Source: Balneola sp.
GTDB lineage: Bacteria > Bacteroidota > Rhodothermia > Balneolales > Balneolaceae
Direction: 5' to 3'
Length of the DNA: 64,000 nucleotides
Assembly: GCA_965222085.1 (NCBI GenBank)
Contig: OZ244952.1
Location: forward strand, 895,079-959,078
Position numbers and translations under genes: made by a program. Below, piece after piece: positions 1 to 64,000 of the stretch. The notes beneath the pieces were generated by a model. It had not been told where the DNA came from. It worked only from the letters and a program-made list of their open reading frames with translations, and ran no database searches. Each line of letters starts with the position of its first letter. The first letter of the stretch is position 1.

Positions 1-530
1 TCTGTAATTTTATACAGTGTTTCCGGATCAAACATATGCACGATGGGAATGATCATCATGGTTTCACTAAGGCTTCTGAACTTATTCATGAATTTGATCG
101 GTACAAACAGCGCATCATAAGAAGCTGCTTTTTCAATTTCGGTGATATCAAGAACATTACTTTTAACTCCAACCTGCTTTTTTATCGCACTGGAAAGCAT
201 AGATGCCATTTCTTTGTTATCACCGACGGTAGCGCACGACTGAATTCGTTCCGGCCACTCCATAAAATCCAATTGCTCCTGAAACAAGAGTTCTATTTCG
301 GAATCATCAAGTCCATATCCAACCAATTCTTCGATCAACGCCTGAACTTTCCCACCCCCAATTTCCAATCGTTCGGCTTTGTCAAGCATGGAAGTCTGTT
401 TTGTAACCGTAAAACCTCTTCCCTGCTCCCCTTTGATCAGTCCTTCTTCTTCCAGAATATGATACGCTTTACGAACGGTATGAAAACTGGCTTCCAGCTG
501 TTGCCCTAACTCACGGGTAGACGGCAACAC
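1..530 (-). CDS. GntR-family transcriptional regulator; 3' end runs off the window and the N-terminus appears disrupted
   Basis: The minus-strand frame is open from ~556 to position 1; it is absent from the ORF track because no stop falls inside the window. The translation contains the winged-HTH signature VGEVLPSTRELGQQLEASFHTVRKAYHILEEEGLIKGEQGRGFTV. The first in-frame start candidates are GTG at 530 and TTG at 527. The expected helix 1 (SAKHIADRIRLMISTKQFQ) lies in another frame at 541-597. Confidence 0.6.
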   Translation of the reverse strand, partial: MLPSTRELGQQLEASFHTVRKAYHILEEEGLIKGEQGRGFTVTKQTSMLDKAERLEIGGGKVQALIEELVGYGLDDSEIELLFQEQLDFMEWPERIQSCATVGDNKEMASMLSSAIKKQVGVKSNVLDITEIEKAASYDALFVPIKFMNKFRSLSETMMIIPIVHMFDPETLYKIT

Positions 531-607
531 TTCTCCAACCTGAAACTGTTTGGTGGAGATCATCAACCGTATTCGGTCAGCGATATGTTTAGCGGAGGTT
601 TTCAAAA

Positions 608-640
608 ACACACCCCTGAATCCCCTCTCAAGAGGGGACT
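608..640 (+). repeat. Palindrome-containing repeat, copy A (ACACACCCCTGAATCCCCTCTCAAGAGGGGACT)
   Basis: Near-identical to copy C at 1180-1215 and inverted relative to copies B and D. Contains the 16-nt palindrome CCCCTCTCAAGAGGGG. Confidence 0.9.
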
Positions 641-716
641 CTTTATTTCTTTAAATAATTCTAAAACGTTCATATTTATCCAAAGCTGATTTTTGTCACC
701 TATTTTCCAGAACTTT

Positions 717-1151
717 TCACCGAAAAGTTAGTAGCCCCTCTTGAGAGGGGGTTGGGGGTGTGTCAGTTCGTTTTAATTTCTCAGACTCCAATACATACTC
801 CTCAATAGCCCTTAAAGCATCTCTATTTTCAGGATATATTTCGCTATCCTGAAATCTAAGGACTGTAATTCCAATACTATTTAAAAATTCTTCTTTTTCT
901 CTGTCTTTTTCCTGAACCGATTTCTGGTTATGTGATACGCCATCCACTTCTATCGCCAGCATCAATTCCTGACAGAAGAAATCAACTATATAATTGCCTA
1001 ATGGTTTTTGACGATGAAAATCATAGCCAAAACATTGCTTACCGCTCAAAGAATGCCATAGAACCCGTTCAGCTTTTGTAGCATTATTTCGAAGTTTTCT
1101 GGCAAGTTTTTTAAGCGCGGGGTTATATGGAATTATTTTTCTTCTTGGCAT
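717..1151 (-). CDS. DUF559 (Vsr-like) endonuclease domain protein
   Basis: 144-aa ORF with the DUF559 pattern ERVLWHSL...FHRQKPLGNYIVDFFC...LAIEVDGVSH...D..REEFL...GITVLRF. The last ~17 aa (RTDTPPTPSQEGLLTFR) are encoded by repeat copy B. Confidence 0.85.
   Translation of the reverse strand: MPRRKIIPYNPALKKLARKLRNNATKAERVLWHSLSGKQCFGYDFHRQKPLGNYIVDFFCQELMLAIEVDGVSHNQKSVQEKDREKEEFLNSIGITVLRFQDSEIYPENRDALRAIEEYVLESEKLKRTDTPPTPSQEGLLTFR
733..766 (-). repeat. Palindrome-containing repeat, copy B (inverted orientation)
   Basis: AGCCCCTCTTGAGAGGGGGTTGGGGGTGTGTCAG. Shares CCTCTTGAGAGGGGGTTGGGGGTGTGT with copy D and is the inverted partner of copies A and C. Confidence 0.9.
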
Positions 1152-1179
1152 TCTAGCTAAATATAGCTTGTATAAACTT

Positions 1180-1215
1180 CTGACACACCCCTGAATCCCC
1201 TCTCAAGAGGGGACT
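1180..1215 (+). repeat. Palindrome-containing repeat, copy C
   Basis: CTGACACACCCCTGAATCCCCTCTCAAGAGGGGACT, lying 29 nt upstream of the DUF559 start codon. Confidence 0.9.
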
Positions 1216-1223
1216 TTAGAGTT

Positions 1224-1397
1224 CTAAGTTATACTAAATTCTAGGACATCTTCATCAACTTCTATAAAAAAACGTGTTCCATTTTTGAATTCAATTACTA
1301 CTTCATCAGCCCTATTTCGAAAAATTTTCTCAACTGATTTACCTTTAAGCATCCCTTCTAATTTTTCAGCTTCTATTTTAAGTTTTTCTCTACCCAT
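1224..1397 (-). CDS. Hypothetical 57-aa protein located between repeat copies C and D
   Basis: ATG-to-TAG ORF read by hand (MGREKLKIEAEKLEGMLKGKSVEKIFRNRADEVVIEFKNGTRFFIEVDEDVLEFSIT). It is below the ORF-track size cutoff and has no recognisable family. Confidence 0.3.
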   Translation of the reverse strand: MGREKLKIEAEKLEGMLKGKSVEKIFRNRADEVVIEFKNGTRFFIEVDEDVLEFSIT

Positions 1398-1423
1398 CTT
1401 AAGTCAACTTTTATTTATTCAAG

Positions 1424-1456
1424 TTCCCTCTTGAGAGGGGGTTGGGGGTGTGTTAA
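1424..1456 (-). repeat. Palindrome-containing repeat, copy D (inverted orientation)
   Basis: TTCCCTCTTGAGAGGGGGTTGGGGGTGTGTTAA, lying 22 nt from the mutS stop codon. Confidence 0.9.
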
Positions 1457-1477
1457 TTCTTCGTTTTTAATCCCGCT

Positions 1478-4147
1478 TCAGCGGTCTACAATTTTCTTCA
1501 ATTCAGTGATCATCATCAGAGCTTCGATCGGTGTCATTCGGTTTGGATCGCTGGCTTCCAATTTGTTGAGTACTGTTTCCAGTCTCGGATCTACATGCGT
1601 GGCAAACAAATTCATCTGCTCGATCTCATCCTGCTTTTCAATTTTGTCTGATAAATTCTTTGCAGCGTCTTTTTGTGCTGATGCTTTCCCTTCCAGAGAG
1701 CCATTTTTGTTGGTGATATCCAGACTGTGACTTTCCAGATTCTTCAAAATATCTTTTGCCCGATCGATCACGATCTGCGGAAGTCCCGCCATATTTGCGA
1801 CTTGAATTCCATAACTGTGATCAGCGCCACCACGAACCAATTTCCTCAAAAAGATCACTTTGCCATCATGCTCTTTAACCTGAACATTGAAGTTCTTGGT
1901 TCGATCATACATTTGTTCCAATTCATTCAATTCGTGGTAGTGAGTAGCGAATAATGTCTTTGCAGCAACCGGTGCATGATTATGCAAATACTCCGCTAAT
2001 GACCATGCAATACTTAATCCATCAAATGTGCTGGTTCCGCGACCAACTTCATCTAGCAGAATGAGCGATCTTGGAGTGGCATTATTCAGAATGTTAGCCG
2101 CTTCGTTCATCTCAACCAGAAATGTACTTTCTCCAGCTGCTAAATTATCCGAAGCGCCGACTCTGGTGAAGATCTTATCAACCATGCCGATAGTAGCAGA
2201 TTCAGCAGGAACAAAACTACCGACCTGAGCAAGCAAAACAATCAAGCCCGTCTGACGAAGTATGATACTCTTACCTGCCATATTCGGTCCGGTAATGATC
2301 ATGATCTGCTGATCGGAGTTATTCAGCTCAATATCATTCGGAATAAAAGGTTCGCCCATCGGCAGGGTTTCTTCCACAACCGGATGGCGCCCTTTTTTGA
2401 TAGAGATCTCTTCAGAATCTCTTACTTCCGGTTTTGAATAATTATTTTTAAAAGCAACTTCAGCAAAACATTGGATACAATCTAACTCAGCTAATGCAAA
2501 AGCAATTTGCTGGATATCATCAGCGAACTCAGAAACATATAATCTTACTTCTTCAAAAAGTTCGTATTCGAGAGTCTTACTGCGTTCCTCTGCTGATAAG
2601 ATCTTCTCTTCAATTTCCTTAAGCTCCGGAGTAATATAACGCTCAGCATTAACCAACGTCTGCTTTCTGATGAAATGCTCCGGCACTTTATCTTTATGAG
2701 CATTCGTCACTTCAATATAATAGCCGAATACTTTGTTGTAGCCGATCTTCAGCGATGCAATTCCTGAATCTTTAGCCAGCTTATCTTTGATCTGGGCTAT
2801 GTATTTCTTTCCATTCATTGCAATATCACGAAGCTCATCCAACTCTTCATTAAATCCATCGCGGATCATGTTTCCATCCCGAATACTTGCCGGAGGTTCT
2901 TCAGATAGTGTCTTGGTGATGTGCTCCTGAAGGTCGATCAATAGTTTCAATCTCCCTGAAATGTCTTTCAGCAATGGATCATCAAAACCCGCAAACTGAC
3001 TTTTGATAACCGGAATCTGAGCCAAAGAAAGTTTTAATTGAACGATATCCCGGGCATTGGTTCTTCCAACGCAAATTCTGGAAATCAGTCGCTCTAAATC
3101 TCCAACCTGTTCCAACTCTTCCCGAAGTTGAGATCTCACATCATGTTTGGAATAGAAAATCTCTACAGAATCCAGACGCTGCTGAATGGGTTTCAGTCTT
3201 TTGAGCGGACGCATGATCCATCTTCGAAGAAGTCGGCCACCCATGGCAGTACACGTCTTATCCATGATCGAGATCAATGTACCTTCTACATTTCCATCCT
3301 GAATACTCGCCGTAAGCTCTAAATTCCTTTTTGTAGCAGGATCAAGAGACATATACTCATTGCTCTCATAAGCATACAACCTTCGAAGATGCCTCAAATA
3401 TGCTTTTTGAGTTTCCTGCATGTAATGCATTAGTGAACCGGCAGCAACATGGGCTGTTTTCAGTTCTTCAACTCCGAACCCCTTTAACGAATGAACTTCA
3501 AAATGCTCTGTTAAGATCTTATACCCATAATCTCCTTCATACACCCAGTCTTCGATGTATGTGATATTGAACTTCAGGAATGCATCTTCCAGTTTGTTCT
3601 TCAATTTTGAAGAAACCAAAACTTCTGAAGGCTGAATAGCCGCCAATAAACTATCCAGCTGCCTTTCGCTTACTTCACTTAATCCGAATTCACCGGTAGA
3701 GATATCCGAAAACGCAACTCCCACTCTGTCTTTTATCCAGTGAAGTGATACGATATAATTATTTCGCTTGTGTTCCAGCAGTTTTTCGGAAAGCGTTACT
3801 CCCGGAGTGGTTATCTCTGTCACTTCACGAGTCACGATCTTTCGGCCTGCTTTCTTGGCTTCATCAGGACTTTCAGTCTGGTCGCAAACAGCAACTTTAT
3901 AACCCTTCTTTACCAACTTTGGCAGATAACTATCTAAAGAGTGAAAAGGAAAACCCGCTAAGGGAGTTTGATCTCCACCGTTATTCCTTTTTGTAAGCGT
4001 GATTCCCAATTCTTTACTTACCAAAATGGCATCATCTGCAAAGGTCTCGTAAAAATCTCCCACTCTGAACAGCAAAATAGTACCCGGATGTTCATCCTTG
4101 ATCTCAAAGTACTGCTTCATTAAAGGGGTTTGCTTCTTTGCTGCCAT
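1478..4147 (-). CDS. mutS: DNA mismatch repair protein MutS
   Basis: 889-aa ORF. N-terminus is TPLMKQYFEIKDEHPGTILLFRVGDFYETF, Walker A is GPNMAGKS, and STFLVEM and ATHYHEL motifs are present. Confidence 0.97.
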   Translation of the reverse strand: MAAKKQTPLMKQYFEIKDEHPGTILLFRVGDFYETFADDAILVSKELGITLTKRNNGGDQTPLAGFPFHSLDSYLPKLVKKGYKVAVCDQTESPDEAKKAGRKIVTREVTEITTPGVTLSEKLLEHKRNNYIVSLHWIKDRVGVAFSDISTGEFGLSEVSERQLDSLLAAIQPSEVLVSSKLKNKLEDAFLKFNITYIEDWVYEGDYGYKILTEHFEVHSLKGFGVEELKTAHVAAGSLMHYMQETQKAYLRHLRRLYAYESNEYMSLDPATKRNLELTASIQDGNVEGTLISIMDKTCTAMGGRLLRRWIMRPLKRLKPIQQRLDSVEIFYSKHDVRSQLREELEQVGDLERLISRICVGRTNARDIVQLKLSLAQIPVIKSQFAGFDDPLLKDISGRLKLLIDLQEHITKTLSEEPPASIRDGNMIRDGFNEELDELRDIAMNGKKYIAQIKDKLAKDSGIASLKIGYNKVFGYYIEVTNAHKDKVPEHFIRKQTLVNAERYITPELKEIEEKILSAEERSKTLEYELFEEVRLYVSEFADDIQQIAFALAELDCIQCFAEVAFKNNYSKPEVRDSEEISIKKGRHPVVEETLPMGEPFIPNDIELNNSDQQIMIITGPNMAGKSIILRQTGLIVLLAQVGSFVPAESATIGMVDKIFTRVGASDNLAAGESTFLVEMNEAANILNNATPRSLILLDEVGRGTSTFDGLSIAWSLAEYLHNHAPVAAKTLFATHYHELNELEQMYDRTKNFNVQVKEHDGKVIFLRKLVRGGADHSYGIQVANMAGLPQIVIDRAKDILKNLESHSLDITNKNGSLEGKASAQKDAAKNLSDKIEKQDEIEQMNLFATHVDPRLETVLNKLEASDPNRMTPIEALMMITELKKIVDR

Positions 4148-4289
4148 TGGTGTTTAAACTATTCCTGTGCTATCTTTTAATAAAAATTCGGGCTTGGAAC
4201 ATACCAATGAATTGAATTAAATACTACGACACATTCTTGCTTTGAATTAGAAATGTAACACGTATATTTTAAGATTCGAAGGTATCCCT

Positions 4290-5219
4290 TTGATAACGAA
4301 CTTGTATAGCTTGCAAAATCTCAAAGACTTCTGGAATAGATTATTAAAGATAGTAGGTAAGAAAGACCTTTTCTTCAGTGCCTCAGCTATCACATTCAAT
4401 CTCTTTATCTGTTCTATCCCCTTTGTTTTGATCATGATCTCCATTGTAGGATATGTGCTCAGTTATGATGAAGCTCTCAACATGATCATTCAATATGGAA
4501 GCGAATTTTTACCAACCTTTTCTTATGAAGCTGAAACATCAGATGTGATTCAAGGATCTCAGACTATTGAAAACATCTTAAACCCATTGGTAAGTGCAAG
4601 ACAAGTTTTCGGTATAGTGGGTACGGTTGTATTGCTTTTCTTTACTCAGGGCTTGATGCATGCTGTTAAACATGTACTATTTGATGTTTTTGATATTGAA
4701 GAACGCAAACACCCTTTAATGCAAGTAGTTTACAATTTCTTTTGGTTCGGATTACTGGGTGCTTTGGTTTATGTACTAGCTTTAGTAATCAACCTTTCTT
4801 CTGCTATTGATTTGAATGACTTCTCAGTTCCGTATACTGATATTACTTTAGAATTCTCCTGGGTTTATGAACTACTAAATTTCTTGGTGCCTATTATTTT
4901 CACCTTCATTGTGATCTACATAGTATTTAGATACTTAAGCGAGAGGCGCATCCAAAGAGACATTGCTGTAGTTGGTGCTTTTGCGTACACACTATTATTT
5001 GAAATTGCACGATTAATAATCAGTGGATATTTAGAATATGCATTCAGTTCATACCGATATTTCTATCAAGGTTACGCCATTCTTATTGTTATAGGAATTT
5101 GGGTTTTCTACAGCGCATTTCTCTTCGTATTGTCTGCTACCATTGCAAAAGCCTATTATGATACCTACAAGAGCCACAAACCAACTGTGGTTGATAATCC
5201 ATATGCTGATTTGGATTGA
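4290..5219 (+). CDS. YihY/BrkB-family membrane protein
   Basis: 309-aa multi-pass membrane ORF with a YihY-type N-terminus (FFSASAITFNLFICSIPFVLIM). It uses a TTG start. Confidence 0.7.
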   Translation: MITNLYSLQNLKDFWNRLLKIVGKKDLFFSASAITFNLFICSIPFVLIMISIVGYVLSYDEALNMIIQYGSEFLPTFSYEAETSDVIQGSQTIENILNPLVSARQVFGIVGTVVLLFFTQGLMHAVKHVLFDVFDIEERKHPLMQVVYNFFWFGLLGALVYVLALVINLSSAIDLNDFSVPYTDITLEFSWVYELLNFLVPIIFTFIVIYIVFRYLSERRIQRDIAVVGAFAYTLLFEIARLIISGYLEYAFSSYRYFYQGYAILIVIGIWVFYSAFLFVLSATIAKAYYDTYKSHKPTVVDNPYADLD

Positions 5220-5827
5220 TGTCAGCTGTTAAACTAGACCGAAGTTTTTATTCAGGAAATGATCCTGTTCCAATAGCCAAAGCTCTATTGGGAAAGGTAC
5301 TCTGTACAAATTTTGATGGAGTTCTTACTTCGGGAATGATCGTTGAGACTGAGGCGTACAACGGAAGAACAGACAAAGCCTGCCATTCACATATTCATGG
5401 AAAAACAGAACGAACCAAGATAATGTTTGGTAAACCCGGTATTGCATATGTGTATCTGTGCTACGGAATTCACCATCTTTTTAACGTAGTAACTAATATT
5501 GAAGGAAATGCAGATGCTATTCTAATTCGTGGTATCGAACCTGTTGAAGGAATTGAAACCGTCCTTGAGCGCAGAAATAAAACAAAACTTGAGCGATCTG
5601 TTGGTGGGGGACCCGGAATTGCATCTCAGGCTTTGGGAATTACAACCAAAAACTACGGTGAAGACCTTCAAGGAGATCTTATTTGGATTGAGGACAGAAA
5701 TATTGAAATCCCTGATACACAAATCATTTCCAGTCCTAGAGTAGGAGTTGATTATGCCGGAGAGGACGCCAAACTCCCATGGAGATTCAGAATTAAGGGA
5801 AACAAATTTACCAGTCCTGCTAAGTAA
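5219..5827 (+). CDS. mpg: DNA-3-methyladenine glycosylase (Mpg/AAG family)
   Basis: Motifs AKALLGKVL, ETEAY, DKACHS, MFGKPGIAYVYLCYGIHHLFNVV and ILIRGIEP. ATG at 5219 overlaps the upstream stop (TGATG). The ORF track starts at TTG 5216. Confidence 0.9.
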   Translation: MSAVKLDRSFYSGNDPVPIAKALLGKVLCTNFDGVLTSGMIVETEAYNGRTDKACHSHIHGKTERTKIMFGKPGIAYVYLCYGIHHLFNVVTNIEGNADAILIRGIEPVEGIETVLERRNKTKLERSVGGGPGIASQALGITTKNYGEDLQGDLIWIEDRNIEIPDTQIISSPRVGVDYAGEDAKLPWRFRIKGNKFTSPAK

Positions 5828-5958
5828 TGCTTATCTCTATCAGCTGTATAGCTACAACGAATTAACACTTAGTTGAAAAATAGTTTAACATTGAATGAAT
5901 TATTTAAAAACCATTTTGGTTTAACACTAAAATAAACATTCATCATAACTGAAGAACA

Positions 5959-6546
5959 ATGAAAAAGACATTTAAACTATTATCACTTATTTTGGTTGGA
6001 ATCGTATCTGTTGCCGCTGTAAACTATGTTTCTACTGCGTGGACAATCGACAAATCTCATAGCAATATTGACTTTGAAGTACGACACTTCTTTACACCGG
6101 TTAACGGAACTTTTAATGATTACAATGCAACCGTAAACTTTGATCCTGCAAATCTAGAAGAGAGCATGATCGATGTAGAAATTATGGTAAACAGTATTGA
6201 TACAAGAAACGAAAGAAGGAATGGACACTTGAAAACAGCCGATTTCTTTAATGCAGAAAAATATCCGAAAATCACTTTCAAAAGCTCTAAGATCGAATCA
6301 AAAGGAGATAATAAATTTGTAGCTCATGGTGATTTAACTATTAAAGATGTAACTAAAAAAATTGAAATGCCTTTCACTTTATTGGGCGTTATGGATCATC
6401 CAAGAGGTGGAAAAGTAGCCGGAATCACTTCTGAATTCGTAATCGACCGTAACGTATATGGTGTTGGAACCGGAGACTGGGTTTCAGATGCAGTTGTAGG
6501 AAAAGAAGTAACAGCTACATTAAATCTTGAGCTGAACAGCAAGTAA
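5959..6546 (+). CDS. YceI-family periplasmic protein
   Basis: Signal peptide followed by WTIDKSHSNIDFEVRHFFTPVNGTF and a C-terminal YceI-like pattern. Confidence 0.85.
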   Translation: MKKTFKLLSLILVGIVSVAAVNYVSTAWTIDKSHSNIDFEVRHFFTPVNGTFNDYNATVNFDPANLEESMIDVEIMVNSIDTRNERRNGHLKTADFFNAEKYPKITFKSSKIESKGDNKFVAHGDLTIKDVTKKIEMPFTLLGVMDHPRGGKVAGITSEFVIDRNVYGVGTGDWVSDAVVGKEVTATLNLELNSK

Positions 6547-6570
6547 TCATTTTTTTTTTAAAAGAATTGA

Positions 6571-6604
6571 AAGCATCGTTTCATTGAGACGATGCTTTTT
6601 TTTA
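6571..6604 (+). terminator. Rho-independent terminator after the YceI gene
   Basis: AAGCATCGT (6571-6579) pairs with ACGATGCTT (6589-6597) and is followed by a T-run. Confidence 0.8.
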
Positions 6605-6632
6605 TTTTAGGGAATCACTTAAAAAAATTTAT

Positions 6633-7181
6633 ATGAATAAGCGACTACTTATAATTACCGGACTTTTACTTTTAGCTGCAATTTCAAGGATGATTCCTCA
6701 CCCGTACAATTTTGCACCTATTGGAGCAATGTCATTATTCGGAGTAGCTTATTTTTCCAATAAACGATTAGCTTTTATACTTCCATTATTAGCATTTTTT
6801 GTAAGTGATCTTTTGGTGAATAATATACTCTATGCTGATTATTACTCAAGCTTTGTATTAATCTCCCCCGGCTTTTACTGGACATACGGTGCTATGATAG
6901 CAATTGTAATTGCAGGCATTTTTATTCTCAAGAAAGTGAATTTCAAAAGAGTAATAGGTGGTGCTTTCTCTGCTTCTGTCCTATTCTTTATAATCTCAAA
7001 TTTCGGAGTCTGGATAAGTACCCCTACTTATGACCTTACTCTCTCAGGCTTTATCGCTTGTTATGTAGCTGCAATTCCTTTCTTTCATATGACTGTTTTA
7101 GGAGATTTATTTTACTGCGGAGTTCTTTTTGGCCTCTTTGAATTTGCTAAGTATAAAGTTCCGGAATTAAAAGTAGCATAG
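6633..7181 (+). CDS. Integral membrane protein, DUF6580-like putative transporter component
   Basis: 182 aa and very hydrophobic. The N-terminal pattern RMIPHPYNFAPIGAMSLFGVAYF is recalled as typical of DUF6580. Confidence 0.55.
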   Translation: MNKRLLIITGLLLLAAISRMIPHPYNFAPIGAMSLFGVAYFSNKRLAFILPLLAFFVSDLLVNNILYADYYSSFVLISPGFYWTYGAMIAIVIAGIFILKKVNFKRVIGGAFSASVLFFIISNFGVWISTPTYDLTLSGFIACYVAAIPFFHMTVLGDLFYCGVLFGLFEFAKYKVPELKVA

Positions 7182-7248
7182 TTTCTTAAAGTCAAAAAGA
7201 GTGTTATACTCTGTGAGTTAACTATAAGATCAGCATAACCTCTTTTAG

Positions 7249-7932
7249 ATGTTTGAATTGTTTCCGGATCAACCGGTTTATGACTATCCTACATTACTGA
7301 ATGTAACATACTCTTTGATTTGGGCATTTGTGCTTTCATCAATCATTGCTATTACTCACAAAGTTACTTTTACAGGACATCAGTATCCTAAAAACTTTTT
7401 TCAGGCATTGGCATTGGGTTCAATTGTTTCTGCCATGGTTATGATGGCCATTGGCGATAGCTTAGCCAGGGGATTAGGGGCTTTTGGTGCACTGGCTATT
7501 ATTCGTTTCAGAACCAGAATCCAGGACGCCAGAAATATCCTTTTTATATTTGCAGCTTTAAGTGTTGGTTTGGCTATTGGTATCTTTGGTTATACAATTG
7601 CATTTGCAGGTACTATTATCTACTGCACTATGGCATTGATCCTTCATTTCACCCCTTTCAGTACCAAAACCGGAATGCGTGGACGTTTACTTTTCAGACT
7701 CAGTGATTCTGACCCGACGAAATTAGCAGAAGTAACAGGCGTAATTGGAAAATACTGTGCAGACTTTCATGATGTTGAAGTTACTTCCAGAAATTCTGGA
7801 CGGTTTGATTATGAATATGAAATCGAAATGAATCTTAACGCTGACAACACAGCTTTTTTGACGGAACTCCAGAAAATTGAATCTATTACAAGAGTTCGTG
7901 TTACCTTCAAAAATATACAGGAAGCTAATTAG
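7249..7932 (+). CDS. DUF4956 domain membrane protein
   Basis: Three to four TM segments plus the signature GAFGALAIIRFRT, followed by a soluble C-terminal domain. Confidence 0.6.
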   Translation: MFELFPDQPVYDYPTLLNVTYSLIWAFVLSSIIAITHKVTFTGHQYPKNFFQALALGSIVSAMVMMAIGDSLARGLGAFGALAIIRFRTRIQDARNILFIFAALSVGLAIGIFGYTIAFAGTIIYCTMALILHFTPFSTKTGMRGRLLFRLSDSDPTKLAEVTGVIGKYCADFHDVEVTSRNSGRFDYEYEIEMNLNADNTAFLTELQKIESITRVRVTFKNIQEAN

Positions 7933-7940
7933 AGGTAATT

Positions 7941-8921
7941 ATGTCTAGAGTAAATTCCTTTTATGTTTTCATTTTCCTGGCGTTTGTAACGCTGATGACT
8001 GTCAATTCCTTTTACTTTAAAGGAAGCAGTTCTTTTCTTGGGGTGACTTATTCCAAAGCATATAAGATCAATGCAGAGAAATCAGGTATTATAAAAAACC
8101 TTTTCGTAGTACCCGGTCAGGAAGTCCAAAAAGGTGACAAACTCATTGAAGTGGAAAGCCCGCAATTAAATCTGGATATCCAAAAACTCAGAAAAGAAAT
8201 TGAGCTCTTCAAATCTGAAAAAAGAGAAAAAAAAGCTTTACTTGATTCGAAAATTAAGCTTTTAGAATCTGAAAAATCAATTCTCAAAGGTGAAATTGAA
8301 AACGATATAAGGCTTATTCAAAATGAAATAGACCTTAACAATAAACTTACTCAAACGATATCTAAAGATATTCCCACGGACTCTTTAACCGCTCTTAAAC
8401 TTCAGATCAAGTCTATACGGGAAAAGGGAAACCTGGAACTTCAGGGATTAGATATTCGAATTCTGGATCTTAAACAGGAAAACGAATTCGATCAGTCTCA
8501 AATTCAGTCTAAAATAGAACTGGCTGATGAGGAGCTGGAGTGGAAACTTCGTGAAGAAAGACGACTGAATAAGTTTGCTACTTTTTCCGGTGTTATTGAA
8601 AATGTATACGTTAAAGAAGGAGAAGAAGTAGAAGCTTTTACATCGCTGGTTTCCATAAACCCTAAACATCCAACATCTGTTGTTGGTTACTTAGTTGGTA
8701 AAAAAGAACGCGACAGAGAACTGGGTGAAATTGTTACCGTGAAATCTTTGGAACAGCCCAAGCTGGAAATTCAGGGCAAGATCATTGGGTTTGGAGCGGT
8801 TGTGGAACTTCCACAAATTATGGAAAAGGATAATTCCCTTACAACATTCGGCCTGGAGATCTTTATTGAAATTCCTGAGGATAATCCACTCGTTGTGGGT
8901 GAGCAGATCATCGTTAAGTAA
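7941..8921 (+). CDS. HlyD-family/periplasmic adaptor-like protein
   Basis: N-terminal TM segment, a lipoyl-like hairpin (GIIKNLFVVPGQEVQKGDKLIEVESPQL), a long coiled coil and a C-terminal beta domain. Confidence 0.6.
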   Translation: MSRVNSFYVFIFLAFVTLMTVNSFYFKGSSSFLGVTYSKAYKINAEKSGIIKNLFVVPGQEVQKGDKLIEVESPQLNLDIQKLRKEIELFKSEKREKKALLDSKIKLLESEKSILKGEIENDIRLIQNEIDLNNKLTQTISKDIPTDSLTALKLQIKSIREKGNLELQGLDIRILDLKQENEFDQSQIQSKIELADEELEWKLREERRLNKFATFSGVIENVYVKEGEEVEAFTSLVSINPKHPTSVVGYLVGKKERDRELGEIVTVKSLEQPKLEIQGKIIGFGAVVELPQIMEKDNSLTTFGLEIFIEIPEDNPLVVGEQIIVK

Positions 8922-10153
8922 TGGCAATACGTACTACATTTTTCATTTTAACTTTTCTTTTTTTGGAATGGAATACGGTTTTTGCCCAAACTACCGTCTC
9001 CGATTTTTTACTAACAGCCTTTGAAGATATTAATACTCAGGGGTACGACGCCTCGATTGATTTTATTTCTCCTCGAAATTACCGCCTGCCCGTTGTGGAA
9101 GATCTGGAATTCCGTTACAGTAACGATGAATTTACTTTAGAAGATCAGCAATATGCCTTGAGATTCAGACCGGGCAACCCGTGGAAAATACGTCGCAATA
9201 AAGCTCTTTTTAATGCTACCAAAAAGGAATTAACAATACGTAAGCAGATCCAGTATCAGGAAAATCTGGAAATAAGATATGAACTAGCGGCAGACTATCT
9301 CCTTGATATTCAATTAATGGTTATTGAGGAACAGAAGTACTCTTTAATTCAAAAAAGGGTAGATATTCTTAGCACAAATATGGAAAGCTCTCTTTTTGAT
9401 GCTAAGGATTTTGTGGAGGCTAAAATGGATCAAGTGGATGCTATTACAAATCAGGATGATCTCAATGTTTCTCTTTCACAAACAAAAAAGGAAATTACTT
9501 CTTTACTTCAACAACCGGATATTAAGTGGGATAATGAGCTGTTAATTTCTGTAACTGCAATCGAAAACGTTTCTGACGAAGTTGCTTTAAATTCTTTCTC
9601 GTCTTTAGAACTGGAACTCATTTCTCAACAAATAGAAGTAGCTAATAGTGAAGTAAAGCTGGAAAAAGCTGACTTTGATATTGGCTATTTCCAAACTGAA
9701 TACTATCCCGAAAAAGACCGGGACTCAGATTTCGGTATCGCATTTGGTATAAGTATTCCAATCTTCAAATCTAATAAAAATCAGATAGCAGAGCGAAAAC
9801 TGGATGAGATTGAGCTTAAAGGTGAACTTGCCGCTGAACAATTTCAGGATTCAGTAAAAAGAATTACCGAATACGAATATCTGAAAAGCCTTATAAGTCA
9901 ACATGAAATCCTCACTGAGCGAATAAACACGTTAGATCTGATTACCCTTAAGAAAAACCTAAGTCAAATCGAGGATAATAATCCGCTTATTATTCTTGAA
10001 CTCGAAGAAGGAATACTAAAATTGAAGGAATTAGAGCTTAAATCGTACAGACGTGTGGTGGAACAATATATTGAATTTTTGAGCACGTTTAATGTACTAA
10101 CCCAACTTCCGCTTACAAATTATCTCTCCGAAAGCCTGGAAACATTCGAATGA
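8921..10153 (+). CDS. Outer-membrane efflux (TolC-like) protein, tentative
   Basis: Signal peptide and coiled-coil-rich sequence. The start overlaps the upstream stop (TAATG). No strong motif was found, so the call rests on context with the HlyD-like gene. Confidence 0.4.
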   Translation: MAIRTTFFILTFLFLEWNTVFAQTTVSDFLLTAFEDINTQGYDASIDFISPRNYRLPVVEDLEFRYSNDEFTLEDQQYALRFRPGNPWKIRRNKALFNATKKELTIRKQIQYQENLEIRYELAADYLLDIQLMVIEEQKYSLIQKRVDILSTNMESSLFDAKDFVEAKMDQVDAITNQDDLNVSLSQTKKEITSLLQQPDIKWDNELLISVTAIENVSDEVALNSFSSLELELISQQIEVANSEVKLEKADFDIGYFQTEYYPEKDRDSDFGIAFGISIPIFKSNKNQIAERKLDEIELKGELAAEQFQDSVKRITEYEYLKSLISQHEILTERINTLDLITLKKNLSQIEDNNPLIILELEEGILKLKELELKSYRRVVEQYIEFLSTFNVLTQLPLTNYLSESLETFE

Positions 10154-10869
10154 AGAATATACTTATTACTGGTGCTACTTCCGGAATTGGCCGGGAACTT
10201 GCACTCCAACTAGCAGAAGCAGGTAACAAAGTTGGTTTGATGGGTCGAAGAACTGAGAAACTTGAATCAATCCAAAAAGAAATTGGTGAGAATGCTTTCA
10301 TTAGAACGTTAGATGTCACCAATCTTGATGAAGCAGAAAATGTTTATCGAGATCTTATTGATGAAATGGGCGGTATGGATATGATGATCCTGAATGCAGG
10401 AGTGGGAGTTGATAAAATTATGTCTCCATGGAAAGCAGACAAGCTTACTATCCAAGTTAATGTACTTGCTTTCTCACACGGGCTTCATTTTGCGTTTGAT
10501 TTCTTTCGAAGACAAGGACACGGACATATTGTTGGAATGTCATCAATCGCCTCGCACCTTGCTTCATATAAAGCGGCTGTCTATACAGCTTCAAAACATT
10601 TTGTATCTAATTATATGACCGGGTTTCGTCAAAAAGCGAAACGTATACCAGCTGACATTACAGTAACTGATATAAAACCCGGATTTGTAAAATCTGAAAT
10701 GACCGAAAATGTACCCCGTATGTTTTGGGTTGCTGATACGGATAAAGCCGTTAAGCAAATGATCAATGGTCTCAATAAAAAAAGAAACATTGTTTACATC
10801 ACGAAAAGATGGGTGCTTGTTGCTTGGCTTGCTCGACTTACTCCTCAATTTATTTGGGATCGCATCTAA
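10150..10869 (+). CDS. SDR-family oxidoreductase
   Basis: ITGATSGIGRELA (TGxxxGxG motif) and the YTASK catalytic motif. ATGA overlap with the upstream gene. Confidence 0.9.
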   Translation: MKNILITGATSGIGRELALQLAEAGNKVGLMGRRTEKLESIQKEIGENAFIRTLDVTNLDEAENVYRDLIDEMGGMDMMILNAGVGVDKIMSPWKADKLTIQVNVLAFSHGLHFAFDFFRRQGHGHIVGMSSIASHLASYKAAVYTASKHFVSNYMTGFRQKAKRIPADITVTDIKPGFVKSEMTENVPRMFWVADTDKAVKQMINGLNKKRNIVYITKRWVLVAWLARLTPQFIWDRI

Positions 10870-10929
10870 AGTTTTACTTATCAAAATGGAATTTTTGTTT
10901 AGATTCTGAGAAACTAACAATACTCCACT

Positions 10930-12078
10930 ATGCGTATTTTACTTCTTGTTCTTGCTACCCTATTAATCAGCTGTTCTTCAAAAGAATCTAAAGATCTGAT
11001 CCCGGAAAAAAGCGGACCCTCTACTATTTCTTTGGGATATCTGGAAGCTCCGGCAGGATTTGAAATCTCCGTATTTGCTGAAGGTGTTACTAATGCCCGA
11101 CAAATGGCAATGAGTGATTCAGGTGTTCTTTATGTGGGATCGCGCCGCGAGGGAAAAGTGTATGCTGTTGTAGATAACAACAATGACTTCCGGGCTGACT
11201 CTGTCTATACCATCATAGAGGGATTAAGACTGCCAAATGGAGTGGCATATAAAGACGGCTCCCTTTTTGTAGCTGAGGTCAGCAAGATTTGGCGGTTCGA
11301 CAATATCGATCAAAATTATTCCGATTCTCCTGAACCGGTTTTAGTAACCGATGAACTGCCAACAGAGGGACATCACGGCTGGAAATACATTGCTTTTGGT
11401 CCGGATGATAAGCTTTATGTGCCTATTGGAGCACCATGTAATATTTGTAATCATGAAGAAGATAACCCTCTCTTTGCAACTCTAACCAAAATGAATGCAG
11501 ATGGTTCTGAACATGAAATTGTCGCCAAGGGAATTCGAAATACAGTAGGATTTACATGGCACCCTGAAACAGGAAACATCTGGTTTACTGATAACGGCAG
11601 AGATTGGCTTGGAGATGACATCCCTCCTTGTGAGTTAAATGAAATTACTGGAAAAGATCAGCATTTTGGCTATCCCTATTTACACGGTAATGATGTTTGG
11701 GATCCGAAATTCGGAGAAAATGGAAAACCTACAGCTGACCGTTTTAAAAAACCGGTTCAGGAACTAGGTGCACATGTTGCTCCCCTTGGTGTAATTTTTT
11801 ATACCGGAAATATGTTTCCAACCAGCTATAAAAACAGAGCTCTAATTGCAGAGCATGGTAGCTGGAATCGCAGTTCAAAAGTTGGTTATCAAATTTCTCA
11901 GGTTATTTTTGACGATGAAGGAAATCCAACAGAGTATAAGCCATTTATTACAGGTTGGTTAGCAGGAGAAGAAGACATCAAAGGCCGACCTGTTTCTATT
12001 CTTCAATTACATGACGGATCTTTGCTTATTTCTGATGATGATTCCGGCAAAATATACCGAGTCACCTATTCGGGTTAG
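10930..12078 (+). CDS. PQQ-dependent sugar (sorbosone/glucose) dehydrogenase family lipoprotein
   Basis: Lipobox LLISCSS. Beta-propeller motifs PNGVAY, WFTDNGRDWLGDDIPPCELN and HFGYPY. Confidence 0.8.
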   Translation: MRILLLVLATLLISCSSKESKDLIPEKSGPSTISLGYLEAPAGFEISVFAEGVTNARQMAMSDSGVLYVGSRREGKVYAVVDNNNDFRADSVYTIIEGLRLPNGVAYKDGSLFVAEVSKIWRFDNIDQNYSDSPEPVLVTDELPTEGHHGWKYIAFGPDDKLYVPIGAPCNICNHEEDNPLFATLTKMNADGSEHEIVAKGIRNTVGFTWHPETGNIWFTDNGRDWLGDDIPPCELNEITGKDQHFGYPYLHGNDVWDPKFGENGKPTADRFKKPVQELGAHVAPLGVIFYTGNMFPTSYKNRALIAEHGSWNRSSKVGYQISQVIFDDEGNPTEYKPFITGWLAGEEDIKGRPVSILQLHDGSLLISDDDSGKIYRVTYSG

Positions 12079-12166
12079 ATTCTTTTTGAGAATATATCAC
12101 AAAGAACGTTTTTAGTGCTTATCTTTGTTGCCTAACAAAAGAACATTGAATATCTAAAATCTCTTC

Positions 12167-13168
12167 ATGAAGAACGTTGTACTTATTCCTGGTGACGGAA
12201 TTGGCATTGAAATTACAGCTGCCGTAAAAACAATCTTAGAAACAGCAGGCGCCCCAATTAATTGGATCGAATGTGAAGCCGGATTAGGAGCATACCGCAA
12301 ACTAGGTAATCCTTTACCTGACGAAACTGTTGCCGCAATCGAAGAACACAGAATTGCATTAAAAGGACCACTTACAACTCCTGTTGGTACCGGATTTAGA
12401 TCTATTAATGTAGCATTAAGACAAAAGTTCAACCTTTTCAGCAATATTCGTCCTGCGATCACTCTCCCAAACGTTGATACTCCATTCAAATCCGTAGATA
12501 TGGTGATATTCAGAGAAAACACCCAGGGATTGTATATCGGCAAAGAGCATTGGATCGATGAAAATAAACACGCAGAAAGTATAGCTGTAGTAACAGAAGA
12601 AGCCAGTAGAAAAATTATTACTGCCGCTTTTGAGTACGCACGTACTAAAGAAATGGAAAAGGTTACTCTTGTCCACAAAGCAAATATTTTGAAGCTTACT
12701 ACCGGTTTATTTTTAGAAGTTGGGAGAACTGTAGCCAAAGATTTTCCTGATATTGAATTTCAGGATTTGATCGTAGACAATATGGCCATGCAAATGGTAA
12801 TGAGACCAGAACAGTTTGATGTTGTTGTAACCACAAATCTATTCGGAGATATTTTATCCGATTTAGCTTCAGGATTAGTTGGAGGGCTTGGGGTAACCGG
12901 TTCTGCAAATATCGGAGACGACGCTGCCATGTTTGAAGCTGTTCACGGATCTGCTCCGGACATTGCTGGTCAAAACAAAGCAAACCCGATTGCTTTACTT
13001 TTCTCATCCTTAATGATGCTGGAACATCTCGACGAGAAGCCAATCGCTGAAAATATCCGAAAAGCCATTTACAAAACTTTAGTAGAGAAAAAAGTTAAAT
13101 GTACTATGGATATTGGAGGTAAAGGAACTACTGATTCATTTACTGAAGCCGTTTGCAGTAACCTTTGA
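12167..13168 (+). CDS. Isocitrate/isopropylmalate dehydrogenase family protein, likely an NAD-dependent isocitrate dehydrogenase (IDH3-like)
   Basis: 333 aa with LIPGDGIGIEIT, LKGPLTTP and NLFGDILSDLASGLVGGLG. Confidence 0.85.
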   Translation: MKNVVLIPGDGIGIEITAAVKTILETAGAPINWIECEAGLGAYRKLGNPLPDETVAAIEEHRIALKGPLTTPVGTGFRSINVALRQKFNLFSNIRPAITLPNVDTPFKSVDMVIFRENTQGLYIGKEHWIDENKHAESIAVVTEEASRKIITAAFEYARTKEMEKVTLVHKANILKLTTGLFLEVGRTVAKDFPDIEFQDLIVDNMAMQMVMRPEQFDVVVTTNLFGDILSDLASGLVGGLGVTGSANIGDDAAMFEAVHGSAPDIAGQNKANPIALLFSSLMMLEHLDEKPIAENIRKAIYKTLVEKKVKCTMDIGGKGTTDSFTEAVCSNL

Positions 13169-13191
13169 GATTTTAAATAGATCAAAGTCAC

Positions 13192-13222
13192 AAAAAGGCA
13201 GAAGTTATTCTGCCTTTTTTAT
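13192..13222. terminator. Bidirectional terminator between convergent genes
   Basis: GGCAGAA (13197-13203) pairs with TTCTGCC (13208-13214), flanked by an A-run and a T-run. Confidence 0.8.
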
Positions 13223-13549
13223 TTAAAATACTCTGAAAAGAATTCCGCTGAACAGAGACATCACAATCCCGAAGACAAGAGCCCACCAAAAATTCTTGAT
13301 TTTGAATCCTTCAACTAATGCATCAACTAACATTATCATCAATGTGTTAATGACTAAAGCGAACAAACCTAGAGTTAAAATAGAAACGGGTAATGCGATG
13401 AATTGCAATATTGGTGTAAGAAATGTATTTACAATAGCCAACAAAGCAGCTACAACAATTGCACTCCAAAAGTTTTTAATTTCAACTCCGGGTAGTATTT
13501 TTGCGGTTGCGAATACTGCAACACTATTTAAAAGCCAGGCCCAAATCAT
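13223..13549 (-). CDS. Phage_holin_4_2 (YvlD/DUF360) family membrane protein
   Basis: 108 aa with three to four TM segments. Pattern ILPGVEI..FWSAIVVAALLAIVNTFLTPIL...LGLFALVINTLM. Confidence 0.7.
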   Translation of the reverse strand: MIWAWLLNSVAVFATAKILPGVEIKNFWSAIVVAALLAIVNTFLTPILQFIALPVSILTLGLFALVINTLMIMLVDALVEGFKIKNFWWALVFGIVMSLFSGILFRVF

Positions 13550-13614
13550 AATGGTATAGTTTGGTTAAAATTCAATTTTGCTTACGCTAGCTTACTTATT
13601 TTGTTTAGATATTC

Positions 13615-14067
13615 ATGAAAAAAATTATTTCCAGCTTTGACGAACTAACTAATGTTCAATTATATGACCTGCTTAAATTACGTCAGGATGTGTTTATAAT
13701 AGAACAAAATTGTATTTATCCTGATCTAGACGGATATGATAAAAAAGCTTTTCATCTTCTTATTTATGAACATGAAGAGCTGATCGCTTATTCAAGAATT
13801 TTTGCCCCTGATATCAAATACAAAGCGGAAACCTCTATTGGAAGAATTATAGTATCTCAAAAGAAGAGAGGAGGAAATTTAGGAAAAATACTAATTGAGA
13901 AAAGTATCAGCTACTGTATAACAAATTACCCAAAAAGTGATATCAGGATAGAAGCTCAGGCAAAACTCAAAAATTATTACTCACAGCTTGGATTTATCGG
14001 AGATAGTGATGTTTATTTAGTTGATGGAATCGACCATCTGCAAATGATCTACAAAGCTAAGAACTGA
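13615..14067 (+). CDS. GNAT-family N-acetyltransferase (ElaA-like)
   Basis: LYDLLKLRQDVFIIEQNCIYPDLDGYDKKAFHLL and the GNAT motif A region RGGNLGKILI. Confidence 0.8.
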   Translation: MKKIISSFDELTNVQLYDLLKLRQDVFIIEQNCIYPDLDGYDKKAFHLLIYEHEELIAYSRIFAPDIKYKAETSIGRIIVSQKKRGGNLGKILIEKSISYCITNYPKSDIRIEAQAKLKNYYSQLGFIGDSDVYLVDGIDHLQMIYKAKN

Positions 14068-14413
14068 GTTCTTTTATCTTACTTTCAAAACTACTTACTG
14101 CTTCGTTGAAATTTCGTTTTATTGAATCGATGAGTTCAGGAATACGTTCAGTTTGTTCTCTGTTTCTTGCTTTAGTTTCCACCTCTGCAACCAACATATG
14201 AGTATCATCCATGCCTACGTATTGAAAAGTGGGCTTTAGTTTGTGGGCTTCTGCTCTTACTGCATCCCAATCCCCGTCTTTTACATTTCGTTCTAAGTTT
14301 GATAATTGATCCGGGGTATCATTTACGAAAAGTTGAAGCATCTCTACAATCATCTCTGAGCTTCCTCCTGTAACCTCTTCTAAATATGACAAATCCAATT
14401 CGCCACTCATCAC
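14057..14413 (-). CDS. Hpt (histidine phosphotransfer) domain protein
   Basis: 118 aa with AHKLKPTFQYVGM around the phospho-accepting His. Confidence 0.75.
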   Translation of the reverse strand: MMSGELDLSYLEEVTGGSSEMIVEMLQLFVNDTPDQLSNLERNVKDGDWDAVRAEAHKLKPTFQYVGMDDTHMLVAEVETKARNREQTERIPELIDSIKRNFNEAVSSFESKIKELSS

Positions 14414-14655
14414 AATGAATTCAGATTTAAGTAGAGTTTAATAAGTCTTTTCAATTTTCAAATTTCTCAATTAAGCAGTAAAAATTACAATTCCGACTAA
14501 TACTAAAACTGTAATTTTGAAAATCAGAGCTTTCCAGTTTTTCATTTTTTATTTACTAACCATGAACATTCCAAGAATTGGAAAAAAACAAATTCCTAAG
14601 TTAAAAACAAGTTATCCACATTTTTTATTTTAATAAAAAAACAACAATTGGATAA

Positions 14656-16488
14656 TCACTCCACGGTTACACTTTTCGCCAGATTTCTTGGCTGATCAAC
14701 ATCACAACCTCTGTTTACAGCTATATTATATGATAAAATCTGTAATGGGATTACTGTTAACAAAGGTGATAATTCATCTTCTGTTTCCGGAACGGAAAAA
14801 CTGAATTCTGACAAGTTTTCCACTTCTTCATTACCTTCTGTAACAATTGATATAATTCTTCCTTTTCTTGCTCTGACTTCCTCAATATTACTCACCATTT
14901 TATCATTGGTATGATTAGTACCCGCTATTACAACAACCGGCATCATTTCATCTATCAATGCAATTGGTCCGTGTTTCATTTCTGCTGCAGGATATCCTTC
15001 GGCATGGATATAAGATATTTCTTTAAGCTTTAGAGCCCCTTCAAGGGCTACCGGAAACCCGAAAGATCTTCCCAGGTATAAGAAATTAGGGGCATAAGAA
15101 AACAAATTAGAAACCTCATCCAGATCGCTACTTTTGTCTAATATCTTTTGAACCTTGTTAGGTATTTCGCTTAATTCTTTAATTAACTTATTTGCCTTTT
15201 CTTTAGATATGGTTCCCTTTTCCTGAGCCAACTTAATTGCTATCAATGTAAGCACTGTAACCTGTCCCGTAAAAGCTTTTGTAGAAGCTACTCCAATTTC
15301 CGGTCCGGCGTGGATGTATACTCCCGCATCTGTTTCTCTGGCTATGGAAGAACCCACAACATTAACAACTCCAATTACCAGAGCCCCATTTTCTTTTGCC
15401 TGCCTAAGTGCTGCTAATGTGTCTGCGGTCTCACCACTTTGTGATATTACAATCATCACATCCCCTTCACCGATTAGTGACTCTTTATACCGGAGCTCAG
15501 ATGCGTATTCAACCTCTACAGATACCTTAGCCAAAGATTCAAATAGATATTCACCCACAATTCCGGAGTGCCAACTTGTTCCACAAGCTGCAATTACCAA
15601 TCGTTTAGCATCGGCTATTTTGCCCAGAACATCTTTAATACCACCGAGCGTGATAGTTCCGCTTTCAACATCCAGACGACCTCTCAAACAATCCGAAATA
15701 GCCTTAGGTTGTTCAAAGATTTCTTTATGCATAAAAAATTCATATCCACCTTTTTCAATTTCTTCTAAACTAAGCGCTAATTCATGAACCTCTTTAGTCA
15801 AAGAATCGTCATTTAAATTATGAACCTGATATTCATCTTTCTTGATCACCGCAATTTCACCATCATCGAGGTAAACAACCTGATCTGTATATTCTGCTAC
15901 AGCGGATGCATCAGAAGCGATTAACATCTCGCCATCCCCCACTCCTAATAATAATGGTGAACCTTTTCTGGCTACTATTAACTGATCGGGATAATCAGCA
16001 TGTATAATTGCAACACCGTAGGTCCCCTCAACCTGAGCAAGTGCTATTTGCACCGCTTTTTTGAAGTCACCCGGGTTTTTGGAGTAGACATCTTCAATCA
16101 GCTTCGCTAAAACCTCAGTATCTGTTTGAGAATAGAACGTATGTCCTTTTGACTCTAAAACTTTCTTAAGTGAATTATAGTTTTCAATTATTCCATTATG
16201 AACAAGCGCTAATTTCTCAGAACTACTTGTATGTGGGTGAGAATTTATATCGTTTGGTTCTCCATGTGTTGCCCATCTGGTATGGCCGATTCCTATTTTG
16301 GCTTCATCAGTGCTATCAATCAGAGATTCAAGTTTAGCAACCTTACCTTTTCCTTTTTTTATTTCAAGAGAGCCATTAAAAAGAGCTATACCTGCAGAAT
16401 CATAACCCCTATATTCCAATCTTTTAAGACCGTTTATAATAACTTCATGAGCTTTTTTATCTCCGATATACCCGACAATTCCACACAT
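14656..16488 (-). CDS. glmS: Glutamine--fructose-6-phosphate aminotransferase
   Basis: MCGIVGYIG N-terminal nucleophile, two SIS domains and a C-terminal LAKSVTVE. Confidence 0.97.
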   Translation of the reverse strand: MCGIVGYIGDKKAHEVIINGLKRLEYRGYDSAGIALFNGSLEIKKGKGKVAKLESLIDSTDEAKIGIGHTRWATHGEPNDINSHPHTSSSEKLALVHNGIIENYNSLKKVLESKGHTFYSQTDTEVLAKLIEDVYSKNPGDFKKAVQIALAQVEGTYGVAIIHADYPDQLIVARKGSPLLLGVGDGEMLIASDASAVAEYTDQVVYLDDGEIAVIKKDEYQVHNLNDDSLTKEVHELALSLEEIEKGGYEFFMHKEIFEQPKAISDCLRGRLDVESGTITLGGIKDVLGKIADAKRLVIAACGTSWHSGIVGEYLFESLAKVSVEVEYASELRYKESLIGEGDVMIVISQSGETADTLAALRQAKENGALVIGVVNVVGSSIARETDAGVYIHAGPEIGVASTKAFTGQVTVLTLIAIKLAQEKGTISKEKANKLIKELSEIPNKVQKILDKSSDLDEVSNLFSYAPNFLYLGRSFGFPVALEGALKLKEISYIHAEGYPAAEMKHGPIALIDEMMPVVVIAGTNHTNDKMVSNIEEVRARKGRIISIVTEGNEEVENLSEFSFSVPETEDELSPLLTVIPLQILSYNIAVNRGCDVDQPRNLAKSVTVE

Positions 16489-16578
16489 AGTAATTTTATT
16501 TATTAATTCTTTAACGCTATACTTTAAATATAGATATTAACTTGTACATTATTTCATATAAGTCTCTAATTTTTTTTG

Positions 16579-17766
16579 ATGCAAATCTGTTTTTTTGAAG
16601 ATATCAAATGTAAGAATTTCAAACCTCTTACCCTTACAAGACCCACTTGGGACTTAAGAATTGGTATTCTAACTATTTCTCAGAAATGGGAAAAAATGCT
16701 CCATCCGGAACATATAGCTTGGAATACAGAAGAACACTTAAAAGATGTCTTCAAAACACCCGATTTAAATCCTTCAAAGCCCTGTTCGTACATAAATTCC
16801 AGAGTTCTTCCTTCTAAAGAATTGATTCAAGGTATTAAGAAGCTAAATCCAGGTGATGCCTTGTTCTATGAAAATGAACTTGTCGCATTATGTTCTGAAA
16901 ACACATTAGATATTAACCACCTTGATAACTTAAGCCCTTCAAAAAAAATCCAGCTCGGTAAAAAACCTTCCCTTATCGAATATGTATGGGATCTTTTAAG
17001 TTTAAATGCCTCTCAAATTGAAGTAGATATAGAGCTTCTGAAAGATAAACCTATACATAAAGAAGCCGACGCAACTGTTATTATAAAGCATCCTGAAAAT
17101 ATCTACATCCATAGTTCTGCTAAAATTGAACCCGGCGTTATTCTGATAGCAGAAAATGGACCTATTTATATAGGTGAGGGTGCTTTAATTGAAGCCGGAG
17201 CGGTTTTAAAGGGACCTGTTGCTATCTGTAAGAACGCAACCGTTAAATTGTGTGGCAGGATTTATGACGGATCAACAATTGGCCCCGGCTGTAAAATTGG
17301 GGGAGAGGTTACTAATTCAATTTTTCATTCTTTTTCTAATAAAGCTCACGATGGATATGTTGGAAAATCTATTTTTGGGCAGTGGTGCAACCTGGGAGCA
17401 GATACGAACACGTCTAATCTGAAAAATAATTATGGTATGGTTACCATTAAAGATTGGGAGACCAAGCGCTCATACGATACAGGAATTCAATTCTTTGGCA
17501 CCGTGATGGGAGATCATTCCAAGACCTCAATTAATACAATGTTGAATACGGGAACAACTTGTGGTGTTTCTGCTAATATTTTTCAGTCAGGATTTCCTCC
17601 GAGATATATTCAATCTTTCACATGGATAGATGGGCAAAGAAATCCAAGATTCAGATTCGATAAAGCATTAGAAGCTATGAAAGCTATGATGGCCAGAAGA
17701 GATAAAGAAGTAACTCCTGAATATGCAAAAATGGTGGAATATCTTTTTGAGATTAGAGAAAACTGA
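16579..17766 (+). CDS. GlmU-family/putative sugar nucleotidyltransferase with a left-handed beta-helix
   Basis: Divergent from glmS, with hexapeptide repeats in the C-terminal half. ATG at 16579 is preferred over TTG at 16576. Confidence 0.7.
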   Translation: MQICFFEDIKCKNFKPLTLTRPTWDLRIGILTISQKWEKMLHPEHIAWNTEEHLKDVFKTPDLNPSKPCSYINSRVLPSKELIQGIKKLNPGDALFYENELVALCSENTLDINHLDNLSPSKKIQLGKKPSLIEYVWDLLSLNASQIEVDIELLKDKPIHKEADATVIIKHPENIYIHSSAKIEPGVILIAENGPIYIGEGALIEAGAVLKGPVAICKNATVKLCGRIYDGSTIGPGCKIGGEVTNSIFHSFSNKAHDGYVGKSIFGQWCNLGADTNTSNLKNNYGMVTIKDWETKRSYDTGIQFFGTVMGDHSKTSINTMLNTGTTCGVSANIFQSGFPPRYIQSFTWIDGQRNPRFRFDKALEAMKAMMARRDKEVTPEYAKMVEYLFEIREN

Positions 17767-17773
17767 TATTTGA

Positions 17774-19345
17774 TCAAAGCCTGCTGCTGGCTCCTTTAAC
17801 ATCTCTGTATTCGAATTCGATTTTAATGGAATCTTTGTCTTCCTCTATTTCGATGAATGCACCAAGTTGTTTTGCCAGTACTTTAAATATTTCAGAGAAA
17901 TTATACTCATTTTCTTCCAAAAGTCGTCCAACAACTCGTGCTAATTCTTTATCGAATAAATAAATACAAATATTGGCCTCGTCTTGAAAAATACCAACAT
18001 TCAACTCTTCTGAAGGAGTAAATTTATTTTCACCCTCAAATCTAAATACTTCGAAAATCATCTCACTTAATAATAATGAGAGAGGTACCGCTTGGTTTAT
18101 ATTGAACTTGATCTTTTTGTCGTAGGTTGAAACATTTACCTTAAAATCCTGAATCCTCTCCTGCATAAAACTTTCACTTAAAACCTTATCAACAGTTTTA
18201 TTTACAGCGATATTTTTAAATGTGCCAAGTTCGTATACAATTTCATGAATAATAGCTATCGATTTAACTCTTAGAATATTTGCGGATATAATTTCATCCT
18301 TATCTTTAATTCCCAACCCCATTTGGTCCAGTTGAAGAAAACTGGAAACTAATGCAAGATTGTTCTTCACTCTGTGGTGCACCTCTCCTACAAGTAACTC
18401 TTTTTCAGCTAATAGTTTATTTAATTTATTATTTGTCTTCTTAAGTTTTAGTTCTGATTTAAACTCGCTAAATGCATTGCTGATTAATCCTGATATAGAT
18501 TTAATCAGCTTATCCTCAGACTCTGTCCAGACTCTTTTCTTTCTGACCTCATCAAAGCCAATAAATCCATAAAACTTTTCCCCAATACTAATCGGATATA
18601 CTATTAATGATTTAATATTCTGAGGCTCTAAAACTGCAATCATATCAGGAGGTAAGTCATGGATATCTTCTGCAACCATAATTCCATCATTCAACAACAT
18701 TGGCTTTAAAGAAGGCATCTCTTCTTTGTAGTCAAGACTCTGAAGTTCTTCGATTTGAGGTGTTACCCCGCGCGCACACCATTCATATGTATTTCTTGTT
18801 TTTTTCCCGACATTAAAATCTTCAAAAATATATACCCTGGACACATCAACAGTTTCTCCCAAATGTCTTATTACCTTGTTCATTTTGTTTTTAAATGAAT
18901 CAAGGGAATTTAGGTTGAAGGAGATCTCAGCTAATGCCTCTTGGAATTTCAAATTATTAGTAAGACTCTCTTTATCCTTTTGTTCGTTCAGAATTCTCTT
19001 TACAGAAAAGGGTAATCGCTTATAGTTGTCTTTGGTGAGTACATCATTTGCGCGATTTTCCAATAAAGATATTTCCTGCTCTCTGGTAACATCTCCTGAT
19101 ATAATTATAACAGGTATCCCGGGAATTACTTTCTTGGCGTAACTCAAAATATCTTTACCTGAAAAACTTTTAAGATCAAAATCTGAGATAATAATATCAG
19201 GATTCCACTCAGCTAATATTTTTTCAAATTCAAATTGTGTGGTCACTAATTTAGTTTCAAAATCCTCGTCCATTAGTTTTAACTCCCTGAGCATTAACTC
19301 ATGATCTAATGGTGAATCTTCTGCTATTAGTAACTTAATTGACAT
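17774..19345 (-). CDS. Hybrid response regulator / GAF / HisKA_2-type sensor histidine kinase
   Basis: N-terminal REC domain (LLIAEDSPLD...IISDFDLK), a GAF-like middle region and the H-box EVHHRVKNNLALVSSFLQL. Confidence 0.8.
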   Translation of the reverse strand: MSIKLLIAEDSPLDHELMLRELKLMDEDFETKLVTTQFEFEKILAEWNPDIIISDFDLKSFSGKDILSYAKKVIPGIPVIIISGDVTREQEISLLENRANDVLTKDNYKRLPFSVKRILNEQKDKESLTNNLKFQEALAEISFNLNSLDSFKNKMNKVIRHLGETVDVSRVYIFEDFNVGKKTRNTYEWCARGVTPQIEELQSLDYKEEMPSLKPMLLNDGIMVAEDIHDLPPDMIAVLEPQNIKSLIVYPISIGEKFYGFIGFDEVRKKRVWTESEDKLIKSISGLISNAFSEFKSELKLKKTNNKLNKLLAEKELLVGEVHHRVKNNLALVSSFLQLDQMGLGIKDKDEIISANILRVKSIAIIHEIVYELGTFKNIAVNKTVDKVLSESFMQERIQDFKVNVSTYDKKIKFNINQAVPLSLLLSEMIFEVFRFEGENKFTPSEELNVGIFQDEANICIYLFDKELARVVGRLLEENEYNFSEIFKVLAKQLGAFIEIEEDKDSIKIEFEYRDVKGASSRL

Positions 19346-19368
19346 ATTTTAAATATTAGTAAGCAAAT

Positions 19369-19809
19369 CTATGGCAATTCATTTAGTATCACCCAATAAA
19401 AACCTATTTCTTTTACGGCTTCCGTAAATGAATTAAATTCTACGGGCTTAACAATGAAACTGTTTACACCAAGTTTATAACCCTCTACCACATCCCGCTC
19501 TTCTTTTGATGAGGTAAGCATGACAATAGGTATATTCTCTGTATCTTTATTTGACCTGACTGCTTTCAAAACTTCCAGGCCGTCTACTTTAGGCATTTTC
19601 AAATCAAGCAGAATTACTCTTGGTTGGTTGAGAACACTTCTTCCTTCAAAATCTCCGGTCCCGAACAAAAATTCTAGTGCCTCTTCCCCGTCTTTTAAGC
19701 GTGTTACTTTGTTACTTATATTATTTTTCTTGAGGGATCGAAGCGCCATTTCTGCGTCATGATCATTATCCTCAACCAGTAAAATCTCTACTGTTTTATT
19801 TACATCCAT
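19369..19809 (-). CDS. Single-domain response regulator
   Basis: ILLVEDNDHD, VILLDLKMPKVDG, LTSS and K in VKP. Confidence 0.9.
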   Translation of the reverse strand: MDVNKTVEILLVEDNDHDAEMALRSLKKNNISNKVTRLKDGEEALEFLFGTGDFEGRSVLNQPRVILLDLKMPKVDGLEVLKAVRSNKDTENIPIVMLTSSKEERDVVEGYKLGVNSFIVKPVEFNSFTEAVKEIGFYWVILNELP

Positions 19810-19834
19810 TCTTCTTTAATTGATTGTTATTATG

Positions 19835-22780
19835 TTAACTGTTTGGCATCGAAAAGAAAAATGTTGAGCCTTTTCCTTCTTCACTTTCTGCCCAAATTTT
19901 TCCTCCATGCTTATTGATTATACGTTTTACAATTGCCAGCCCAACTCCGGTTCCTTCAAACTCATTTTTTGAATGTAGCCGATGAAATACGCCAAATAGC
20001 TTGTCATGGTACTCCATCTTAAATCCCGTTCCATTGTCTTTTACAAAATAAGTAACCTCATTTTCTTCGATTTGATCGAATCCTATGTTTATAATTATTT
20101 TATCTTCTTTTGATGAATACTTAAATGCGTTTGATACAAGGTTAACTACTACCTGTTTTATTAAAGCTACATCACCCATCGCATTAGGAAGGGTGTTTAT
20201 ATTCAAATCTATTTGTTTGTTAGAATATGTACCTGTTTCTACTTCACAAACATTCTCAAAAAGTTTAGTCATATTTATCTCTGACTTCTGAAGTTTCTTT
20301 TTGCCTAATCTGGAAAACTCCAGCATATCGTCAATCAGTTGCCCCATGGTTACTGCACTTTCTTTAACCACACCCATCAATCTTTTACCTTCCTCATCCA
20401 ATTGTCCGGAGTGGTCTTCCAGAATAATATCAGAAAACCCATTTATTGATCGAAGTGGTGCTCTGAGATCATGTGAAATTGAATAACTGAATGACTCCAG
20501 TTCCTTGTTCACCTGCTCGAGATTCTCAGCTTGCTTCCTTATTTGTTGTGTTCTTGCCTCAATTTCGTTTTCAAGCTCTTCTGTATACTCAACTTCTTTA
20601 GTAATATCAGAAACATATAAAATCATACCTCCAATTTCTCCTTCAGCATTATACCAGGGAATGGCCTTCCAACTTATCCATACTTCCGAGTTGTCGGTTC
20701 TTGTAAACTGATCTTTTCCTTTAGACAACTCCTCTCCTGCTAATACCCGCTTATGAATAGCCAACCAATCTTCTCTTTTCTTAACCTGCGGAAGCACATC
20801 ATAGTGGGATTTACCTATGATCTTTTCTCCTTCAATCTTGTTGTGCTCATACCATTTGTTACTCACGGTAATGTACTTCATGTTCTTATCGAACATAGCA
20901 ACCGCGGCAGGAGCCTGCTCCACAAAACTTCTTAATTGAGATTCTTGACGTTTAAGATTCTCAACCATTTCATTTCGATCAGTAATATCCATATTGATAC
21001 CAATCATCTGTACAGGATTGCCATCCTCATCCCGGACAATATCTCCCCTTCCGCTTAATATAATTTCACTCCCATTCCCTTTATTGAATCTGAATTGAAT
21101 ATCAAATCTTTCATCAGTTTCAATTGATTTTTGGGTGGCTTCCACTACATAATCCAGATCATCAGGATGAATCATAGCACTAAATTTCTCAAAAGTGGGC
21201 TCAAAATCTTTCGTCACACCAAAAACTTCGTACGCCTGATCATTCCATTCCAGTTCGTTGGTTTTCATATCCCAAATCCAGATGGCTATCTGTCCGGCTT
21301 CCACTGATAAATGCAGTTTCTCATAGGTCTCATCCAGTTCCAAAGTTTTTCTCTTCGTCTCATCAATGTCCATGAATAATCCACGCAGACCTGTTAACTG
21401 TCCATCTTCAAAAACCGGATGTCCTATAGCTCTTACCCAGATCTCCCTGCCTGTTTTTGTTAACAGAATACACTCCTCATCCCAGGAATTTTTGTTCTCA
21501 ATGGCATTATCAATTGCTTTTTGAATTACGGGTCTGAAATCTTCTCTGTAAAAATTTATTCCGTCCTCCACCTTTATTAGCGTCCCTGGTTCTACCTCAT
21601 GAATTCTGTATACCTCATCCGACCAAAATGCTGTCATTGTTCCCAAGTCAACTTCCCAGGAACCAATTTTCGCTGCTTTTTGAGTTTCTGACAATAATTC
21701 AATGCCTCTTTGAATTTCTTCGTTACTAGATTCAAGATCTTGTTCAACTTTCTTTCTTTCATCAATATCAATAATAGACCCAACCATTCTTACCGGATTA
21801 CCATCTGTATCAAAACTGGCCTGTCCTACTGTTTCAAACCATCGATGCTCACCGGATTTGTTCTTCATTCTTATTTGAACCTTATAAGGGGCTCCCGTTT
21901 TCAAGTGTTCTTCAACAGCATCCACAACCTTTTCTTTATCATCCCGGTGCAACAAAATATTAAGGAATGTATTGTAACTGGCTTGAATCTCTCCATCCTG
22001 ATAACCAAGCAATTCATAAAATCTGGGTGACCACCATTCACTGTTATCCTCTAAATACCAATCCCAGATTCCGGCATTTATGGCTTTTAGAGACAAATCA
22101 AACCGTTGAACATATTCGAACAAATCACCCTTGGAGTCTGACAATTCCTGCACTGTCTTTTCAAGTTCTTCATTTTTATTTTCTATCCTAGCCAAGAATA
22201 TTCTGAAGATCAGATATATTTCGCCTCCCAAAATGAATAATGAAAACAGCCCCAATATTACTTCAAGTCGTATTAGCAAACGAACGGATTCATTGGAAAT
22301 AGTTTCAAAAACTTTCACTATTTCATCCATCTTTGCTAGAAATTGCTCCTCGTGACTTCGGATAACAGGAATAGCTTTAGTTAGCTCCTCTCTGCTGTTA
22401 AAGTCACCAAGCGAATTTTTTATTGCTTCATAATGAGGTTCTGTTTCGGAGAAAAGAGTTTGAATCAACTGATTCTTGTTGGCTTTAATATCTAATTCTT
22501 CACTTCCGTTTTTTAACCCTTCATGGGTAGAAGACCAAACTTCTACGTCTTTTTTTAAAGCTTCTAGTTCAATATCAGTATTCTCAGCCAGATAAACGGT
22601 TTTAGCTATTTTCTGACTGAGCATTCGTTGTCTTCCCGCTAAATTAATTACTGTAGCATCATCCCTTTTTTCATCTAAGATTTTCTGGATTAGTAATTGA
22701 TTGGATATGATCAATATAATGAGTGTGGAAACAGCTATTATACTAATGCTTTTCACAGAAAGCCTATCTATTATATTCAA
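19835..22780 (-). CDS. Multi-PAS sensor histidine kinase with a PilJ/NarX-type N-terminal sensor
   Basis: NLAGRQRMLSQKIAK, several PAS/PAC repeats, the H-box SYSISHDLRAPLRS, and an HATPase domain (DNGTGF, GTGVGLAIVKRI). Confidence 0.9.
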   Translation of the reverse strand: MNIIDRLSVKSISIIAVSTLIILIISNQLLIQKILDEKRDDATVINLAGRQRMLSQKIAKTVYLAENTDIELEALKKDVEVWSSTHEGLKNGSEELDIKANKNQLIQTLFSETEPHYEAIKNSLGDFNSREELTKAIPVIRSHEEQFLAKMDEIVKVFETISNESVRLLIRLEVILGLFSLFILGGEIYLIFRIFLARIENKNEELEKTVQELSDSKGDLFEYVQRFDLSLKAINAGIWDWYLEDNSEWWSPRFYELLGYQDGEIQASYNTFLNILLHRDDKEKVVDAVEEHLKTGAPYKVQIRMKNKSGEHRWFETVGQASFDTDGNPVRMVGSIIDIDERKKVEQDLESSNEEIQRGIELLSETQKAAKIGSWEVDLGTMTAFWSDEVYRIHEVEPGTLIKVEDGINFYREDFRPVIQKAIDNAIENKNSWDEECILLTKTGREIWVRAIGHPVFEDGQLTGLRGLFMDIDETKRKTLELDETYEKLHLSVEAGQIAIWIWDMKTNELEWNDQAYEVFGVTKDFEPTFEKFSAMIHPDDLDYVVEATQKSIETDERFDIQFRFNKGNGSEIILSGRGDIVRDEDGNPVQMIGINMDITDRNEMVENLKRQESQLRSFVEQAPAAVAMFDKNMKYITVSNKWYEHNKIEGEKIIGKSHYDVLPQVKKREDWLAIHKRVLAGEELSKGKDQFTRTDNSEVWISWKAIPWYNAEGEIGGMILYVSDITKEVEYTEELENEIEARTQQIRKQAENLEQVNKELESFSYSISHDLRAPLRSINGFSDIILEDHSGQLDEEGKRLMGVVKESAVTMGQLIDDMLEFSRLGKKKLQKSEINMTKLFENVCEVETGTYSNKQIDLNINTLPNAMGDVALIKQVVVNLVSNAFKYSSKEDKIIINIGFDQIEENEVTYFVKDNGTGFKMEYHDKLFGVFHRLHSKNEFEGTGVGLAIVKRIINKHGGKIWAESEEGKGSTFFFSMPNS

Positions 22781-23331
22781 AGCACTCTCCTGGTTGTTAA
22801 ATAGGTATCATTCCAGTATCTCTCCTGAAGTGCTGATATCATCACACCTGAACTTGTTGATGCATGCATGAATTGTTGGTCATTAATCATAACCCCGGCG
22901 TGCATTGTTTTTCTACCCGTTTTAAAAAACACTAAATCTCCGATTTTGATATTATTTTTCTTAACCGACTTCCCCACTTTCATTTGATCGACAGTTACAC
23001 GCGGGAGCTTAACATCAAAATAATCAGCAAATACGATTTGAAGGAAGGCCGAACAATCCACACCGTCATATCCATTTCCACCCAACAGATACGGCACACC
23101 TTTCCAATCTTTGAAAGCTTCATCTAACTTACTTCTGAGTTTTTTCTCATCATTCGATAACGCTCTTGACTCTATTGTGGCAACAGAAATAGCTGCTTCA
23201 GGTCTTACCGGTTGTTCAATTTTTTCTGCTTCTATTTTTTTAGCACGTTCTTCCCACGGAATCGCACCTCGTTTAACCATTCCGCATGCAGCAAAAAGTA
23301 CCCACAATAGTAAAAGATGCTTAACTGACAT
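22777..23331 (-). CDS. NlpC/P60 (C40) peptidase lipoprotein
   Basis: Lipobox LFAACG, the catalytic Cys context GVDCSAFLQIVF, and H in HAGVMI. It overlaps the kinase start by 4 nt. Confidence 0.85.
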   Translation of the reverse strand: MSVKHLLLLWVLFAACGMVKRGAIPWEERAKKIEAEKIEQPVRPEAAISVATIESRALSNDEKKLRSKLDEAFKDWKGVPYLLGGNGYDGVDCSAFLQIVFADYFDVKLPRVTVDQMKVGKSVKKNNIKIGDLVFFKTGRKTMHAGVMINDQQFMHASTSSGVMISALQERYWNDTYLTTRRVL

Positions 23332-23422
23332 TCGACGTCTTTAGATGAAAAAGCTGAATTTAAATCATTATCTTAAGTTAGTACAAATGAACTAAAAATT
23401 TACCCTAAATTAAAGCAATTTA

Positions 23423-24142
23423 ATGTATTTACTGGTTAATATAGATCATGTTGCAACTTTAAGAAACGCAAGAGGAGAAGGTTATCCAAGTCCTATTGTG
23501 GCAGCTCAGATATGCGAGAAAGCCGGAGCCAAAGGTATTGTTTTTCATTTAAGAGGAGATCGAAGACACATTAAAGACGAAGATGTGGTTGCTTTAAAAG
23601 AATCAGTTTCGGGAAAATTGGATTTTGAAATGGCAGCCTCTGATGAAATGATATCTATTCTAAAAGAAATAGATCCTCATCTCTGTACCTTAGTTCCGGA
23701 AGGACGCGAAGAGCTTACTACCGAAGGCGGACTTAATATGAATGTGGTCTTTGATGATTTTAAAGAGCGTGTTTTTCCATCTATTCGGGAAACAGATATT
23801 GAAATAAGTCTATTTCTGGATCCCAACCCTGAAGATATCAATCTGGCTTTCGAATTAGGAACAGATGCTATCGAATTACATACCGGAAATTATGCGAACG
23901 CTCCCTCATCCGGAGAAGCAGATCACGAACTGGAAAGATTAAAGAAAGCAGCTGTACAAGCTCATGAACTTGGTATAAAAGTAAATGCAGGACATGGGTT
24001 GAATCAAAAAAACCTTCCAAAGTTTATATCCACTGTGCCACATCTGAACGAAATCAGTATTGGACACGCTTTGATAAGCGACGCTGTATTTGATGGATTA
24101 GAAACTACAGTTAAGAATTATTTGAGGATTATAGGGAGATGA
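23423..24142 (+). CDS. pdxJ: Pyridoxine 5'-phosphate synthase
   Basis: LVNIDHVATLRNARG, HLRGDRRHI and ELHTG. Confidence 0.95.
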   Translation: MYLLVNIDHVATLRNARGEGYPSPIVAAQICEKAGAKGIVFHLRGDRRHIKDEDVVALKESVSGKLDFEMAASDEMISILKEIDPHLCTLVPEGREELTTEGGLNMNVVFDDFKERVFPSIRETDIEISLFLDPNPEDINLAFELGTDAIELHTGNYANAPSSGEADHELERLKKAAVQAHELGIKVNAGHGLNQKNLPKFISTVPHLNEISIGHALISDAVFDGLETTVKNYLRIIGR

Positions 24143-25026
24143 GTGACACAAACACCCCACACAAATCAGGATATGTAGCGATAGTTGGAAAACCCAATGC
24201 CGGGAAGTCGACGTTAATGAACCAGATATTGGGAACCAAACTTTCCATTACTACTCACAAAGCTCAAACCACCCGACACCAGATTATTGGAATCCATTCT
24301 GAAGAGAATTCCCAGATCATCTTTCTGGATACACCGGGAATTATTCACCCAAAGTACGAGCTTCAAAAAGCCATGATGCGCTTTGTTGAAAAAGCGGAGA
24401 AAGAAGCCGACGTGATCCTTTTCATAGTTGAGGCAAAAGAAAACAATATGCCGGAGTATGCTTTTGATTCTTTAAAACAGATGAAGAAACCCGTTGTTTT
24501 AGTTATCAACAAAGTAGATGAGTCAAATCAAGAGCAGGTTGAAAAGTTAGCAAAAGATCTCAATGACTATTTCGACTTTAATGACACTGTTTACATCTCA
24601 GCGCTAAATGGCGAAGGCGTTCCCGGACTAATGGAAAGTATTTCCAAACTTCTTTTGCCCGGACCACCGTTTTACCCTAAAGACGAGCTGAGTGAACATC
24701 CTGTTCGATTTTTTGCTGCGGAACTTATCAGAGAACAAGTTTTTCTTCAGTATCATGAAGAACTTCCTTATTCAGCAACTGTGGATGTGATCATCTATGA
24801 AGAACGGGAAGATCTGGATTACATTAATGCCGAAGTGATTGTAAACAGAAATTCTCAAAAAGGAATGATCATTGGTAAAGGCGGACGTGCCATCAAGCAA
24901 CTTGGAACCGCTGCCCGAGAATCCATCGAAGAATTTGTAGGAAGAAAAGTATTCCTTGATCTCCACGTAAAAGTCCGTGATAAATGGAGAGAGAATGAGA
25001 ATATGGTCCGGAATTTCGGGTATTGA
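24139..25026 (+). CDS. era: GTPase Era
   Basis: GKPNAGKSTLMN, DTPG, NKVD and a C-terminal KH domain (IIGKGGRAIK). ATGA overlap with pdxJ. Confidence 0.95.
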   Translation: MSDTNTPHKSGYVAIVGKPNAGKSTLMNQILGTKLSITTHKAQTTRHQIIGIHSEENSQIIFLDTPGIIHPKYELQKAMMRFVEKAEKEADVILFIVEAKENNMPEYAFDSLKQMKKPVVLVINKVDESNQEQVEKLAKDLNDYFDFNDTVYISALNGEGVPGLMESISKLLLPGPPFYPKDELSEHPVRFFAAELIREQVFLQYHEELPYSATVDVIIYEEREDLDYINAEVIVNRNSQKGMIIGKGGRAIKQLGTAARESIEEFVGRKVFLDLHVKVRDKWRENENMVRNFGY

Positions 25027-25143
25027 TTTAAAGAAAACTAGAAGTCTGCAAAAAATCTGTGGCTAAAATTTAAATCCAGATTCCGGCCTTCGTCGCGGAA
25101 ATAGAATTTAGAAATCCTCTCCGCAAATTATCTATTTTCATCT

Positions 25144-26559
25144 TTATTTGATCAGCATCATCTTCTTTGTTTGCATAAAGCTACCTGCCTTTATTCGGTA
25201 AAAATAAAGTCCCGTTGAAAGACCCGATGCATTGAACTCAATTTTATGATTTCCGGCACTCATCCGACCGCTTACCAAGGTTGAAATTTCACGCCCAAGC
25301 AAATTATACACTTTCAGAGTTACCTCTGCTTGTTCAGGAAGCGCAAATTCAATATTCGTACTTGGATTAAATGGATTCGGATAATTTTGTCCCAAACTGA
25401 ATTCTTTTGGCAGACCTAGTTCATCCTCGTTGGACGTCATAATATGATCTAATACCTCTACATATCGTACAACAGATTCTGATGCAAAAGTGCCGGAATA
25501 CACGGTAATTGAGAATTCCTTTAAGGTATCAGCTTTCTCAGAAACTTCATTATTATTGATATAATAAGCCGTTCTTATCGCCTCCTGATAAGTTTCCAGA
25601 GAAGCATTTCCGAATACTTTTATTCCGTTCTCAACAGAATCTATGTCAAGAGAACCCGGATCGTCTATGAATAATGAATCTTCTTCCAGAAAACCTTTCG
25701 ATATTTTTATGATAGCACTGTCAGCTGAAATTTCAGTGCTTGATGAAATACCAAGGTCATCGGCTATTAGCAATTCTGGACTGTCCTGAAAGTATTCTAA
25801 TGTATCCGTTGATTCAAACGTTAAGCTGGCCACTTCTGATAAATTAAAAACTTCAGGAGAATACATTCCCCATACGCTATCTGCATTCATAACTCTCACA
25901 TACAAAACCTGATCTCCGATCGGAAGGTTAGTTGATGGGATTGTAAACGTGGTTTCAATATCAGCTCCTGCATTAACAGAAATGGGAGTAGCAGCCGCAA
26001 AACCGGGATCGGTATTAAAGAAATATTCGGCAGAAATAATGTTGCTGACCCAAACAGGATCACTTTGATCGACCAGGATAAGTTTTTTGATGGGCATACC
26101 CCAATTTCCATCTGTAAATTTTGCTCTGATAAAAATTGTATGCAAACCCACAGATAATCCCTCAGTACTAAGCATTGCTTCTTTATCGATTTGTCCGGCA
26201 GCAGTAATTGAAATAGAAGTTCCATTGCCAAAACCCGGATCTTCGTCAAAGAAATATTCTAAGGCTTCTATTTCTCTTACTTCTCCCTGATCCACCAAAA
26301 TGAGTTTTTTGATGGTTAATCCCCATTCGTCATCGCTGTTTTTTGCCCGAATAAAAAGTGTGTGTAATCCCTTGGAAAGCGACGAAGTCATAATGGATCC
26401 GTTGTAATTCACTTCACCGTCTACTTCTGTTACAGAGATAGAATTACCGTTTCCAAAACCCGGATCAGCATCAAAAAAATATTCCAATTCTGTTACTGAT
26501 TGCGCCATTAGTGGTGAAACTAAGAGCATCACCAATAATACGTTTGCAAGAAACTTCAC
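25144..26559 (-). CDS. T9SS C-terminal-sorting-domain secreted protein with three internal repeats
   Basis: Signal peptide. The C-terminal ~80 aa (NYPNPFNPSTNIEF...GLYFYRIKAG...KKMMLIK) is a Por/T9SS secretion tail. Confidence 0.85.
   Translation of the reverse strand: MKFLANVLLVMLLVSPLMAQSVTELEYFFDADPGFGNGNSISVTEVDGEVNYNGSIMTSSLSKGLHTLFIRAKNSDDEWGLTIKKLILVDQGEVREIEALEYFFDEDPGFGNGTSISITAAGQIDKEAMLSTEGLSVGLHTIFIRAKFTDGNWGMPIKKLILVDQSDPVWVSNIISAEYFFNTDPGFAAATPISVNAGADIETTFTIPSTNLPIGDQVLYVRVMNADSVWGMYSPEVFNLSEVASLTFESTDTLEYFQDSPELLIADDLGISSSTEISADSAIIKISKGFLEEDSLFIDDPGSLDIDSVENGIKVFGNASLETYQEAIRTAYYINNNEVSEKADTLKEFSITVYSGTFASESVVRYVEVLDHIMTSNEDELGLPKEFSLGQNYPNPFNPSTNIEFALPEQAEVTLKVYNLLGREISTLVSGRMSAGNHKIEFNASGLSTGLYFYRIKAGSFMQTKKMMLIK
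25846..26490 (-). repeat. Three tandem ~70-75-aa coding repeats (LEYFFDxDPGFGNGxSISV...LHTxFIRAK...W)
   Basis: Repeat units start at aa 24, 99 and 177 of the 471-aa protein, as read from the translation. Confidence 0.8.
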
Positions 26560-26562
26560 GAC

Positions 26563-27618
26563 TTAATTCCCTTTTGCTTTGATGGTAACTTCGATGTCCT
26601 CACCGGCCTTGATTTCATCTGGGATTATAATGTCATACACAAATGGTAAAGAGAATATGGAATTAGAATAAGTACCTACACCACCCGACGGACCAATATG
26701 AGTTCCGTCTGTACCTGCATTAAGCAAGCTGCTAAGCTTTGGAGTCACATCCCAATTCATATCGAATACATTTGTACTATTTGAAACGGCAGTATCTGCA
26801 AAAATATCAGTTGGGTTCAGAGCTTCATTAACTACATTATCCTCTCCGAAATTAGAACCATCATTCAGAGGTAGAGTTATATCGAAGAAGTTATTCAGAA
26901 AAGTATTGTTGTTGTCTGCTATTTCCTGGATTTGAGCATCCGCGTATTGATAGCGTTGTGTTTTAAGGAAAATATTGTTTTTGAAGGTACTGTTATGGAT
27001 TGATCTTACGGTGAAGTCAAAAAATATACTATTATGGAAATTTCCATTTATAATATCTTTATAGTCAGAAATCGAAGAACCTGCCGGATTGATAATACAA
27101 CGACGAAAAATAATTGCCGTATTATCAGAATTGCTAAGACTGAAACTTTCGATATACGAGTGAGAAACTGTAAGCCCCTGAACAAAGCTAGCATTTATAC
27201 TTCCTACCACAGAACCATTTACAACAATAGTAGACGAAGGATCTGTGGTATTGGCATTATCAAGAGAGAGATTGTTTATTTGCAACCCCTTAAATACCAG
27301 ATTCGATGAATTATCAACATCAATTGTTCCTAGTTCTGAACCATAATTAAAGTTCTTATTTATGGCGGAAGTATTATAGCCCAACCCTACAAAAGTGAGT
27401 TCTTCCCGATCTTCAATATCCACATTCCCATAACTATTAGGACTTGGCAAAACATAAATAATATCCCCGGCTACTGCGGCATCTATGGCTTCCTGTAAAT
27501 CTGAGTAATAATTTGAGCCCGAAGGATTTGCTTCTGTATTATCAACCATTAAGATATTCTGTGCAGTTGTAATTTGAGTTGTAAATCCAGCAATGAGTAA
27601 AAAGAGAAATTTTTTCAT
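26563..27618 (-). CDS. Secreted protein of unknown function, probably a right-handed beta-helix
   Basis: Signal peptide MKKFLFLLIAGFTTQITTAQN begins at the internal ATG at 27618 (the ORF track starts at 27672). The sequence is Asn/Ser-rich and periodic. Confidence 0.55.
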   Translation of the reverse strand: MKKFLFLLIAGFTTQITTAQNILMVDNTEANPSGSNYYSDLQEAIDAAVAGDIIYVLPSPNSYGNVDIEDREELTFVGLGYNTSAINKNFNYGSELGTIDVDNSSNLVFKGLQINNLSLDNANTTDPSSTIVVNGSVVGSINASFVQGLTVSHSYIESFSLSNSDNTAIIFRRCIINPAGSSISDYKDIINGNFHNSIFFDFTVRSIHNSTFKNNIFLKTQRYQYADAQIQEIADNNNTFLNNFFDITLPLNDGSNFGEDNVVNEALNPTDIFADTAVSNSTNVFDMNWDVTPKLSSLLNAGTDGTHIGPSGGVGTYSNSIFSLPFVYDIIIPDEIKAGEDIEVTIKAKGN

Positions 27619-27685
27619 GATGTCTTTTTGTTTATTAAAATATTCGATTCCAACATCGCTGTAAATCCCCACTTCTGGTGATTTT

Positions 27686-28390
27686 TCAAATCAGTTCGAA
27701 AGCCATTGCAAATTGAACCAATCCCGCCGTGGTCGGTATCCCCGTTTTTTTCTTAATATTCTTGCGATGACTTTTCACTGTTTCCAAGGTGATAAACAGC
27801 TGTCCCGAAATATCTTTGTTGCTAAATCCCTGAGCTATCTTTGCCAGCACTTGTCTTTCTCTTCTGGTAAGCGACCGGAATTCGTCAAAATGCTTTCTCA
27901 CGTACATCTCCTCTCCTGCTATACGCTCTATTCTGCGTGTTACCGAATCTATCCCTGAGATCGGATTTGATGAAGTGAGTAATAAATTATGCTTTTTGAA
28001 AGGTTTACAAACAGTAAAAAAGGTATCGTATTCTCCGGTTCTGGGATTACGGATTTTTTGGAATTCGGCATGAAGCTGATCATCATCGGCTTTTTCATAA
28101 AATTCAAGGAACCTTGGTCCTACATATTTCAAGCTATCCGGATGAATGTTCTTTTCAAAATACTCGAAACCCATATTATTGATCTCTTCTTTAGAAAGCA
28201 GCCCCCATTCTTCTCCGGATTTATTCAAATGACCGATAGTGAGATCTCTTTTATCATTTACATGAAATATACCCGGCATCAGATCAACCAACTCCTGAAG
28301 GGAATCGAAGTTTTTCCGGAAAAGCTTATCTAAAATATATAAGCTTTGAACCTGTGTCTTCAGAATTTCGGTTTCTGTTCTGTACCCCAT
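27686..28390 (-). CDS. LuxR-family transcriptional regulator
   Basis: C-terminal HTH LTRRERQVLAKIAQGFSNKDISGQLFITLETVKSHRKNIKKK, with a PAS-like N-terminal domain. Confidence 0.85.
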   Translation of the reverse strand: MGYRTETEILKTQVQSLYILDKLFRKNFDSLQELVDLMPGIFHVNDKRDLTIGHLNKSGEEWGLLSKEEINNMGFEYFEKNIHPDSLKYVGPRFLEFYEKADDDQLHAEFQKIRNPRTGEYDTFFTVCKPFKKHNLLLTSSNPISGIDSVTRRIERIAGEEMYVRKHFDEFRSLTRRERQVLAKIAQGFSNKDISGQLFITLETVKSHRKNIKKKTGIPTTAGLVQFAMAFELI

Positions 28391-28612
28391 AATATACTTT
28401 TCTCAACCCATAAATCTGTTTACAAAATAGGACAAAAAGCGAAATTGTCAAGCCGTAAGTACCTGTAAGCGTATGCGAGCCATACAAAAAAGAAGAAATC
28501 ATCTTTCATAAACTCTGAAGCTCGATTTTAATGTATTGATTTAACATTCCTGTAACTGATTTTTACAACTGATAGAAGTAAACTCTGCTTCAACTTTAAA
28601 ATCAGGGTTATT

Positions 28613-31600
28613 ATGATTAAACGATTCATTTTTTCGTTACTACTTACAATTTTACTCTCATCTATTGCATTTTCTCAACGCGATTCGAAATCAGATGTTA
28701 AATTCTTAGGCGATCCTTCAATCTCTTCAAACGGAGACCTTGTATTTACTTACGATTCTGATTTGTGGGCAGTGAATAAAAATGGTGGTACCGCTGTTCG
28801 ATTAACTGCTATGGACGGCGAAGAAACCAATCCGAGTATTTCTCCGGATGGTAACTGGATCGCATTTACTTCAAATCAGTATGGTAATAACGATGTCTAC
28901 ATCATGCCTGCAAACGGCGGTGAGATAACTCAACTTACTTTCCATCAGGCTAACGATCAGGTGGAATCTTGGTCCTGGGATTCTAAAAAGATCTACTTCA
29001 ATTCAAACCGTTACAACAGAATTACTGCATTTGAGATCAGCCCTGAAGGCGGTACTCCTTCCCGACTATTTGGTCACTATCACAACACCGTTCATAATTT
29101 AGTGGAACACCCCACTTCCGGCGATTTCTACTTTAACGAATCATGGGAAAGCTTCATTTTTCCTCAGAGAAAACGTTATGTGGGTTCATTCAATCCTGAT
29201 ATTAAATCATACAATCCTAAAACGGATACTTATACCGAACACACTAGCTGGCAAGGAAAAGATTTCTCTCCTACTATCGACCGGGATGGAAAAGTGTATT
29301 TCGTTTCTGATGAAGCAAATAATGAGTACAACCTTTACAAACTGGAAAACGGGCAGAAAAAACAACTCACCAGATTCAATACTTCCATTTATAATCCGTC
29401 TGTAAGTCCAGACGGAAGCACTGTTGTTTTTGAGAGAGATTATGAGCTGTACAAATATGATGTCGCTACAAAAAATTCTACCAAAATAGATGTAACCATC
29501 ACTAAGAATAATACTCTTACGAAATCTCAGAGTTTTGATGTAAAGGATAATATCTCTGCTTTCGATGTTTCCCCCGACAAAAAGAAAATGGCTTTTCTTT
29601 CACGAGGAGAATTGTTTGTTTCTGATGCAGAAGGGAAATATGTTCGACAGATCGAGACCAATAACATGGGAAGAGTGCTAGAAGTAAAATGGCTGGCGGA
29701 TAACAAAACACTCATTTTCAATCAAACTGTGGATGGTTATCAGAACTGGTTTACAATTATAGCTGATGGAAATGGTGCTGAAAAACAACATACTTCCGAC
29801 AAAAGAAATAACAGAGACCTTGCATTGAATCACGATCGAACTGCCGGTGTTTATCTGAGCGGAAGAGATCAACTTCGACATATCGATCTTGAGAATTTCA
29901 AAAGCAAAACGTTGGTTGAAGATGAATTTTGGGGTTTCCAAAATGTAGCACCGATGTTTTCACCAAATGGCGAATATGTACTATTCAGTGCTAAACGTAA
30001 TTTTGAGCTGGATATCTTTGTTCATCATCTTGACTCAGAAAGAACCATGAATCTTACTAATACCGGTGTAGATGAAAACGGAGCCTTTTGGTCGCCTGAC
30101 GGCAAATACATTTACTATACAGGAAGTCGCAGTGTTCCTTCCTATCCAAGAGGAGCCGGAGAAACTGACCTTTTCAGAATTCCATTAGATTATTACGACG
30201 ATCCTTACAAATCCAGTTTATTTGATGAACTCTTTGCTGAAAAAGAGAAAGGAAACGAAGACTCAAAAGACGACAAAGAAGAGGAAGAAAAACTCACTAT
30301 CGAAATCAATACTACGAATCTCATGCAACGGGTTGAACAAGTAGGTGAAGGTTTTGGGGATCAATTTGGCCCATTTGCTACTCAAAAAGGTGATAAATCT
30401 ATGGTGCTGTATGGAAGCAATCATAACGAAGGTGATTTCACACTTTCTGTTACCACCTTTGAACCTTTTGAACAACCAAAGACTCAAAGTTTTGAAGGAA
30501 CCGGGTTTGTTTCCGGGATCATTGATGTGGACGGACAACTTTATGGTCTTTCCAGAAGATCAATCAATAAACTGGATCCTTCTTCTGCTAAAGCAACCAA
30601 GATAAATATATCCCATTCCTTTGAACGAAATCTCCAGAATGAGTTCTATCAAATGTTTGACGAGTTATGGGCGAATATTGAAGAGAACTTCTACAATGAA
30701 ACTTTCCATGGGATAGACTGGAAGAAAATCAGAGACAGGTACAAAAAATATCTGCCTTATATTGATTCCCGTGCCGATCTGCGCCGAATGAATAATGATA
30801 TGCTCGGAGAACTCAATTCTTCTCACATGGGGTTCAACACATTCGGGAATGAAGAAAACCAATATTACTCCACAGTTTCTATGGCTGCCGGAATAGTTTG
30901 GCATAAAGAAAATCCATATCAGGTTTCTGAAATAATTGAAACCGGACCTGTTCACATTTCAGGTAACGATGTAAAAGCTGGAGATGAACTTATAGCTGTA
31001 AACGGAAAGGCTGTTGACGCAACAATGAATCGTGAAATGTATTTTAGCGTACCATCCATGCCGGAAGAAGTCACCCTCACTTTTAAAAACAGTAATTCCA
31101 CCTTTGACGTCAAGATCCACCCGACATCCTACTTTTCTGACCGCAATGATCTGTATGATGAGTGGGTTTCAGAAAACCAGAAAATGGTGGATGAAAAAAC
31201 GGACAAAAAAGTCGCCTATGTTCATATGAAAAATATGGGCGGAGGCGAATTGAATAACTTTTTGATCGAAATGACTTCTGAAGCTTACAATCGTGATGCA
31301 TTGATCTTTGATCTGCGTTACAACACCGGTGGCAACGTACACGATGATGTGCTTCGCTTCTTATCTCAAAAGCAGTACGCAAACTGGGCATATCGTGGTG
31401 GTGAGTTGGCTCCTCAGTCAAATTTTGCACCAGCTGATAAACCCATTATTCTCCTGATCAATGAGCAGTCGCTCTCAGATGCCGAAGTTACTGCTGAAGG
31501 ATTTAAGCAATTGGGACTGGGAACTGTGATAGGAACCGAAACGTATAGATGGATCATTTTTACTTCCGGTAAAGGATTAGTTGACGGTTCATTTTACAGA

Positions 31601-31765
31601 TTACCGTCTTGGGGATTATATACTCTGGATGGTGAAAATATTGAACAAACGGGCGTTGCTCCTGATATTGAAATTCATAATACGTTCAAAGACCGAGTAA
31701 ATGGAAACGATCCTCAATTAGAAAAAGCAATTCAGGAAATATTAAATCAACTGGAAAATGAGTAA
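28613..31765 (+). CDS. Tricorn-protease-like S41 peptidase (beta-propellers + PDZ + S41)
   Basis: 1050 aa. TolB-like repeats (SISSNGDLVFTYDSDLWAV, PSISPDGNWIAFTSNQYGNNDVYIM), a PDZ region, and a C-terminal S41 region (IDLRYNTGGN, LINEQSLSDAE). Confidence 0.85.
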   Translation: MIKRFIFSLLLTILLSSIAFSQRDSKSDVKFLGDPSISSNGDLVFTYDSDLWAVNKNGGTAVRLTAMDGEETNPSISPDGNWIAFTSNQYGNNDVYIMPANGGEITQLTFHQANDQVESWSWDSKKIYFNSNRYNRITAFEISPEGGTPSRLFGHYHNTVHNLVEHPTSGDFYFNESWESFIFPQRKRYVGSFNPDIKSYNPKTDTYTEHTSWQGKDFSPTIDRDGKVYFVSDEANNEYNLYKLENGQKKQLTRFNTSIYNPSVSPDGSTVVFERDYELYKYDVATKNSTKIDVTITKNNTLTKSQSFDVKDNISAFDVSPDKKKMAFLSRGELFVSDAEGKYVRQIETNNMGRVLEVKWLADNKTLIFNQTVDGYQNWFTIIADGNGAEKQHTSDKRNNRDLALNHDRTAGVYLSGRDQLRHIDLENFKSKTLVEDEFWGFQNVAPMFSPNGEYVLFSAKRNFELDIFVHHLDSERTMNLTNTGVDENGAFWSPDGKYIYYTGSRSVPSYPRGAGETDLFRIPLDYYDDPYKSSLFDELFAEKEKGNEDSKDDKEEEEKLTIEINTTNLMQRVEQVGEGFGDQFGPFATQKGDKSMVLYGSNHNEGDFTLSVTTFEPFEQPKTQSFEGTGFVSGIIDVDGQLYGLSRRSINKLDPSSAKATKINISHSFERNLQNEFYQMFDELWANIEENFYNETFHGIDWKKIRDRYKKYLPYIDSRADLRRMNNDMLGELNSSHMGFNTFGNEENQYYSTVSMAAGIVWHKENPYQVSEIIETGPVHISGNDVKAGDELIAVNGKAVDATMNREMYFSVPSMPEEVTLTFKNSNSTFDVKIHPTSYFSDRNDLYDEWVSENQKMVDEKTDKKVAYVHMKNMGGGELNNFLIEMTSEAYNRDALIFDLRYNTGGNVHDDVLRFLSQKQYANWAYRGGELAPQSNFAPADKPIILLINEQSLSDAEVTAEGFKQLGLGTVIGTETYRWIIFTSGKGLVDGSFYRLPSWGLYTLDGENIEQTGVAPDIEIHNTFKDRVNGNDPQLEKAIQEILNQLENE

Positions 31766-31927
31766 TGGTTTTTAGCCGGAAAAATTTCTGTTGCATTCTA
31801 AAAATCTAACCCTTAATCTTCAAGCAATGAAATTAACAAACCAATATATCGCCCGGGAAATGATGTGTATGTGTTGCTATATGCGAACACTTCACTAGGG
31901 CTTTTATATTTTAGAAAAGAAATTTTC

Positions 31928-31966
31928 AAAGTCCTTTAGAGTGTATGATCTGAAGGACTTTTTTAT
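31928..31966 (+). terminator. Rho-independent terminator downstream of the protease gene
   Basis: AAAGTCCTT (31928-31936) pairs with AAGGACTTT (31953-31961) and is followed by a T-run. Confidence 0.75.
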
Positions 31967-32003
31967 TGGCTGTTAGTTTCATTCGTTCTTTAACATCATG
32001 CAT

Positions 32004-32190
32004 TCTCATCGAGAAAGGTGGAGGGATCAGGTCCTTTGAAGCCTTGGCAACCGTCTTGTACAAATTTTGTGCAGGGAAAGGTGCTACATCCTGCTTAGTG
32101 CAAATGTTGTACTGAGAAAGATGAGTGCGAAGAGCCCTGCTGTTTTTGTATGCCTCTTTCGGACTCATCCCCGAAAGGGGCTTTTTTATT
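32004..32190 (+). promoter_or_regulatory. SAM-I (S-box) riboswitch with terminator expression platform
   Basis: P1 is CTCATC...GATGAG (32006-32125). Conserved blocks are GGTGGAGGGA, GGTCCTTTGAAGCC, GGCAACC, GGTGCTACATCC and AGAAAGATGAG. The terminator is GCCTCTTTCGG (32152-32162) paired with CCGAAAGGGGC (32171-32181) plus T6. Its loop ACTCATCC can compete for the 3' strand of P1. Confidence 0.92.
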
Positions 32191-32198
32191 AATTATAA

Positions 32199-33533
<1,335 letters not shown>

Positions 33534-33555
33534 TCTATTCAGACAAGGAATTTTT

Positions 33556-34587
33556 ATGAGCAAAAAACCTAATATCACAAAAATCGATCAAGCCCGGACT
33601 ACTGAATCCGGGTTTGAATTTCCTTCCATAGACATTGCCTGGAATAGTTGGGGAACACTCAACGAAACAAAGGATAATGTGATTCTTATCTGCCATGCTT
33701 TAAGCGGAAACTCTAATGCTAAAGACTGGTTTTCGGGTCTTTTTGAATCTAAAGGAATTATTGATCTTGACCGACACTTTGTTCTGTGTATTAATGATCT
33801 GGGCAGTTGTTACGGGTCAACCGGACCCACTTCTGTTTCACCTTTAACCGGGAAACCCTATCAGGCAGATTTTCCTGAAATTACCATTCGGGATATTGTA
33901 AAACATCAACAATTACTGCTTGATCATCTTGGCATCAACGGTATAGAGTTGGCAATTGGCGGTTCGATGGGCGGCATGGTAGCGTTGGAATTTGGATTAA
34001 TGGATCCAAGAATCCAATCTTTAGCTTTACTTGCTATGGGGAAATCTCACACTCCCTGGGCTATAGGAATCAGTCATGCACAAAGAAAAGCTATTTATGC
34101 TGATGAACATTGGCAAGATGGATTTTATGACCACAAAGTTCCTCCACAGAAAGGTTTATCTGCTGCCAGAGCACTTGCCATGATCACTTACCGTTCTCCT
34201 CAAAATTATGGACTCAAATTCCGAAGAGACTTCAGTAAGAATAAAAATCAGTTTGAGGTGGAATCTTATTTAGACTATCAGGGAGAAAAACTCTCTTCCA
34301 GGTTTGATGCCAACGCATATATCACTTTAACAAAAGCTATGGACTCGCATGATGTATCAAGAAACCGTGGTTCTTTTAGAGAAGTCTTAAGCTCGTTGAC
34401 AACACCTTGTTTAGTCCTTGGGGTTGACTCTGACCTTCTTTATCCGATAGCTGAGCAACAAGAACTTGCCGAATTATTTCCTAATTCAGAGTTCAAAAAA
34501 ATCCATTCCGATTACGGTCATGATGCTTTTTTGATCGAATTCGAACAAATCAATAAGCATCTGACATCATTTTATCATTCTATTTAA
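33556..34587 (+). CDS. metX: Homoserine O-acetyltransferase
   Basis: Alpha/beta hydrolase with ICHALSG and the GGSMGGM nucleophile elbow. ATG at 33556 is preferred over the TTG at 33520 listed in the ORF track. Confidence 0.9.
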   Translation: MSKKPNITKIDQARTTESGFEFPSIDIAWNSWGTLNETKDNVILICHALSGNSNAKDWFSGLFESKGIIDLDRHFVLCINDLGSCYGSTGPTSVSPLTGKPYQADFPEITIRDIVKHQQLLLDHLGINGIELAIGGSMGGMVALEFGLMDPRIQSLALLAMGKSHTPWAIGISHAQRKAIYADEHWQDGFYDHKVPPQKGLSAARALAMITYRSPQNYGLKFRRDFSKNKNQFEVESYLDYQGEKLSSRFDANAYITLTKAMDSHDVSRNRGSFREVLSSLTTPCLVLGVDSDLLYPIAEQQELAELFPNSEFKKIHSDYGHDAFLIEFEQINKHLTSFYHSI

Positions 34588-34594
34588 TACCCCT

Positions 34595-35686
34595 ATGAGC
34601 ATCATACTTAATTCAATTACCGGAAAAAACATATCCATTTATAAGAGCAAAAAAACTATTCCTGTTTTTATTGCCGGAAACGGAGCAATTGGCGGCACTC
34701 TCATCCGACAAATCAATCATCTTAATAATGCTCTGTTCCAAGTTAAAATTGTTGGCGTTTGTAACAGCAAAAAAGTGATCTGGAATCCTGATCCGGATTT
34801 ATTTCATGAAAAACTTAAATATTCCGATGAAGAAACCAACTGGGAAAATATTACAAACAAACTCGCTCTTTATCCTGAAGGACTCATTTTCGTTGATGCA
34901 ACGGGAAGCGAAATTGTAGCCCGTCAATATCTGAAACTTCTTACTCAGGGAATTCATATTACTACACCCAGCAAAAGAGCGAACACATTTGAACAGAGTT
35001 ATTTTGAGGAACTTAAAATTTTTCAAAAACCGGGAAAAGCACAATATAAATACGAAACTGCTGTAGGCGCCGGACTTCCGGTCATCAACACTATTAATAA
35101 TTTGATTGAATCAGGCGATTCCATTACAAAAATAACCGGTGTAGTTTCAGGTACAATGACCTACATATTTAATCAACTACAACAAGGAGTTCCTTTTAGT
35201 GAGATCATTAAAAGTGCAAAAAAGGAAGGATATTCCGAACCTGACCCAAGAGACGATCTGTCCGGAGAGGATGTAGCCCGTAAGTTTTTAATAATGGCCA
35301 GAACCTGTGGATATAAATTTGAAAGAGATCAAATTAAGGTAGAATCATTGGTTCCAAAAGAACTCATAGATTATCAGATCAACGGTTTTTTAGATCATCT
35401 CTCTTTTTATGATGATCATTGGAAGAACAGAAACTCGCAGGCACTATTAAACAATAAACGTCTTCGTTATACCGGAGAATTTACTCCCGATGGAATTGAA
35501 ATCGGAATTAAAGAAGTGCCCACAGATTCTCCTTTAGGAGGATTGAGAAAAACGGATAATCTTATTCAGATCTATTCAGAACGGTATTCCGATTCTCCCA
35601 TTGTAATTCAGGGACCCGGAGCTGGAAAAGAAGTAACTGCTGCAGGGGTTTTGAGTGATATCATTGAGATAGCCAAAGCTGTTTAA
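34595..35686 (+). CDS. hom: Homoserine dehydrogenase (ThrA C-terminal-domain type)
   Basis: GNGAIGGTL Rossmann motif, then AGLPVINTINNLIESGD and GVVSGTMTYIFN. It is the last gene of the riboswitch-controlled operon. Confidence 0.8.
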   Translation: MSIILNSITGKNISIYKSKKTIPVFIAGNGAIGGTLIRQINHLNNALFQVKIVGVCNSKKVIWNPDPDLFHEKLKYSDEETNWENITNKLALYPEGLIFVDATGSEIVARQYLKLLTQGIHITTPSKRANTFEQSYFEELKIFQKPGKAQYKYETAVGAGLPVINTINNLIESGDSITKITGVVSGTMTYIFNQLQQGVPFSEIIKSAKKEGYSEPDPRDDLSGEDVARKFLIMARTCGYKFERDQIKVESLVPKELIDYQINGFLDHLSFYDDHWKNRNSQALLNNKRLRYTGEFTPDGIEIGIKEVPTDSPLGGLRKTDNLIQIYSERYSDSPIVIQGPGAGKEVTAAGVLSDIIEIAKAV

Positions 35687-35748
35687 CCAAGTACTTTCAA
35701 TATGCCCGAAATCTATTATTTTGAAAGCAACAAAAATAAACTGCCCGA

Positions 35749-36876
35749 ATGAAAAAAATATATCTACTCAGCTTCCTGCTTTTGCTTTCTGCCAACCTTC
35801 TATCACAGGAAAAAAAGAATGCACGTGAATATGGAATTAAGATTGGAATTCTTACTCCCGGTTTAAATAATGCTATAACAGATGTGGAAGGTGTTCTTGT
35901 GGGACATACTACTCTGATTGAAGGCGAAGCAACACGGACAGGAGTAACCATGATTTTACCTCATTCAGGCAACTTATTCACAGACCGGGTTCCGGCTGCT
36001 GTATTTGTTGGAAATGGATTTGGGAAAGCGGTTGGTTTTACCCAAATAGAGGAACTTGGAGAAATAGAAACGCCAATCGGATTAACAAATACATTAAGTA
36101 TTCATACGGTTGCAAATGCTATAACTGATTATGTGCTTCAGCAAAATCAAAATGTATATTCAGTAAATCCCGTTGTTGGAGAAACTAATGACGGTTACCT
36201 GAATGATATTCGGTCTCGTGCTGTAAATTTTGAACATGTCTATCAAGCTATTCAGAATGCAAGATCAGGAGAAGTGCAACAAGGCAATGTTGGTGCCGGC
36301 ACAGGTACAAGAGCTTTAGGATATAAAGGAGGAATAGGGACTTCTTCCAGAAAATTACCTGAACGATTTGGCGGTTATACTGTTGGCGTCTTAGTGCAGT
36401 CAAATTTTGGTGGAGTTCTTACTATTGACGGAGCTCCCGTGGGAGAGGAATTAAAAAACCACTATTTATCCAGTATTGTACCCTACGATGTAGATGGTTC
36501 TGTTATGATCATTGTAGCAACTGACGCCCCAATTACTTCCCGAAATCTTAAACGATTGGCAAAAAGAGCTTTTCTCGGAATATCGAGAATTGGTGGATTT
36601 GCAAGCAATGGAAGTGGTGATTACGTAATAGCATTTTCAACGCATCCTGAAGTCCGCAACAAATTAGATCATCCAACACCTGTAAAATCAATTGCTGAAC
36701 TGGATAACAATGCTACCTCCCCTCTTTTTCTTGCTGCAGTTGAAGCTACAGAAGAAGCTATTTTAAACTCATTGTTCCATGCGGAAGCGATGAAAGGAGA
36801 TCATGGAACACAGGGAGCTTTACCTGTCGAAAAAGTTTTGGAGATACTTCGAAAATACAATCTTCTGGAAAAGTAA
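35749..36876 (+). CDS. P1/S58 (DmpA-type) aminopeptidase
   Basis: Signal peptide, ITDVEGVLVGHTTL, TGVTMIL and the self-processing-region motif GNVGAGTGT. Confidence 0.8.
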   Translation: MKKIYLLSFLLLLSANLLSQEKKNAREYGIKIGILTPGLNNAITDVEGVLVGHTTLIEGEATRTGVTMILPHSGNLFTDRVPAAVFVGNGFGKAVGFTQIEELGEIETPIGLTNTLSIHTVANAITDYVLQQNQNVYSVNPVVGETNDGYLNDIRSRAVNFEHVYQAIQNARSGEVQQGNVGAGTGTRALGYKGGIGTSSRKLPERFGGYTVGVLVQSNFGGVLTIDGAPVGEELKNHYLSSIVPYDVDGSVMIIVATDAPITSRNLKRLAKRAFLGISRIGGFASNGSGDYVIAFSTHPEVRNKLDHPTPVKSIAELDNNATSPLFLAAVEATEEAILNSLFHAEAMKGDHGTQGALPVEKVLEILRKYNLLEK

Positions 36877-36913
36877 TATCAGACTAATTTTGAAACCATC
36901 AATTTAAGTCCAT

Positions 36914-36948
36914 AAAAAAACCATTCCTCTTTCGAAGAATGGTTTCTC
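36914..36948. terminator. Bidirectional terminator between convergent genes
   Basis: AAAAAAACCATTC...GAATGGTTTCT hairpin flanked by an A-run and T-rich sequence. Confidence 0.65.
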
Positions 36949-36979
36949 TCTCTTACCAGCTGCCATTAATACTGTCAAA

Positions 36980-37474
36980 TTAACGGCGCTTTCTTACCAA
37001 AGCCTGTCGCTTCATTTTTTGAACTCTGTCGGGCATTGTATCGAACTTAATTTTTTGCTCATCATTCAACAATGCTCTGATCTCTCCTTTCTTTGCAATG
37101 TGAATTTTATGGATGCTCGCCTGAAGATCACCCATTTCATCAGCTACTTTATTGAGTGCTGCAACATCATAAGTGTCACCGGATGAAAGAGTTCGTAGTC
37201 TTGCTCTTTTCTCTCTTAATTGATTTTCTAAGGGAAGACTTTCTTGCTTTCCTTCCAGCATAATGCCTTTTATTTGCTCTTTTTGATCTTCACTCAGATC
37301 TAATTTGACCACCATAGGCTGCTGCCCTCTTCGCATTTGTCCTTGTTGTCCGCCTCTTTTTTCGATGCGGTCTTTAACTACTTTGCGTTTTTCTTGTTGA
37401 TCATTTCTCTGCGCCTGAACGGATAGTGTTCCAATAAGCAACAAAAGAAATGCGGTTGTTAAAATTCTTCTCAT
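36980..37474 (-). CDS. Spy/CpxP-family periplasmic chaperone (LTxxQ)
   Basis: Signal peptide. LSEDQKEQIK and LNDEQKIKF are LTxxQ-like motifs, and the sequence is helical and basic. Confidence 0.75.
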   Translation of the reverse strand: MRRILTTAFLLLLIGTLSVQAQRNDQQEKRKVVKDRIEKRGGQQGQMRRGQQPMVVKLDLSEDQKEQIKGIMLEGKQESLPLENQLREKRARLRTLSSGDTYDVAALNKVADEMGDLQASIHKIHIAKKGEIRALLNDEQKIKFDTMPDRVQKMKRQALVRKRR

Positions 37475-37560
37475 GACTGTCTCCTGTTTTGATGATTATT
37501 TATTTTTGTACCTTGTACACTTCATTAGAAGAAAACCCCTAACAAAACTTGTGGTCATCC

Positions 37561-38124
37561 ATGAAATTTTTTCTAAGTCTGCTACTTTTATTTCTGTTCA
37601 GCCAAAATCAGCAAGCTCAAAACTGGTTGATCACTCAGGAAGACTGGGGCGGCACTGATTCTGTTGATTCAAGTCTGGAGCATGAAATATCTTATATCAC
37701 TATTCACCATGGTGGAGAGATATTTCCTGACGAAAAAAATACAGTTACTTATTTGCAGAATTTACAAAAATGGAGTCGCTCTGACCGGAAATGGAATGAC
37801 ATTCCCTACCATTACGTAATTGCACGGGACGGTAAAATTTATGAAGGCAGACCTCTGAATTATCGTGGTGATACTAATACAACATACGATCCAACCGGAC
37901 ATGCACTTGTTGTGTTACTCGGAAATTTTGAGGAGCAGGAAGTAAAGTCCAAACAAATTGAATCTCTTAAAACTGTTACCGCATATTTAGCAAAGCAAGA
38001 ATCAGTTCCTGCCGAAAAGGTCAAAACCCATAAAGACTATGCGGAAACACTTTGTCCGGGTAAAAAGCTGACTGGTTATTTAAATACCCGAGATTGGAAT
38101 TCCTTTTTAAACAGGCTGGATTAA
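37561..38124 (+). CDS. N-acetylmuramoyl-L-alanine amidase (PGRP/Amidase_2)
   Basis: Signal peptide from ATG 37561. ITIHHGG, IPYHYVI and a C-terminal TLCPG zinc ligand context. Confidence 0.8.
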   Translation: MKFFLSLLLLFLFSQNQQAQNWLITQEDWGGTDSVDSSLEHEISYITIHHGGEIFPDEKNTVTYLQNLQKWSRSDRKWNDIPYHYVIARDGKIYEGRPLNYRGDTNTTYDPTGHALVVLLGNFEEQEVKSKQIESLKTVTAYLAKQESVPAEKVKTHKDYAETLCPGKKLTGYLNTRDWNSFLNRLD

Positions 38125-38140
38125 AGGAAGAAAAAACCTT

Positions 38141-38196
38141 AGCTCTTTCAGTTTTCCAATTTGAAAATTTAGCATAGGAAGTCGGTGACTTCCATT
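38141..38196 (+). repeat. REP-like double-hairpin element, copy 1
   Basis: AGCTCTTTCAG...GGAAGTCGGTGACTTCCATT. The second hairpin GGAAGTC/GACTTCC is perfect and the first is degenerate. Confidence 0.8.
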
Positions 38197-38276
38197 TTCT
38201 GTTTAGTTAAGTCTCGCATTCACTGTACTATTTAAAGATAAGCTAGAATTAACACCTTTAAGCCTTAAAAAAGTTA

Positions 38277-38328
38277 GGAACTTGCTTAGCTACTACTCTT
38301 TAAATCATAGACTTAAGAGAGCTTGGGG
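38277..38328 (-). repeat. REP-like double-hairpin element, copy 2 (inverted, degenerate)
   Basis: GGAACTTGCTTAGCTACTACTCTTTAAATCATAGACTTAAGAGAGCTTGGGG aligns with copy 5 at 43967-44025. Confidence 0.75.
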
Positions 38329-38339
38329 TAATAGTAATC

Positions 38340-38942
38340 CTAATCCCCAGAAATATTCATTTCTCGCATTTGTATTTCTTGGTCCCATACAGGACCATCC
38401 CAGAACCGAATATCTCCTAGATTATATTTATAGCGACTTTCACCTTCGTGATTCTTAATCTTTATAAGATCAATAAAATAACGCTGGTGGATTTTCTTAG
38501 AAATTAAGTCATAAGTTGGATAACTATTAAGATTCATAATTCGGAACCATCTGATATCCCAATAGTCCAACGTATCCGTTCTTTCTGCCAAAAAAGCTTT
38601 TGCATCAAAATGTGTTTCTTTATAATTGTTCATTCCAACAACTGCGCTATTTGGTTTTTTTAATATCACAAAAAATACTGCCTTTAGTCGATTTGGACTA
38701 TAAATCAAAGTATCAATATAAATTTGCGAAGTATATGAGTAACTAATGGGATAAAATCCACTCTCTCTGCTTTCAACTAATTCATGGATTTGTTTAATAA
38801 ATGCAAGGGAGTCTTCATAATAAATATTATTTGGTACTAACGTAGTATTTCTGAACTCAGGTGGAGTCGTATTACTATTATTACAACCAGTAATTATTAC
38901 TAAAACTAAGATTATCAGTCTTTGCATGCTATACATACCCAT
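38340..38942 (-). CDS. Hypothetical lipoprotein
   Basis: Lipobox VIITGCNN. No recognisable family, and REP-like repeats lie on both sides. Confidence 0.6.
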   Translation of the reverse strand: MGMYSMQRLIILVLVIITGCNNSNTTPPEFRNTTLVPNNIYYEDSLAFIKQIHELVESRESGFYPISYSYTSQIYIDTLIYSPNRLKAVFFVILKKPNSAVVGMNNYKETHFDAKAFLAERTDTLDYWDIRWFRIMNLNSYPTYDLISKKIHQRYFIDLIKIKNHEGESRYKYNLGDIRFWDGPVWDQEIQMREMNISGD

Positions 38943-38962
38943 TGTTACTTTTTTATTCCCAC

Positions 38963-39019
38963 AGCTCTTTCAAGCTTATAACCTGAAAGTATTAGCACAG
39001 GAAGTCTGTGACTTCCATT
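38963..39019 (+). repeat. REP-like double-hairpin element, copy 3
   Basis: AGCTCTTTCAAGCTTATAACCTGAAAGTATTAGCACAGGAAGTCTGTGACTTCCATT. Confidence 0.85.
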
Positions 39020-39084
39020 CTATTCATTTTCAGTGTAGTTAACCCTACTTTATAGCAACAAGTTAATCCAGATTGAGAAACAGG

Positions 39085-39777
39085 CTACCTGTTATAAGCT
39101 TTTATCGCTTTTCTGGTAAGTTCCTTTTTCTGGAAATGTGGAATCCAGGAGCTTCCTGAAATCACTACTAAACCGACAATTGCTCCCGTGGGATCCAGTT
39201 CATCACTATCTGCCTGAGAAGTCAGAGAAGCTGCTCCGATCGCAACTCCTGCCAGAATACCTAAAACCTGAATCCCGGTCATTCCATCTCTTTTCTTCAG
39301 ATATTCCATACTCTCCGGATTATCAAATAAAGCTCTTTTCAAATTTCGTGCATTGGCCTTTTGTAACTCACCATCGTCTTTTGAAAAGTACTCAACTTGA
39401 GTGCTTTGCATTCCTCCACCCACAAACATAGATGTACCATTCGGACCGGGAACAAAAGACCCTCCTCCTCCATACGTTTGAGTTCTCGTATAAAGATCTA
39501 TATTTCCTTTTTCTAACCGTTTTGCGAAACTATCCCCATAACCACTATACATTCTTCGAAAATATCCATCGGTTGTTTGGTAGGCATGTACTTGAGATAG
39601 TGGAATTTCGGTGGTATCGTTTACAATTATTTTGGAGGATTTAAACAGTTTATTACTCAGTTCTATTTTCCCTCTGATTATTGTGCTATCCTTCAGTTCC
39701 ACAAAATTTCGGTATTGAGCTGAAACTGATACCGTGAATAAAAAAAGAACAGCGAAACAAATATATACCTTTCTCAT
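39085..39777 (-). CDS. Hypothetical secreted/membrane protein
   Basis: Signal peptide MRKVYICFAVLFLFTVSVSAQ, a Gly-rich centre and two C-terminal hydrophobic segments. No recognisable family. Confidence 0.6.
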   Translation of the reverse strand: MRKVYICFAVLFLFTVSVSAQYRNFVELKDSTIIRGKIELSNKLFKSSKIIVNDTTEIPLSQVHAYQTTDGYFRRMYSGYGDSFAKRLEKGNIDLYTRTQTYGGGGSFVPGPNGTSMFVGGGMQSTQVEYFSKDDGELQKANARNLKRALFDNPESMEYLKKRDGMTGIQVLGILAGVAIGAASLTSQADSDELDPTGAIVGLVVISGSSWIPHFQKKELTRKAIKAYNR

Positions 39778-39905
39778 AACCTAGCTTTTAAAATTTGAAG
39801 AATATATAAAAGCCTGGTCTTTAATTCCTATTAATTTTGAATTTAGAAAGGTCTAGAGTCGGGTAAAAATCTTTTGGCTTTCATACCTCCCTTGTCACAC
39901 ACAAA

Positions 39906-39939
39906 AAAGCCACATCAATCAGTGACTAATGTGGCTTTT
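39906..39939 (-). terminator. Rho-independent terminator downstream of the tRNA fragment
   Basis: AAGCCACAT pairs with ATGTGGCTT. On the minus strand the hairpin is followed by TTTTTTGTGTG. Confidence 0.75.
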
Positions 39940-39970
39940 GGAATTTGATATTTGTCATTTAAGACAAAAG

Positions 39971-40018
39971 TGGGCCCGGAGGGACTTAAACCCCCGACCA
40001 ATCGATTATGAGTCGACT
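39971..40018 (-). other. 3' fragment of a tRNA (anticodon CAU, Met/Ile2-type); candidate att junction
   Basis: Minus strand reads GTCGA-CTCATAA-TCGAT (anticodon arm), TGGTC, GGGGG-TTTAAGT-CCCTC (T arm; T-loop has T where C56 is expected), then CGGGCCC-A (acceptor 3' strand). No D arm or 5' acceptor strand lies upstream. Confidence 0.55.
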
Positions 40019-40112
40019 TATACATTTATCATAAAATATTTTAAAGATTGTTTATGTAAATTATGCACCAGTATTTGTACCAATTTTAAGATTCATTAGT
40101 GAATATATTTCA

Positions 40113-41243
40113 TCACCCCACCACATTCACCAACTCAAAAATAGGCAGATAAAGTGCCACAATTATTGCTCCTAAAATCAGACCAATAAAAACGATAAGT
40201 ACAGGCTCAATAACTGAAGTTAGTCCTTCTACCATAATGTCTACTTCCTCTTCAAACAGATCGGCGACTTGATTAAGCATTTCATCTAGGCTTGCTGTTT
40301 CTTCTCCCACACTGATCATCTGAGTTACGATGATTGGAAATATGACACTATTTTCCAGTGATTTGTTTAGGCTCTTCCCTTTCGTGATTGCTTTGGACAT
40401 TATTTGTACTTCGGAGGTCAATATAGAATTGGTAGAAGAATTCTTAAGAACTCTCATTGACTCCGAAAGTGTTACTCCACTTTGAAGTAGCGTAGCTAAG
40501 GTCTTTGTAAACTGACCTACTAAGCTTTTTTTATAGAGCTCTCCGAAATAAGGAATCCCGAGTTTAGCCCTATCAATCAGATTCGAACCTTTGGGTGTTT
40601 TTGAAAAATAGGTAAATCCAAATATCAAAAGTAAAAGTACTCCTGATATCAAAAGAATATTACCGGTTAAGAACTCACTTATGGATAAAATAATCTTTGT
40701 CGGACCCGGTAATTCTGCATTGAAATCCTGATACATATCTACGAAAGTAGGAACCACAAACACGAGTAGAAATGTTACCGCTGAAACCGCTACTCCTACA
40801 ATTATGGAAGGATACACAAGCGCCATTCGTACTCTTTGCTTTAATTTGTGAGTTTTTTCCTGGTAAGCAGATAAACGAAGTAGTATATCATCAAGGACGC
40901 CCGAGACTTCTCCTGCCTCTGCAAGCTGCACATAAATGGTATCAAAGATCGTGGGGTGTTTTGCAAAAGCTTTAGATAAGCTTTGTCCTTTTTTTACCTG
41001 TTTCCGCACATCTTCTACGATGGTCTTGAATTTTGAATGAGAGATCTGCTTGATGGTTGTATCCAGTGCTTTTACCAGAGGCAGTTTCGCCTTTAACATT
41101 ACCGCCAGATTCCGAGTGAACTCAATCACTTCTTTATCCGGCACTTCTTTAAGAAAAGGAAGTTTAATTTCTTTGGAAAGTAAGCTGGTATTCTTGCTTT
41201 TGCCTTTGCGTTGTTTGGCAATATGTGGAGGTAGATTTCCCAT
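40113..41243 (-). CDS. pilC: Type II secretion system F-family platform protein (PilC/GspF)
   Basis: 376 aa with two T2SSF repeats (FTRNLAVMLKAKLPLVKAL and FTKTLATLLQSGVTLSESM) and three TM segments. Confidence 0.9.
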   Translation of the reverse strand: MGNLPPHIAKQRKGKSKNTSLLSKEIKLPFLKEVPDKEVIEFTRNLAVMLKAKLPLVKALDTTIKQISHSKFKTIVEDVRKQVKKGQSLSKAFAKHPTIFDTIYVQLAEAGEVSGVLDDILLRLSAYQEKTHKLKQRVRMALVYPSIIVGVAVSAVTFLLVFVVPTFVDMYQDFNAELPGPTKIILSISEFLTGNILLISGVLLLLIFGFTYFSKTPKGSNLIDRAKLGIPYFGELYKKSLVGQFTKTLATLLQSGVTLSESMRVLKNSSTNSILTSEVQIMSKAITKGKSLNKSLENSVIFPIIVTQMISVGEETASLDEMLNQVADLFEEEVDIMVEGLTSVIEPVLIVFIGLILGAIIVALYLPIFELVNVVG

Positions 41244-41246
41244 AGG

Positions 41247-41744
41247 TTATTCTCTAACTACCGGTTCCCAATACACCGGATTTCGGGCTTGTACGATTTG
41301 GAAGATCTCAATCTTTCTTCGGCTTGAAACCTGTACCACTTTCCAGCTCATTTTCCTTGAAAGAGATTCTACTTGTTGATCAACATTATCTGGTTTAATG
41401 TACACACTATCTACTTCGTTTCCATTTTGTGAAAGATCTTCGCCATTCAAACTAAGTATTCCTTTTACCCAATTGTACTGCCTTTCTCCTTCGCCCATTT
41501 GAACAACCAGCGAGCTATCTGAAAGCACAACTTCATCGGCTCTCATTACATCCTTGTAGATCTGAGACTGAGCTATGTAAAGATTATTATAGTAGGTTAC
41601 ATCCGAAGACCAGCGGCTTAGCTGCTCATTTGCAAAAACAAATACGGTAGAAGCTATTCCTAATACGATGGAAATAATGGTAATCGCAACCAACACTTCA
41701 ACCAGCGTATAGCCATCTTCTTCTTTAATTAATCTTTGTACCAT
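41247..41744 (-). CDS. Prepilin-type N-terminal cleavage/methylation domain protein (minor pilin)
   Basis: EEDG|YTLVEVLVAITIISIVLG, with Glu at +5. Confidence 0.8.
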   Translation of the reverse strand: MVQRLIKEEDGYTLVEVLVAITIISIVLGIASTVFVFANEQLSRWSSDVTYYNNLYIAQSQIYKDVMRADEVVLSDSSLVVQMGEGERQYNWVKGILSLNGEDLSQNGNEVDSVYIKPDNVDQQVESLSRKMSWKVVQVSSRRKIEIFQIVQARNPVYWEPVVRE

Positions 41745-42085
41745 AGTCGCGATGTTTCTAATTCAATACTTGGTTCCCGTAAGGTATCTCTTTTAAAGGC
41801 CGAAACTGTAATCGTATATAGATCCTGGTATTTGTCTACTTTGGTTTTGATCCACCAGTTTTCATCAATTTTAACGGTGTAAGAACTGTCTGACTCTGTA
41901 GCAATTACCTCTTCCATTTGATTTCTAGCATGATTGAAACTTACTATTTTATCTTTGGTTATGGTATTGCCTCCTATAAAAATAAGAAACATGGTAAGCG
42001 GAACCAGCACAACCAACAACAAAGAAAGTGCCACTAAAGATTCTACCAAACTGTATCCATCTTCTTCCCTAAATAGCTCTTTCAT
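41729..42085 (-). CDS. Prepilin-type N-terminal cleavage/methylation domain protein (minor pilin)
   Basis: EEDG|YSLVESLVALSLLLVVL, with Glu at +5. Confidence 0.8.
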   Translation of the reverse strand: MKELFREEDGYSLVESLVALSLLLVVLVPLTMFLIFIGGNTITKDKIVSFNHARNQMEEVIATESDSSYTVKIDENWWIKTKVDKYQDLYTITVSAFKRDTLREPSIELETSRLWYKD

Positions 42086-43404
42086 TCAGTAACCTCTTTC
42101 CAGTCCAGAATTACGTATTTGGTGGAATCTGAAAACCCAATCGGTACTATATAATCATGTGGGCGTTGGGTAATATCTATTTCAGCGTCCTTGATCCAAT
42201 TTATGTATGTAGTAGGTGATTCGTAAAAAAAGAACTGCTTGGTTAGTACCGCACCATATACCTTTCCGGCTAATTCTGTTTGACCCTGATTGTAAATACT
42301 CCCTCTTACCAAGGCATTTTCATCGATCTTGATCCTGAATTGTTCCCTATTAAACCTTCCTGTTTCGATAGGATATACGAGCGTTCCGTCAACGATGCTT
42401 TCATCTTGTAAGTGAATCACTTCTTGTTGCTCACCCAAAAACGTAGTAGTGGACGTATATACCAAACTAGGATAAGTCAGATACACCTGATCTCTGAGCT
42501 GAATTCTTCCTTTGGATATTAACTGAGCATTCATCGAAACCTGATCCTTCAATTCCAGATATGTTCCGGCACTTAGAATTGTGTGATTAGCAGTAACACT
42601 TCCTCCAATACTCAGGGTATCCTTAGCAATGAATGTCGTATATGTCCCTAAATTCCCCTCTCCGGTAATGGTTAGATTTCCTTCCACTAAGACCACAATA
42701 TCTTTTGGAATCGTATTTGTTTGATTTACACTCCATTCCTGAGAATCAGAAAAGTAAAGAGTATCACCTTCTTGCGACCGAGCCAGTTCGTTAAGATCTC
42801 GTATTACAAATTGACTCTTATTTTCTGACTCAAAAAAAGAAGTATGTCTAGCCATTTGAGCTTCCAAAGATTCATACTTAAAATCCGGAAAGAAATCTCG
42901 CATATTTTTCTTTTTGGCTTCGCCGTTAAAGCTCCCTCGAAATGGAAATCCTTTGAAAGTACTCCGTTCGATTTGATTATATCCTGAGGCTATATCTCCA
43001 TTAATAGTTGTAGTACCTGTCAAACTTAAAGATGAGTTGGTATCTTTAAGTGCAATGGCATAGTCGAATACAGAATCCGTAATTGCTCCTACAAGTACTT
43101 CTAATGTTATTTTCTGCTTTTTTACATGAGAGGATGATCTGATTTTTAAAAACCCGCCATAATTGGATGATGTGATAATTGTTGTTGAATCCGTTTCTCC
43201 TGGCGAATGTAAAAACTCATAGATCTGTTGCTCGGCTTGATACAAGGCTTTAGTCCGGTCAATGTCTTGTTGAATGAATGTGGATTGCACATAAATTCCT
43301 CCCAAAACAGCTCCAATAAAGAGAGTAACAATTAATGCTATTATTAGCACGGTAATAAGAGCTGAACCTTGTTCGTCTGATGCTATTTTTTGAAGTTGTT
43401 TCAC
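42082..43404 (-). CDS. Large pilus-associated protein with a PilX/GspK-like N-terminal anchor
   Basis: EQGSALITVLIIALIVTLFIGAVL lacks Glu+5. The rest (about 400 aa) is periodic and beta-helix-like (TINGDIASG, LTITGEGNLG, SIGGSVTANHTIL). Confidence 0.6.
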   Translation of the reverse strand: MKQLQKIASDEQGSALITVLIIALIVTLFIGAVLGGIYVQSTFIQQDIDRTKALYQAEQQIYEFLHSPGETDSTTIITSSNYGGFLKIRSSSHVKKQKITLEVLVGAITDSVFDYAIALKDTNSSLSLTGTTTINGDIASGYNQIERSTFKGFPFRGSFNGEAKKKNMRDFFPDFKYESLEAQMARHTSFFESENKSQFVIRDLNELARSQEGDTLYFSDSQEWSVNQTNTIPKDIVVLVEGNLTITGEGNLGTYTTFIAKDTLSIGGSVTANHTILSAGTYLELKDQVSMNAQLISKGRIQLRDQVYLTYPSLVYTSTTTFLGEQQEVIHLQDESIVDGTLVYPIETGRFNREQFRIKIDENALVRGSIYNQGQTELAGKVYGAVLTKQFFFYESPTTYINWIKDAEIDITQRPHDYIVPIGFSDSTKYVILDWKEVTE

Positions 43405-43490
43405 ACTCCATAATACTGATTAGCTTTCGTTTATGGAATTGAAAACTCTAAAAATGCTAAATAGAATTGAAACCTGTTAGCAACTCATAT

Positions 43491-43547
43491 AGCTCTTTCA
43501 AGTTTGCAACTTGAAAGTACCAGCTACGGAAGTCTATGACTTCCATC
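43491..43547 (+). repeat. REP-like double-hairpin element, copy 4
   Basis: AGCT-CTTTCAAG-TTTGCAA-CTTGAAAG-TACCAGCTAC-GGAAGTC-TAT-GACTTCC; both stems are perfect. Confidence 0.9.
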
Positions 43548-43561
43548 CATAGCATAATATT

Positions 43562-43945
43562 TCATATTAAAATCTCATCCATTACTAGCAATCCTTTCTT
43601 TTCTTTGTACCATAAAGCACTGCTATATGGATACTCTTCTGGCTTAAAACAAAATCCTTCTTTTACAGGATTATAATGAATGTATTCCATCTTCTGATTA
43701 TAAAATCTATTTGAAGTAATTTCTATTGGTCGATTATCCTGCCTCCAAAATTGATAGGTTTGATTGTTGGAGTTCTCTTTTCCGGCTTTTTTGAACATCC
43801 AAAGCATCCATTTTCTTCGGCTTTCTTTTTTGTTAGTTTCCAAGTCTTTGATGATGGTCTTATGAATACATCAATCCAGTCTACTATGCAAATGTAATGA
43901 AATGAGCTTGTTGATGATTATATATCTTGAAAGGCATTCCATAAT
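43562..43945 (-). pseudogene. Degraded REP-associated tyrosine transposase (RAYT / IS200-like Y1 family)
   Basis: The 93-aa ORF matches the C-terminal half of the family (ESRRKWML..FKKAGKENSNNQTYQFWRQDN...YIHYNPVKEGF..PEEYPYSSA). Upstream fragments AHFITFA and VDWIDVF lie in two other frames, and the central HUH-bearing part is missing. Confidence 0.7.
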
Positions 43946-43966
43946 TTAATAACTGCTGCCTGTAAT

Positions 43967-44025
43967 GCAAGTCGCAGACTTGCTTAACTACTACTCTTTA
44001 AGTCACAGACTTAAGAGAGCTTGGG
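43967..44025 (-). repeat. REP-like double-hairpin element, copy 5 (inverted)
   Basis: GCAAGTC-GCA-GACTTGC ... TTAAGTC-ACA-GACTTAA ... AGAGAGCTTGGGT. Its reverse complement aligns with copy 4. Confidence 0.9.
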
Positions 44026-44041
44026 TAGTTTATCTAATTTT

Positions 44042-44305
44042 CTATTGATCATTATTTAAGTTTTTCAATCTTTTTATCTCCTTTATGAGTCTCGGTATAT
44101 CCTGTTTAGCCTGAGCCATGAAATCAATATCTTCTATACTTGCTCCGTAAAATTCTATATCTTCTCCTCTTTCTTTTCCTTGTCCTGTCTTTATAAAATT
44201 TGAACCACTTGTATGGTCTCTTCCTTCTATATAAGCTTTCCAAGGTCCTTTCTGAGTACTTTTACAACGATTTAAAATTTTATCTAACTCCTCTTCTGAA
44301 ATCAT
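44042..44305 (-). CDS. Small cytoplasmic protein, candidate immunity protein for the RHS toxin
   Basis: 87 aa with no signal peptide. It starts 5 nt after the RHS stop codon. Confidence 0.5.
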   Translation of the reverse strand: MISEEELDKILNRCKSTQKGPWKAYIEGRDHTSGSNFIKTGQGKERGEDIEFYGASIEDIDFMAQAKQDIPRLIKEIKRLKNLNNDQ

Positions 44306-44310
44306 ATTTT

Positions 44311-47300
44311 TTAATCTTTGGTTGGGTTTTTTTTCACAGGGGTCATCAACTCTTCTGCTTTCTCGGGTGATATACCGCTTAACGTTGCATGATTCGGATT
44401 ATTTTTTGTTGGACTTGGGACAACATTACCACCTGCCTTACGAACATCTCCTACAGTTGTAACGCCCACTTTGCTATGTGGTATACCTTCTGATAGCTCT
44501 TTAACTGAAATCCCATTTTTACTATTAACTGAGACACCGTCCAAGTTACCTTTATTGTCTATGCTAACACCTGTTCCATTTTCAAAGTTTTTTGCTTTAT
44601 TTGAACCACCTCTAACAACGAAAGAATTGTCACTTAACTCTCCCAGTTTTTTAGTAGCTCTTTTTGCCTCACCTCCAAAACCAGAAACCAAATCTATTAT
44701 CGCATATACATCATCCCCATTCAGTTCCCCATCAGCAAGTGTTTTTACGTTCTCAACTAACGAAACCACTTCGTCAACGGCAGCGGCTTTAACGTCTAGC
44801 TTACCAGTTTTTTTATACGTTTTATAGCTTCTTTTTGCAATGTTAACCCCCATTTTAACTAATCTCCAAGGAGATCTTCCATCAGGGTCCGTATGTATCA
44901 ATGGATTATTGAATGTATAATTATAAGGACTCCATCCCGGGAATTGATCAGCGAGTGGGTCAATCTGCATGAACCGACCAATAATAGGGTCGTAATTCCT
45001 CGCCATCATGTAATCGATAGTCAATCCAGCTTCATCATCCCGTTCATGCCCGGTAAACTTGTAGTCATCGTTCGGGTTCGCACTGTTGCTACTCCTGCCA
45101 GGCATGGTTAGTCCAAACGGGTAGTAATCATCATACCCATCTACATTCCCTGATTGGTCTACGGTGGTTCTTACCGATCCTAAGTGATCTTTTAGGAAAT
45201 ATCTTCGCTGGGTTCCATCCCACGTACCTACTAGATCTGCTCCCGCAAGAATATTGTGGGATACTATGGATCCACCTTCATACATTGCTATGGTTTCCCC
45301 TCCGGCTCCGCGTACATAATGCGTTTCGGTGCTCCCCATTTTTTTCTTTATACGATTGCCTTCAGAGTCATAGGCATACTGTAGCGTGTTGGCTCCTTTT
45401 ATCAACTGGGCAGGTAAATTTCGCCAGTCATAATCTACCGAAGTAAACCCTTGCAGTTCATTTTTAGTCATGTTGCCATTGGCGTCATGGTCGATATCAA
45501 AATCCAGATAATCTACTTGTTCGGTTATTTTATCAATGCGGTTAGTACCTGTTTCATAGGTCATTCCAAAATAACCGATCCCATCATACCCAATATTTCC
45601 GTTATTATCCCGGCGTAAATACCCTGTGATATTTCCATTATCATCATAATTCATCCATTCCAGATCAAAAGCACTGGAATTGTATCCCGATCCTGAAAAA
45701 TTAGCCGCAGTTAACCGGTTAGCATTATCATAACTGTAACTGTAGCTAAGCAAATTCTGGTTGGTACCACTTGTACCTACCTGCCTCCATTCTTGAAGGT
45801 CAATATTTCCATTAAAGTCGTAATCCAGATTCATACCAAAACGATCTCCGTTAGTCCCTGTGGAGATAGACCCATTATTGATCTTATCTAACCATCCCTG
45901 AACAGTATAGGCGTAATCGACCGTTTGTATGGCACTATTACCAAGTTTCATCTGGCCAACTTGACCATCTGCAAAAAATGAGGTGTACTCGACATCTTTA
46001 ACCCATGTACTTCCATTCGTACTGGTTTCTACTTTGGTCATTCTGCCCATCGCATCGTAGGTGTAACGTTGGTAGAACTCTTCGCCACTCACTCCTGCTT
46101 GGTAATCCATTTGAGTCAAACGGCCAAGTTCATCGTATTCGTATTCAATCTTTTTTTCAGCCAATCCCGGTGGGTCTTGTACTACCCATTCCACCAATCC
46201 CAAACTATTGTAGGAGTACCAGGTGTATCCCCATGAGCTGGCAGACACGCTAAGATCCCGATAGCTTACCTTGGTAAGTCGTCCTTTTTGGTTTTGCGAG
46301 CTTAAGCCGTGTGTTCCGGAATACGCCTGATCACCATCGTAGTAGTACTGAATGTTTGCCTCGTTTCCGGAAGTTGGAAAAGTGTCCGCATCTGGATCAG
46401 CGCTGCTAAAACTAGTACTCCCTGCGTACTCTCCTGTTTCAACTGGGCGGTCTAACTCATCATACTTCGTATATGTAAATATGTCATTAGATTCAAAATC
46501 AAAAGATCCGCTAGTGTAAACGATATCCCCCTGATCCTGAGCTAATCCCTTAAACTCATATGTCCCTGCAGAAACATTGAATGTTTGAGTACTAATGCTT
46601 CCCCATTCTGCTGTAAGTGTATTTGAATAAATCGTTGTATTATCGTCTGTCCGTTTTATAGTAATCGTATAATTTCCTAGATAAAGATCTACCCAAGAAA
46701 AATTAAACGACAGCTCTCCGTTGCTTGTAGCAACAATAGTTTTAGTTGTTGATACACCTCCAACTAAACTCTGTGAAAGATCTTGTTTAGTTGACTTATG
46801 ATTCGGATCATGAACAAACCTAAGCCTCCCTTTTTCATCATATTTGTAATCTACATCATAACCCTGATCAGGAAGTTTCTTACTGGTAAGCTGGCCAAGC
46901 TCATTATACGTATATGTAGTTACAAGGCCACGGGGATCTTCTACTCTTACTAAATTACCTCGTAGGTCATAAACAAATTCTGTAATTAAATCGCAATTAG
47001 AAGAATAGCATGAACTTTTATTCTGACCATCTAGCCTCCCATTCCCATCCATGTCTACCCCACTTGCTATGGTTTGTCCCCAGCCGTCGGTATAGCTTAT
47101 CGTTTTCTTACCATTTGGATCTTCAGATACCGTTTTAGTAAGGGTATTAATTGCCCATGTTTTCGCAGGCATGCTGCCCTGGGCGCTCGTAGCAAAGGTT
47201 TCGGTCGTATTAAGCCCATAGGACGTTTCCATTTCTTTACCACTCCCCATTTTATGGGAAGGCCCGGGAAGCGTACTTTTTACGGTTCTCGCTAGCGGAG

Positions 47301-48648
47301 AATCTTCGTATTCCACTTGAGAATAGGCGTAATCTTCATCGTTATTTGGTAAAGACTGGTATTCGTCTTCAATGGGAGAATTGGAGGGTAAAGCGCTCCC
47401 GGCTACAAATGTACCTGAAGAATTTCCTTCAAACCCGTATTGTTTATACGTCGTTTGATTAGCTATTTGGTACGGTCGAGAAATGACCTCTGGAAGTCCC
47501 CGCTCGTTATAACGGGTGTCGGTAATAATGGTTGTGTTTCCTCCACGAACTTGGGTTTGAATTCCCCTTCCAAGCCCATCCATGTATTGCACCGACTTTG
47601 TAACATTGGAAGAATTATTTGGGTCGTAATGTGTCCAGCTTTCTACCCGATTCGGATCGGCTGGATTATAGCTACTGCTCCCGTCTAGAGAGTAATAATA
47701 TTTATTCGAAGTTACTATTTCACCATTGGAATTGTACACCTCTTCAAGCCTGCCTGAATCATCGTAGGTGAAACGTTGAGTTGCTCCTGATACATCTTTG
47801 ATCGCAACTGGCGCTCTGTGGAGTGGGTCTATCTCTTGGCTTTGAGCTTGGGCCTTTTCCGGATAAATGCGCACGTTGTCGATGTAAAAAGTAGAAGCAA
47901 TACTTGAACGTCCATAATTACCTATTCCAATTGTTTGTATTCCGGTTGTAGCTGTCCTCCCATCCACGGCAGTTTTTACAATTTCACCATTTACATAATA
48001 ATCTACTTTATCGGTAATAGGGTCGGCCACAATTTTTAACGCATAGGTCTCACCAGAAATAAATCCACCTTTGATATCTAAAAAAGTAGATCCATTGTAA
48101 TATTTCCATACTCCATTCCTAAAACTTGTCCATATTAAATTTTCACTTCCTCCATTTCCCCCGGGATAACTACTGCCGCCAGCACTAATAGTCAGTGAAT
48201 AATGATTATCATTTCCAATAACTACATCCATTTCAATAACCGTTCGGTCAGTGTATTCAGTAGCTAATGTAGCTTTAATGTAATCCGCGCTCCAGTTTGA
48301 GCCTACTGTACCAGGGTGATACATTTTCAGTTTTCCTTCATCGATACTCCATCCCGTGGTTACATTATTTCCTGCATTTACAACAGTCCAATCCTCCAAA
48401 CTATCCAGAGCAAAACTGTGTGCAAAAATCTCATCCTTATCTGCATTTTGGAATATCCCAATTGGAACAGTACCGTCTTCGCTCCAATCATAGGAGACCT
48501 TCACCCCTTTGGCGTCCTCAATCTCTAAAGGATTACCAAAGCTGTCATAGGTATTAATTTTTTGCTGAATTATCTGGGCAAATACAACTGGTTGTGATAT
48601 CACAACAAGAAAAAGTGAGCAGAACGTAATTTTAAGTACTGGTTTCAT
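44311..48648 (-). CDS. RHS/YD-repeat polymorphic toxin with a LamG-like N-terminal domain and a variable C-terminal domain
   Basis: Signal peptide MKPVLKITFCSLFLVVISQPVVFAQ (start ATG 48648; the ORF track extends to 48732). Dozens of YD repeats (YxYDxxGRL/GNL), and the RHS core end is YDPIIGRFMQIDPLADQ...NNPLIHTDPDGR. A 187-aa tail of unknown family follows. Confidence 0.9.
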   Translation of the reverse strand: MKPVLKITFCSLFLVVISQPVVFAQIIQQKINTYDSFGNPLEIEDAKGVKVSYDWSEDGTVPIGIFQNADKDEIFAHSFALDSLEDWTVVNAGNNVTTGWSIDEGKLKMYHPGTVGSNWSADYIKATLATEYTDRTVIEMDVVIGNDNHYSLTISAGGSSYPGGNGGSENLIWTSFRNGVWKYYNGSTFLDIKGGFISGETYALKIVADPITDKVDYYVNGEIVKTAVDGRTATTGIQTIGIGNYGRSSIASTFYIDNVRIYPEKAQAQSQEIDPLHRAPVAIKDVSGATQRFTYDDSGRLEEVYNSNGEIVTSNKYYYSLDGSSSYNPADPNRVESWTHYDPNNSSNVTKSVQYMDGLGRGIQTQVRGGNTTIITDTRYNERGLPEVISRPYQIANQTTYKQYGFEGNSSGTFVAGSALPSNSPIEDEYQSLPNNDEDYAYSQVEYEDSPLARTVKSTLPGPSHKMGSGKEMETSYGLNTTETFATSAQGSMPAKTWAINTLTKTVSEDPNGKKTISYTDGWGQTIASGVDMDGNGRLDGQNKSSCYSSNCDLITEFVYDLRGNLVRVEDPRGLVTTYTYNELGQLTSKKLPDQGYDVDYKYDEKGRLRFVHDPNHKSTKQDLSQSLVGGVSTTKTIVATSNGELSFNFSWVDLYLGNYTITIKRTDDNTTIYSNTLTAEWGSISTQTFNVSAGTYEFKGLAQDQGDIVYTSGSFDFESNDIFTYTKYDELDRPVETGEYAGSTSFSSADPDADTFPTSGNEANIQYYYDGDQAYSGTHGLSSQNQKGRLTKVSYRDLSVSASSWGYTWYSYNSLGLVEWVVQDPPGLAEKKIEYEYDELGRLTQMDYQAGVSGEEFYQRYTYDAMGRMTKVETSTNGSTWVKDVEYTSFFADGQVGQMKLGNSAIQTVDYAYTVQGWLDKINNGSISTGTNGDRFGMNLDYDFNGNIDLQEWRQVGTSGTNQNLLSYSYSYDNANRLTAANFSGSGYNSSAFDLEWMNYDDNGNITGYLRRDNNGNIGYDGIGYFGMTYETGTNRIDKITEQVDYLDFDIDHDANGNMTKNELQGFTSVDYDWRNLPAQLIKGANTLQYAYDSEGNRIKKKMGSTETHYVRGAGGETIAMYEGGSIVSHNILAGADLVGTWDGTQRRYFLKDHLGSVRTTVDQSGNVDGYDDYYPFGLTMPGRSSNSANPNDDYKFTGHERDDEAGLTIDYMMARNYDPIIGRFMQIDPLADQFPGWSPYNYTFNNPLIHTDPDGRSPWRLVKMGVNIAKRSYKTYKKTGKLDVKAAAVDEVVSLVENVKTLADGELNGDDVYAIIDLVSGFGGEAKRATKKLGELSDNSFVVRGGSNKAKNFENGTGVSIDNKGNLDGVSVNSKNGISVKELSEGIPHSKVGVTTVGDVRKAGGNVVPSPTKNNPNHATLSGISPEKAEELMTPVKKNPTKD

Positions 48649-48667
48649 AAGGCGTCTCCTGTTTTTC

Positions 48668-51493
48668 TTATTGGTCATTACTACATGTTTTCGAAATGGT
48701 GGAACTCCCACCATCCCAAACAAGGGTTTCACACGGACGCCACACGCCTCCTCCCCAATCCTTCCAACGCGTCCAGGTTTTACTCAACACACTATCTGAT
48801 GTGCTAATCGATGGGTCTATTAACTCTACCGAATAAGGCTGACTTAACATATTAAGACTCTCCATCCCACTATATTCCTCATGGGCATAAATAAATTCTT
48901 TTAATTTCAAAGATGTATCATTTAGTAAATATTCAATTGATCTAACTTGATTTTTTTGTGAATCATACGAATAAATACTCGAAGCTGTGTGTGTCCCTGT
49001 TTCAGAAGTGGCAACAACTGTATTCAGTTCTTCAAGTAAGCGCCTTCTTTTTATAAGATTATGCCGAATAGCAAATAAATTAAAGTCAATTGTGATTGTA
49101 GAACTAGGACCAATGTGCTCAACCAAATAACCTAATCTACTAAATTCAATAGCTGGGGAAATATATGTATCGATGAGATCCTTGTAATCGTAAGTGCGAT
49201 CACTTAATTGAATTAATTGGTCATTCGAATTATAGCTCTCTTCTCTTAGTAGTATACCTCTACCAAAATCTTGAGAGGTATTGGAAATATTTGGAAATTG
49301 ATGATCACCGTTGATTATGTCTGGAAACACATCTGCAGCTGTGAACTGAAATACATTTTTTAAAGGTTGGTCATCCTTGTAAGTAATTTTTTGTACATGT
49401 TTATAGCCTAAAAACTCACCTTGAGTAGATCCAAGTGAAAAAACACTGCCGGATTTTCTAATGCTAAGAAATTCGGTATTAGATCCTGCACAAGCTATCT
49501 CTATATTAGAACACCATTCCATTTCATAATTACCATTCAGTGTAAAAAAAGCTTGGAAAATCGTATCTAACTCATTAACTAATACCCCACTAGATTTTTC
49601 AGGTACATATATGGAATTGTATGTATAACTAGTTTTTATGCTATCTGCATGTGAATGTCCACCAAACTCTGTGATTTCTTTAATTCTAAATCCAGGGCCT
49701 GGCAGATAATCAACCACATTCTTGTCCAACCTTGAAATCGTTACATCAAGATCATTGGAAGTATTATATCTTTCGAAATCTACAAGATACTTTCCTGGTT
49801 CTAAATATATCGAACATGTTTCTCCTAATGGCACAATTTCATCGTACATACCATTTGTTTGATGAGTAAGCGTTGCTGTTCCATTATGATTCAATGGATT
49901 CGGAAGTTGACAATCAGGATTCGCATTGCCAAACCCCAAAGTAGAAATTGAAACCGTAAGCCCATTAGGATTTTCTATTTCTAAAGTGTCTGTGCTAGTC
50001 CAATTGCTACCGCTTTCCGAAGTAAGGAAAGAAGTTTGAAAGTTCATCTCCTCATACTTATAAACCTCAAAAATATTATTAGATATGCGTGAATATGTAT
50101 TAGGCTCGTATAAATAATTTGTACTACCTCCAGTTGGGTAAGTTATTTTATTGAGTAATCCAATTTTGCTAAACTCATGATTAGGCTCCAGTACCATACC
50201 GTCAATTCTTACATACTTGTTCGATACCGTATTGTGCATATAAAATTCTGGTAAAAACCTAAGGGCATTTATATTATCATCCTCTCCATTGTAATACCCC
50301 CAGTGATCTACTTCAAAAGTAGTAATATTGGGTAATGGAGATGTACTGTTTTCGCTTTCATAATTAAATTTATACCCTGGGACTTGATTATTCTCTGAAT
50401 CAAATATTTTAATCTCTTTCAAAATTGGCCTACTAGCCGTTCCTGAGCTACCTATATATTCATAATGAAACGTGTATAATTTATTTGCTCGATTGTTGTT
50501 TAATACAAGCACCGAATCGATAAGTTTTTCTCGTGTAAAATCAGTTCTTGAAATGTAAGAAATCTTAACTTTAACATTTCTATATGCTATTTCTTTAAGC
50601 CATATCGTTCTTTTTCTCCATTCCTCATTTCCAATTCTTATATACTCTTCATTTGGCATTGTAGTAGACTTCAATTCTTCAGTATGCATTTTTCTCTCAA
50701 GAAAATGAGCAAACGGTTCTGATGTCTCTTCATCAATCTCATACCCAAAGGTAACCGGATTCATCCCAACTTTTTTTATTGAATTTAAATACCATGAACT
50801 TATATACGGGTCCGTTTCTTCAGGAACTGATGAATAGGGGTATAACTGTCTAGATCGTGTCACCATCAATTCGCTTGTTTTATTACTACCAAACAAATAT
50901 TCCGTACCGTCGTCATCAATAATTTTAAATTTAGAACGATCACTGCTATCGCTTGGGTTAATCCATTCGATTTTTATGTTTTCATTCAAATCATTCTGGA
51001 AATCTCCATATTTATCAAGAAAAAAGGATCCAGACTTATTAAGTAAACTATAATAAAAAACATCTGGTTGACCATCTAAATCCCCATTTTTAACATCATT
51101 TATAGTTGTAGATATTATATTTTGAAACTCAGAGTAACCATTCAGGTACCCTACTTTGTCTCCAGAATTTTCATCTCGTATTGACTGAACAGTTCTTGTT
51201 ATTAACCCTCCAGTATGCATTGACCATCCTAACCCTAAATGCCCTGGAATTTTTTCGGGCTTAAACCCATTATAGTTGTGCTTTAGGCTGATGCTTAAAG
51301 GACCTAAATTTATTAAGTTTATTGAAGGACTTATCTTTCCTGTATATAAATTAACATCAGAGTTACTAAACTCTCCAATAGCCGAAGCTGTAGGAGATTG
51401 TACACCTAAGTCAAATAATTTTTGTGAAGCTACACTTTTAGAAATCCCAATAAGGAAAATTAGCAGCAATAAATGTGATTTAAATTTAAGCAT
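48668..51493 (-). CDS. Large secreted protein of unknown function encoded upstream of the RHS gene
   Basis: 941 aa with a signal peptide. The N-terminal segment PTASAIGEFSNSDVNLYTGKISPSINL is reminiscent of the SpvB/TcB N-terminus, and a few YD-like motifs lie near the C-terminus (SDRTYDYKD, YSYDSQKNQVRSIEY). Confidence 0.6.
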   Translation of the reverse strand: MLKFKSHLLLLIFLIGISKSVASQKLFDLGVQSPTASAIGEFSNSDVNLYTGKISPSINLINLGPLSISLKHNYNGFKPEKIPGHLGLGWSMHTGGLITRTVQSIRDENSGDKVGYLNGYSEFQNIISTTINDVKNGDLDGQPDVFYYSLLNKSGSFFLDKYGDFQNDLNENIKIEWINPSDSSDRSKFKIIDDDGTEYLFGSNKTSELMVTRSRQLYPYSSVPEETDPYISSWYLNSIKKVGMNPVTFGYEIDEETSEPFAHFLERKMHTEELKSTTMPNEEYIRIGNEEWRKRTIWLKEIAYRNVKVKISYISRTDFTREKLIDSVLVLNNNRANKLYTFHYEYIGSSGTASRPILKEIKIFDSENNQVPGYKFNYESENSTSPLPNITTFEVDHWGYYNGEDDNINALRFLPEFYMHNTVSNKYVRIDGMVLEPNHEFSKIGLLNKITYPTGGSTNYLYEPNTYSRISNNIFEVYKYEEMNFQTSFLTSESGSNWTSTDTLEIENPNGLTVSISTLGFGNANPDCQLPNPLNHNGTATLTHQTNGMYDEIVPLGETCSIYLEPGKYLVDFERYNTSNDLDVTISRLDKNVVDYLPGPGFRIKEITEFGGHSHADSIKTSYTYNSIYVPEKSSGVLVNELDTIFQAFFTLNGNYEMEWCSNIEIACAGSNTEFLSIRKSGSVFSLGSTQGEFLGYKHVQKITYKDDQPLKNVFQFTAADVFPDIINGDHQFPNISNTSQDFGRGILLREESYNSNDQLIQLSDRTYDYKDLIDTYISPAIEFSRLGYLVEHIGPSSTITIDFNLFAIRHNLIKRRRLLEELNTVVATSETGTHTASSIYSYDSQKNQVRSIEYLLNDTSLKLKEFIYAHEEYSGMESLNMLSQPYSVELIDPSISTSDSVLSKTWTRWKDWGGGVWRPCETLVWDGGSSTISKTCSNDQ

Positions 51494-51890
51494 ATTCTTA
51501 ATGTTGTATGTTTATTATTAATAAACGGATCAAATTCCATTCACTTCACCAACACATCTTACTTTCTTAGTCTTGGTAATATTTTATAAAATTCAAAAAG
51601 ACCGATTCAGCTCCAACCACAATATGAGCAGTATTGATTTAATCAATATTGTATTGTATTTCATTGCTTTAGTCACTTACCTCAGTATTTAATACCAACT
51701 TCTTACAACCCATTCACTAGCTAAAACGAATCAAGCACCCTGAAAAATTTATGCTTAAATTCGGCTTACCATTAATTTAATGATACTAGTAAAAACCCTG
51801 ATTTTTAGTCTGTAACAAAAGTTCATTTATCCTGACTTCATTATCAGATATCAAGTAAGACACTTTGATGGTTAATTCATTACAAATTAA

Positions 51891-51910
51891 ATTGTAAACA
51901 ATTGTAAACA
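51891..51910 (+). repeat. Perfect tandem duplication ATTGTAAACA x2
   Basis: Read directly from the sequence, inside a 482-bp AT-rich non-coding gap. Confidence 0.9.
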
Positions 51911-51975
51911 CTGCCTCCAATGCTATTATCATATAAATACTAATTGTTAGTTACTGTTATAAATTTATTAATTAT

Positions 51976-52617
51976 CTATCCGTAAAAATTCCCGCCTTGT
52001 ACGTAATAATAAAACACAAACCCCATAAAGAGGAATGGGGCAAGAGGTAATTTAAAAGCTTTATTTAGTCTTTTGGTCAAAAGTCCTATCAGTGTAATTA
52101 CTCCAGAAATTATTATACCTATATAAATTACAATTAGTACTTCCAGACCTAAGAATAAAGACAATAGTACTATCAGTTTCACATCACCCCATCCAATAAT
52201 TTTTTTTGAGGTAAACTTTTTTCCGATCCAATAAATTACCAAAGAAGCCAAAATAACAGTAAGGAAAGCGTACGCTTTTTGGATCTCGAGTTCATACCAG
52301 AAGTTGATACCGGCAAGAATAAGTAAAATTAAAAGCAACTTGTTAGGGATAATTTTTGAATACCCATCTACCCAGGCAATGACGTAGAAAAGAAAAATAA
52401 ATGAGTAATTCACCCATTCGTTTGCACCAACAGGATCGATCATATAAATAAGTACGATTGATCCAAGAGTAGCAACAACACTACAGAGCTGCTTATGTTT
52501 GGTATTCGAAAGTGGGGTAATATTTTTGGAAAGAAGTTCCGGATAATAAAAGCTCAATAATGAGCCAATTATTCCAAATACAAGTCCTGCAAATATGACA
52601 AAAAGATGACTCACCAC
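51976..52617 (-). CDS. pilD: A24-family prepilin peptidase
   Basis: 213 aa, polytopic. The aspartate contexts are AWVDGYSKIIPN and GWGDVKL. Confidence 0.85.
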   Translation of the reverse strand: MVSHLFVIFAGLVFGIIGSLLSFYYPELLSKNITPLSNTKHKQLCSVVATLGSIVLIYMIDPVGANEWVNYSFIFLFYVIAWVDGYSKIIPNKLLLILLILAGINFWYELEIQKAYAFLTVILASLVIYWIGKKFTSKKIIGWGDVKLIVLLSLFLGLEVLIVIYIGIIISGVITLIGLLTKRLNKAFKLPLAPFLFMGFVFYYYVQGGNFYG

Positions 52618-53040
52618 TTAATCCGGGGTAACTTGCTCAACGATTCCATTTTCATCCACACTCCATTTATTAAAGATTCCGTCTCCATCGAAGTCAATAA
52701 TGGATGTAGCGGTAGCCGTATAAGATCTGGGCTCTGCCTCCTCAATTTCAATAATGTACCGAGCTTTACCTCCTTCGGTAATAAGCTTCTCTTGTTCAAA
52801 TCCAATCGCTTCGAAATTATCGGCGTAGACATCTTTCTCTAAGTGATAGGTCCGCTGAAGGGTATGCAAAAAGTTAAGCTGGGTTTTAGCTTCCGTTGTT
52901 TTAGCTCGGGTTGTTACATTTTGATACAATGGGACAGCTATCATAATCAGTATTCCAATAATAGCTAAGACTATAAGAAGTTCAGAGAGGGAGAACCCGT
53001 CTTCTTCTTCAATAATGGTTGTAAAGGTGTTCTTTTTCAT
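52618..53040 (-). CDS. Type IV pilin / pseudopilin (major subunit candidate)
   Basis: EEEDG|FSLSELLIVLAIIGILIMIAVPLYQN is a canonical class III signal with Phe+1 and Glu+5. Confidence 0.85.
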   Translation of the reverse strand: MKKNTFTTIIEEEDGFSLSELLIVLAIIGILIMIAVPLYQNVTTRAKTTEAKTQLNFLHTLQRTYHLEKDVYADNFEAIGFEQEKLITEGGKARYIIEIEEAEPRSYTATATSIIDFDGDGIFNKWSVDENGIVEQVTPD

Positions 53041-53045
53041 AAGGC

Positions 53046-53501
53046 TTATGATCTTACTTTTATTACAAAAGGTTTGTTTTCATGTTCAAAAATTACGGAG
53101 TCTTGAGTGATAGACTTGACTGTAATGCCGTTAAATACATCAGTTTCTTTTACCACAATAATACTTCGAGTAGCATCCAGTACCATAATAGTTTCATCCA
53201 TTACGCCAAGTACGGCTATACGAGGACGAATGTAGGGGTCAATCGGATTGGTTTCAGGGTTTTGCCGCTGAACCGGCTGTCTGTTTAACTCAAAAGGGTC
53301 TCTATTTGCCTGCTTATATGTAAATTGTTCTCTGCTAACTAAAGATAAATTGCTCAAATCAATATCATCTTGTTGTTGTTTGGCAACCTCTTCCTTGTTA
53401 CTTAATACTTCAGAGAACTGAACCGCGTTTACTCCCCATATCACTAAGACAATTCCAATTAATAAGACTCTTCCTACCGTTGTTTCCAGAAAGTCTTTCA
53501 T
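53046..53501 (-). CDS. PilP-like pilus assembly protein, tentative
   Basis: N-terminal TM segment plus a small C-terminal beta domain. The call rests on its position between the PilO-like and pilin genes. Confidence 0.4.
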   Translation of the reverse strand: MKDFLETTVGRVLLIGIVLVIWGVNAVQFSEVLSNKEEVAKQQQDDIDLSNLSLVSREQFTYKQANRDPFELNRQPVQRQNPETNPIDPYIRPRIAVLGVMDETIMVLDATRSIIVVKETDVFNGITVKSITQDSVIFEHENKPFVIKVRS

Positions 53502-54031
53502 AACTGCTCCCCGCTCAAAGCAAAAGACACCTCAAATGAACCACTTAACTCTTCGTTGTCTTTTTTTGTCAACTCAAAACGTTTGATTCTTGCAATGTAA
53601 GAGCTCTGTTCAATCTTATTAATAAACCCGGCAATTCCATTATAACTGCCCTTAAAGTCAATGGTCACACTTCGCTCCATTAACGATTCTTGCTTGCTTT
53701 TAAGAGGAGTTAGTTTTTGAATCTTGACATTGCTACGCCTGGAGGAAGTAAATAAATATTCAATAATGTCCGGGAAATCGTCAGCGGAAGGAATGACAGA
53801 TTCCGTCGTTCCTACATACCCTTCAAGAATTTCTTTTTGCCGTTGAAGCTCACTGAGTTGCCCCTTCCAGTCAGTCATATAAGCTATATTCTCCTTTTGT
53901 GACTTTAATGCCTGACCTCGTTCAAGCGTAGCAGTAAGGTACGGTAGAAGTAAAAATACAATACTGAGAAGGCATATTACCAGCACACTTCCCGTGGCTA
54001 TCTTCCAGCGATATTTCATTAAGCCGTTCAT
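53498..54031 (-). CDS. PilO-like pilus assembly protein
   Basis: 177 aa with an N-terminal TM segment, a coiled coil and a ferredoxin-like C-terminal domain. Overlapping start and stop codons with both neighbours. Confidence 0.55.
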   Translation of the reverse strand: MNGLMKYRWKIATGSVLVICLLSIVFLLLPYLTATLERGQALKSQKENIAYMTDWKGQLSELQRQKEILEGYVGTTESVIPSADDFPDIIEYLFTSSRRSNVKIQKLTPLKSKQESLMERSVTIDFKGSYNGIAGFINKIEQSSYIARIKRFELTKKDNEELSGSFEVSFALSGEQL

Positions 54032-55437
54032 TCTACTAATGCCTCCACCTCAATGGAAAATTCTGTACCCTGCCCGTTCTTTGAAAGACTTGAGCTTATT
54101 AGTACTGGGTTTTTGATCCACGGGTGAGAAGAAAGTCTCTTCATAAATGATGATATTGCTGTTTCTTCTTCAGCAGTTCCGGTTAGTATCACCTGAGCTT
54201 TTGATGGTTCCGATCTCATTGAAAGCGAGAGCTTATTAAGTGTAATCTTCTCACTGATTGTCTGATTTAAAGCGGTAAACACTTTAGCTGTGTTTGTCTC
54301 CCGTCCGGTAATTCCTTTGAATTCTTTATATACATTAAACAACTCATGTACCTCTGTTCGCTGCTGCTGAACAATACTTAACTTGTCATCAATTGCTTCC
54401 ATGACCTGAGAAGTTTCCTGAAGTTGATATTCAACCACTGAATTCCATACATAGCTACCTAAAAAGAATAGTGCTAGTGGTGCTACAAGTAATACCGCGG
54501 TTTTTTTGAATGTTAATTTGTCTTGCGTTTCATTAGCCTGTGCTTTAGCAGCATCAGATATACACTCAAATTGATCCAGTCCGGGGTATAATGATTTAAT
54601 TCCGGCTCCAATAGCAGTATTATATTTTTGAGAGAGTTCATCAAACTCTTTTCTTCCATCATGAGGAGTAATGGTTTGTACGTCCCGTTTCGAATACTCT
54701 GTTGAATTCACTACATCAGGAGCATACAATATAGTTGAGCCGGTCTCCAATTGATGCGTCAGTTCTTCGCTTTGTATAAAGCCGTGAGCCTGATCCAAAC
54801 AGTAAGCATTGTCCACGTCTTCAGCATTTTGGAAAGTATTAACCTGTTGTAGCATCCCATCTTTAAAGCTCAATAGAAAACACTTATGCTCTTTCTTATG
54901 TAATACCGAATGAAAGCCTTCCACAACTTCAGGGTTTAAAATGTTGCAATACCCGAATTCTGTCGTTCCTGTATAAAGATGATTTAGTGGAAGCTCTGCG
55001 CTTCTAAAAAATTCTTCTGAATGATCAGCTAGCTCCTTATCCACTAGCTGAAAAACAACTCGCCTTACATCTTCATCCAATTCAATTAAATGATCACAAA
55101 TGAGAACCTCTCCAACGGATTCTTTTAATAGCTGGTTCTTTCTGTTCTCAATCCAATGTTCTACTTCTTCAGGGGACTCAAAAAATGGAACCTCTTCCGA
55201 AACCACTTGTTTTAATAATGTCGAATGACTGAGCGTAACCGAGTAGATATCACCCTGAATGTGCTTCTTTAAATCTGCAAGAATTTGCTCTTTTTCTTGA
55301 GTTGATGTTACCCAAGGAAGTTCTCCAGTCTGGATAACCTTTATACGAGATCCTAGCTTACTTAATTCAACCCAAAGTAGTTGACCATCAATTATTTCGG
55401 CGCTTACTACTCTTTGTTCTATGAATGGAAGGTTCAT
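54028..55437 (-). CDS. PilM/PilN-like fusion (actin-like ATPase fold + TM + PilN-like domain), tentative
   Basis: 469 aa with a single TM segment near aa 315-335 (AVLLVAPLALFFLGSYVW). The call rests on its position between the secretin and PilO-like genes. Confidence 0.5.
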   Translation of the reverse strand: MNLPFIEQRVVSAEIIDGQLLWVELSKLGSRIKVIQTGELPWVTSTQEKEQILADLKKHIQGDIYSVTLSHSTLLKQVVSEEVPFFESPEEVEHWIENRKNQLLKESVGEVLICDHLIELDEDVRRVVFQLVDKELADHSEEFFRSAELPLNHLYTGTTEFGYCNILNPEVVEGFHSVLHKKEHKCFLLSFKDGMLQQVNTFQNAEDVDNAYCLDQAHGFIQSEELTHQLETGSTILYAPDVVNSTEYSKRDVQTITPHDGRKEFDELSQKYNTAIGAGIKSLYPGLDQFECISDAAKAQANETQDKLTFKKTAVLLVAPLALFFLGSYVWNSVVEYQLQETSQVMEAIDDKLSIVQQQRTEVHELFNVYKEFKGITGRETNTAKVFTALNQTISEKITLNKLSLSMRSEPSKAQVILTGTAEEETAISSFMKRLSSHPWIKNPVLISSSLSKNGQGTEFSIEVEALVE

Positions 55438-55440
55438 GGC

Positions 55441-57444
55441 TCAATTATCTATGCTCAGTTCCATCTTTTCCCGAAGTCTGAGCCAGCGATCATTGTCATT
55501 TTCATCACCGTAAAAGACATGAGGAGTAATAAAAATTACCAACTCTGACTTAGTCACACTCGTACTTTTATTTCTAAACAAACGACCAAGCAAAGGGATA
55601 TTTCCCAGAATTGGTACTTTATTGATGTTCTCTGTTTCTGCCTCCTGAATCAATCCACCCAAAATGATGGTTTCCCCATCTTTTAGTCGTACCGTAGAGT
55701 CAAGCACTCTGCGACTAATCGTTGGGGGTACATCAGCATTGAATTGACCAATTGGAGTATTAAATTCCGGATGAATTTCGGCCGTAACCTCTCCCGAGGC
55801 ACTCACCCAAGGGGTGATCTTAAGCAACACATTGGCTTCAATCTCTTCGAAGCGTTGCGTTTCTTGGGTTACAATTTGATTCGGTGATTGCAAAGGCGTT
55901 GTTGTTGTCAATAAGAAATACTGTGTGGTTCCCACTTCAATACTTGCTTCATACCCATTTAGTGTTGATATCTGTGGGCGTGATCGTATATTGATTAATC
56001 CTTCCTGATCAAGTGCTTGAATTCTGAAAAAGAAGTTACTGGGAAGTTTACCTAAATTTGCTATTCCAAACAGATTCCCCCCTGAGCTAAAGGCATTGTT
56101 AATATCATCTCCAGTTCCTTGAGCTCGAAGCCCACCGCTTTGATCCGTTCCTTGTCCGAAAAAAGCTGAAAATGGGTTGAAATTAGAACTGTCAGGCGCC
56201 GATCCTTGAGCAAGCGATAGTCCCAGTTGATACATATCAGAAGTTTGTACGTCAATGACTAACGCCTCGATCATTATTTGTGGGGTCGGATAATCCAACT
56301 CTAGTATAAAATTCTCCAGCTCAAGGATCACATCATTGGTACCGATGACCATCAACCCATTCTGCTCTTTTACTATTTGAATATTGGCATTTTGTTTGAT
56401 GGATTCCGGAATCAGATCAATAACCACATCCGAACGAATGTGTTCTAGCCGAACTAATTTTGTTGAAGCAATCCCACTGGTACCCTTATCTCCTATAATA
56501 TAAATATCCCCTTCTTTACGGTATGTAAACGAGGTGCCTCTGAACATATAATTCAGCGCTTGTTCTATGGTAAGGTTAGAGGTTTTAGCGGTGATTTGAC
56601 CCTGTGGTAATCCATAAGTAATCATACTAACATCCGTTTGGTAGCCAATCTCTCGTATGACATCCGTGATGTTTGCATTAACCACATCCATTGTGATCAA
56701 TCCATCTTGTACCTGTATCCAAAAAGTATCGCCTGAATTCTCTCCGGATTCTGAAGATCTGAAGCCAATACGATCAATCACAAATACCCCATCACTTTTG
56801 CGTAGCGAATATCCGTTGTTCTGAAGAATGGTATTTAACCCTTGTTCAAATTCGATATTCTGAAGAAATCCACTTATAGCACCTCTGACTCCATTTCGAA
56901 GAATGATGTTTTCTCCTGTTTGTTCAGAAAGACTTCGAACCAAAACCTGAAGGGAGGTTTCCTCCAAGTCAAGGGTTAGCAATCCGTTTTCAAAAAGGAT
57001 AACCGGTTCGTGTGACTCTTGAACCACAGGTTCAGGTTGATAAGAACTTACACGAAATACACTCCCGTTTTGCTTTAACTGCATCTCATATTCTTGAACA
57101 ATAAAAATAAGAACTTCAATAACCGGGATATCTGCGAAGCGAACAGTCACCGGTTGTTGCAGATTCTCTGAAACAACCAGATTGATGTTATACTGAATGG
57201 AAAGTGCTCTGAGAAAATCCCTTGCCGGAATGCTGTTTATATTCAGGTTTTCAGCTTCTTGCAAAAGTGGGGCTGGAAGGTTATTGAGCTCAATTTCAAC
57301 CCGTTGGGTATCTATAATAGAAGCAAGGTACTCTGAATAAGTTGAATCCTGAACAGCTCTATTTACCCTAAGACTATCTTGAGCTGTTGCTTGTGTGGTT
57401 GCAAAAATAAAAAGCGTTAAAAAATATAAGTATCGTATTCTCAT
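55441..57444 (-). CDS. pilQ: Secretin (PilQ/GspD family)
   Basis: C-terminal secretin domain with VPILGNIPLLGRLFR and SELVIFITPHV. Signal peptide starts at ATG 57444 (MRIRYLYFLTLFIFATTQATAQ); the ORF track starts at 57510. Confidence 0.88.
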   Translation of the reverse strand: MRIRYLYFLTLFIFATTQATAQDSLRVNRAVQDSTYSEYLASIIDTQRVEIELNNLPAPLLQEAENLNINSIPARDFLRALSIQYNINLVVSENLQQPVTVRFADIPVIEVLIFIVQEYEMQLKQNGSVFRVSSYQPEPVVQESHEPVILFENGLLTLDLEETSLQVLVRSLSEQTGENIILRNGVRGAISGFLQNIEFEQGLNTILQNNGYSLRKSDGVFVIDRIGFRSSESGENSGDTFWIQVQDGLITMDVVNANITDVIREIGYQTDVSMITYGLPQGQITAKTSNLTIEQALNYMFRGTSFTYRKEGDIYIIGDKGTSGIASTKLVRLEHIRSDVVIDLIPESIKQNANIQIVKEQNGLMVIGTNDVILELENFILELDYPTPQIMIEALVIDVQTSDMYQLGLSLAQGSAPDSSNFNPFSAFFGQGTDQSGGLRAQGTGDDINNAFSSGGNLFGIANLGKLPSNFFFRIQALDQEGLINIRSRPQISTLNGYEASIEVGTTQYFLLTTTTPLQSPNQIVTQETQRFEEIEANVLLKITPWVSASGEVTAEIHPEFNTPIGQFNADVPPTISRRVLDSTVRLKDGETIILGGLIQEAETENINKVPILGNIPLLGRLFRNKSTSVTKSELVIFITPHVFYGDENDNDRWLRLREKMELSIDN

Positions 57445-57506
57445 GAATTGCATTAGTGATGTTACTCCGCAGAATACATAAATAAAAATGAAGTTACATC
57501 CCTTGC

Positions 57507-58673
57507 TCAAAGCATGGTTTCCCTGTACACTTCTTCCACCGATGTAAGCCCTTTACGTATTTTTTGGATTCCTACATCTCTAAGAGTACGCATACCTTGT
57601 TTTGTTGCAATTAATTTTATTTCAGATGAATTAGCAGAGGTATTTATGTGAGAGGTAAGTTCATCACTCATGGTAAGAAGTTCAATAAGTGCCGTTCTTC
57701 CTTTAAATCCAGACTGGTTACATTCGGAGCACCCTGCACCTTGTTTGAACTCGTTATGGTCTTCCAACCCAAGTTCTTTCACCAGGACTGAATCAGGTTC
57801 ATAGTTTGTCTTACAATGCTCACAAATCTTCCGAACGAGGCGTTGTGCCATCACCATTCTAACAGAAGAAGAAACAAGAAATGGCTCTACCCCCATTTCT
57901 ACCAACCGTGATACCGCGGATGACGCATCATTCGTATGTAGAGTGGAAAAGACAAGATGCCCAGTAAGTGCCGCTCTTATTGCAATTTCCACTGTTTCCT
58001 TATCTCTTATTTCACCAACCATAATGATGTTTGGATCCTGTCGGAGAATAGAACGGAGAATATTCACGAACGTCAGATCAATCTCTTCATGGACCTGAGT
58101 CTGGTTAATTCCTTCTAGATTGTACTCAATAGGATCTTCAATGGTTGTGATGTTTACTTCTTCGGAATTGATTTCGTTTAGAGCAGAGTACAACGTTGTA
58201 GTTTTCCCGGAACCAGTTGGACCCGTCACCAAAATCATTCCATAGGGATTATTGATCTCTTTTCTAAAAGCACTTAGCACCTCCTCTGAAAACCCCAGCG
58301 ATTCTAGACTTAATTGGAGGCTACCTTTATCCAAAATTCTAAGTACAATCTTTTCTCCATATTGAGTAGGTAGGGTTGAAACTCTCAAATCAATATCCTG
58401 ACCTTGTTTCGCGCGTATTTTTATGCGCCCATCTTGAGGTCTTCTTTTTTCGGCAATATCTAACTCAGCCATAATTTTCAATCTGGAAGTAATCGCATCC
58501 TTCTGCGACAATTGTAGTTCAGTAATTTCCTGAAGAACTCCATCAATTCTAAATCGAAGCCGATACTTCTTTTCAAAAGGCTCCAAATGAATATCACTGG
58601 CACCGACTTCAATTGCGGATTGAATGATTTGATCTACTTGGGTTATGACTGAGCCGGAGAATTGTTTTTGCAT
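57507..58673 (-). CDS. pilB: GspE/PilB-family secretion ATPase (short form, no N-terminal GSPII_E_N domain)
   Basis: Walker A GPTGSGKTT, Asp box, Walker B IIMVGEIRD, His box TGHLVFSTLHTN, and tetracysteine CEHC...CSEC. Confidence 0.93.
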   Translation of the reverse strand: MQKQFSGSVITQVDQIIQSAIEVGASDIHLEPFEKKYRLRFRIDGVLQEITELQLSQKDAITSRLKIMAELDIAEKRRPQDGRIKIRAKQGQDIDLRVSTLPTQYGEKIVLRILDKGSLQLSLESLGFSEEVLSAFRKEINNPYGMILVTGPTGSGKTTTLYSALNEINSEEVNITTIEDPIEYNLEGINQTQVHEEIDLTFVNILRSILRQDPNIIMVGEIRDKETVEIAIRAALTGHLVFSTLHTNDASSAVSRLVEMGVEPFLVSSSVRMVMAQRLVRKICEHCKTNYEPDSVLVKELGLEDHNEFKQGAGCSECNQSGFKGRTALIELLTMSDELTSHINTSANSSEIKLIATKQGMRTLRDVGIQKIRKGLTSVEEVYRETML

Positions 58674-58900
58674 AGATTTCTTTAAATTTGACTCGAACTA
58701 TAACACAAATAAAGAATTATATAAAGATAAACTTTTAGCTTATTCCCTTAAGTCCATGACAACTATATAAAAGACTATTTATATAGTAAACCGACAGACA
58801 ATCAGTTGGAGAATGTTGTTTATTGAAATACTTTCGTGATATATGGTGAATGCATCCTAATCTTGACCGACAAATTGATGATACAATTCAAACTCTATTA

Positions 58901-61900
58901 TCATCTCCTTTCATACTCACCAATCTCTTTTTGAAGATCGTATACATTCAGAGAAAACATTTTGTCCAAAAAATCGAGACACTTGGATTTCTTATTATCA
59001 TCAGTTGTTCTAGAATAGGCTCTTAATATCAATTTACTCAATTCTGATTCTGCTAATGAATACCTTGAAGCATTATTTGAAACTTTCTCATCTTCAATTT
59101 TTTCAAAAAACTTGGTTGCCATATAGATTGTTTCATCAATCAAATCAATAGAACAATCCTTTAACTTATATATCAAATCATCATGTTTCTCTGGATATGA
59201 GATACTGTCACAATAATCATAGATCAGATTTCTATTCTCATCCAATGTTCTATCGTCAAGCTCTCTGAAACAATATGATGCTTGACTTCTGACCTCATCT
59301 TCAATGTCATTAAATAGAAGTGAAAGTTGTTCGGCACATTCTTTTTGAAATTCCCCAAATTGTAGATTCTTTGAATATATCTGTGCTGCAGCAACTCTTT
59401 GATTTTTGCTTCCATTAATACATTTCAATGCTAATTCATGAGCATTGGAGTTTGATAAAGCTGACAAGCAAATTTGTCTAGCTCCCATAAGCTGTGTTCG
59501 ATCAAAAACTGAATCGATCATTAATTCCAAAATTTGCTCAACTTCATTGTAGTGAGTCCTGTAAATAACATAAATAAACCGTTCTACCTCTGAAACAGTA
59601 AGTAAAATCTTATCTGACTCAATTATCTTCAAAAACAAATCTACTGCTAAGTCACGATTAAAGTTGGTCATAATTCTTAGTACGGTTATTACACAACTCT
59701 TAACAGATGGAGATGGATCTGAAATCAATTCTTCTATTGTTGGTTTTAAATACTCAAATCGCTTATTATCAGCATAAATTAAATGAGCCAAAGCTTCGGT
59801 TGCCGTTCCTCTCACTGAGTTTATTCCAATTGTATGAAGCTCATCGTATTCTTTTTCTACACCAGAACTTAAAACTTCTGTTTTTGCATCTCTCTCAGTA
59901 GTTGGATCGTTGCTATTTAATGCATACCAAGAAACAATGTCTAAAACTTCACCCGAAAATTCCTTTTTAGAATGTTTAAGTACTACGTATGCAATTTCTT
60001 TCCCAAACAATTTATCAGGATGATTATGACAATAATTTAGAATGCTTTCAATCTGTTTAATACTAATAAGATGTTCGGTATCTCCAATACCTCTTAAAAT
60101 ACTTTCTAAGTAAGCTTCATTTGAAGAATATGAAATGTGTAATCCTAACTTAGCAAATCGAACTGGGTCCTTAGTAACTTGTTTCTGTAGTATGTGTGAC
60201 AATTCTCTTGCTCCACCGCTCTCCCTAAATCTATTAGTTTCCCTTCTCTCCAGATCATATTTTTTAATCGCATTCAACCAATTCTCATCAGACATTTGTT
60301 CAGCTTGATTTGCTCTAACTGGAGACTCTACGGCAGAGACTAAGGGTTCGTTTACTTTATGAGAAGGTATCGGTTTTTTTGTTTTGAATTTCCTTTCAAA
60401 TTCTTGGATTTTTTTCTTGGTAATTGAGGAAATTCGTGAGCTATCTAAAGAAGAAAGTAGCCTGAATTGCTCAATTCCAAAACGAGATAATATTGATCTA
60501 TCTAAAGATGGTTGATAATAATTTTTATCAAAATAAATTGCTGGATAATAAGATTGTAATAAGCTTTCGATCTTAAGGAAATGTTTATTAGAACAATGTC
60601 CTGCGACTACTTTCAAAAGATCTGCTGCAATACAGCTTCTACCCCTACTATCCGAAAGATTGAGTAAACTAGGGTTTTCAATAAGATAGGAAATTGCTTC
60701 ATCTGACTTTGCTTTACCAGAATATTGAAACGCTTTTAAAAGCAATGCATTAACATTTGCATATTTGGTGCCTTTTAGCCTAGATATTAATTCATCAGCT
60801 TTGGATGGATCCTTTTCAAGAATGAGTCTAAGAGACTCCTCTAGTCCATTTAAAATTTTACTGGGATAATCAGAAAATGAATTGTACCGATACCATACCT
60901 TATCTCGAATCTGATTTTCATCATAGATACTTACATTTTCCTTGTCTTCCGTATTATTCTCTATACATCTTAAAAAGAAGGGGTAAATATTTTCAAAGTA
61001 TACCTCTGGAGCTTCTTCGGTAATTGTTTTAAAGAATTCTGTATCTCCCCTAGCTCTATATTTATCAATTAATGATATGAAAGGTGAATTCTCTCCAATT
61101 TTAATACTCTCATCTAATACAAAATTCAAATACGCACCGAGAGCTTGACATGCCCATGCCGGGTTTTTCTTTGGTAACCCATAAGTTAGATCATGAAACT
61201 TTAACCTTTCATTTTCTAAGTTAAAAATTTCTGTATCAGTAACAAGTTCGATAAAAAGATTCAAAAATTTAGCTGAATCATTTGTATCCCAATTCCTGCC
61301 AATTAAATTCAGAATTCTTTTTTTCGTTTCGATTCGATGTAAGTCTAGTCCAGATAGAATATCCACTACACGATCTGGCTCAAGTTCCTTATAACTGTAT
61401 AACAAATAGAATACTTCATCAACAAGTGATGTATTTGGTGAATTCAGCCAATTGGTTAAATGTCCTGATTTATCCGAAAATCTGATCCACTTGGGGCTAC
61501 CTTTTATTAGATGCCAAATATTTGCACTTTCAATTTCATTACCTGTTTTAGGTATCAGGCACTCACTAATAATATCCCATTCTTCCTTAGTTGGAAGATC
61601 TATTTCTCTCAAAAAAGCGTAGATGATATGCTGGAGATGGGTTCTGATTTTTTGACTTGAAAGGAAGATCTTTAACTCCGTTAAATATCTTTTAAAGTCG
61701 CTTTCTCTAAGGTTTATGAATAACTGTCTTACCTGAACTCTTCTAAATAAATGTTGTTCACTTGAAAGTATCAACTGTGTAATACTTTTTTGACCGTCTG
61801 AAAGAAATTTTCGCGAAAAAGCATAATCGAAAAAGGTTTCGTGAAAGAAAGCATATCTATCATTTTCTATCATAAGAACATGCTCACTTACCAGAACATC

Positions 61901-63484
61901 TTGCTCTGAATCATATGCATCTAATATATATTTAGGGGCATTTAATGTCTGGTTTTCACTCATATAATCAACTATTCTGTAGATTATACTAGACCACCTG
62001 ATATTTTTATTAGTTCGATTGTTAACATCCTGTTGTTTAGATATCCAGTACTTCTCCAATAAATCTTGGGTAGTTCGAAAATCGAACTTACCAACCTTTT
62101 CATCATAGATTTCAAAAAATAATTTTAAGTTGATAGGGAGAGATAGTAGGGATAATTCTAATTCTGAAAATGTATTCGCTGGAATTCCATGTTCAAATAA
62201 AAACTCTGTTAATTTATTTGTATCAATCCTATTTAATTTTAGAGTTTTTAAATACTTTTTCTCTGAAAGCTGCTTTAATCTCCTATCATTCTCTACATCA
62301 AAATTTCTACATGCCAAGAGTATTTTAATTTCAGATTTAAATCTATAAATGCAGTTATCAATTAACTCATAAATACAATCGAATAACTGAGGCAGCCTAC
62401 CAGATGCTAAGCTTACCGCATCAAGCTGATCTATAATCAATACTCCTTTTTTACCTACAGAAATGCCATCTAAAGCCACTTCAGGAGAATATTTAATACC
62501 TAGCCGTTCTCCTATTTTTTGAGGAGTGATATCCCCTGAGTCAAGATTATCCACTCTAAATACCAAACTCGGGATTCTTTGCTCGTTAATCTTATCTATT
62601 ACCTCATATAATACACCGGATTTCCCACTTCCAGCTTCTCCTGTAATAAGTACTCCTTTTAGATTCTGGTCATTTAATGCATCAATTATTTCATCGCTTT
62701 CATTTCTCTTAATGAACTTATCTGGTATTAATCTGTATTCGATATTCCTTACATATCTTTCATTGTTCTCATTTATACGACTAATTAAGGATGTATTTTT
62801 AGCAAGGTTAAGCCGTTCAAAGCCTTTCTCCTCAAGATAATTCCATAATTCAAATGCTGTAATATTACGATTCAAATTTTCCTTTATAAACCACACTAAT
62901 TCACTTCTAACCTTCTCCGGCTCACCATCGATTAACTTCGCAATTAAAAAAAGAATCTGTTTATTCAAATCAGATTCAACTCTAGGTAATACTTCTATAC
63001 AGCTTAAAAAAGCAAATACTTTTTCCTGATTTTCATTTAATGAAAGCATAAAAAGTAAATCATTATATGCTGAGCTTAATGGTTTACTAGTTAGAAAATC
63101 CTCTTTAAAACTCTCGACATTTTCAGATGACCTTGCTCTTTCAGATAATTCTCTTAAATCAGGAACATCCTGAATTGAAACAAAGATGCATTTACAAGTT
63201 TGATCCTGATTAAATTTATTGAAGAAGTGGCTAATTACTGACTTTGACCCAAGAGAGCTGATTGTCCATTTGTCAGATTTTGTCTGTTGACGCTTAGATT
63301 GGTAGTACTCTTTATACCCATTTTTAAATAAAATAAGCTCTACTCCTACTCCCTCTGGACCAGGTGGTTCGATTTGAATTGCCTCGGCTTTCTCATCAAG
63401 TAGCTCTATTAGACAGAGAATAGTCCAAAGATCTTCGTATCTATCCCCAAGCTTCGCACTTGTTCCTCCTGATAATGGCATCAA
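58901..63484 (-). CDS. Large STAND-type P-loop NTPase with an N-terminal PD-(D/E)xK-like domain and a helical-repeat C-terminus (Avs/NLR-like defence candidate)
   Basis: 1527-aa ORF. Walker A is ITGEAGSGKS (aa 282-289, nt 62618-62641) and Walker B is VLIIDQLD (aa 348-355, nt 62420-62443). The N-terminus carries GGTSAKLGDRYEDLW...VGVELILFKNGYKEYYQSKRQ. The sequence after aa ~400 is long, Leu/Ile/Glu/Lys-rich and has no catalytic motif. Confidence 0.7.
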   Translation of the reverse strand: MMPLSGGTSAKLGDRYEDLWTILCLIELLDEKAEAIQIEPPGPEGVGVELILFKNGYKEYYQSKRQQTKSDKWTISSLGSKSVISHFFNKFNQDQTCKCIFVSIQDVPDLRELSERARSSENVESFKEDFLTSKPLSSAYNDLLFMLSLNENQEKVFAFLSCIEVLPRVESDLNKQILFLIAKLIDGEPEKVRSELVWFIKENLNRNITAFELWNYLEEKGFERLNLAKNTSLISRINENNERYVRNIEYRLIPDKFIKRNESDEIIDALNDQNLKGVLITGEAGSGKSGVLYEVIDKINEQRIPSLVFRVDNLDSGDITPQKIGERLGIKYSPEVALDGISVGKKGVLIIDQLDAVSLASGRLPQLFDCIYELIDNCIYRFKSEIKILLACRNFDVENDRRLKQLSEKKYLKTLKLNRIDTNKLTEFLFEHGIPANTFSELELSLLSLPINLKLFFEIYDEKVGKFDFRTTQDLLEKYWISKQQDVNNRTNKNIRWSSIIYRIVDYMSENQTLNAPKYILDAYDSEQDVLVSEHVLMIENDRYAFFHETFFDYAFSRKFLSDGQKSITQLILSSEQHLFRRVQVRQLFINLRESDFKRYLTELKIFLSSQKIRTHLQHIIYAFLREIDLPTKEEWDIISECLIPKTGNEIESANIWHLIKGSPKWIRFSDKSGHLTNWLNSPNTSLVDEVFYLLYSYKELEPDRVVDILSGLDLHRIETKKRILNLIGRNWDTNDSAKFLNLFIELVTDTEIFNLENERLKFHDLTYGLPKKNPAWACQALGAYLNFVLDESIKIGENSPFISLIDKYRARGDTEFFKTITEEAPEVYFENIYPFFLRCIENNTEDKENVSIYDENQIRDKVWYRYNSFSDYPSKILNGLEESLRLILEKDPSKADELISRLKGTKYANVNALLLKAFQYSGKAKSDEAISYLIENPSLLNLSDSRGRSCIAADLLKVVAGHCSNKHFLKIESLLQSYYPAIYFDKNYYQPSLDRSILSRFGIEQFRLLSSLDSSRISSITKKKIQEFERKFKTKKPIPSHKVNEPLVSAVESPVRANQAEQMSDENWLNAIKKYDLERRETNRFRESGGARELSHILQKQVTKDPVRFAKLGLHISYSSNEAYLESILRGIGDTEHLISIKQIESILNYCHNHPDKLFGKEIAYVVLKHSKKEFSGEVLDIVSWYALNSNDPTTERDAKTEVLSSGVEKEYDELHTIGINSVRGTATEALAHLIYADNKRFEYLKPTIEELISDPSPSVKSCVITVLRIMTNFNRDLAVDLFLKIIESDKILLTVSEVERFIYVIYRTHYNEVEQILELMIDSVFDRTQLMGARQICLSALSNSNAHELALKCINGSKNQRVAAAQIYSKNLQFGEFQKECAEQLSLLFNDIEDEVRSQASYCFRELDDRTLDENRNLIYDYCDSISYPEKHDDLIYKLKDCSIDLIDETIYMATKFFEKIEDEKVSNNASRYSLAESELSKLILRAYSRTTDDNKKSKCLDFLDKMFSLNVYDLQKEIGEYERR

Positions 63485-63611
63485 TATTCTTTTTATGACT
63501 ACAGTTCCTTTTACCTAAAAGAAACATCAACAATTTTTACATTAAACAAATATTATTAGTAATACTAACATTTCATTGCATTTTAGTAACTATTTAATCC
63601 CTATTAAATAA

Positions 63612-64000
63612 TCAAGCCTCTAGCTCCCACATTGCTCTTCCATTGTTATCAGTTTTATCTTTTCTCATGATAAAACTATTATCATTCATACCTTTTTCTG
63701 TTATCATTGCTACCTTTTGATCGTAGGTATACAGCTTTACTTTCTCACGGTTTAAATCATTTCGTATTGTTCTTGGATAGTTGAAGAACGATAACGGGTT
63801 TTCTCTTAGATATGGTTTTTCATTTTTATAATACTCTGCTCTGGACCTATTAGACATAGCTTTCATTAACTGATCTACAGAAAACTCTTCCATAGCAGTT
63901 TTAATAATATTTTCTAAGTTAGGATCATTACTATTTAAACTATCTCCAAATAGTTTATTCCAATAGCTACAAATTTTAATATAATTTTCATCAGAAATAG
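63612..64000 (-). CDS. Phage-type protein with a 'conserved phage C-terminus'-like domain; 5' end is outside the window
   Basis: The frame stays open upstream of the listed ATG to the window edge (ISDENYIKICSYWNKLFGDSLNSNDPNLENIIKTAMEEFSVDQLMKAMSNRS...KPYLRENPLSFFNYP). The pattern resembles the Phg_2220_C/DnaD-like family (Y.N...G..., YLRP.TLF). Confidence 0.45.
   Translation of the reverse strand, partial: ISDENYIKICSYWNKLFGDSLNSNDPNLENIIKTAMEEFSVDQLMKAMSNRSRAEYYKNEKPYLRENPLSFFNYPRTIRNDLNREKVKLYTYDQKVAMITEKGMNDNSFIMRKDKTDNNGRAMWELEA

What the first reader, a model, noticed from the sequence alone, without database searches (positions are those of the whole stretch)
58901..63484. Single-gene Avs/NLR-like system: PD-(D/E)xK-like domain + STAND NTPase + >1100-aa helical repeat
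Seen in sequence: one uninterrupted 1527-aa ORF with Walker A GEAGSGKS (K288) and Walker B VLIIDQLD about 60 aa apart. It has its own 227-bp downstream and 127-bp upstream non-coding flanks. The first ~120 aa carry GG-x-SAKLGDRYEDLW followed by VGV-E49-LILFKNG-x5-YQ62-S-K64. Inference: that spacing looks like the E...QxK core of DUF4297/Cap4-type restriction-endonuclease-fold effectors. The remaining ~1100 aa are helical-repeat-like (HEAT/ARM/TPR style) with no enzymatic motif. Established knowledge: effector, STAND ATPase and repeat sensor in that order is the architecture of antiviral STAND (Avs) and bacterial NLR-like proteins, which sense phage proteins through the repeat domain. The gene sits in an apparent island next to a phage-type gene and a polymorphic toxin locus, which is a typical defence-island context. 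I do not recognise the C-terminal sensor region as any described Avs family, so this may be a new clade or sensor specificity.
Basis: partly seen in the sequence, partly recalled or inferred. Interest (0 to 1): 0.85.

Follow-up and report, generated by a model that had tools for sequence, protein, structure and literature searches.

The report
Avs7-like antiphage STAND nuclease gene
One 1,526-residue gene on a mobile island of a Balneola-like bacterium encodes a phage-sensing immune protein (DNA-cutting Cap4 domain, NLR-type ATP switch, large helical sensor) that is a distant full-length relative of the recently solved Salmonella Avs7, so it is a new member of a known defence family and not a new kind of system.

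Summary
An intact ORF lies at 58901-63484 (-), with the likely start at ATG 63481 (1,526 aa). It has the stated Walker A/B motifs, flanks and N-terminal motifs.

The N-domain is a Cap4/DUF4297 PD-(D/E)xK nuclease, the middle is a STAND (NLR-type) NTPase, and the remaining ~890 aa form an all-helical HEAT/TPR-like sensor.

The sensor is not an undescribed type. A profile of the protein's family matches Salmonella enterica Avs7 (PDB 9N00/9N01/9YIX; Lee et al., Nature 2026) at E=1e-61. The match is collinear from residue 6 to the last residues. SeAvs7 binds the phage major capsid protein, tetramerises with ATP and cuts DNA with its Cap4 domain.

The window protein keeps every NTPase and nuclease residue that is invariant across its own family. 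It shares only about 17-22% identity with SeAvs7, so its trigger (capsid protein or other) is inferred, not shown.

In a near-identical strain the gene follows tRNA-Met, an integrase and a RepO-like gene. A 49-nt tRNA repeat at window 39970-40018 marks the other end of a ~27.6-kb island. The adjacent downstream gene is a T2SS/type IV pilus ATPase, not a phage gene.

Verdict: new member of a known kind; modest interest.

The parts
58901..63481 (-). Complete CDS of the Avs7-like protein (1,526 aa from ATG 63481; stop codon 58901-58903; the mechanical ORF starts one codon earlier at TTG 63484)
   Evidence: The identical protein P0001 is in public collections.
62807..63481 (-). Cap4/DUF4297-type PD-(D/E)xK nuclease effector domain, aa 1-~225. 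Alpha1 carries Y15-E16, the beta strands carry E38, E48 and Q61-x-K63, and a helical subdomain follows.
   Evidence: Family invariants G12 E16 W19 E48 K63, with E38 and Q61 nearly invariant. Homologues P0024 and P0108 pass the Pfam Cap4_nuclease gathering score over aa 5-180 and 5-202. hhalign aligns the domain from residue 6 with the Cap4 domain of the SeAvs7 clade. The AF2 secondary structure is H7-28, E34-37, E49-53, E56-63, H74-92, E97-102.
63293..63379 (-). Putative nuclease active-site residues: E38 (in IQIEPP), E48 (in GVELIL) and Q61-S-K63 (in YQSK)
   Evidence: They correspond to the invariant E36, D45/D46 and Q60-x-K62 of the SeAvs7 clade.
61562..62713 (-). STAND NTPase module (NBD, helical domain, winged helix), aa ~257-640
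   Evidence: phmmer against SeAvs7: aa 262-668 match 267-659, E=2e-11 for that stretch. PADLOC PDC-M54A covers aa 257-583. The top Foldseek hits are EcAvs4, NLRP3, NLRC4, NLRP9, EfAvs5 and SAMD9.
62618..62641 (-). Walker A GEAGSGKS (aa 281-288; K287)
   Evidence: G286 and K287 are invariant. The motif aligns with GSGKT of the SeAvs7 clade.
62420..62443 (-). Walker B VLIIDQLD (aa 347-354; D351 and D354 invariant), followed by SLASGR with the invariant R362
62297..62314 (-). ACRNFD, with the invariant sensor-1 arginine R392 (aligned to ACRDFD of the SeAvs7 clade; SeAvs7 Arg395 contacts ATP)
   Evidence: PMC13581612
61823..61849 (-). FFHETFFDY in the winged-helix domain, with the invariant H547 (aligned to the FGHQTLLD histidine of the SeAvs7 clade; His545 in SeAvs7)
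60377..61561 (-). Sensor N-lobe, helical repeats, aa ~641-1035
   Evidence: AF2 model, all helices. hhalign aligns it with the SeAvs7-clade N-lobe up to query aa 1017.
60305..60376 (-). Conserved non-helical hinge between the sensor lobes (aa 1036-1059, KPIPSHKVNEPLVSAVESPVRANQ). The break point of the naturally split two-gene variants, read from protein lengths and not from an alignment, falls near here.
   Evidence: The AF2 model has no helix at model residues 393-416, and pLDDT is below 50 at 401-409. Split variant L084: a 1056-aa ORF followed by a 439-aa ORF.
58904..60313 (-). Sensor C-lobe, HEAT-like repeats, aa ~1057-1526, ending in a short terminal helix (aa 1516-1525)
   Evidence: The family profile matches SeAvs7 957-1522 (E=4e-19). 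The sensor-only profile matches SeAvs7 980-1374 (E=4e-20). HEAT hits are sub-threshold. The terminal helix is H876-885 of the model.
63612..64000 (-). 3' part of the upstream gene, cut by the window end. It corresponds to the 275-aa Phage_rep_O gene of the 97%-identical strain.
   Evidence: This 128-aa fragment itself gives no Pfam or PHROG hit.
39970..40018 (-). 49-nt direct repeat (1 mismatch) of the 3' part of tRNA-Met(CAT). Candidate attR of a ~27.6-kb island that contains the gene.
   Evidence: (0 matches expected by chance)

Best explanation
The gene encodes a single-protein antiviral STAND immune receptor of the Avs7 type, carried on a tRNA-Met-integrated genomic island of a Balneola-like bacterium.

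Proposed mechanism, by homology with SeAvs7. In uninfected cells the protein is an autoinhibited, ADP-bound monomer, and the sensor C-lobe and the NTPase hold the Cap4 domain inactive. During infection the two helical lobes of the ~890-aa sensor clamp around a newly made phage structural protein, most likely the HK97-fold major capsid protein. This releases ADP. ATP binding (K287, D351, R392, H547) then drives oligomerisation, probably into a tetramer, which assembles the N-terminal Cap4 PD-(D/E)xK domains (E38, E48, Q61-x-K63) into an active dsDNA nuclease. DNA is degraded and the infection is aborted.

Shown here: the domain architecture, the conservation of catalytic residues, full-length homology to SeAvs7, and the mobile and patchy distribution. 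Inferred: the defence activity of this particular protein, the identity of its trigger, its oligomeric state, and whether EF-Tu takes part.
For: (1) Among all PDB sequences the only significant match is SeAvs7 (9n00/9n01/9yix). The single sequence gives E=2.8e-18 and the family profile gives E=1.2e-61, covering profile positions 55-663 and 962-1502 against SeAvs7 54-659 and 957-1522. The sensor-only profile gives E=4e-20.
(2) hhalign of the family against 24 SeAvs7-clade sequences gives probability 100% and E=7e-49 over 935 aligned columns, query 6-1017 against template 22-1029. Together with (1) this means collinear homology from the N-terminus to the C-terminus. The total lengths are also nearly the same (1526 vs 1523 aa).
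(3) Residues aligned with the functional residues of SeAvs7 are invariant in the window family: K287, D351, R362, R392 and H547 (residues named in the paper).
(4) The N-domain is a Cap4 domain. Homologues pass the Pfam PF14130 gathering score and 4 of 26 N-domains hit it on their own. The model shows an alpha-beta-beta-beta-alpha-beta core, and E16/E48/K63 are invariant.
(5) The NTPase fold is closest to EcAvs4 (E=4e-14) and then to NLRP3, NLRC4, NLRP9, EfAvs5 and SAMD9.
(6) SeAvs7 has been shown experimentally to defend against phages, to be triggered by the capsid protein, to tetramerise and to cut dsDNA through Cap4 (PMC13581612).
(7) The distribution is patchy across Cyanobacteria, Acidobacteriota, Chloroflexota, Planctomycetota, Desulfobacterota and archaea. 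No neighbouring gene is conserved: at most 4 of 146 neighbours share a family. Neighbours include LmuB, type IIG RM, NERD+UvrD, DrmMI, HTH proteins and transposases. The closest homologue (69% identity) lies between an MmeI-type RM gene and an RT, PIN/RHH and Mrr genes. Plasmid copies lie next to integrases, DUF262 and ThiF/multiubiquitin genes.
(8) The gene lies on an island bounded by tRNA-Met plus an integrase and by a 49-nt att repeat. Its G+C content is 0.327 against 0.373 for the whole window.
Against: Identity to SeAvs7 is low: 22% by BLASTP, and only over the NTPase/WHD, and 17% over the hhalign columns. The capsid-binding surface therefore cannot be assumed to be conserved.

Only SeAvs7, and none of Avs8 or Avs10-24, has a PDB entry. 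A closer relationship to one of those families could not be excluded here.

The window protein itself gives no Pfam Cap4 hit. It matches only the NTPase/WHD part of the PADLOC candidate model PDC-M54A, and no other PADLOC model at E<=1.

9N00 is absent from the Foldseek library. The sensor model therefore hit only generic HEAT/ARM solenoids (CAND1, importins, condensin) at TM 0.2-0.3, and the 'bilobed' shape was not verified.

The two SeAvs7 residues mutated at the EF-Tu domain II interface (Q999, D1003) read as K and Q here. This is a by-eye reading of the alignment. According to the paper, EF-Tu use is confined to 192 of 1,757 Avs7 homologues.

No experiment exists for this protein or its clade.
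Confidence: 0.78

Rival explanations
1. The machine is the same (Cap4-STAND-helical sensor, abortive DNA cleavage), but the clade is a sister family of Avs7 whose sensor recognises a different conserved phage protein (portal, tail or replication protein) or works without any host cofactor.
For: Identity to SeAvs7 is only 17-22%. The sensor N-lobe (about aa 665-960) is not matched to the SeAvs7 chain by HMMER and aligns only profile-to-profile. The paper describes about 90 structurally distinct Avs sensor families and 13 further families with other triggers, none of which has a PDB entry to compare with. The EF-Tu contact residues do not appear to be conserved (by eye).
Against: Sensor-only sequence homology to the SeAvs7 sensor is strong (E=4e-20) and extends to the last residues, including the short terminal helix. 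According to the paper, even the very distant Dsr1 version of this sensor still senses the capsid protein, so the target appears to be conserved across the sensor superfamily.
Confidence: 0.17
2. It is a non-immune STAND signalling or housekeeping ATPase (for example a regulator) that merely shares the fold.
For: Many STAND clades are not defence-related. The adjacent genes in the window are a pilus/secretion operon. Pfam P-loop hits on the window protein are all below threshold.
Against: The protein has an N-terminal Cap4 nuclease with conserved catalytic residues. The closest characterised relative is a proven defence protein. The gene has no conserved neighbours and a patchy phyletic spread that includes plasmids and archaea. 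It is island cargo next to an integrase. The neighbouring pilus operon is not conserved next to homologues.
Confidence: 0.03
3. The gene is a decaying or inactive copy, an evolutionary remnant on an old island.
For: There is a few-percent divergence between strains in the region, and gene content next to the gene varies. Split or frameshifted copies exist elsewhere, for example L002 with 638 + 872 aa.
Against: The ORF is uninterrupted over 4.6 kb. It carries every residue that is invariant in the family (the window protein is the first row of the alignments A2 and A6). A cluster-mate at >=90% identity (P0121) has the same length in another strain.
Confidence: 0.02

Closest known systems
Avs7 (Salmonella enterica SeAvs7; PDB 9N00 apo, 9N01 monomeric complex, 9YIX tetramer; Lee et al., Nature 2026, PMC13581612)
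   Same: The architecture and size are the same: a Cap4 nuclease, a STAND NTPase/WHD and a two-lobed helical sensor (1526 vs 1523 aa). Sequence-profile homology is collinear from residue 6 to the C-terminus. The residues aligned with the P-loop Lys, Walker B Asp, Arg367, Arg395 and His545 of SeAvs7 are conserved. There is a short C-terminal helix. The gene is a single-gene system, is horizontally mobile, and occurs in split two-gene variants in both clades.
   Different: Identity is only about 17-22%. The nuclease motif has acidic E16, E38 and E48 where the SeAvs7 clade has Q15, E36 and D45/D46. The C-lobe scores as HEAT-like. The EF-Tu interface residues are apparently not conserved. The host is a Balneola-like bacterium, and the bulk of the clade is cyanobacterial, Chloroflexota or Acidobacteriota and not enterobacterial. 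Neither the trigger nor the defence activity has been tested.
Avs3 (SeAvs3, PDB 8DGC) and Avs4 (EcAvs4, PDB 8DGF), Gao et al. 2022
   Same: These are single-protein Avs receptors with an N-terminal nuclease (Cap4 in SeAvs3; Mrr-like in Avs4 from my own knowledge), a STAND NTPase and a helical sensor. They assemble tetramers on binding a phage protein. EcAvs4 is the best Foldseek hit of the N-terminal half (E=4e-14).
   Different: The family profile shows no sequence-level match to either. Their sensors are unrelated and their triggers are different (terminase, portal).
Cap4 (CBASS effector; Pfam PF14130 Cap4_nuclease/DUF4297)
   Same: The nuclease domain family is the same: a GG-x5-G-x2-Y-(E/Q) N-terminal helix, acidic residues on the beta strands and a QxK motif. 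Homologues pass the Pfam threshold.
   Different: In CBASS the domain is switched on by a cyclic oligonucleotide through a SAVED domain (my own knowledge). Here it is fused to a STAND NTPase and would be switched on by protein-triggered oligomerisation.
PADLOC candidate system PDC-M54 (gene A); an unpublished candidate from the PADLOC authors
   Same: It is the only PADLOC family hit (E=4.9e-22 and 2.7e-20). The models are of similar length (1621-1657 positions).
   Different: Only the NTPase/WHD part (aa 257-583) matches. Papers that use PADLOC describe the PDC systems in general as unpublished candidates, and PDC-M54 itself is named in no paper of the library. Its relation to Avs7 was not established here.
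Dsr1 (defence-associated sirtuin 1)
   Same: According to the paper it carries the same sensor superfamily as Avs7 and also senses the capsid protein.
   Different: It has no STAND NTPase and has a SIR2 effector. No Dsr1 model was hit by the window protein in PADLOC, and the link was not tested at profile level.

Membership tests
Avs7 (antiviral STAND family 7) | STAND NTPase with P-loop Lys, Walker B Asp, sensor-1 Arg and winged-helix His aligned with those of SeAvs7 | tested here: met
   K287, D351, R392 and H547 are invariant in the family and align with the corresponding SeAvs7-clade residues. Against SeAvs7 267-659, phmmer gives E=2e-11 for that stretch and the family profile gives E=1e-37.
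Avs7 (antiviral STAND family 7) | C-terminal sensor homologous to the Avs7 sensor (both lobes) | tested here: met
   C-lobe: the family profile matches SeAvs7 957-1522 at E=4e-19, and the sensor-only profile matches 980-1374 at E=4e-20. N-lobe: hhalign runs continuously to query aa 1017 and template 1029. This is sequence-profile evidence only.
Avs7 (antiviral STAND family 7) | Sharply bent, bilobed three-dimensional shape of the sensor | tested here: inconclusive
   The AF2 sensor model is confident (pLDDT 86.8, pTM 0.67) and all-helical, with a non-helical hinge at aa ~1036-1059. Coordinates could not be inspected, and 9N00 is not in the Foldseek PDB copy. Only generic HEAT solenoids were hit.
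Avs7 (antiviral STAND family 7) | Short C-terminal helix of conserved length (SeAvs7 1511-1521) | tested here: met
   The model has a terminal helix at aa 1516-1525 of 1526. The profile alignment reaches SeAvs7 residue 1522 of 1523. The feature is described in PMC13581612.
Avs7 (antiviral STAND family 7) | Activation by the phage major capsid protein; anti-phage defence | not testable with these tools
   This needs co-expression or plaque assays, or AlphaFold3 co-folding.
Avs7 (antiviral STAND family 7) | EF-Tu as a structural cofactor (only a sub-clade of 192 of 1,757 homologues according to the paper) | tested here: inconclusive
   The positions aligned to SeAvs7 Q999 and D1003 read as K and Q in the window protein (by eye). 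This feature does not define the family.
Avs7 (antiviral STAND family 7) | Listed among the 3,272 curated Avs7 homologues (Table S7 of the paper) | not testable with these tools
   The held supplementary tables are truncated. WP_016953846.1 (P0024, a full-length homologue) was not found in the held text.
Cap4 nuclease domain (Pfam PF14130 / DUF4297) | Match to the Pfam model above the gathering score | tested here: inconclusive
   The window protein's own N-domain gives no PF14130 hit. Its full-length homologues P0024 (27.1 bits) and P0108 (35.9 bits) exceed the 26.2-bit cut-off over aa 5-180 and 5-202. 4 of 26 N-domains hit it on their own. Membership therefore holds at the family level.
Cap4 nuclease domain (Pfam PF14130 / DUF4297) | PD-(D/E)xK core fold and catalytic acidic plus (Q/E)xK residues | tested here: met
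   The AF2 model shows an alpha-beta-beta-beta-alpha-beta order at pLDDT >90. E16, E48 and K63 are invariant, and E38 and Q61 are at least 90% conserved. They align with E36, D45/D46 and Q60-x-K62 of the SeAvs7-clade Cap4 domain.
STAND / NLR-type NTPases (as opposed to classical AAA+) | NBD-HD-WHD fold closest to NLR or Avs proteins | tested here: met
   Foldseek: EcAvs4 4e-14; the NLRP3 NACHT domain 4e-9 (TM-score 0.56-0.59 normalised to the target); then NLRC4, NLRP9, NOD2, EfAvs5 and SAMD9. ORC/Cdc6 and classical AAA+ proteins rank lower.
PADLOC PDC-M54 | Full-length match to the PDC-M54A model, and the partner genes of the candidate system | tested here: not met
   Only aa 257-583 match. 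No partner gene is conserved next to homologues.
tRNA-integrated genomic island | Integrase next to a tRNA gene, and a direct repeat of the tRNA 3' end at the far boundary | tested here: met
   tRNA-Met and the integrase are seen in the 97%-identical strain L085, beyond the window end. The 49-nt repeat lies at window 39970-40018, with 0 matches expected by chance.

The most novel reading that the evidence does not exclude
This divergent clade is centred on Cyanobacteria, Chloroflexota and Acidobacteriota and has a low-G+C Balneola branch. It may have retuned the Avs7-type two-lobed sensor to a phage protein other than the HK97 capsid protein, or to capsids of phages of non-enteric hosts without EF-Tu. 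The recurrent natural split at the inter-lobe hinge may show that the C-lobe can work as a separate subunit.
Probability: 0.2. Interest if true: 0.45.

Novelty: new member of a known kind. Interest (0 to 1): 0.3.

Why it matters
It extends a just-characterised immune receptor family (Avs7) to Balneolaceae. It also documents a large, distant Cap4-bearing clade (about 1,800 clusters at 50% identity for the sensor) that shares only about 20% identity with the solved Salmonella protein and yet keeps the residues aligned with SeAvs7's functional NTPase residues and a matching Cap4 active-site motif. That makes it a useful natural test of how far capsid-protein recognition and the tetramer-activated Cap4 mechanism are conserved. 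It is also a clean example of a defence gene riding as cargo next to the integrase of a tRNA-Met island. It does not reveal a new kind of system.

Tried and rejected
(1) The Foldseek search of the sensor model was meant to test similarity to the SeAvs7 structure. 9N00/9N01/9YIX are not in the Foldseek PDB copy (releases up to 2026-04-08), so only generic HEAT/ARM solenoids came back. This says nothing about family placement.

I worked around this by aligning the window fragment with whole database proteins.

(3) I looked for accession WP_016953846 and for 'PDC-M54' in the paper's supplements and in the literature. The tables are truncated and nothing was found.

(4) I checked whether shorter hits to the sensor (about 990-1190 aa) are different architectures (Dsr1-like, without an NTPase). 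The 19 I read all begin inside the NTPase/WHD, at or before FFHExFFDY, so they look like N-terminally truncated gene calls and not new architectures.

(5) The Herpetosiphon plasmid homologue seemed to have a different effector, because tblastn matched only aa 256-1526. Its N-terminus is in fact a more canonical Cap4-like sequence (GG-x5-G-x2-YQ ... IQAK). No effector swap was shown there.

(6) Sigma-70 promoter and terminator scans found no more sites than in shuffled sequence. Local repeats around the gene are at chance level. No tRNA lies inside the window. No exact match of 10 nt or more links the tRNA-integrase region of L085 to the intergenic region just downstream of the gene, so the small integrase-RepO-Avs module has no boundary of its own that I could see.

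(7) Pfam and PHROGs searches of the upstream partial ORF and of the 941-aa ORF next to Rhs found nothing.

(8) An exact look-up of the window protein and of the neighbouring ATPase in the contig index found nothing. The cluster-mate P0121 gave the context instead.

(9) The neighbourhood test was only semi-quantitative: 146 nearest ORFs of 37 loci, with counts per family and no background statistic.

Full report
OBSERVATION. The window has one uninterrupted ORF at 58901..63484 on the minus strand (1527 codons from a TTG). Its second codon is ATG (63481), and all homologues begin MPLxGG, so the product is almost certainly 1,526 aa. Walker A GEAGSGKS is at aa 281-288 and Walker B VLIIDQLD at aa 347-354. 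The non-coding flanks are 227 bp downstream and 127 bp upstream, as stated.

WHAT THE PARTS ARE. Library scans of the protein alone say little. Pfam gives only sub-threshold P-loop/STAND hits (nSTAND_NTPase5, NACHT, AAA_16) and HEAT hits. NCBIfam gives nothing meaningful. PADLOC gives only the unpublished candidate PDC-M54A, over aa 257-583. The isolated N-domain gives no Pfam hit.

The protein nevertheless belongs to a large, full-length-conserved family. A word-indexed search found 301 proteins, most of them about 1,500 aa long at 27-35% identity and 100% coverage. A scan of species-representative genomes confirmed 510 matches. A phmmer search with the sensor alone found 1,808 clusters (at 50% identity) at E<=1e-3 and 659 at E<=1e-30. 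Invariant residues are spread along the whole alignment.

In the N-domain, G12, E16, W19, E48 and K63 are invariant, and E38 and Q61 are at least 90% conserved. Two full-length homologues (P0024 from Anabaena sp. PCC 7108, and P0108) pass the Pfam gathering score for Cap4_nuclease (PF14130, formerly DUF4297) over aa 5-180 and 5-202. Four of 26 N-domains hit that model on their own. An AF2 model of aa 1-670 (pLDDT 90.9, pTM 0.86) shows the alpha-beta-beta-beta-alpha-beta order of a PD-(D/E)xK core. E16 lies on helix 1, and E38, E48 and Q61-x-K63 lie at or on the three strands.

The best structural neighbours of that model in the PDB are EcAvs4 (E=4e-14), followed by the NACHT modules of NLRP3, NLRC4, NLRP9 and NOD2, then EfAvs5 and SAMD9. 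Classical AAA+ proteins and ORC/Cdc6 rank below them. The NTPase is therefore STAND/NLR-type.

The AF2 model of aa 641-1526 (pLDDT 86.8) is entirely helical. It has a conserved non-helical hinge at about aa 1036-1059. Its nearest PDB folds are generic HEAT/ARM solenoids.

THE KEY RELATIVE. A search of PDB sequences found a single real match, a 1,523-aa 'AAA family ATPase' (9n00, 9n01, 9yix). These entries are Salmonella enterica Avs7 (Lee et al., bioRxiv January 2026 and Nature July 2026). The window protein alone matches it at E=2.8e-18 (aa 262-668 against 267-659, and aa 1217-1319 against 1200-1304). A profile of 33 family members matches it at E=1.2e-61 in two collinear stretches: 55-663 against 54-659, and 962-1502 against 957-1522. 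A sensor-only profile matches SeAvs7 980-1374 at E=4e-20.

To cover the N-terminus and the sensor N-lobe, I retrieved SeAvs7-clade proteins using the SeAvs7 segment printed. I then compared the two family profiles. hhalign gives probability 100% and E=7e-49 over 935 aligned columns, from query residue 6 to 1017. Homology therefore runs from the first helix of the nuclease to the last residues of the sensor, in proteins of practically the same length.

The residues the paper names as functional in SeAvs7 are the P-loop Thr291/Lys292, Asp358, Arg367, Arg395 and His545. In the hhalign alignment the matching motifs of the SeAvs7 clade (GSGKT, IDSLD, SIA--R, ACRDFD, FGHQ) align with K287/S288, D351, R362, R392 and H547 here, and all five positions are invariant in the window family. 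The SeAvs7-clade Cap4 invariants Y14-Q15, E36, D45/D46 and Q60-x-K62 correspond to Y15-E16, E38, E48 and Q61-x-K63. The short C-terminal helix, which the paper reports as conserved in length across Avs7, is present at aa 1516-1525. No other Avs structure in the PDB (Avs3, Avs4, Avs5) is matched at the sequence level.

HOW IT MOST LIKELY WORKS. For SeAvs7 the paper shows the following. The resting state is an autoinhibited, ADP-bound monomer. The two sensor lobes clamp around a newly synthesised HK97-fold major capsid protein, and in SeAvs7 this is strengthened by host EF-Tu. ATP-dependent assembly then gives an asymmetric tetramer. In that tetramer the Cap4 domains form an active dsDNA nuclease, and defence and toxicity are lost when Cap4 is inactivated.

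The window protein shares the same domain order and keeps invariant residues at the positions aligned with SeAvs7's functional NTPase residues, together with a matching Cap4 active-site motif. I therefore propose the same chain of events for it. The architecture and the conservation are shown here. The defence activity, the trigger, the stoichiometry and any use of EF-Tu are inferred.

The trigger is the weakest step. Identity to SeAvs7 is only about 17-22%. The positions aligned to two EF-Tu contact residues differ (read by eye). EF-Tu use is in any case confined to a sub-clade. Other numbered Avs families with different triggers have no PDB entry to compare with. In favour of the capsid protein, even the far more distant Dsr1 version of this sensor senses it.

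CONTEXT. Housekeeping genes place the window in a Balneola-like bacterium (Balneolaceae). The tricorn-type protease at 28613-31765 is 89-90% identical to proteins named as Balneola sp..

The genes at 57507-51976 encode a T2SSE ATPase, a secretin, PilN, PilO, a pilin and a prepilin peptidase. A T2SSF gene and a pseudopilin gene lie at 40113-41744. An Rhs/DUF6443 locus at 44311-51493 lies between them.

A strain whose Avs7-like protein falls in the same >=90% identity cluster (L085; 97% DNA identity over 6.5 kb) shows what lies beyond the window end. There, tRNA-Met(CAT), a tyrosine integrase, three small ORFs and a Phage_rep_O gene come immediately before the Avs7-like gene. The 3' part of the Phage_rep_O gene is the window ORF 63612-64000. 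The window carries, at 39970-40018, a 49-nt direct repeat (one mismatch) of the 3' part of that tRNA, where none is expected by chance. The gene is thus cargo at the integrase-proximal end of a ~27.6-kb tRNA-Met island that also holds the pilus/secretion genes and the Rhs locus. Its G+C content is 0.327 against 0.373 for the window.

Elsewhere the family has no fixed neighbours. Among 146 nearest ORFs in 37 loci, no family occurs more than four times. The recurrent ones are defence or mobility genes: LmuB/SMC-like ATPases, type IIG RM, NERD+UvrD, DrmMI, HTH regulators and transposases. The closest homologue (69% identity) sits between an MmeI-type RM gene and RT/HTH, PIN-RHH and Mrr genes. Plasmid copies are flanked by integrases, a DUF262 gene with a helicase gene, or a ThiF/multiubiquitin module. 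The phyletic spread is patchy and includes archaea. All of this fits a horizontally mobile single-gene defence system.

COMPARISON AND NOVELTY. The protein works like an Avs7 and, on every sequence-level criterion I could test, is one. Its effector, Cap4, is the same as that of SeAvs7. Three things could not be tested: the three-dimensional bilobed shape against the solved structure, the curated membership list, and the trigger. The clade is distant from the characterised representative and is numerically large, and its nuclease motif differs slightly (E for Q/D). These are differences of degree. I rate it a new member of a known kind.

VERDICT. The feature is real and correctly read as an Avs-type single-gene defence protein. 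It is now explained by the Avs7 family. Interest is modest (0.3). The main open point is whether this distant clade still senses the capsid protein.

Noticed in passing
window 39970-40018 (- strand), with L085 5856-5930: A 49-nt direct repeat (1 mismatch) of the anticodon-stem-to-3'-end part of tRNA-Met(CAT). In a 97%-identical strain the full tRNA and a tyrosine integrase lie just beyond the window end. This defines a ~27.6-kb integrated island (window ~39970 to ~67550 by extrapolation).
   Followed up: yes
window 40113-43404 and 51976-58673 (- strand): The island carries a T2SS/type IV pilus-like gene set: T2SSF and a pseudopilin with an N-methyl motif; then prepilin peptidase, a pilin with a weak ComP_DUS hit, PilO, PilN, a secretin and the T2SSE ATPase. 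An Rhs toxin locus splits the set into two blocks. A filament or secretion system as island cargo next to an Rhs toxin may deserve its own look.
   Followed up: partly
window 44311-51493 (- strand): An Rhs/DUF6443 protein (1473 aa) is preceded by a 941-aa ORF that overlaps it by 65 nt and has no Pfam or PHROG hit. G+C falls to 0.316 at 50-52 kb.
   Followed up: partly
L085 16033-19662 versus window ~57510: The related strain has four extra ORFs (425, 100, 457 and 219 aa, no Pfam hits) inserted between the T2SSE ATPase and the secretin. They are absent from the window, where the two genes abut. DNA identity drops from 97% to 93% across this point.
   Followed up: no
L084 6001-10480; proteins P0093, P0098-P0100, P0103, P0110, P0113, P0119; also P0130, P0138, P0139, P0143: Natural two-gene variants recur. 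A protein of ~1030-1060 aa (Cap4 + NTPase + sensor N-lobe) is followed in L084 by an overlapping 439-aa HEAT ORF (the C-lobe). The same length class occurs in the SeAvs7 clade. By protein length the break falls near the inter-lobe hinge (window aa ~1036-1059).
   Followed up: partly
L083 (contig carrying P0002, the 69%-identical homologue): The closest relative sits in a classical defence island with entirely different neighbours from the window: an MmeI-type IIG RM gene, an RT (RVT_1) with an HTH gene, PIN/RHH, Mrr_cat and a beta-CASP MBL nuclease.
   Followed up: partly
L022 (Methanothrix sp. MAG), L045 (Euryarchaeota MAG): Full-length homologues at 32-33% identity occur in archaeal MAGs, which implies transfer of this Avs7-like clade between domains (or contamination of the bins).
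   Followed up: no
L002 10001-14545: In one deltaproteobacterial MAG the homologue is broken into 638-aa and 872-aa ORFs with a 9-nt gap. This may be a frameshift or pseudogene, or another split form. The break is at the WHD-sensor border, not at the hinge.
   Followed up: no
plasmid hits H6, H9-H12 (Nostoc, Tolypothrix): Only the NTPase part (aa ~250-709) matches plasmid genes annotated as SEFIR-domain, caspase-family or pentapeptide-repeat proteins. Related STAND modules are thus combined with other effectors and sensors in cyanobacteria.
   Followed up: no
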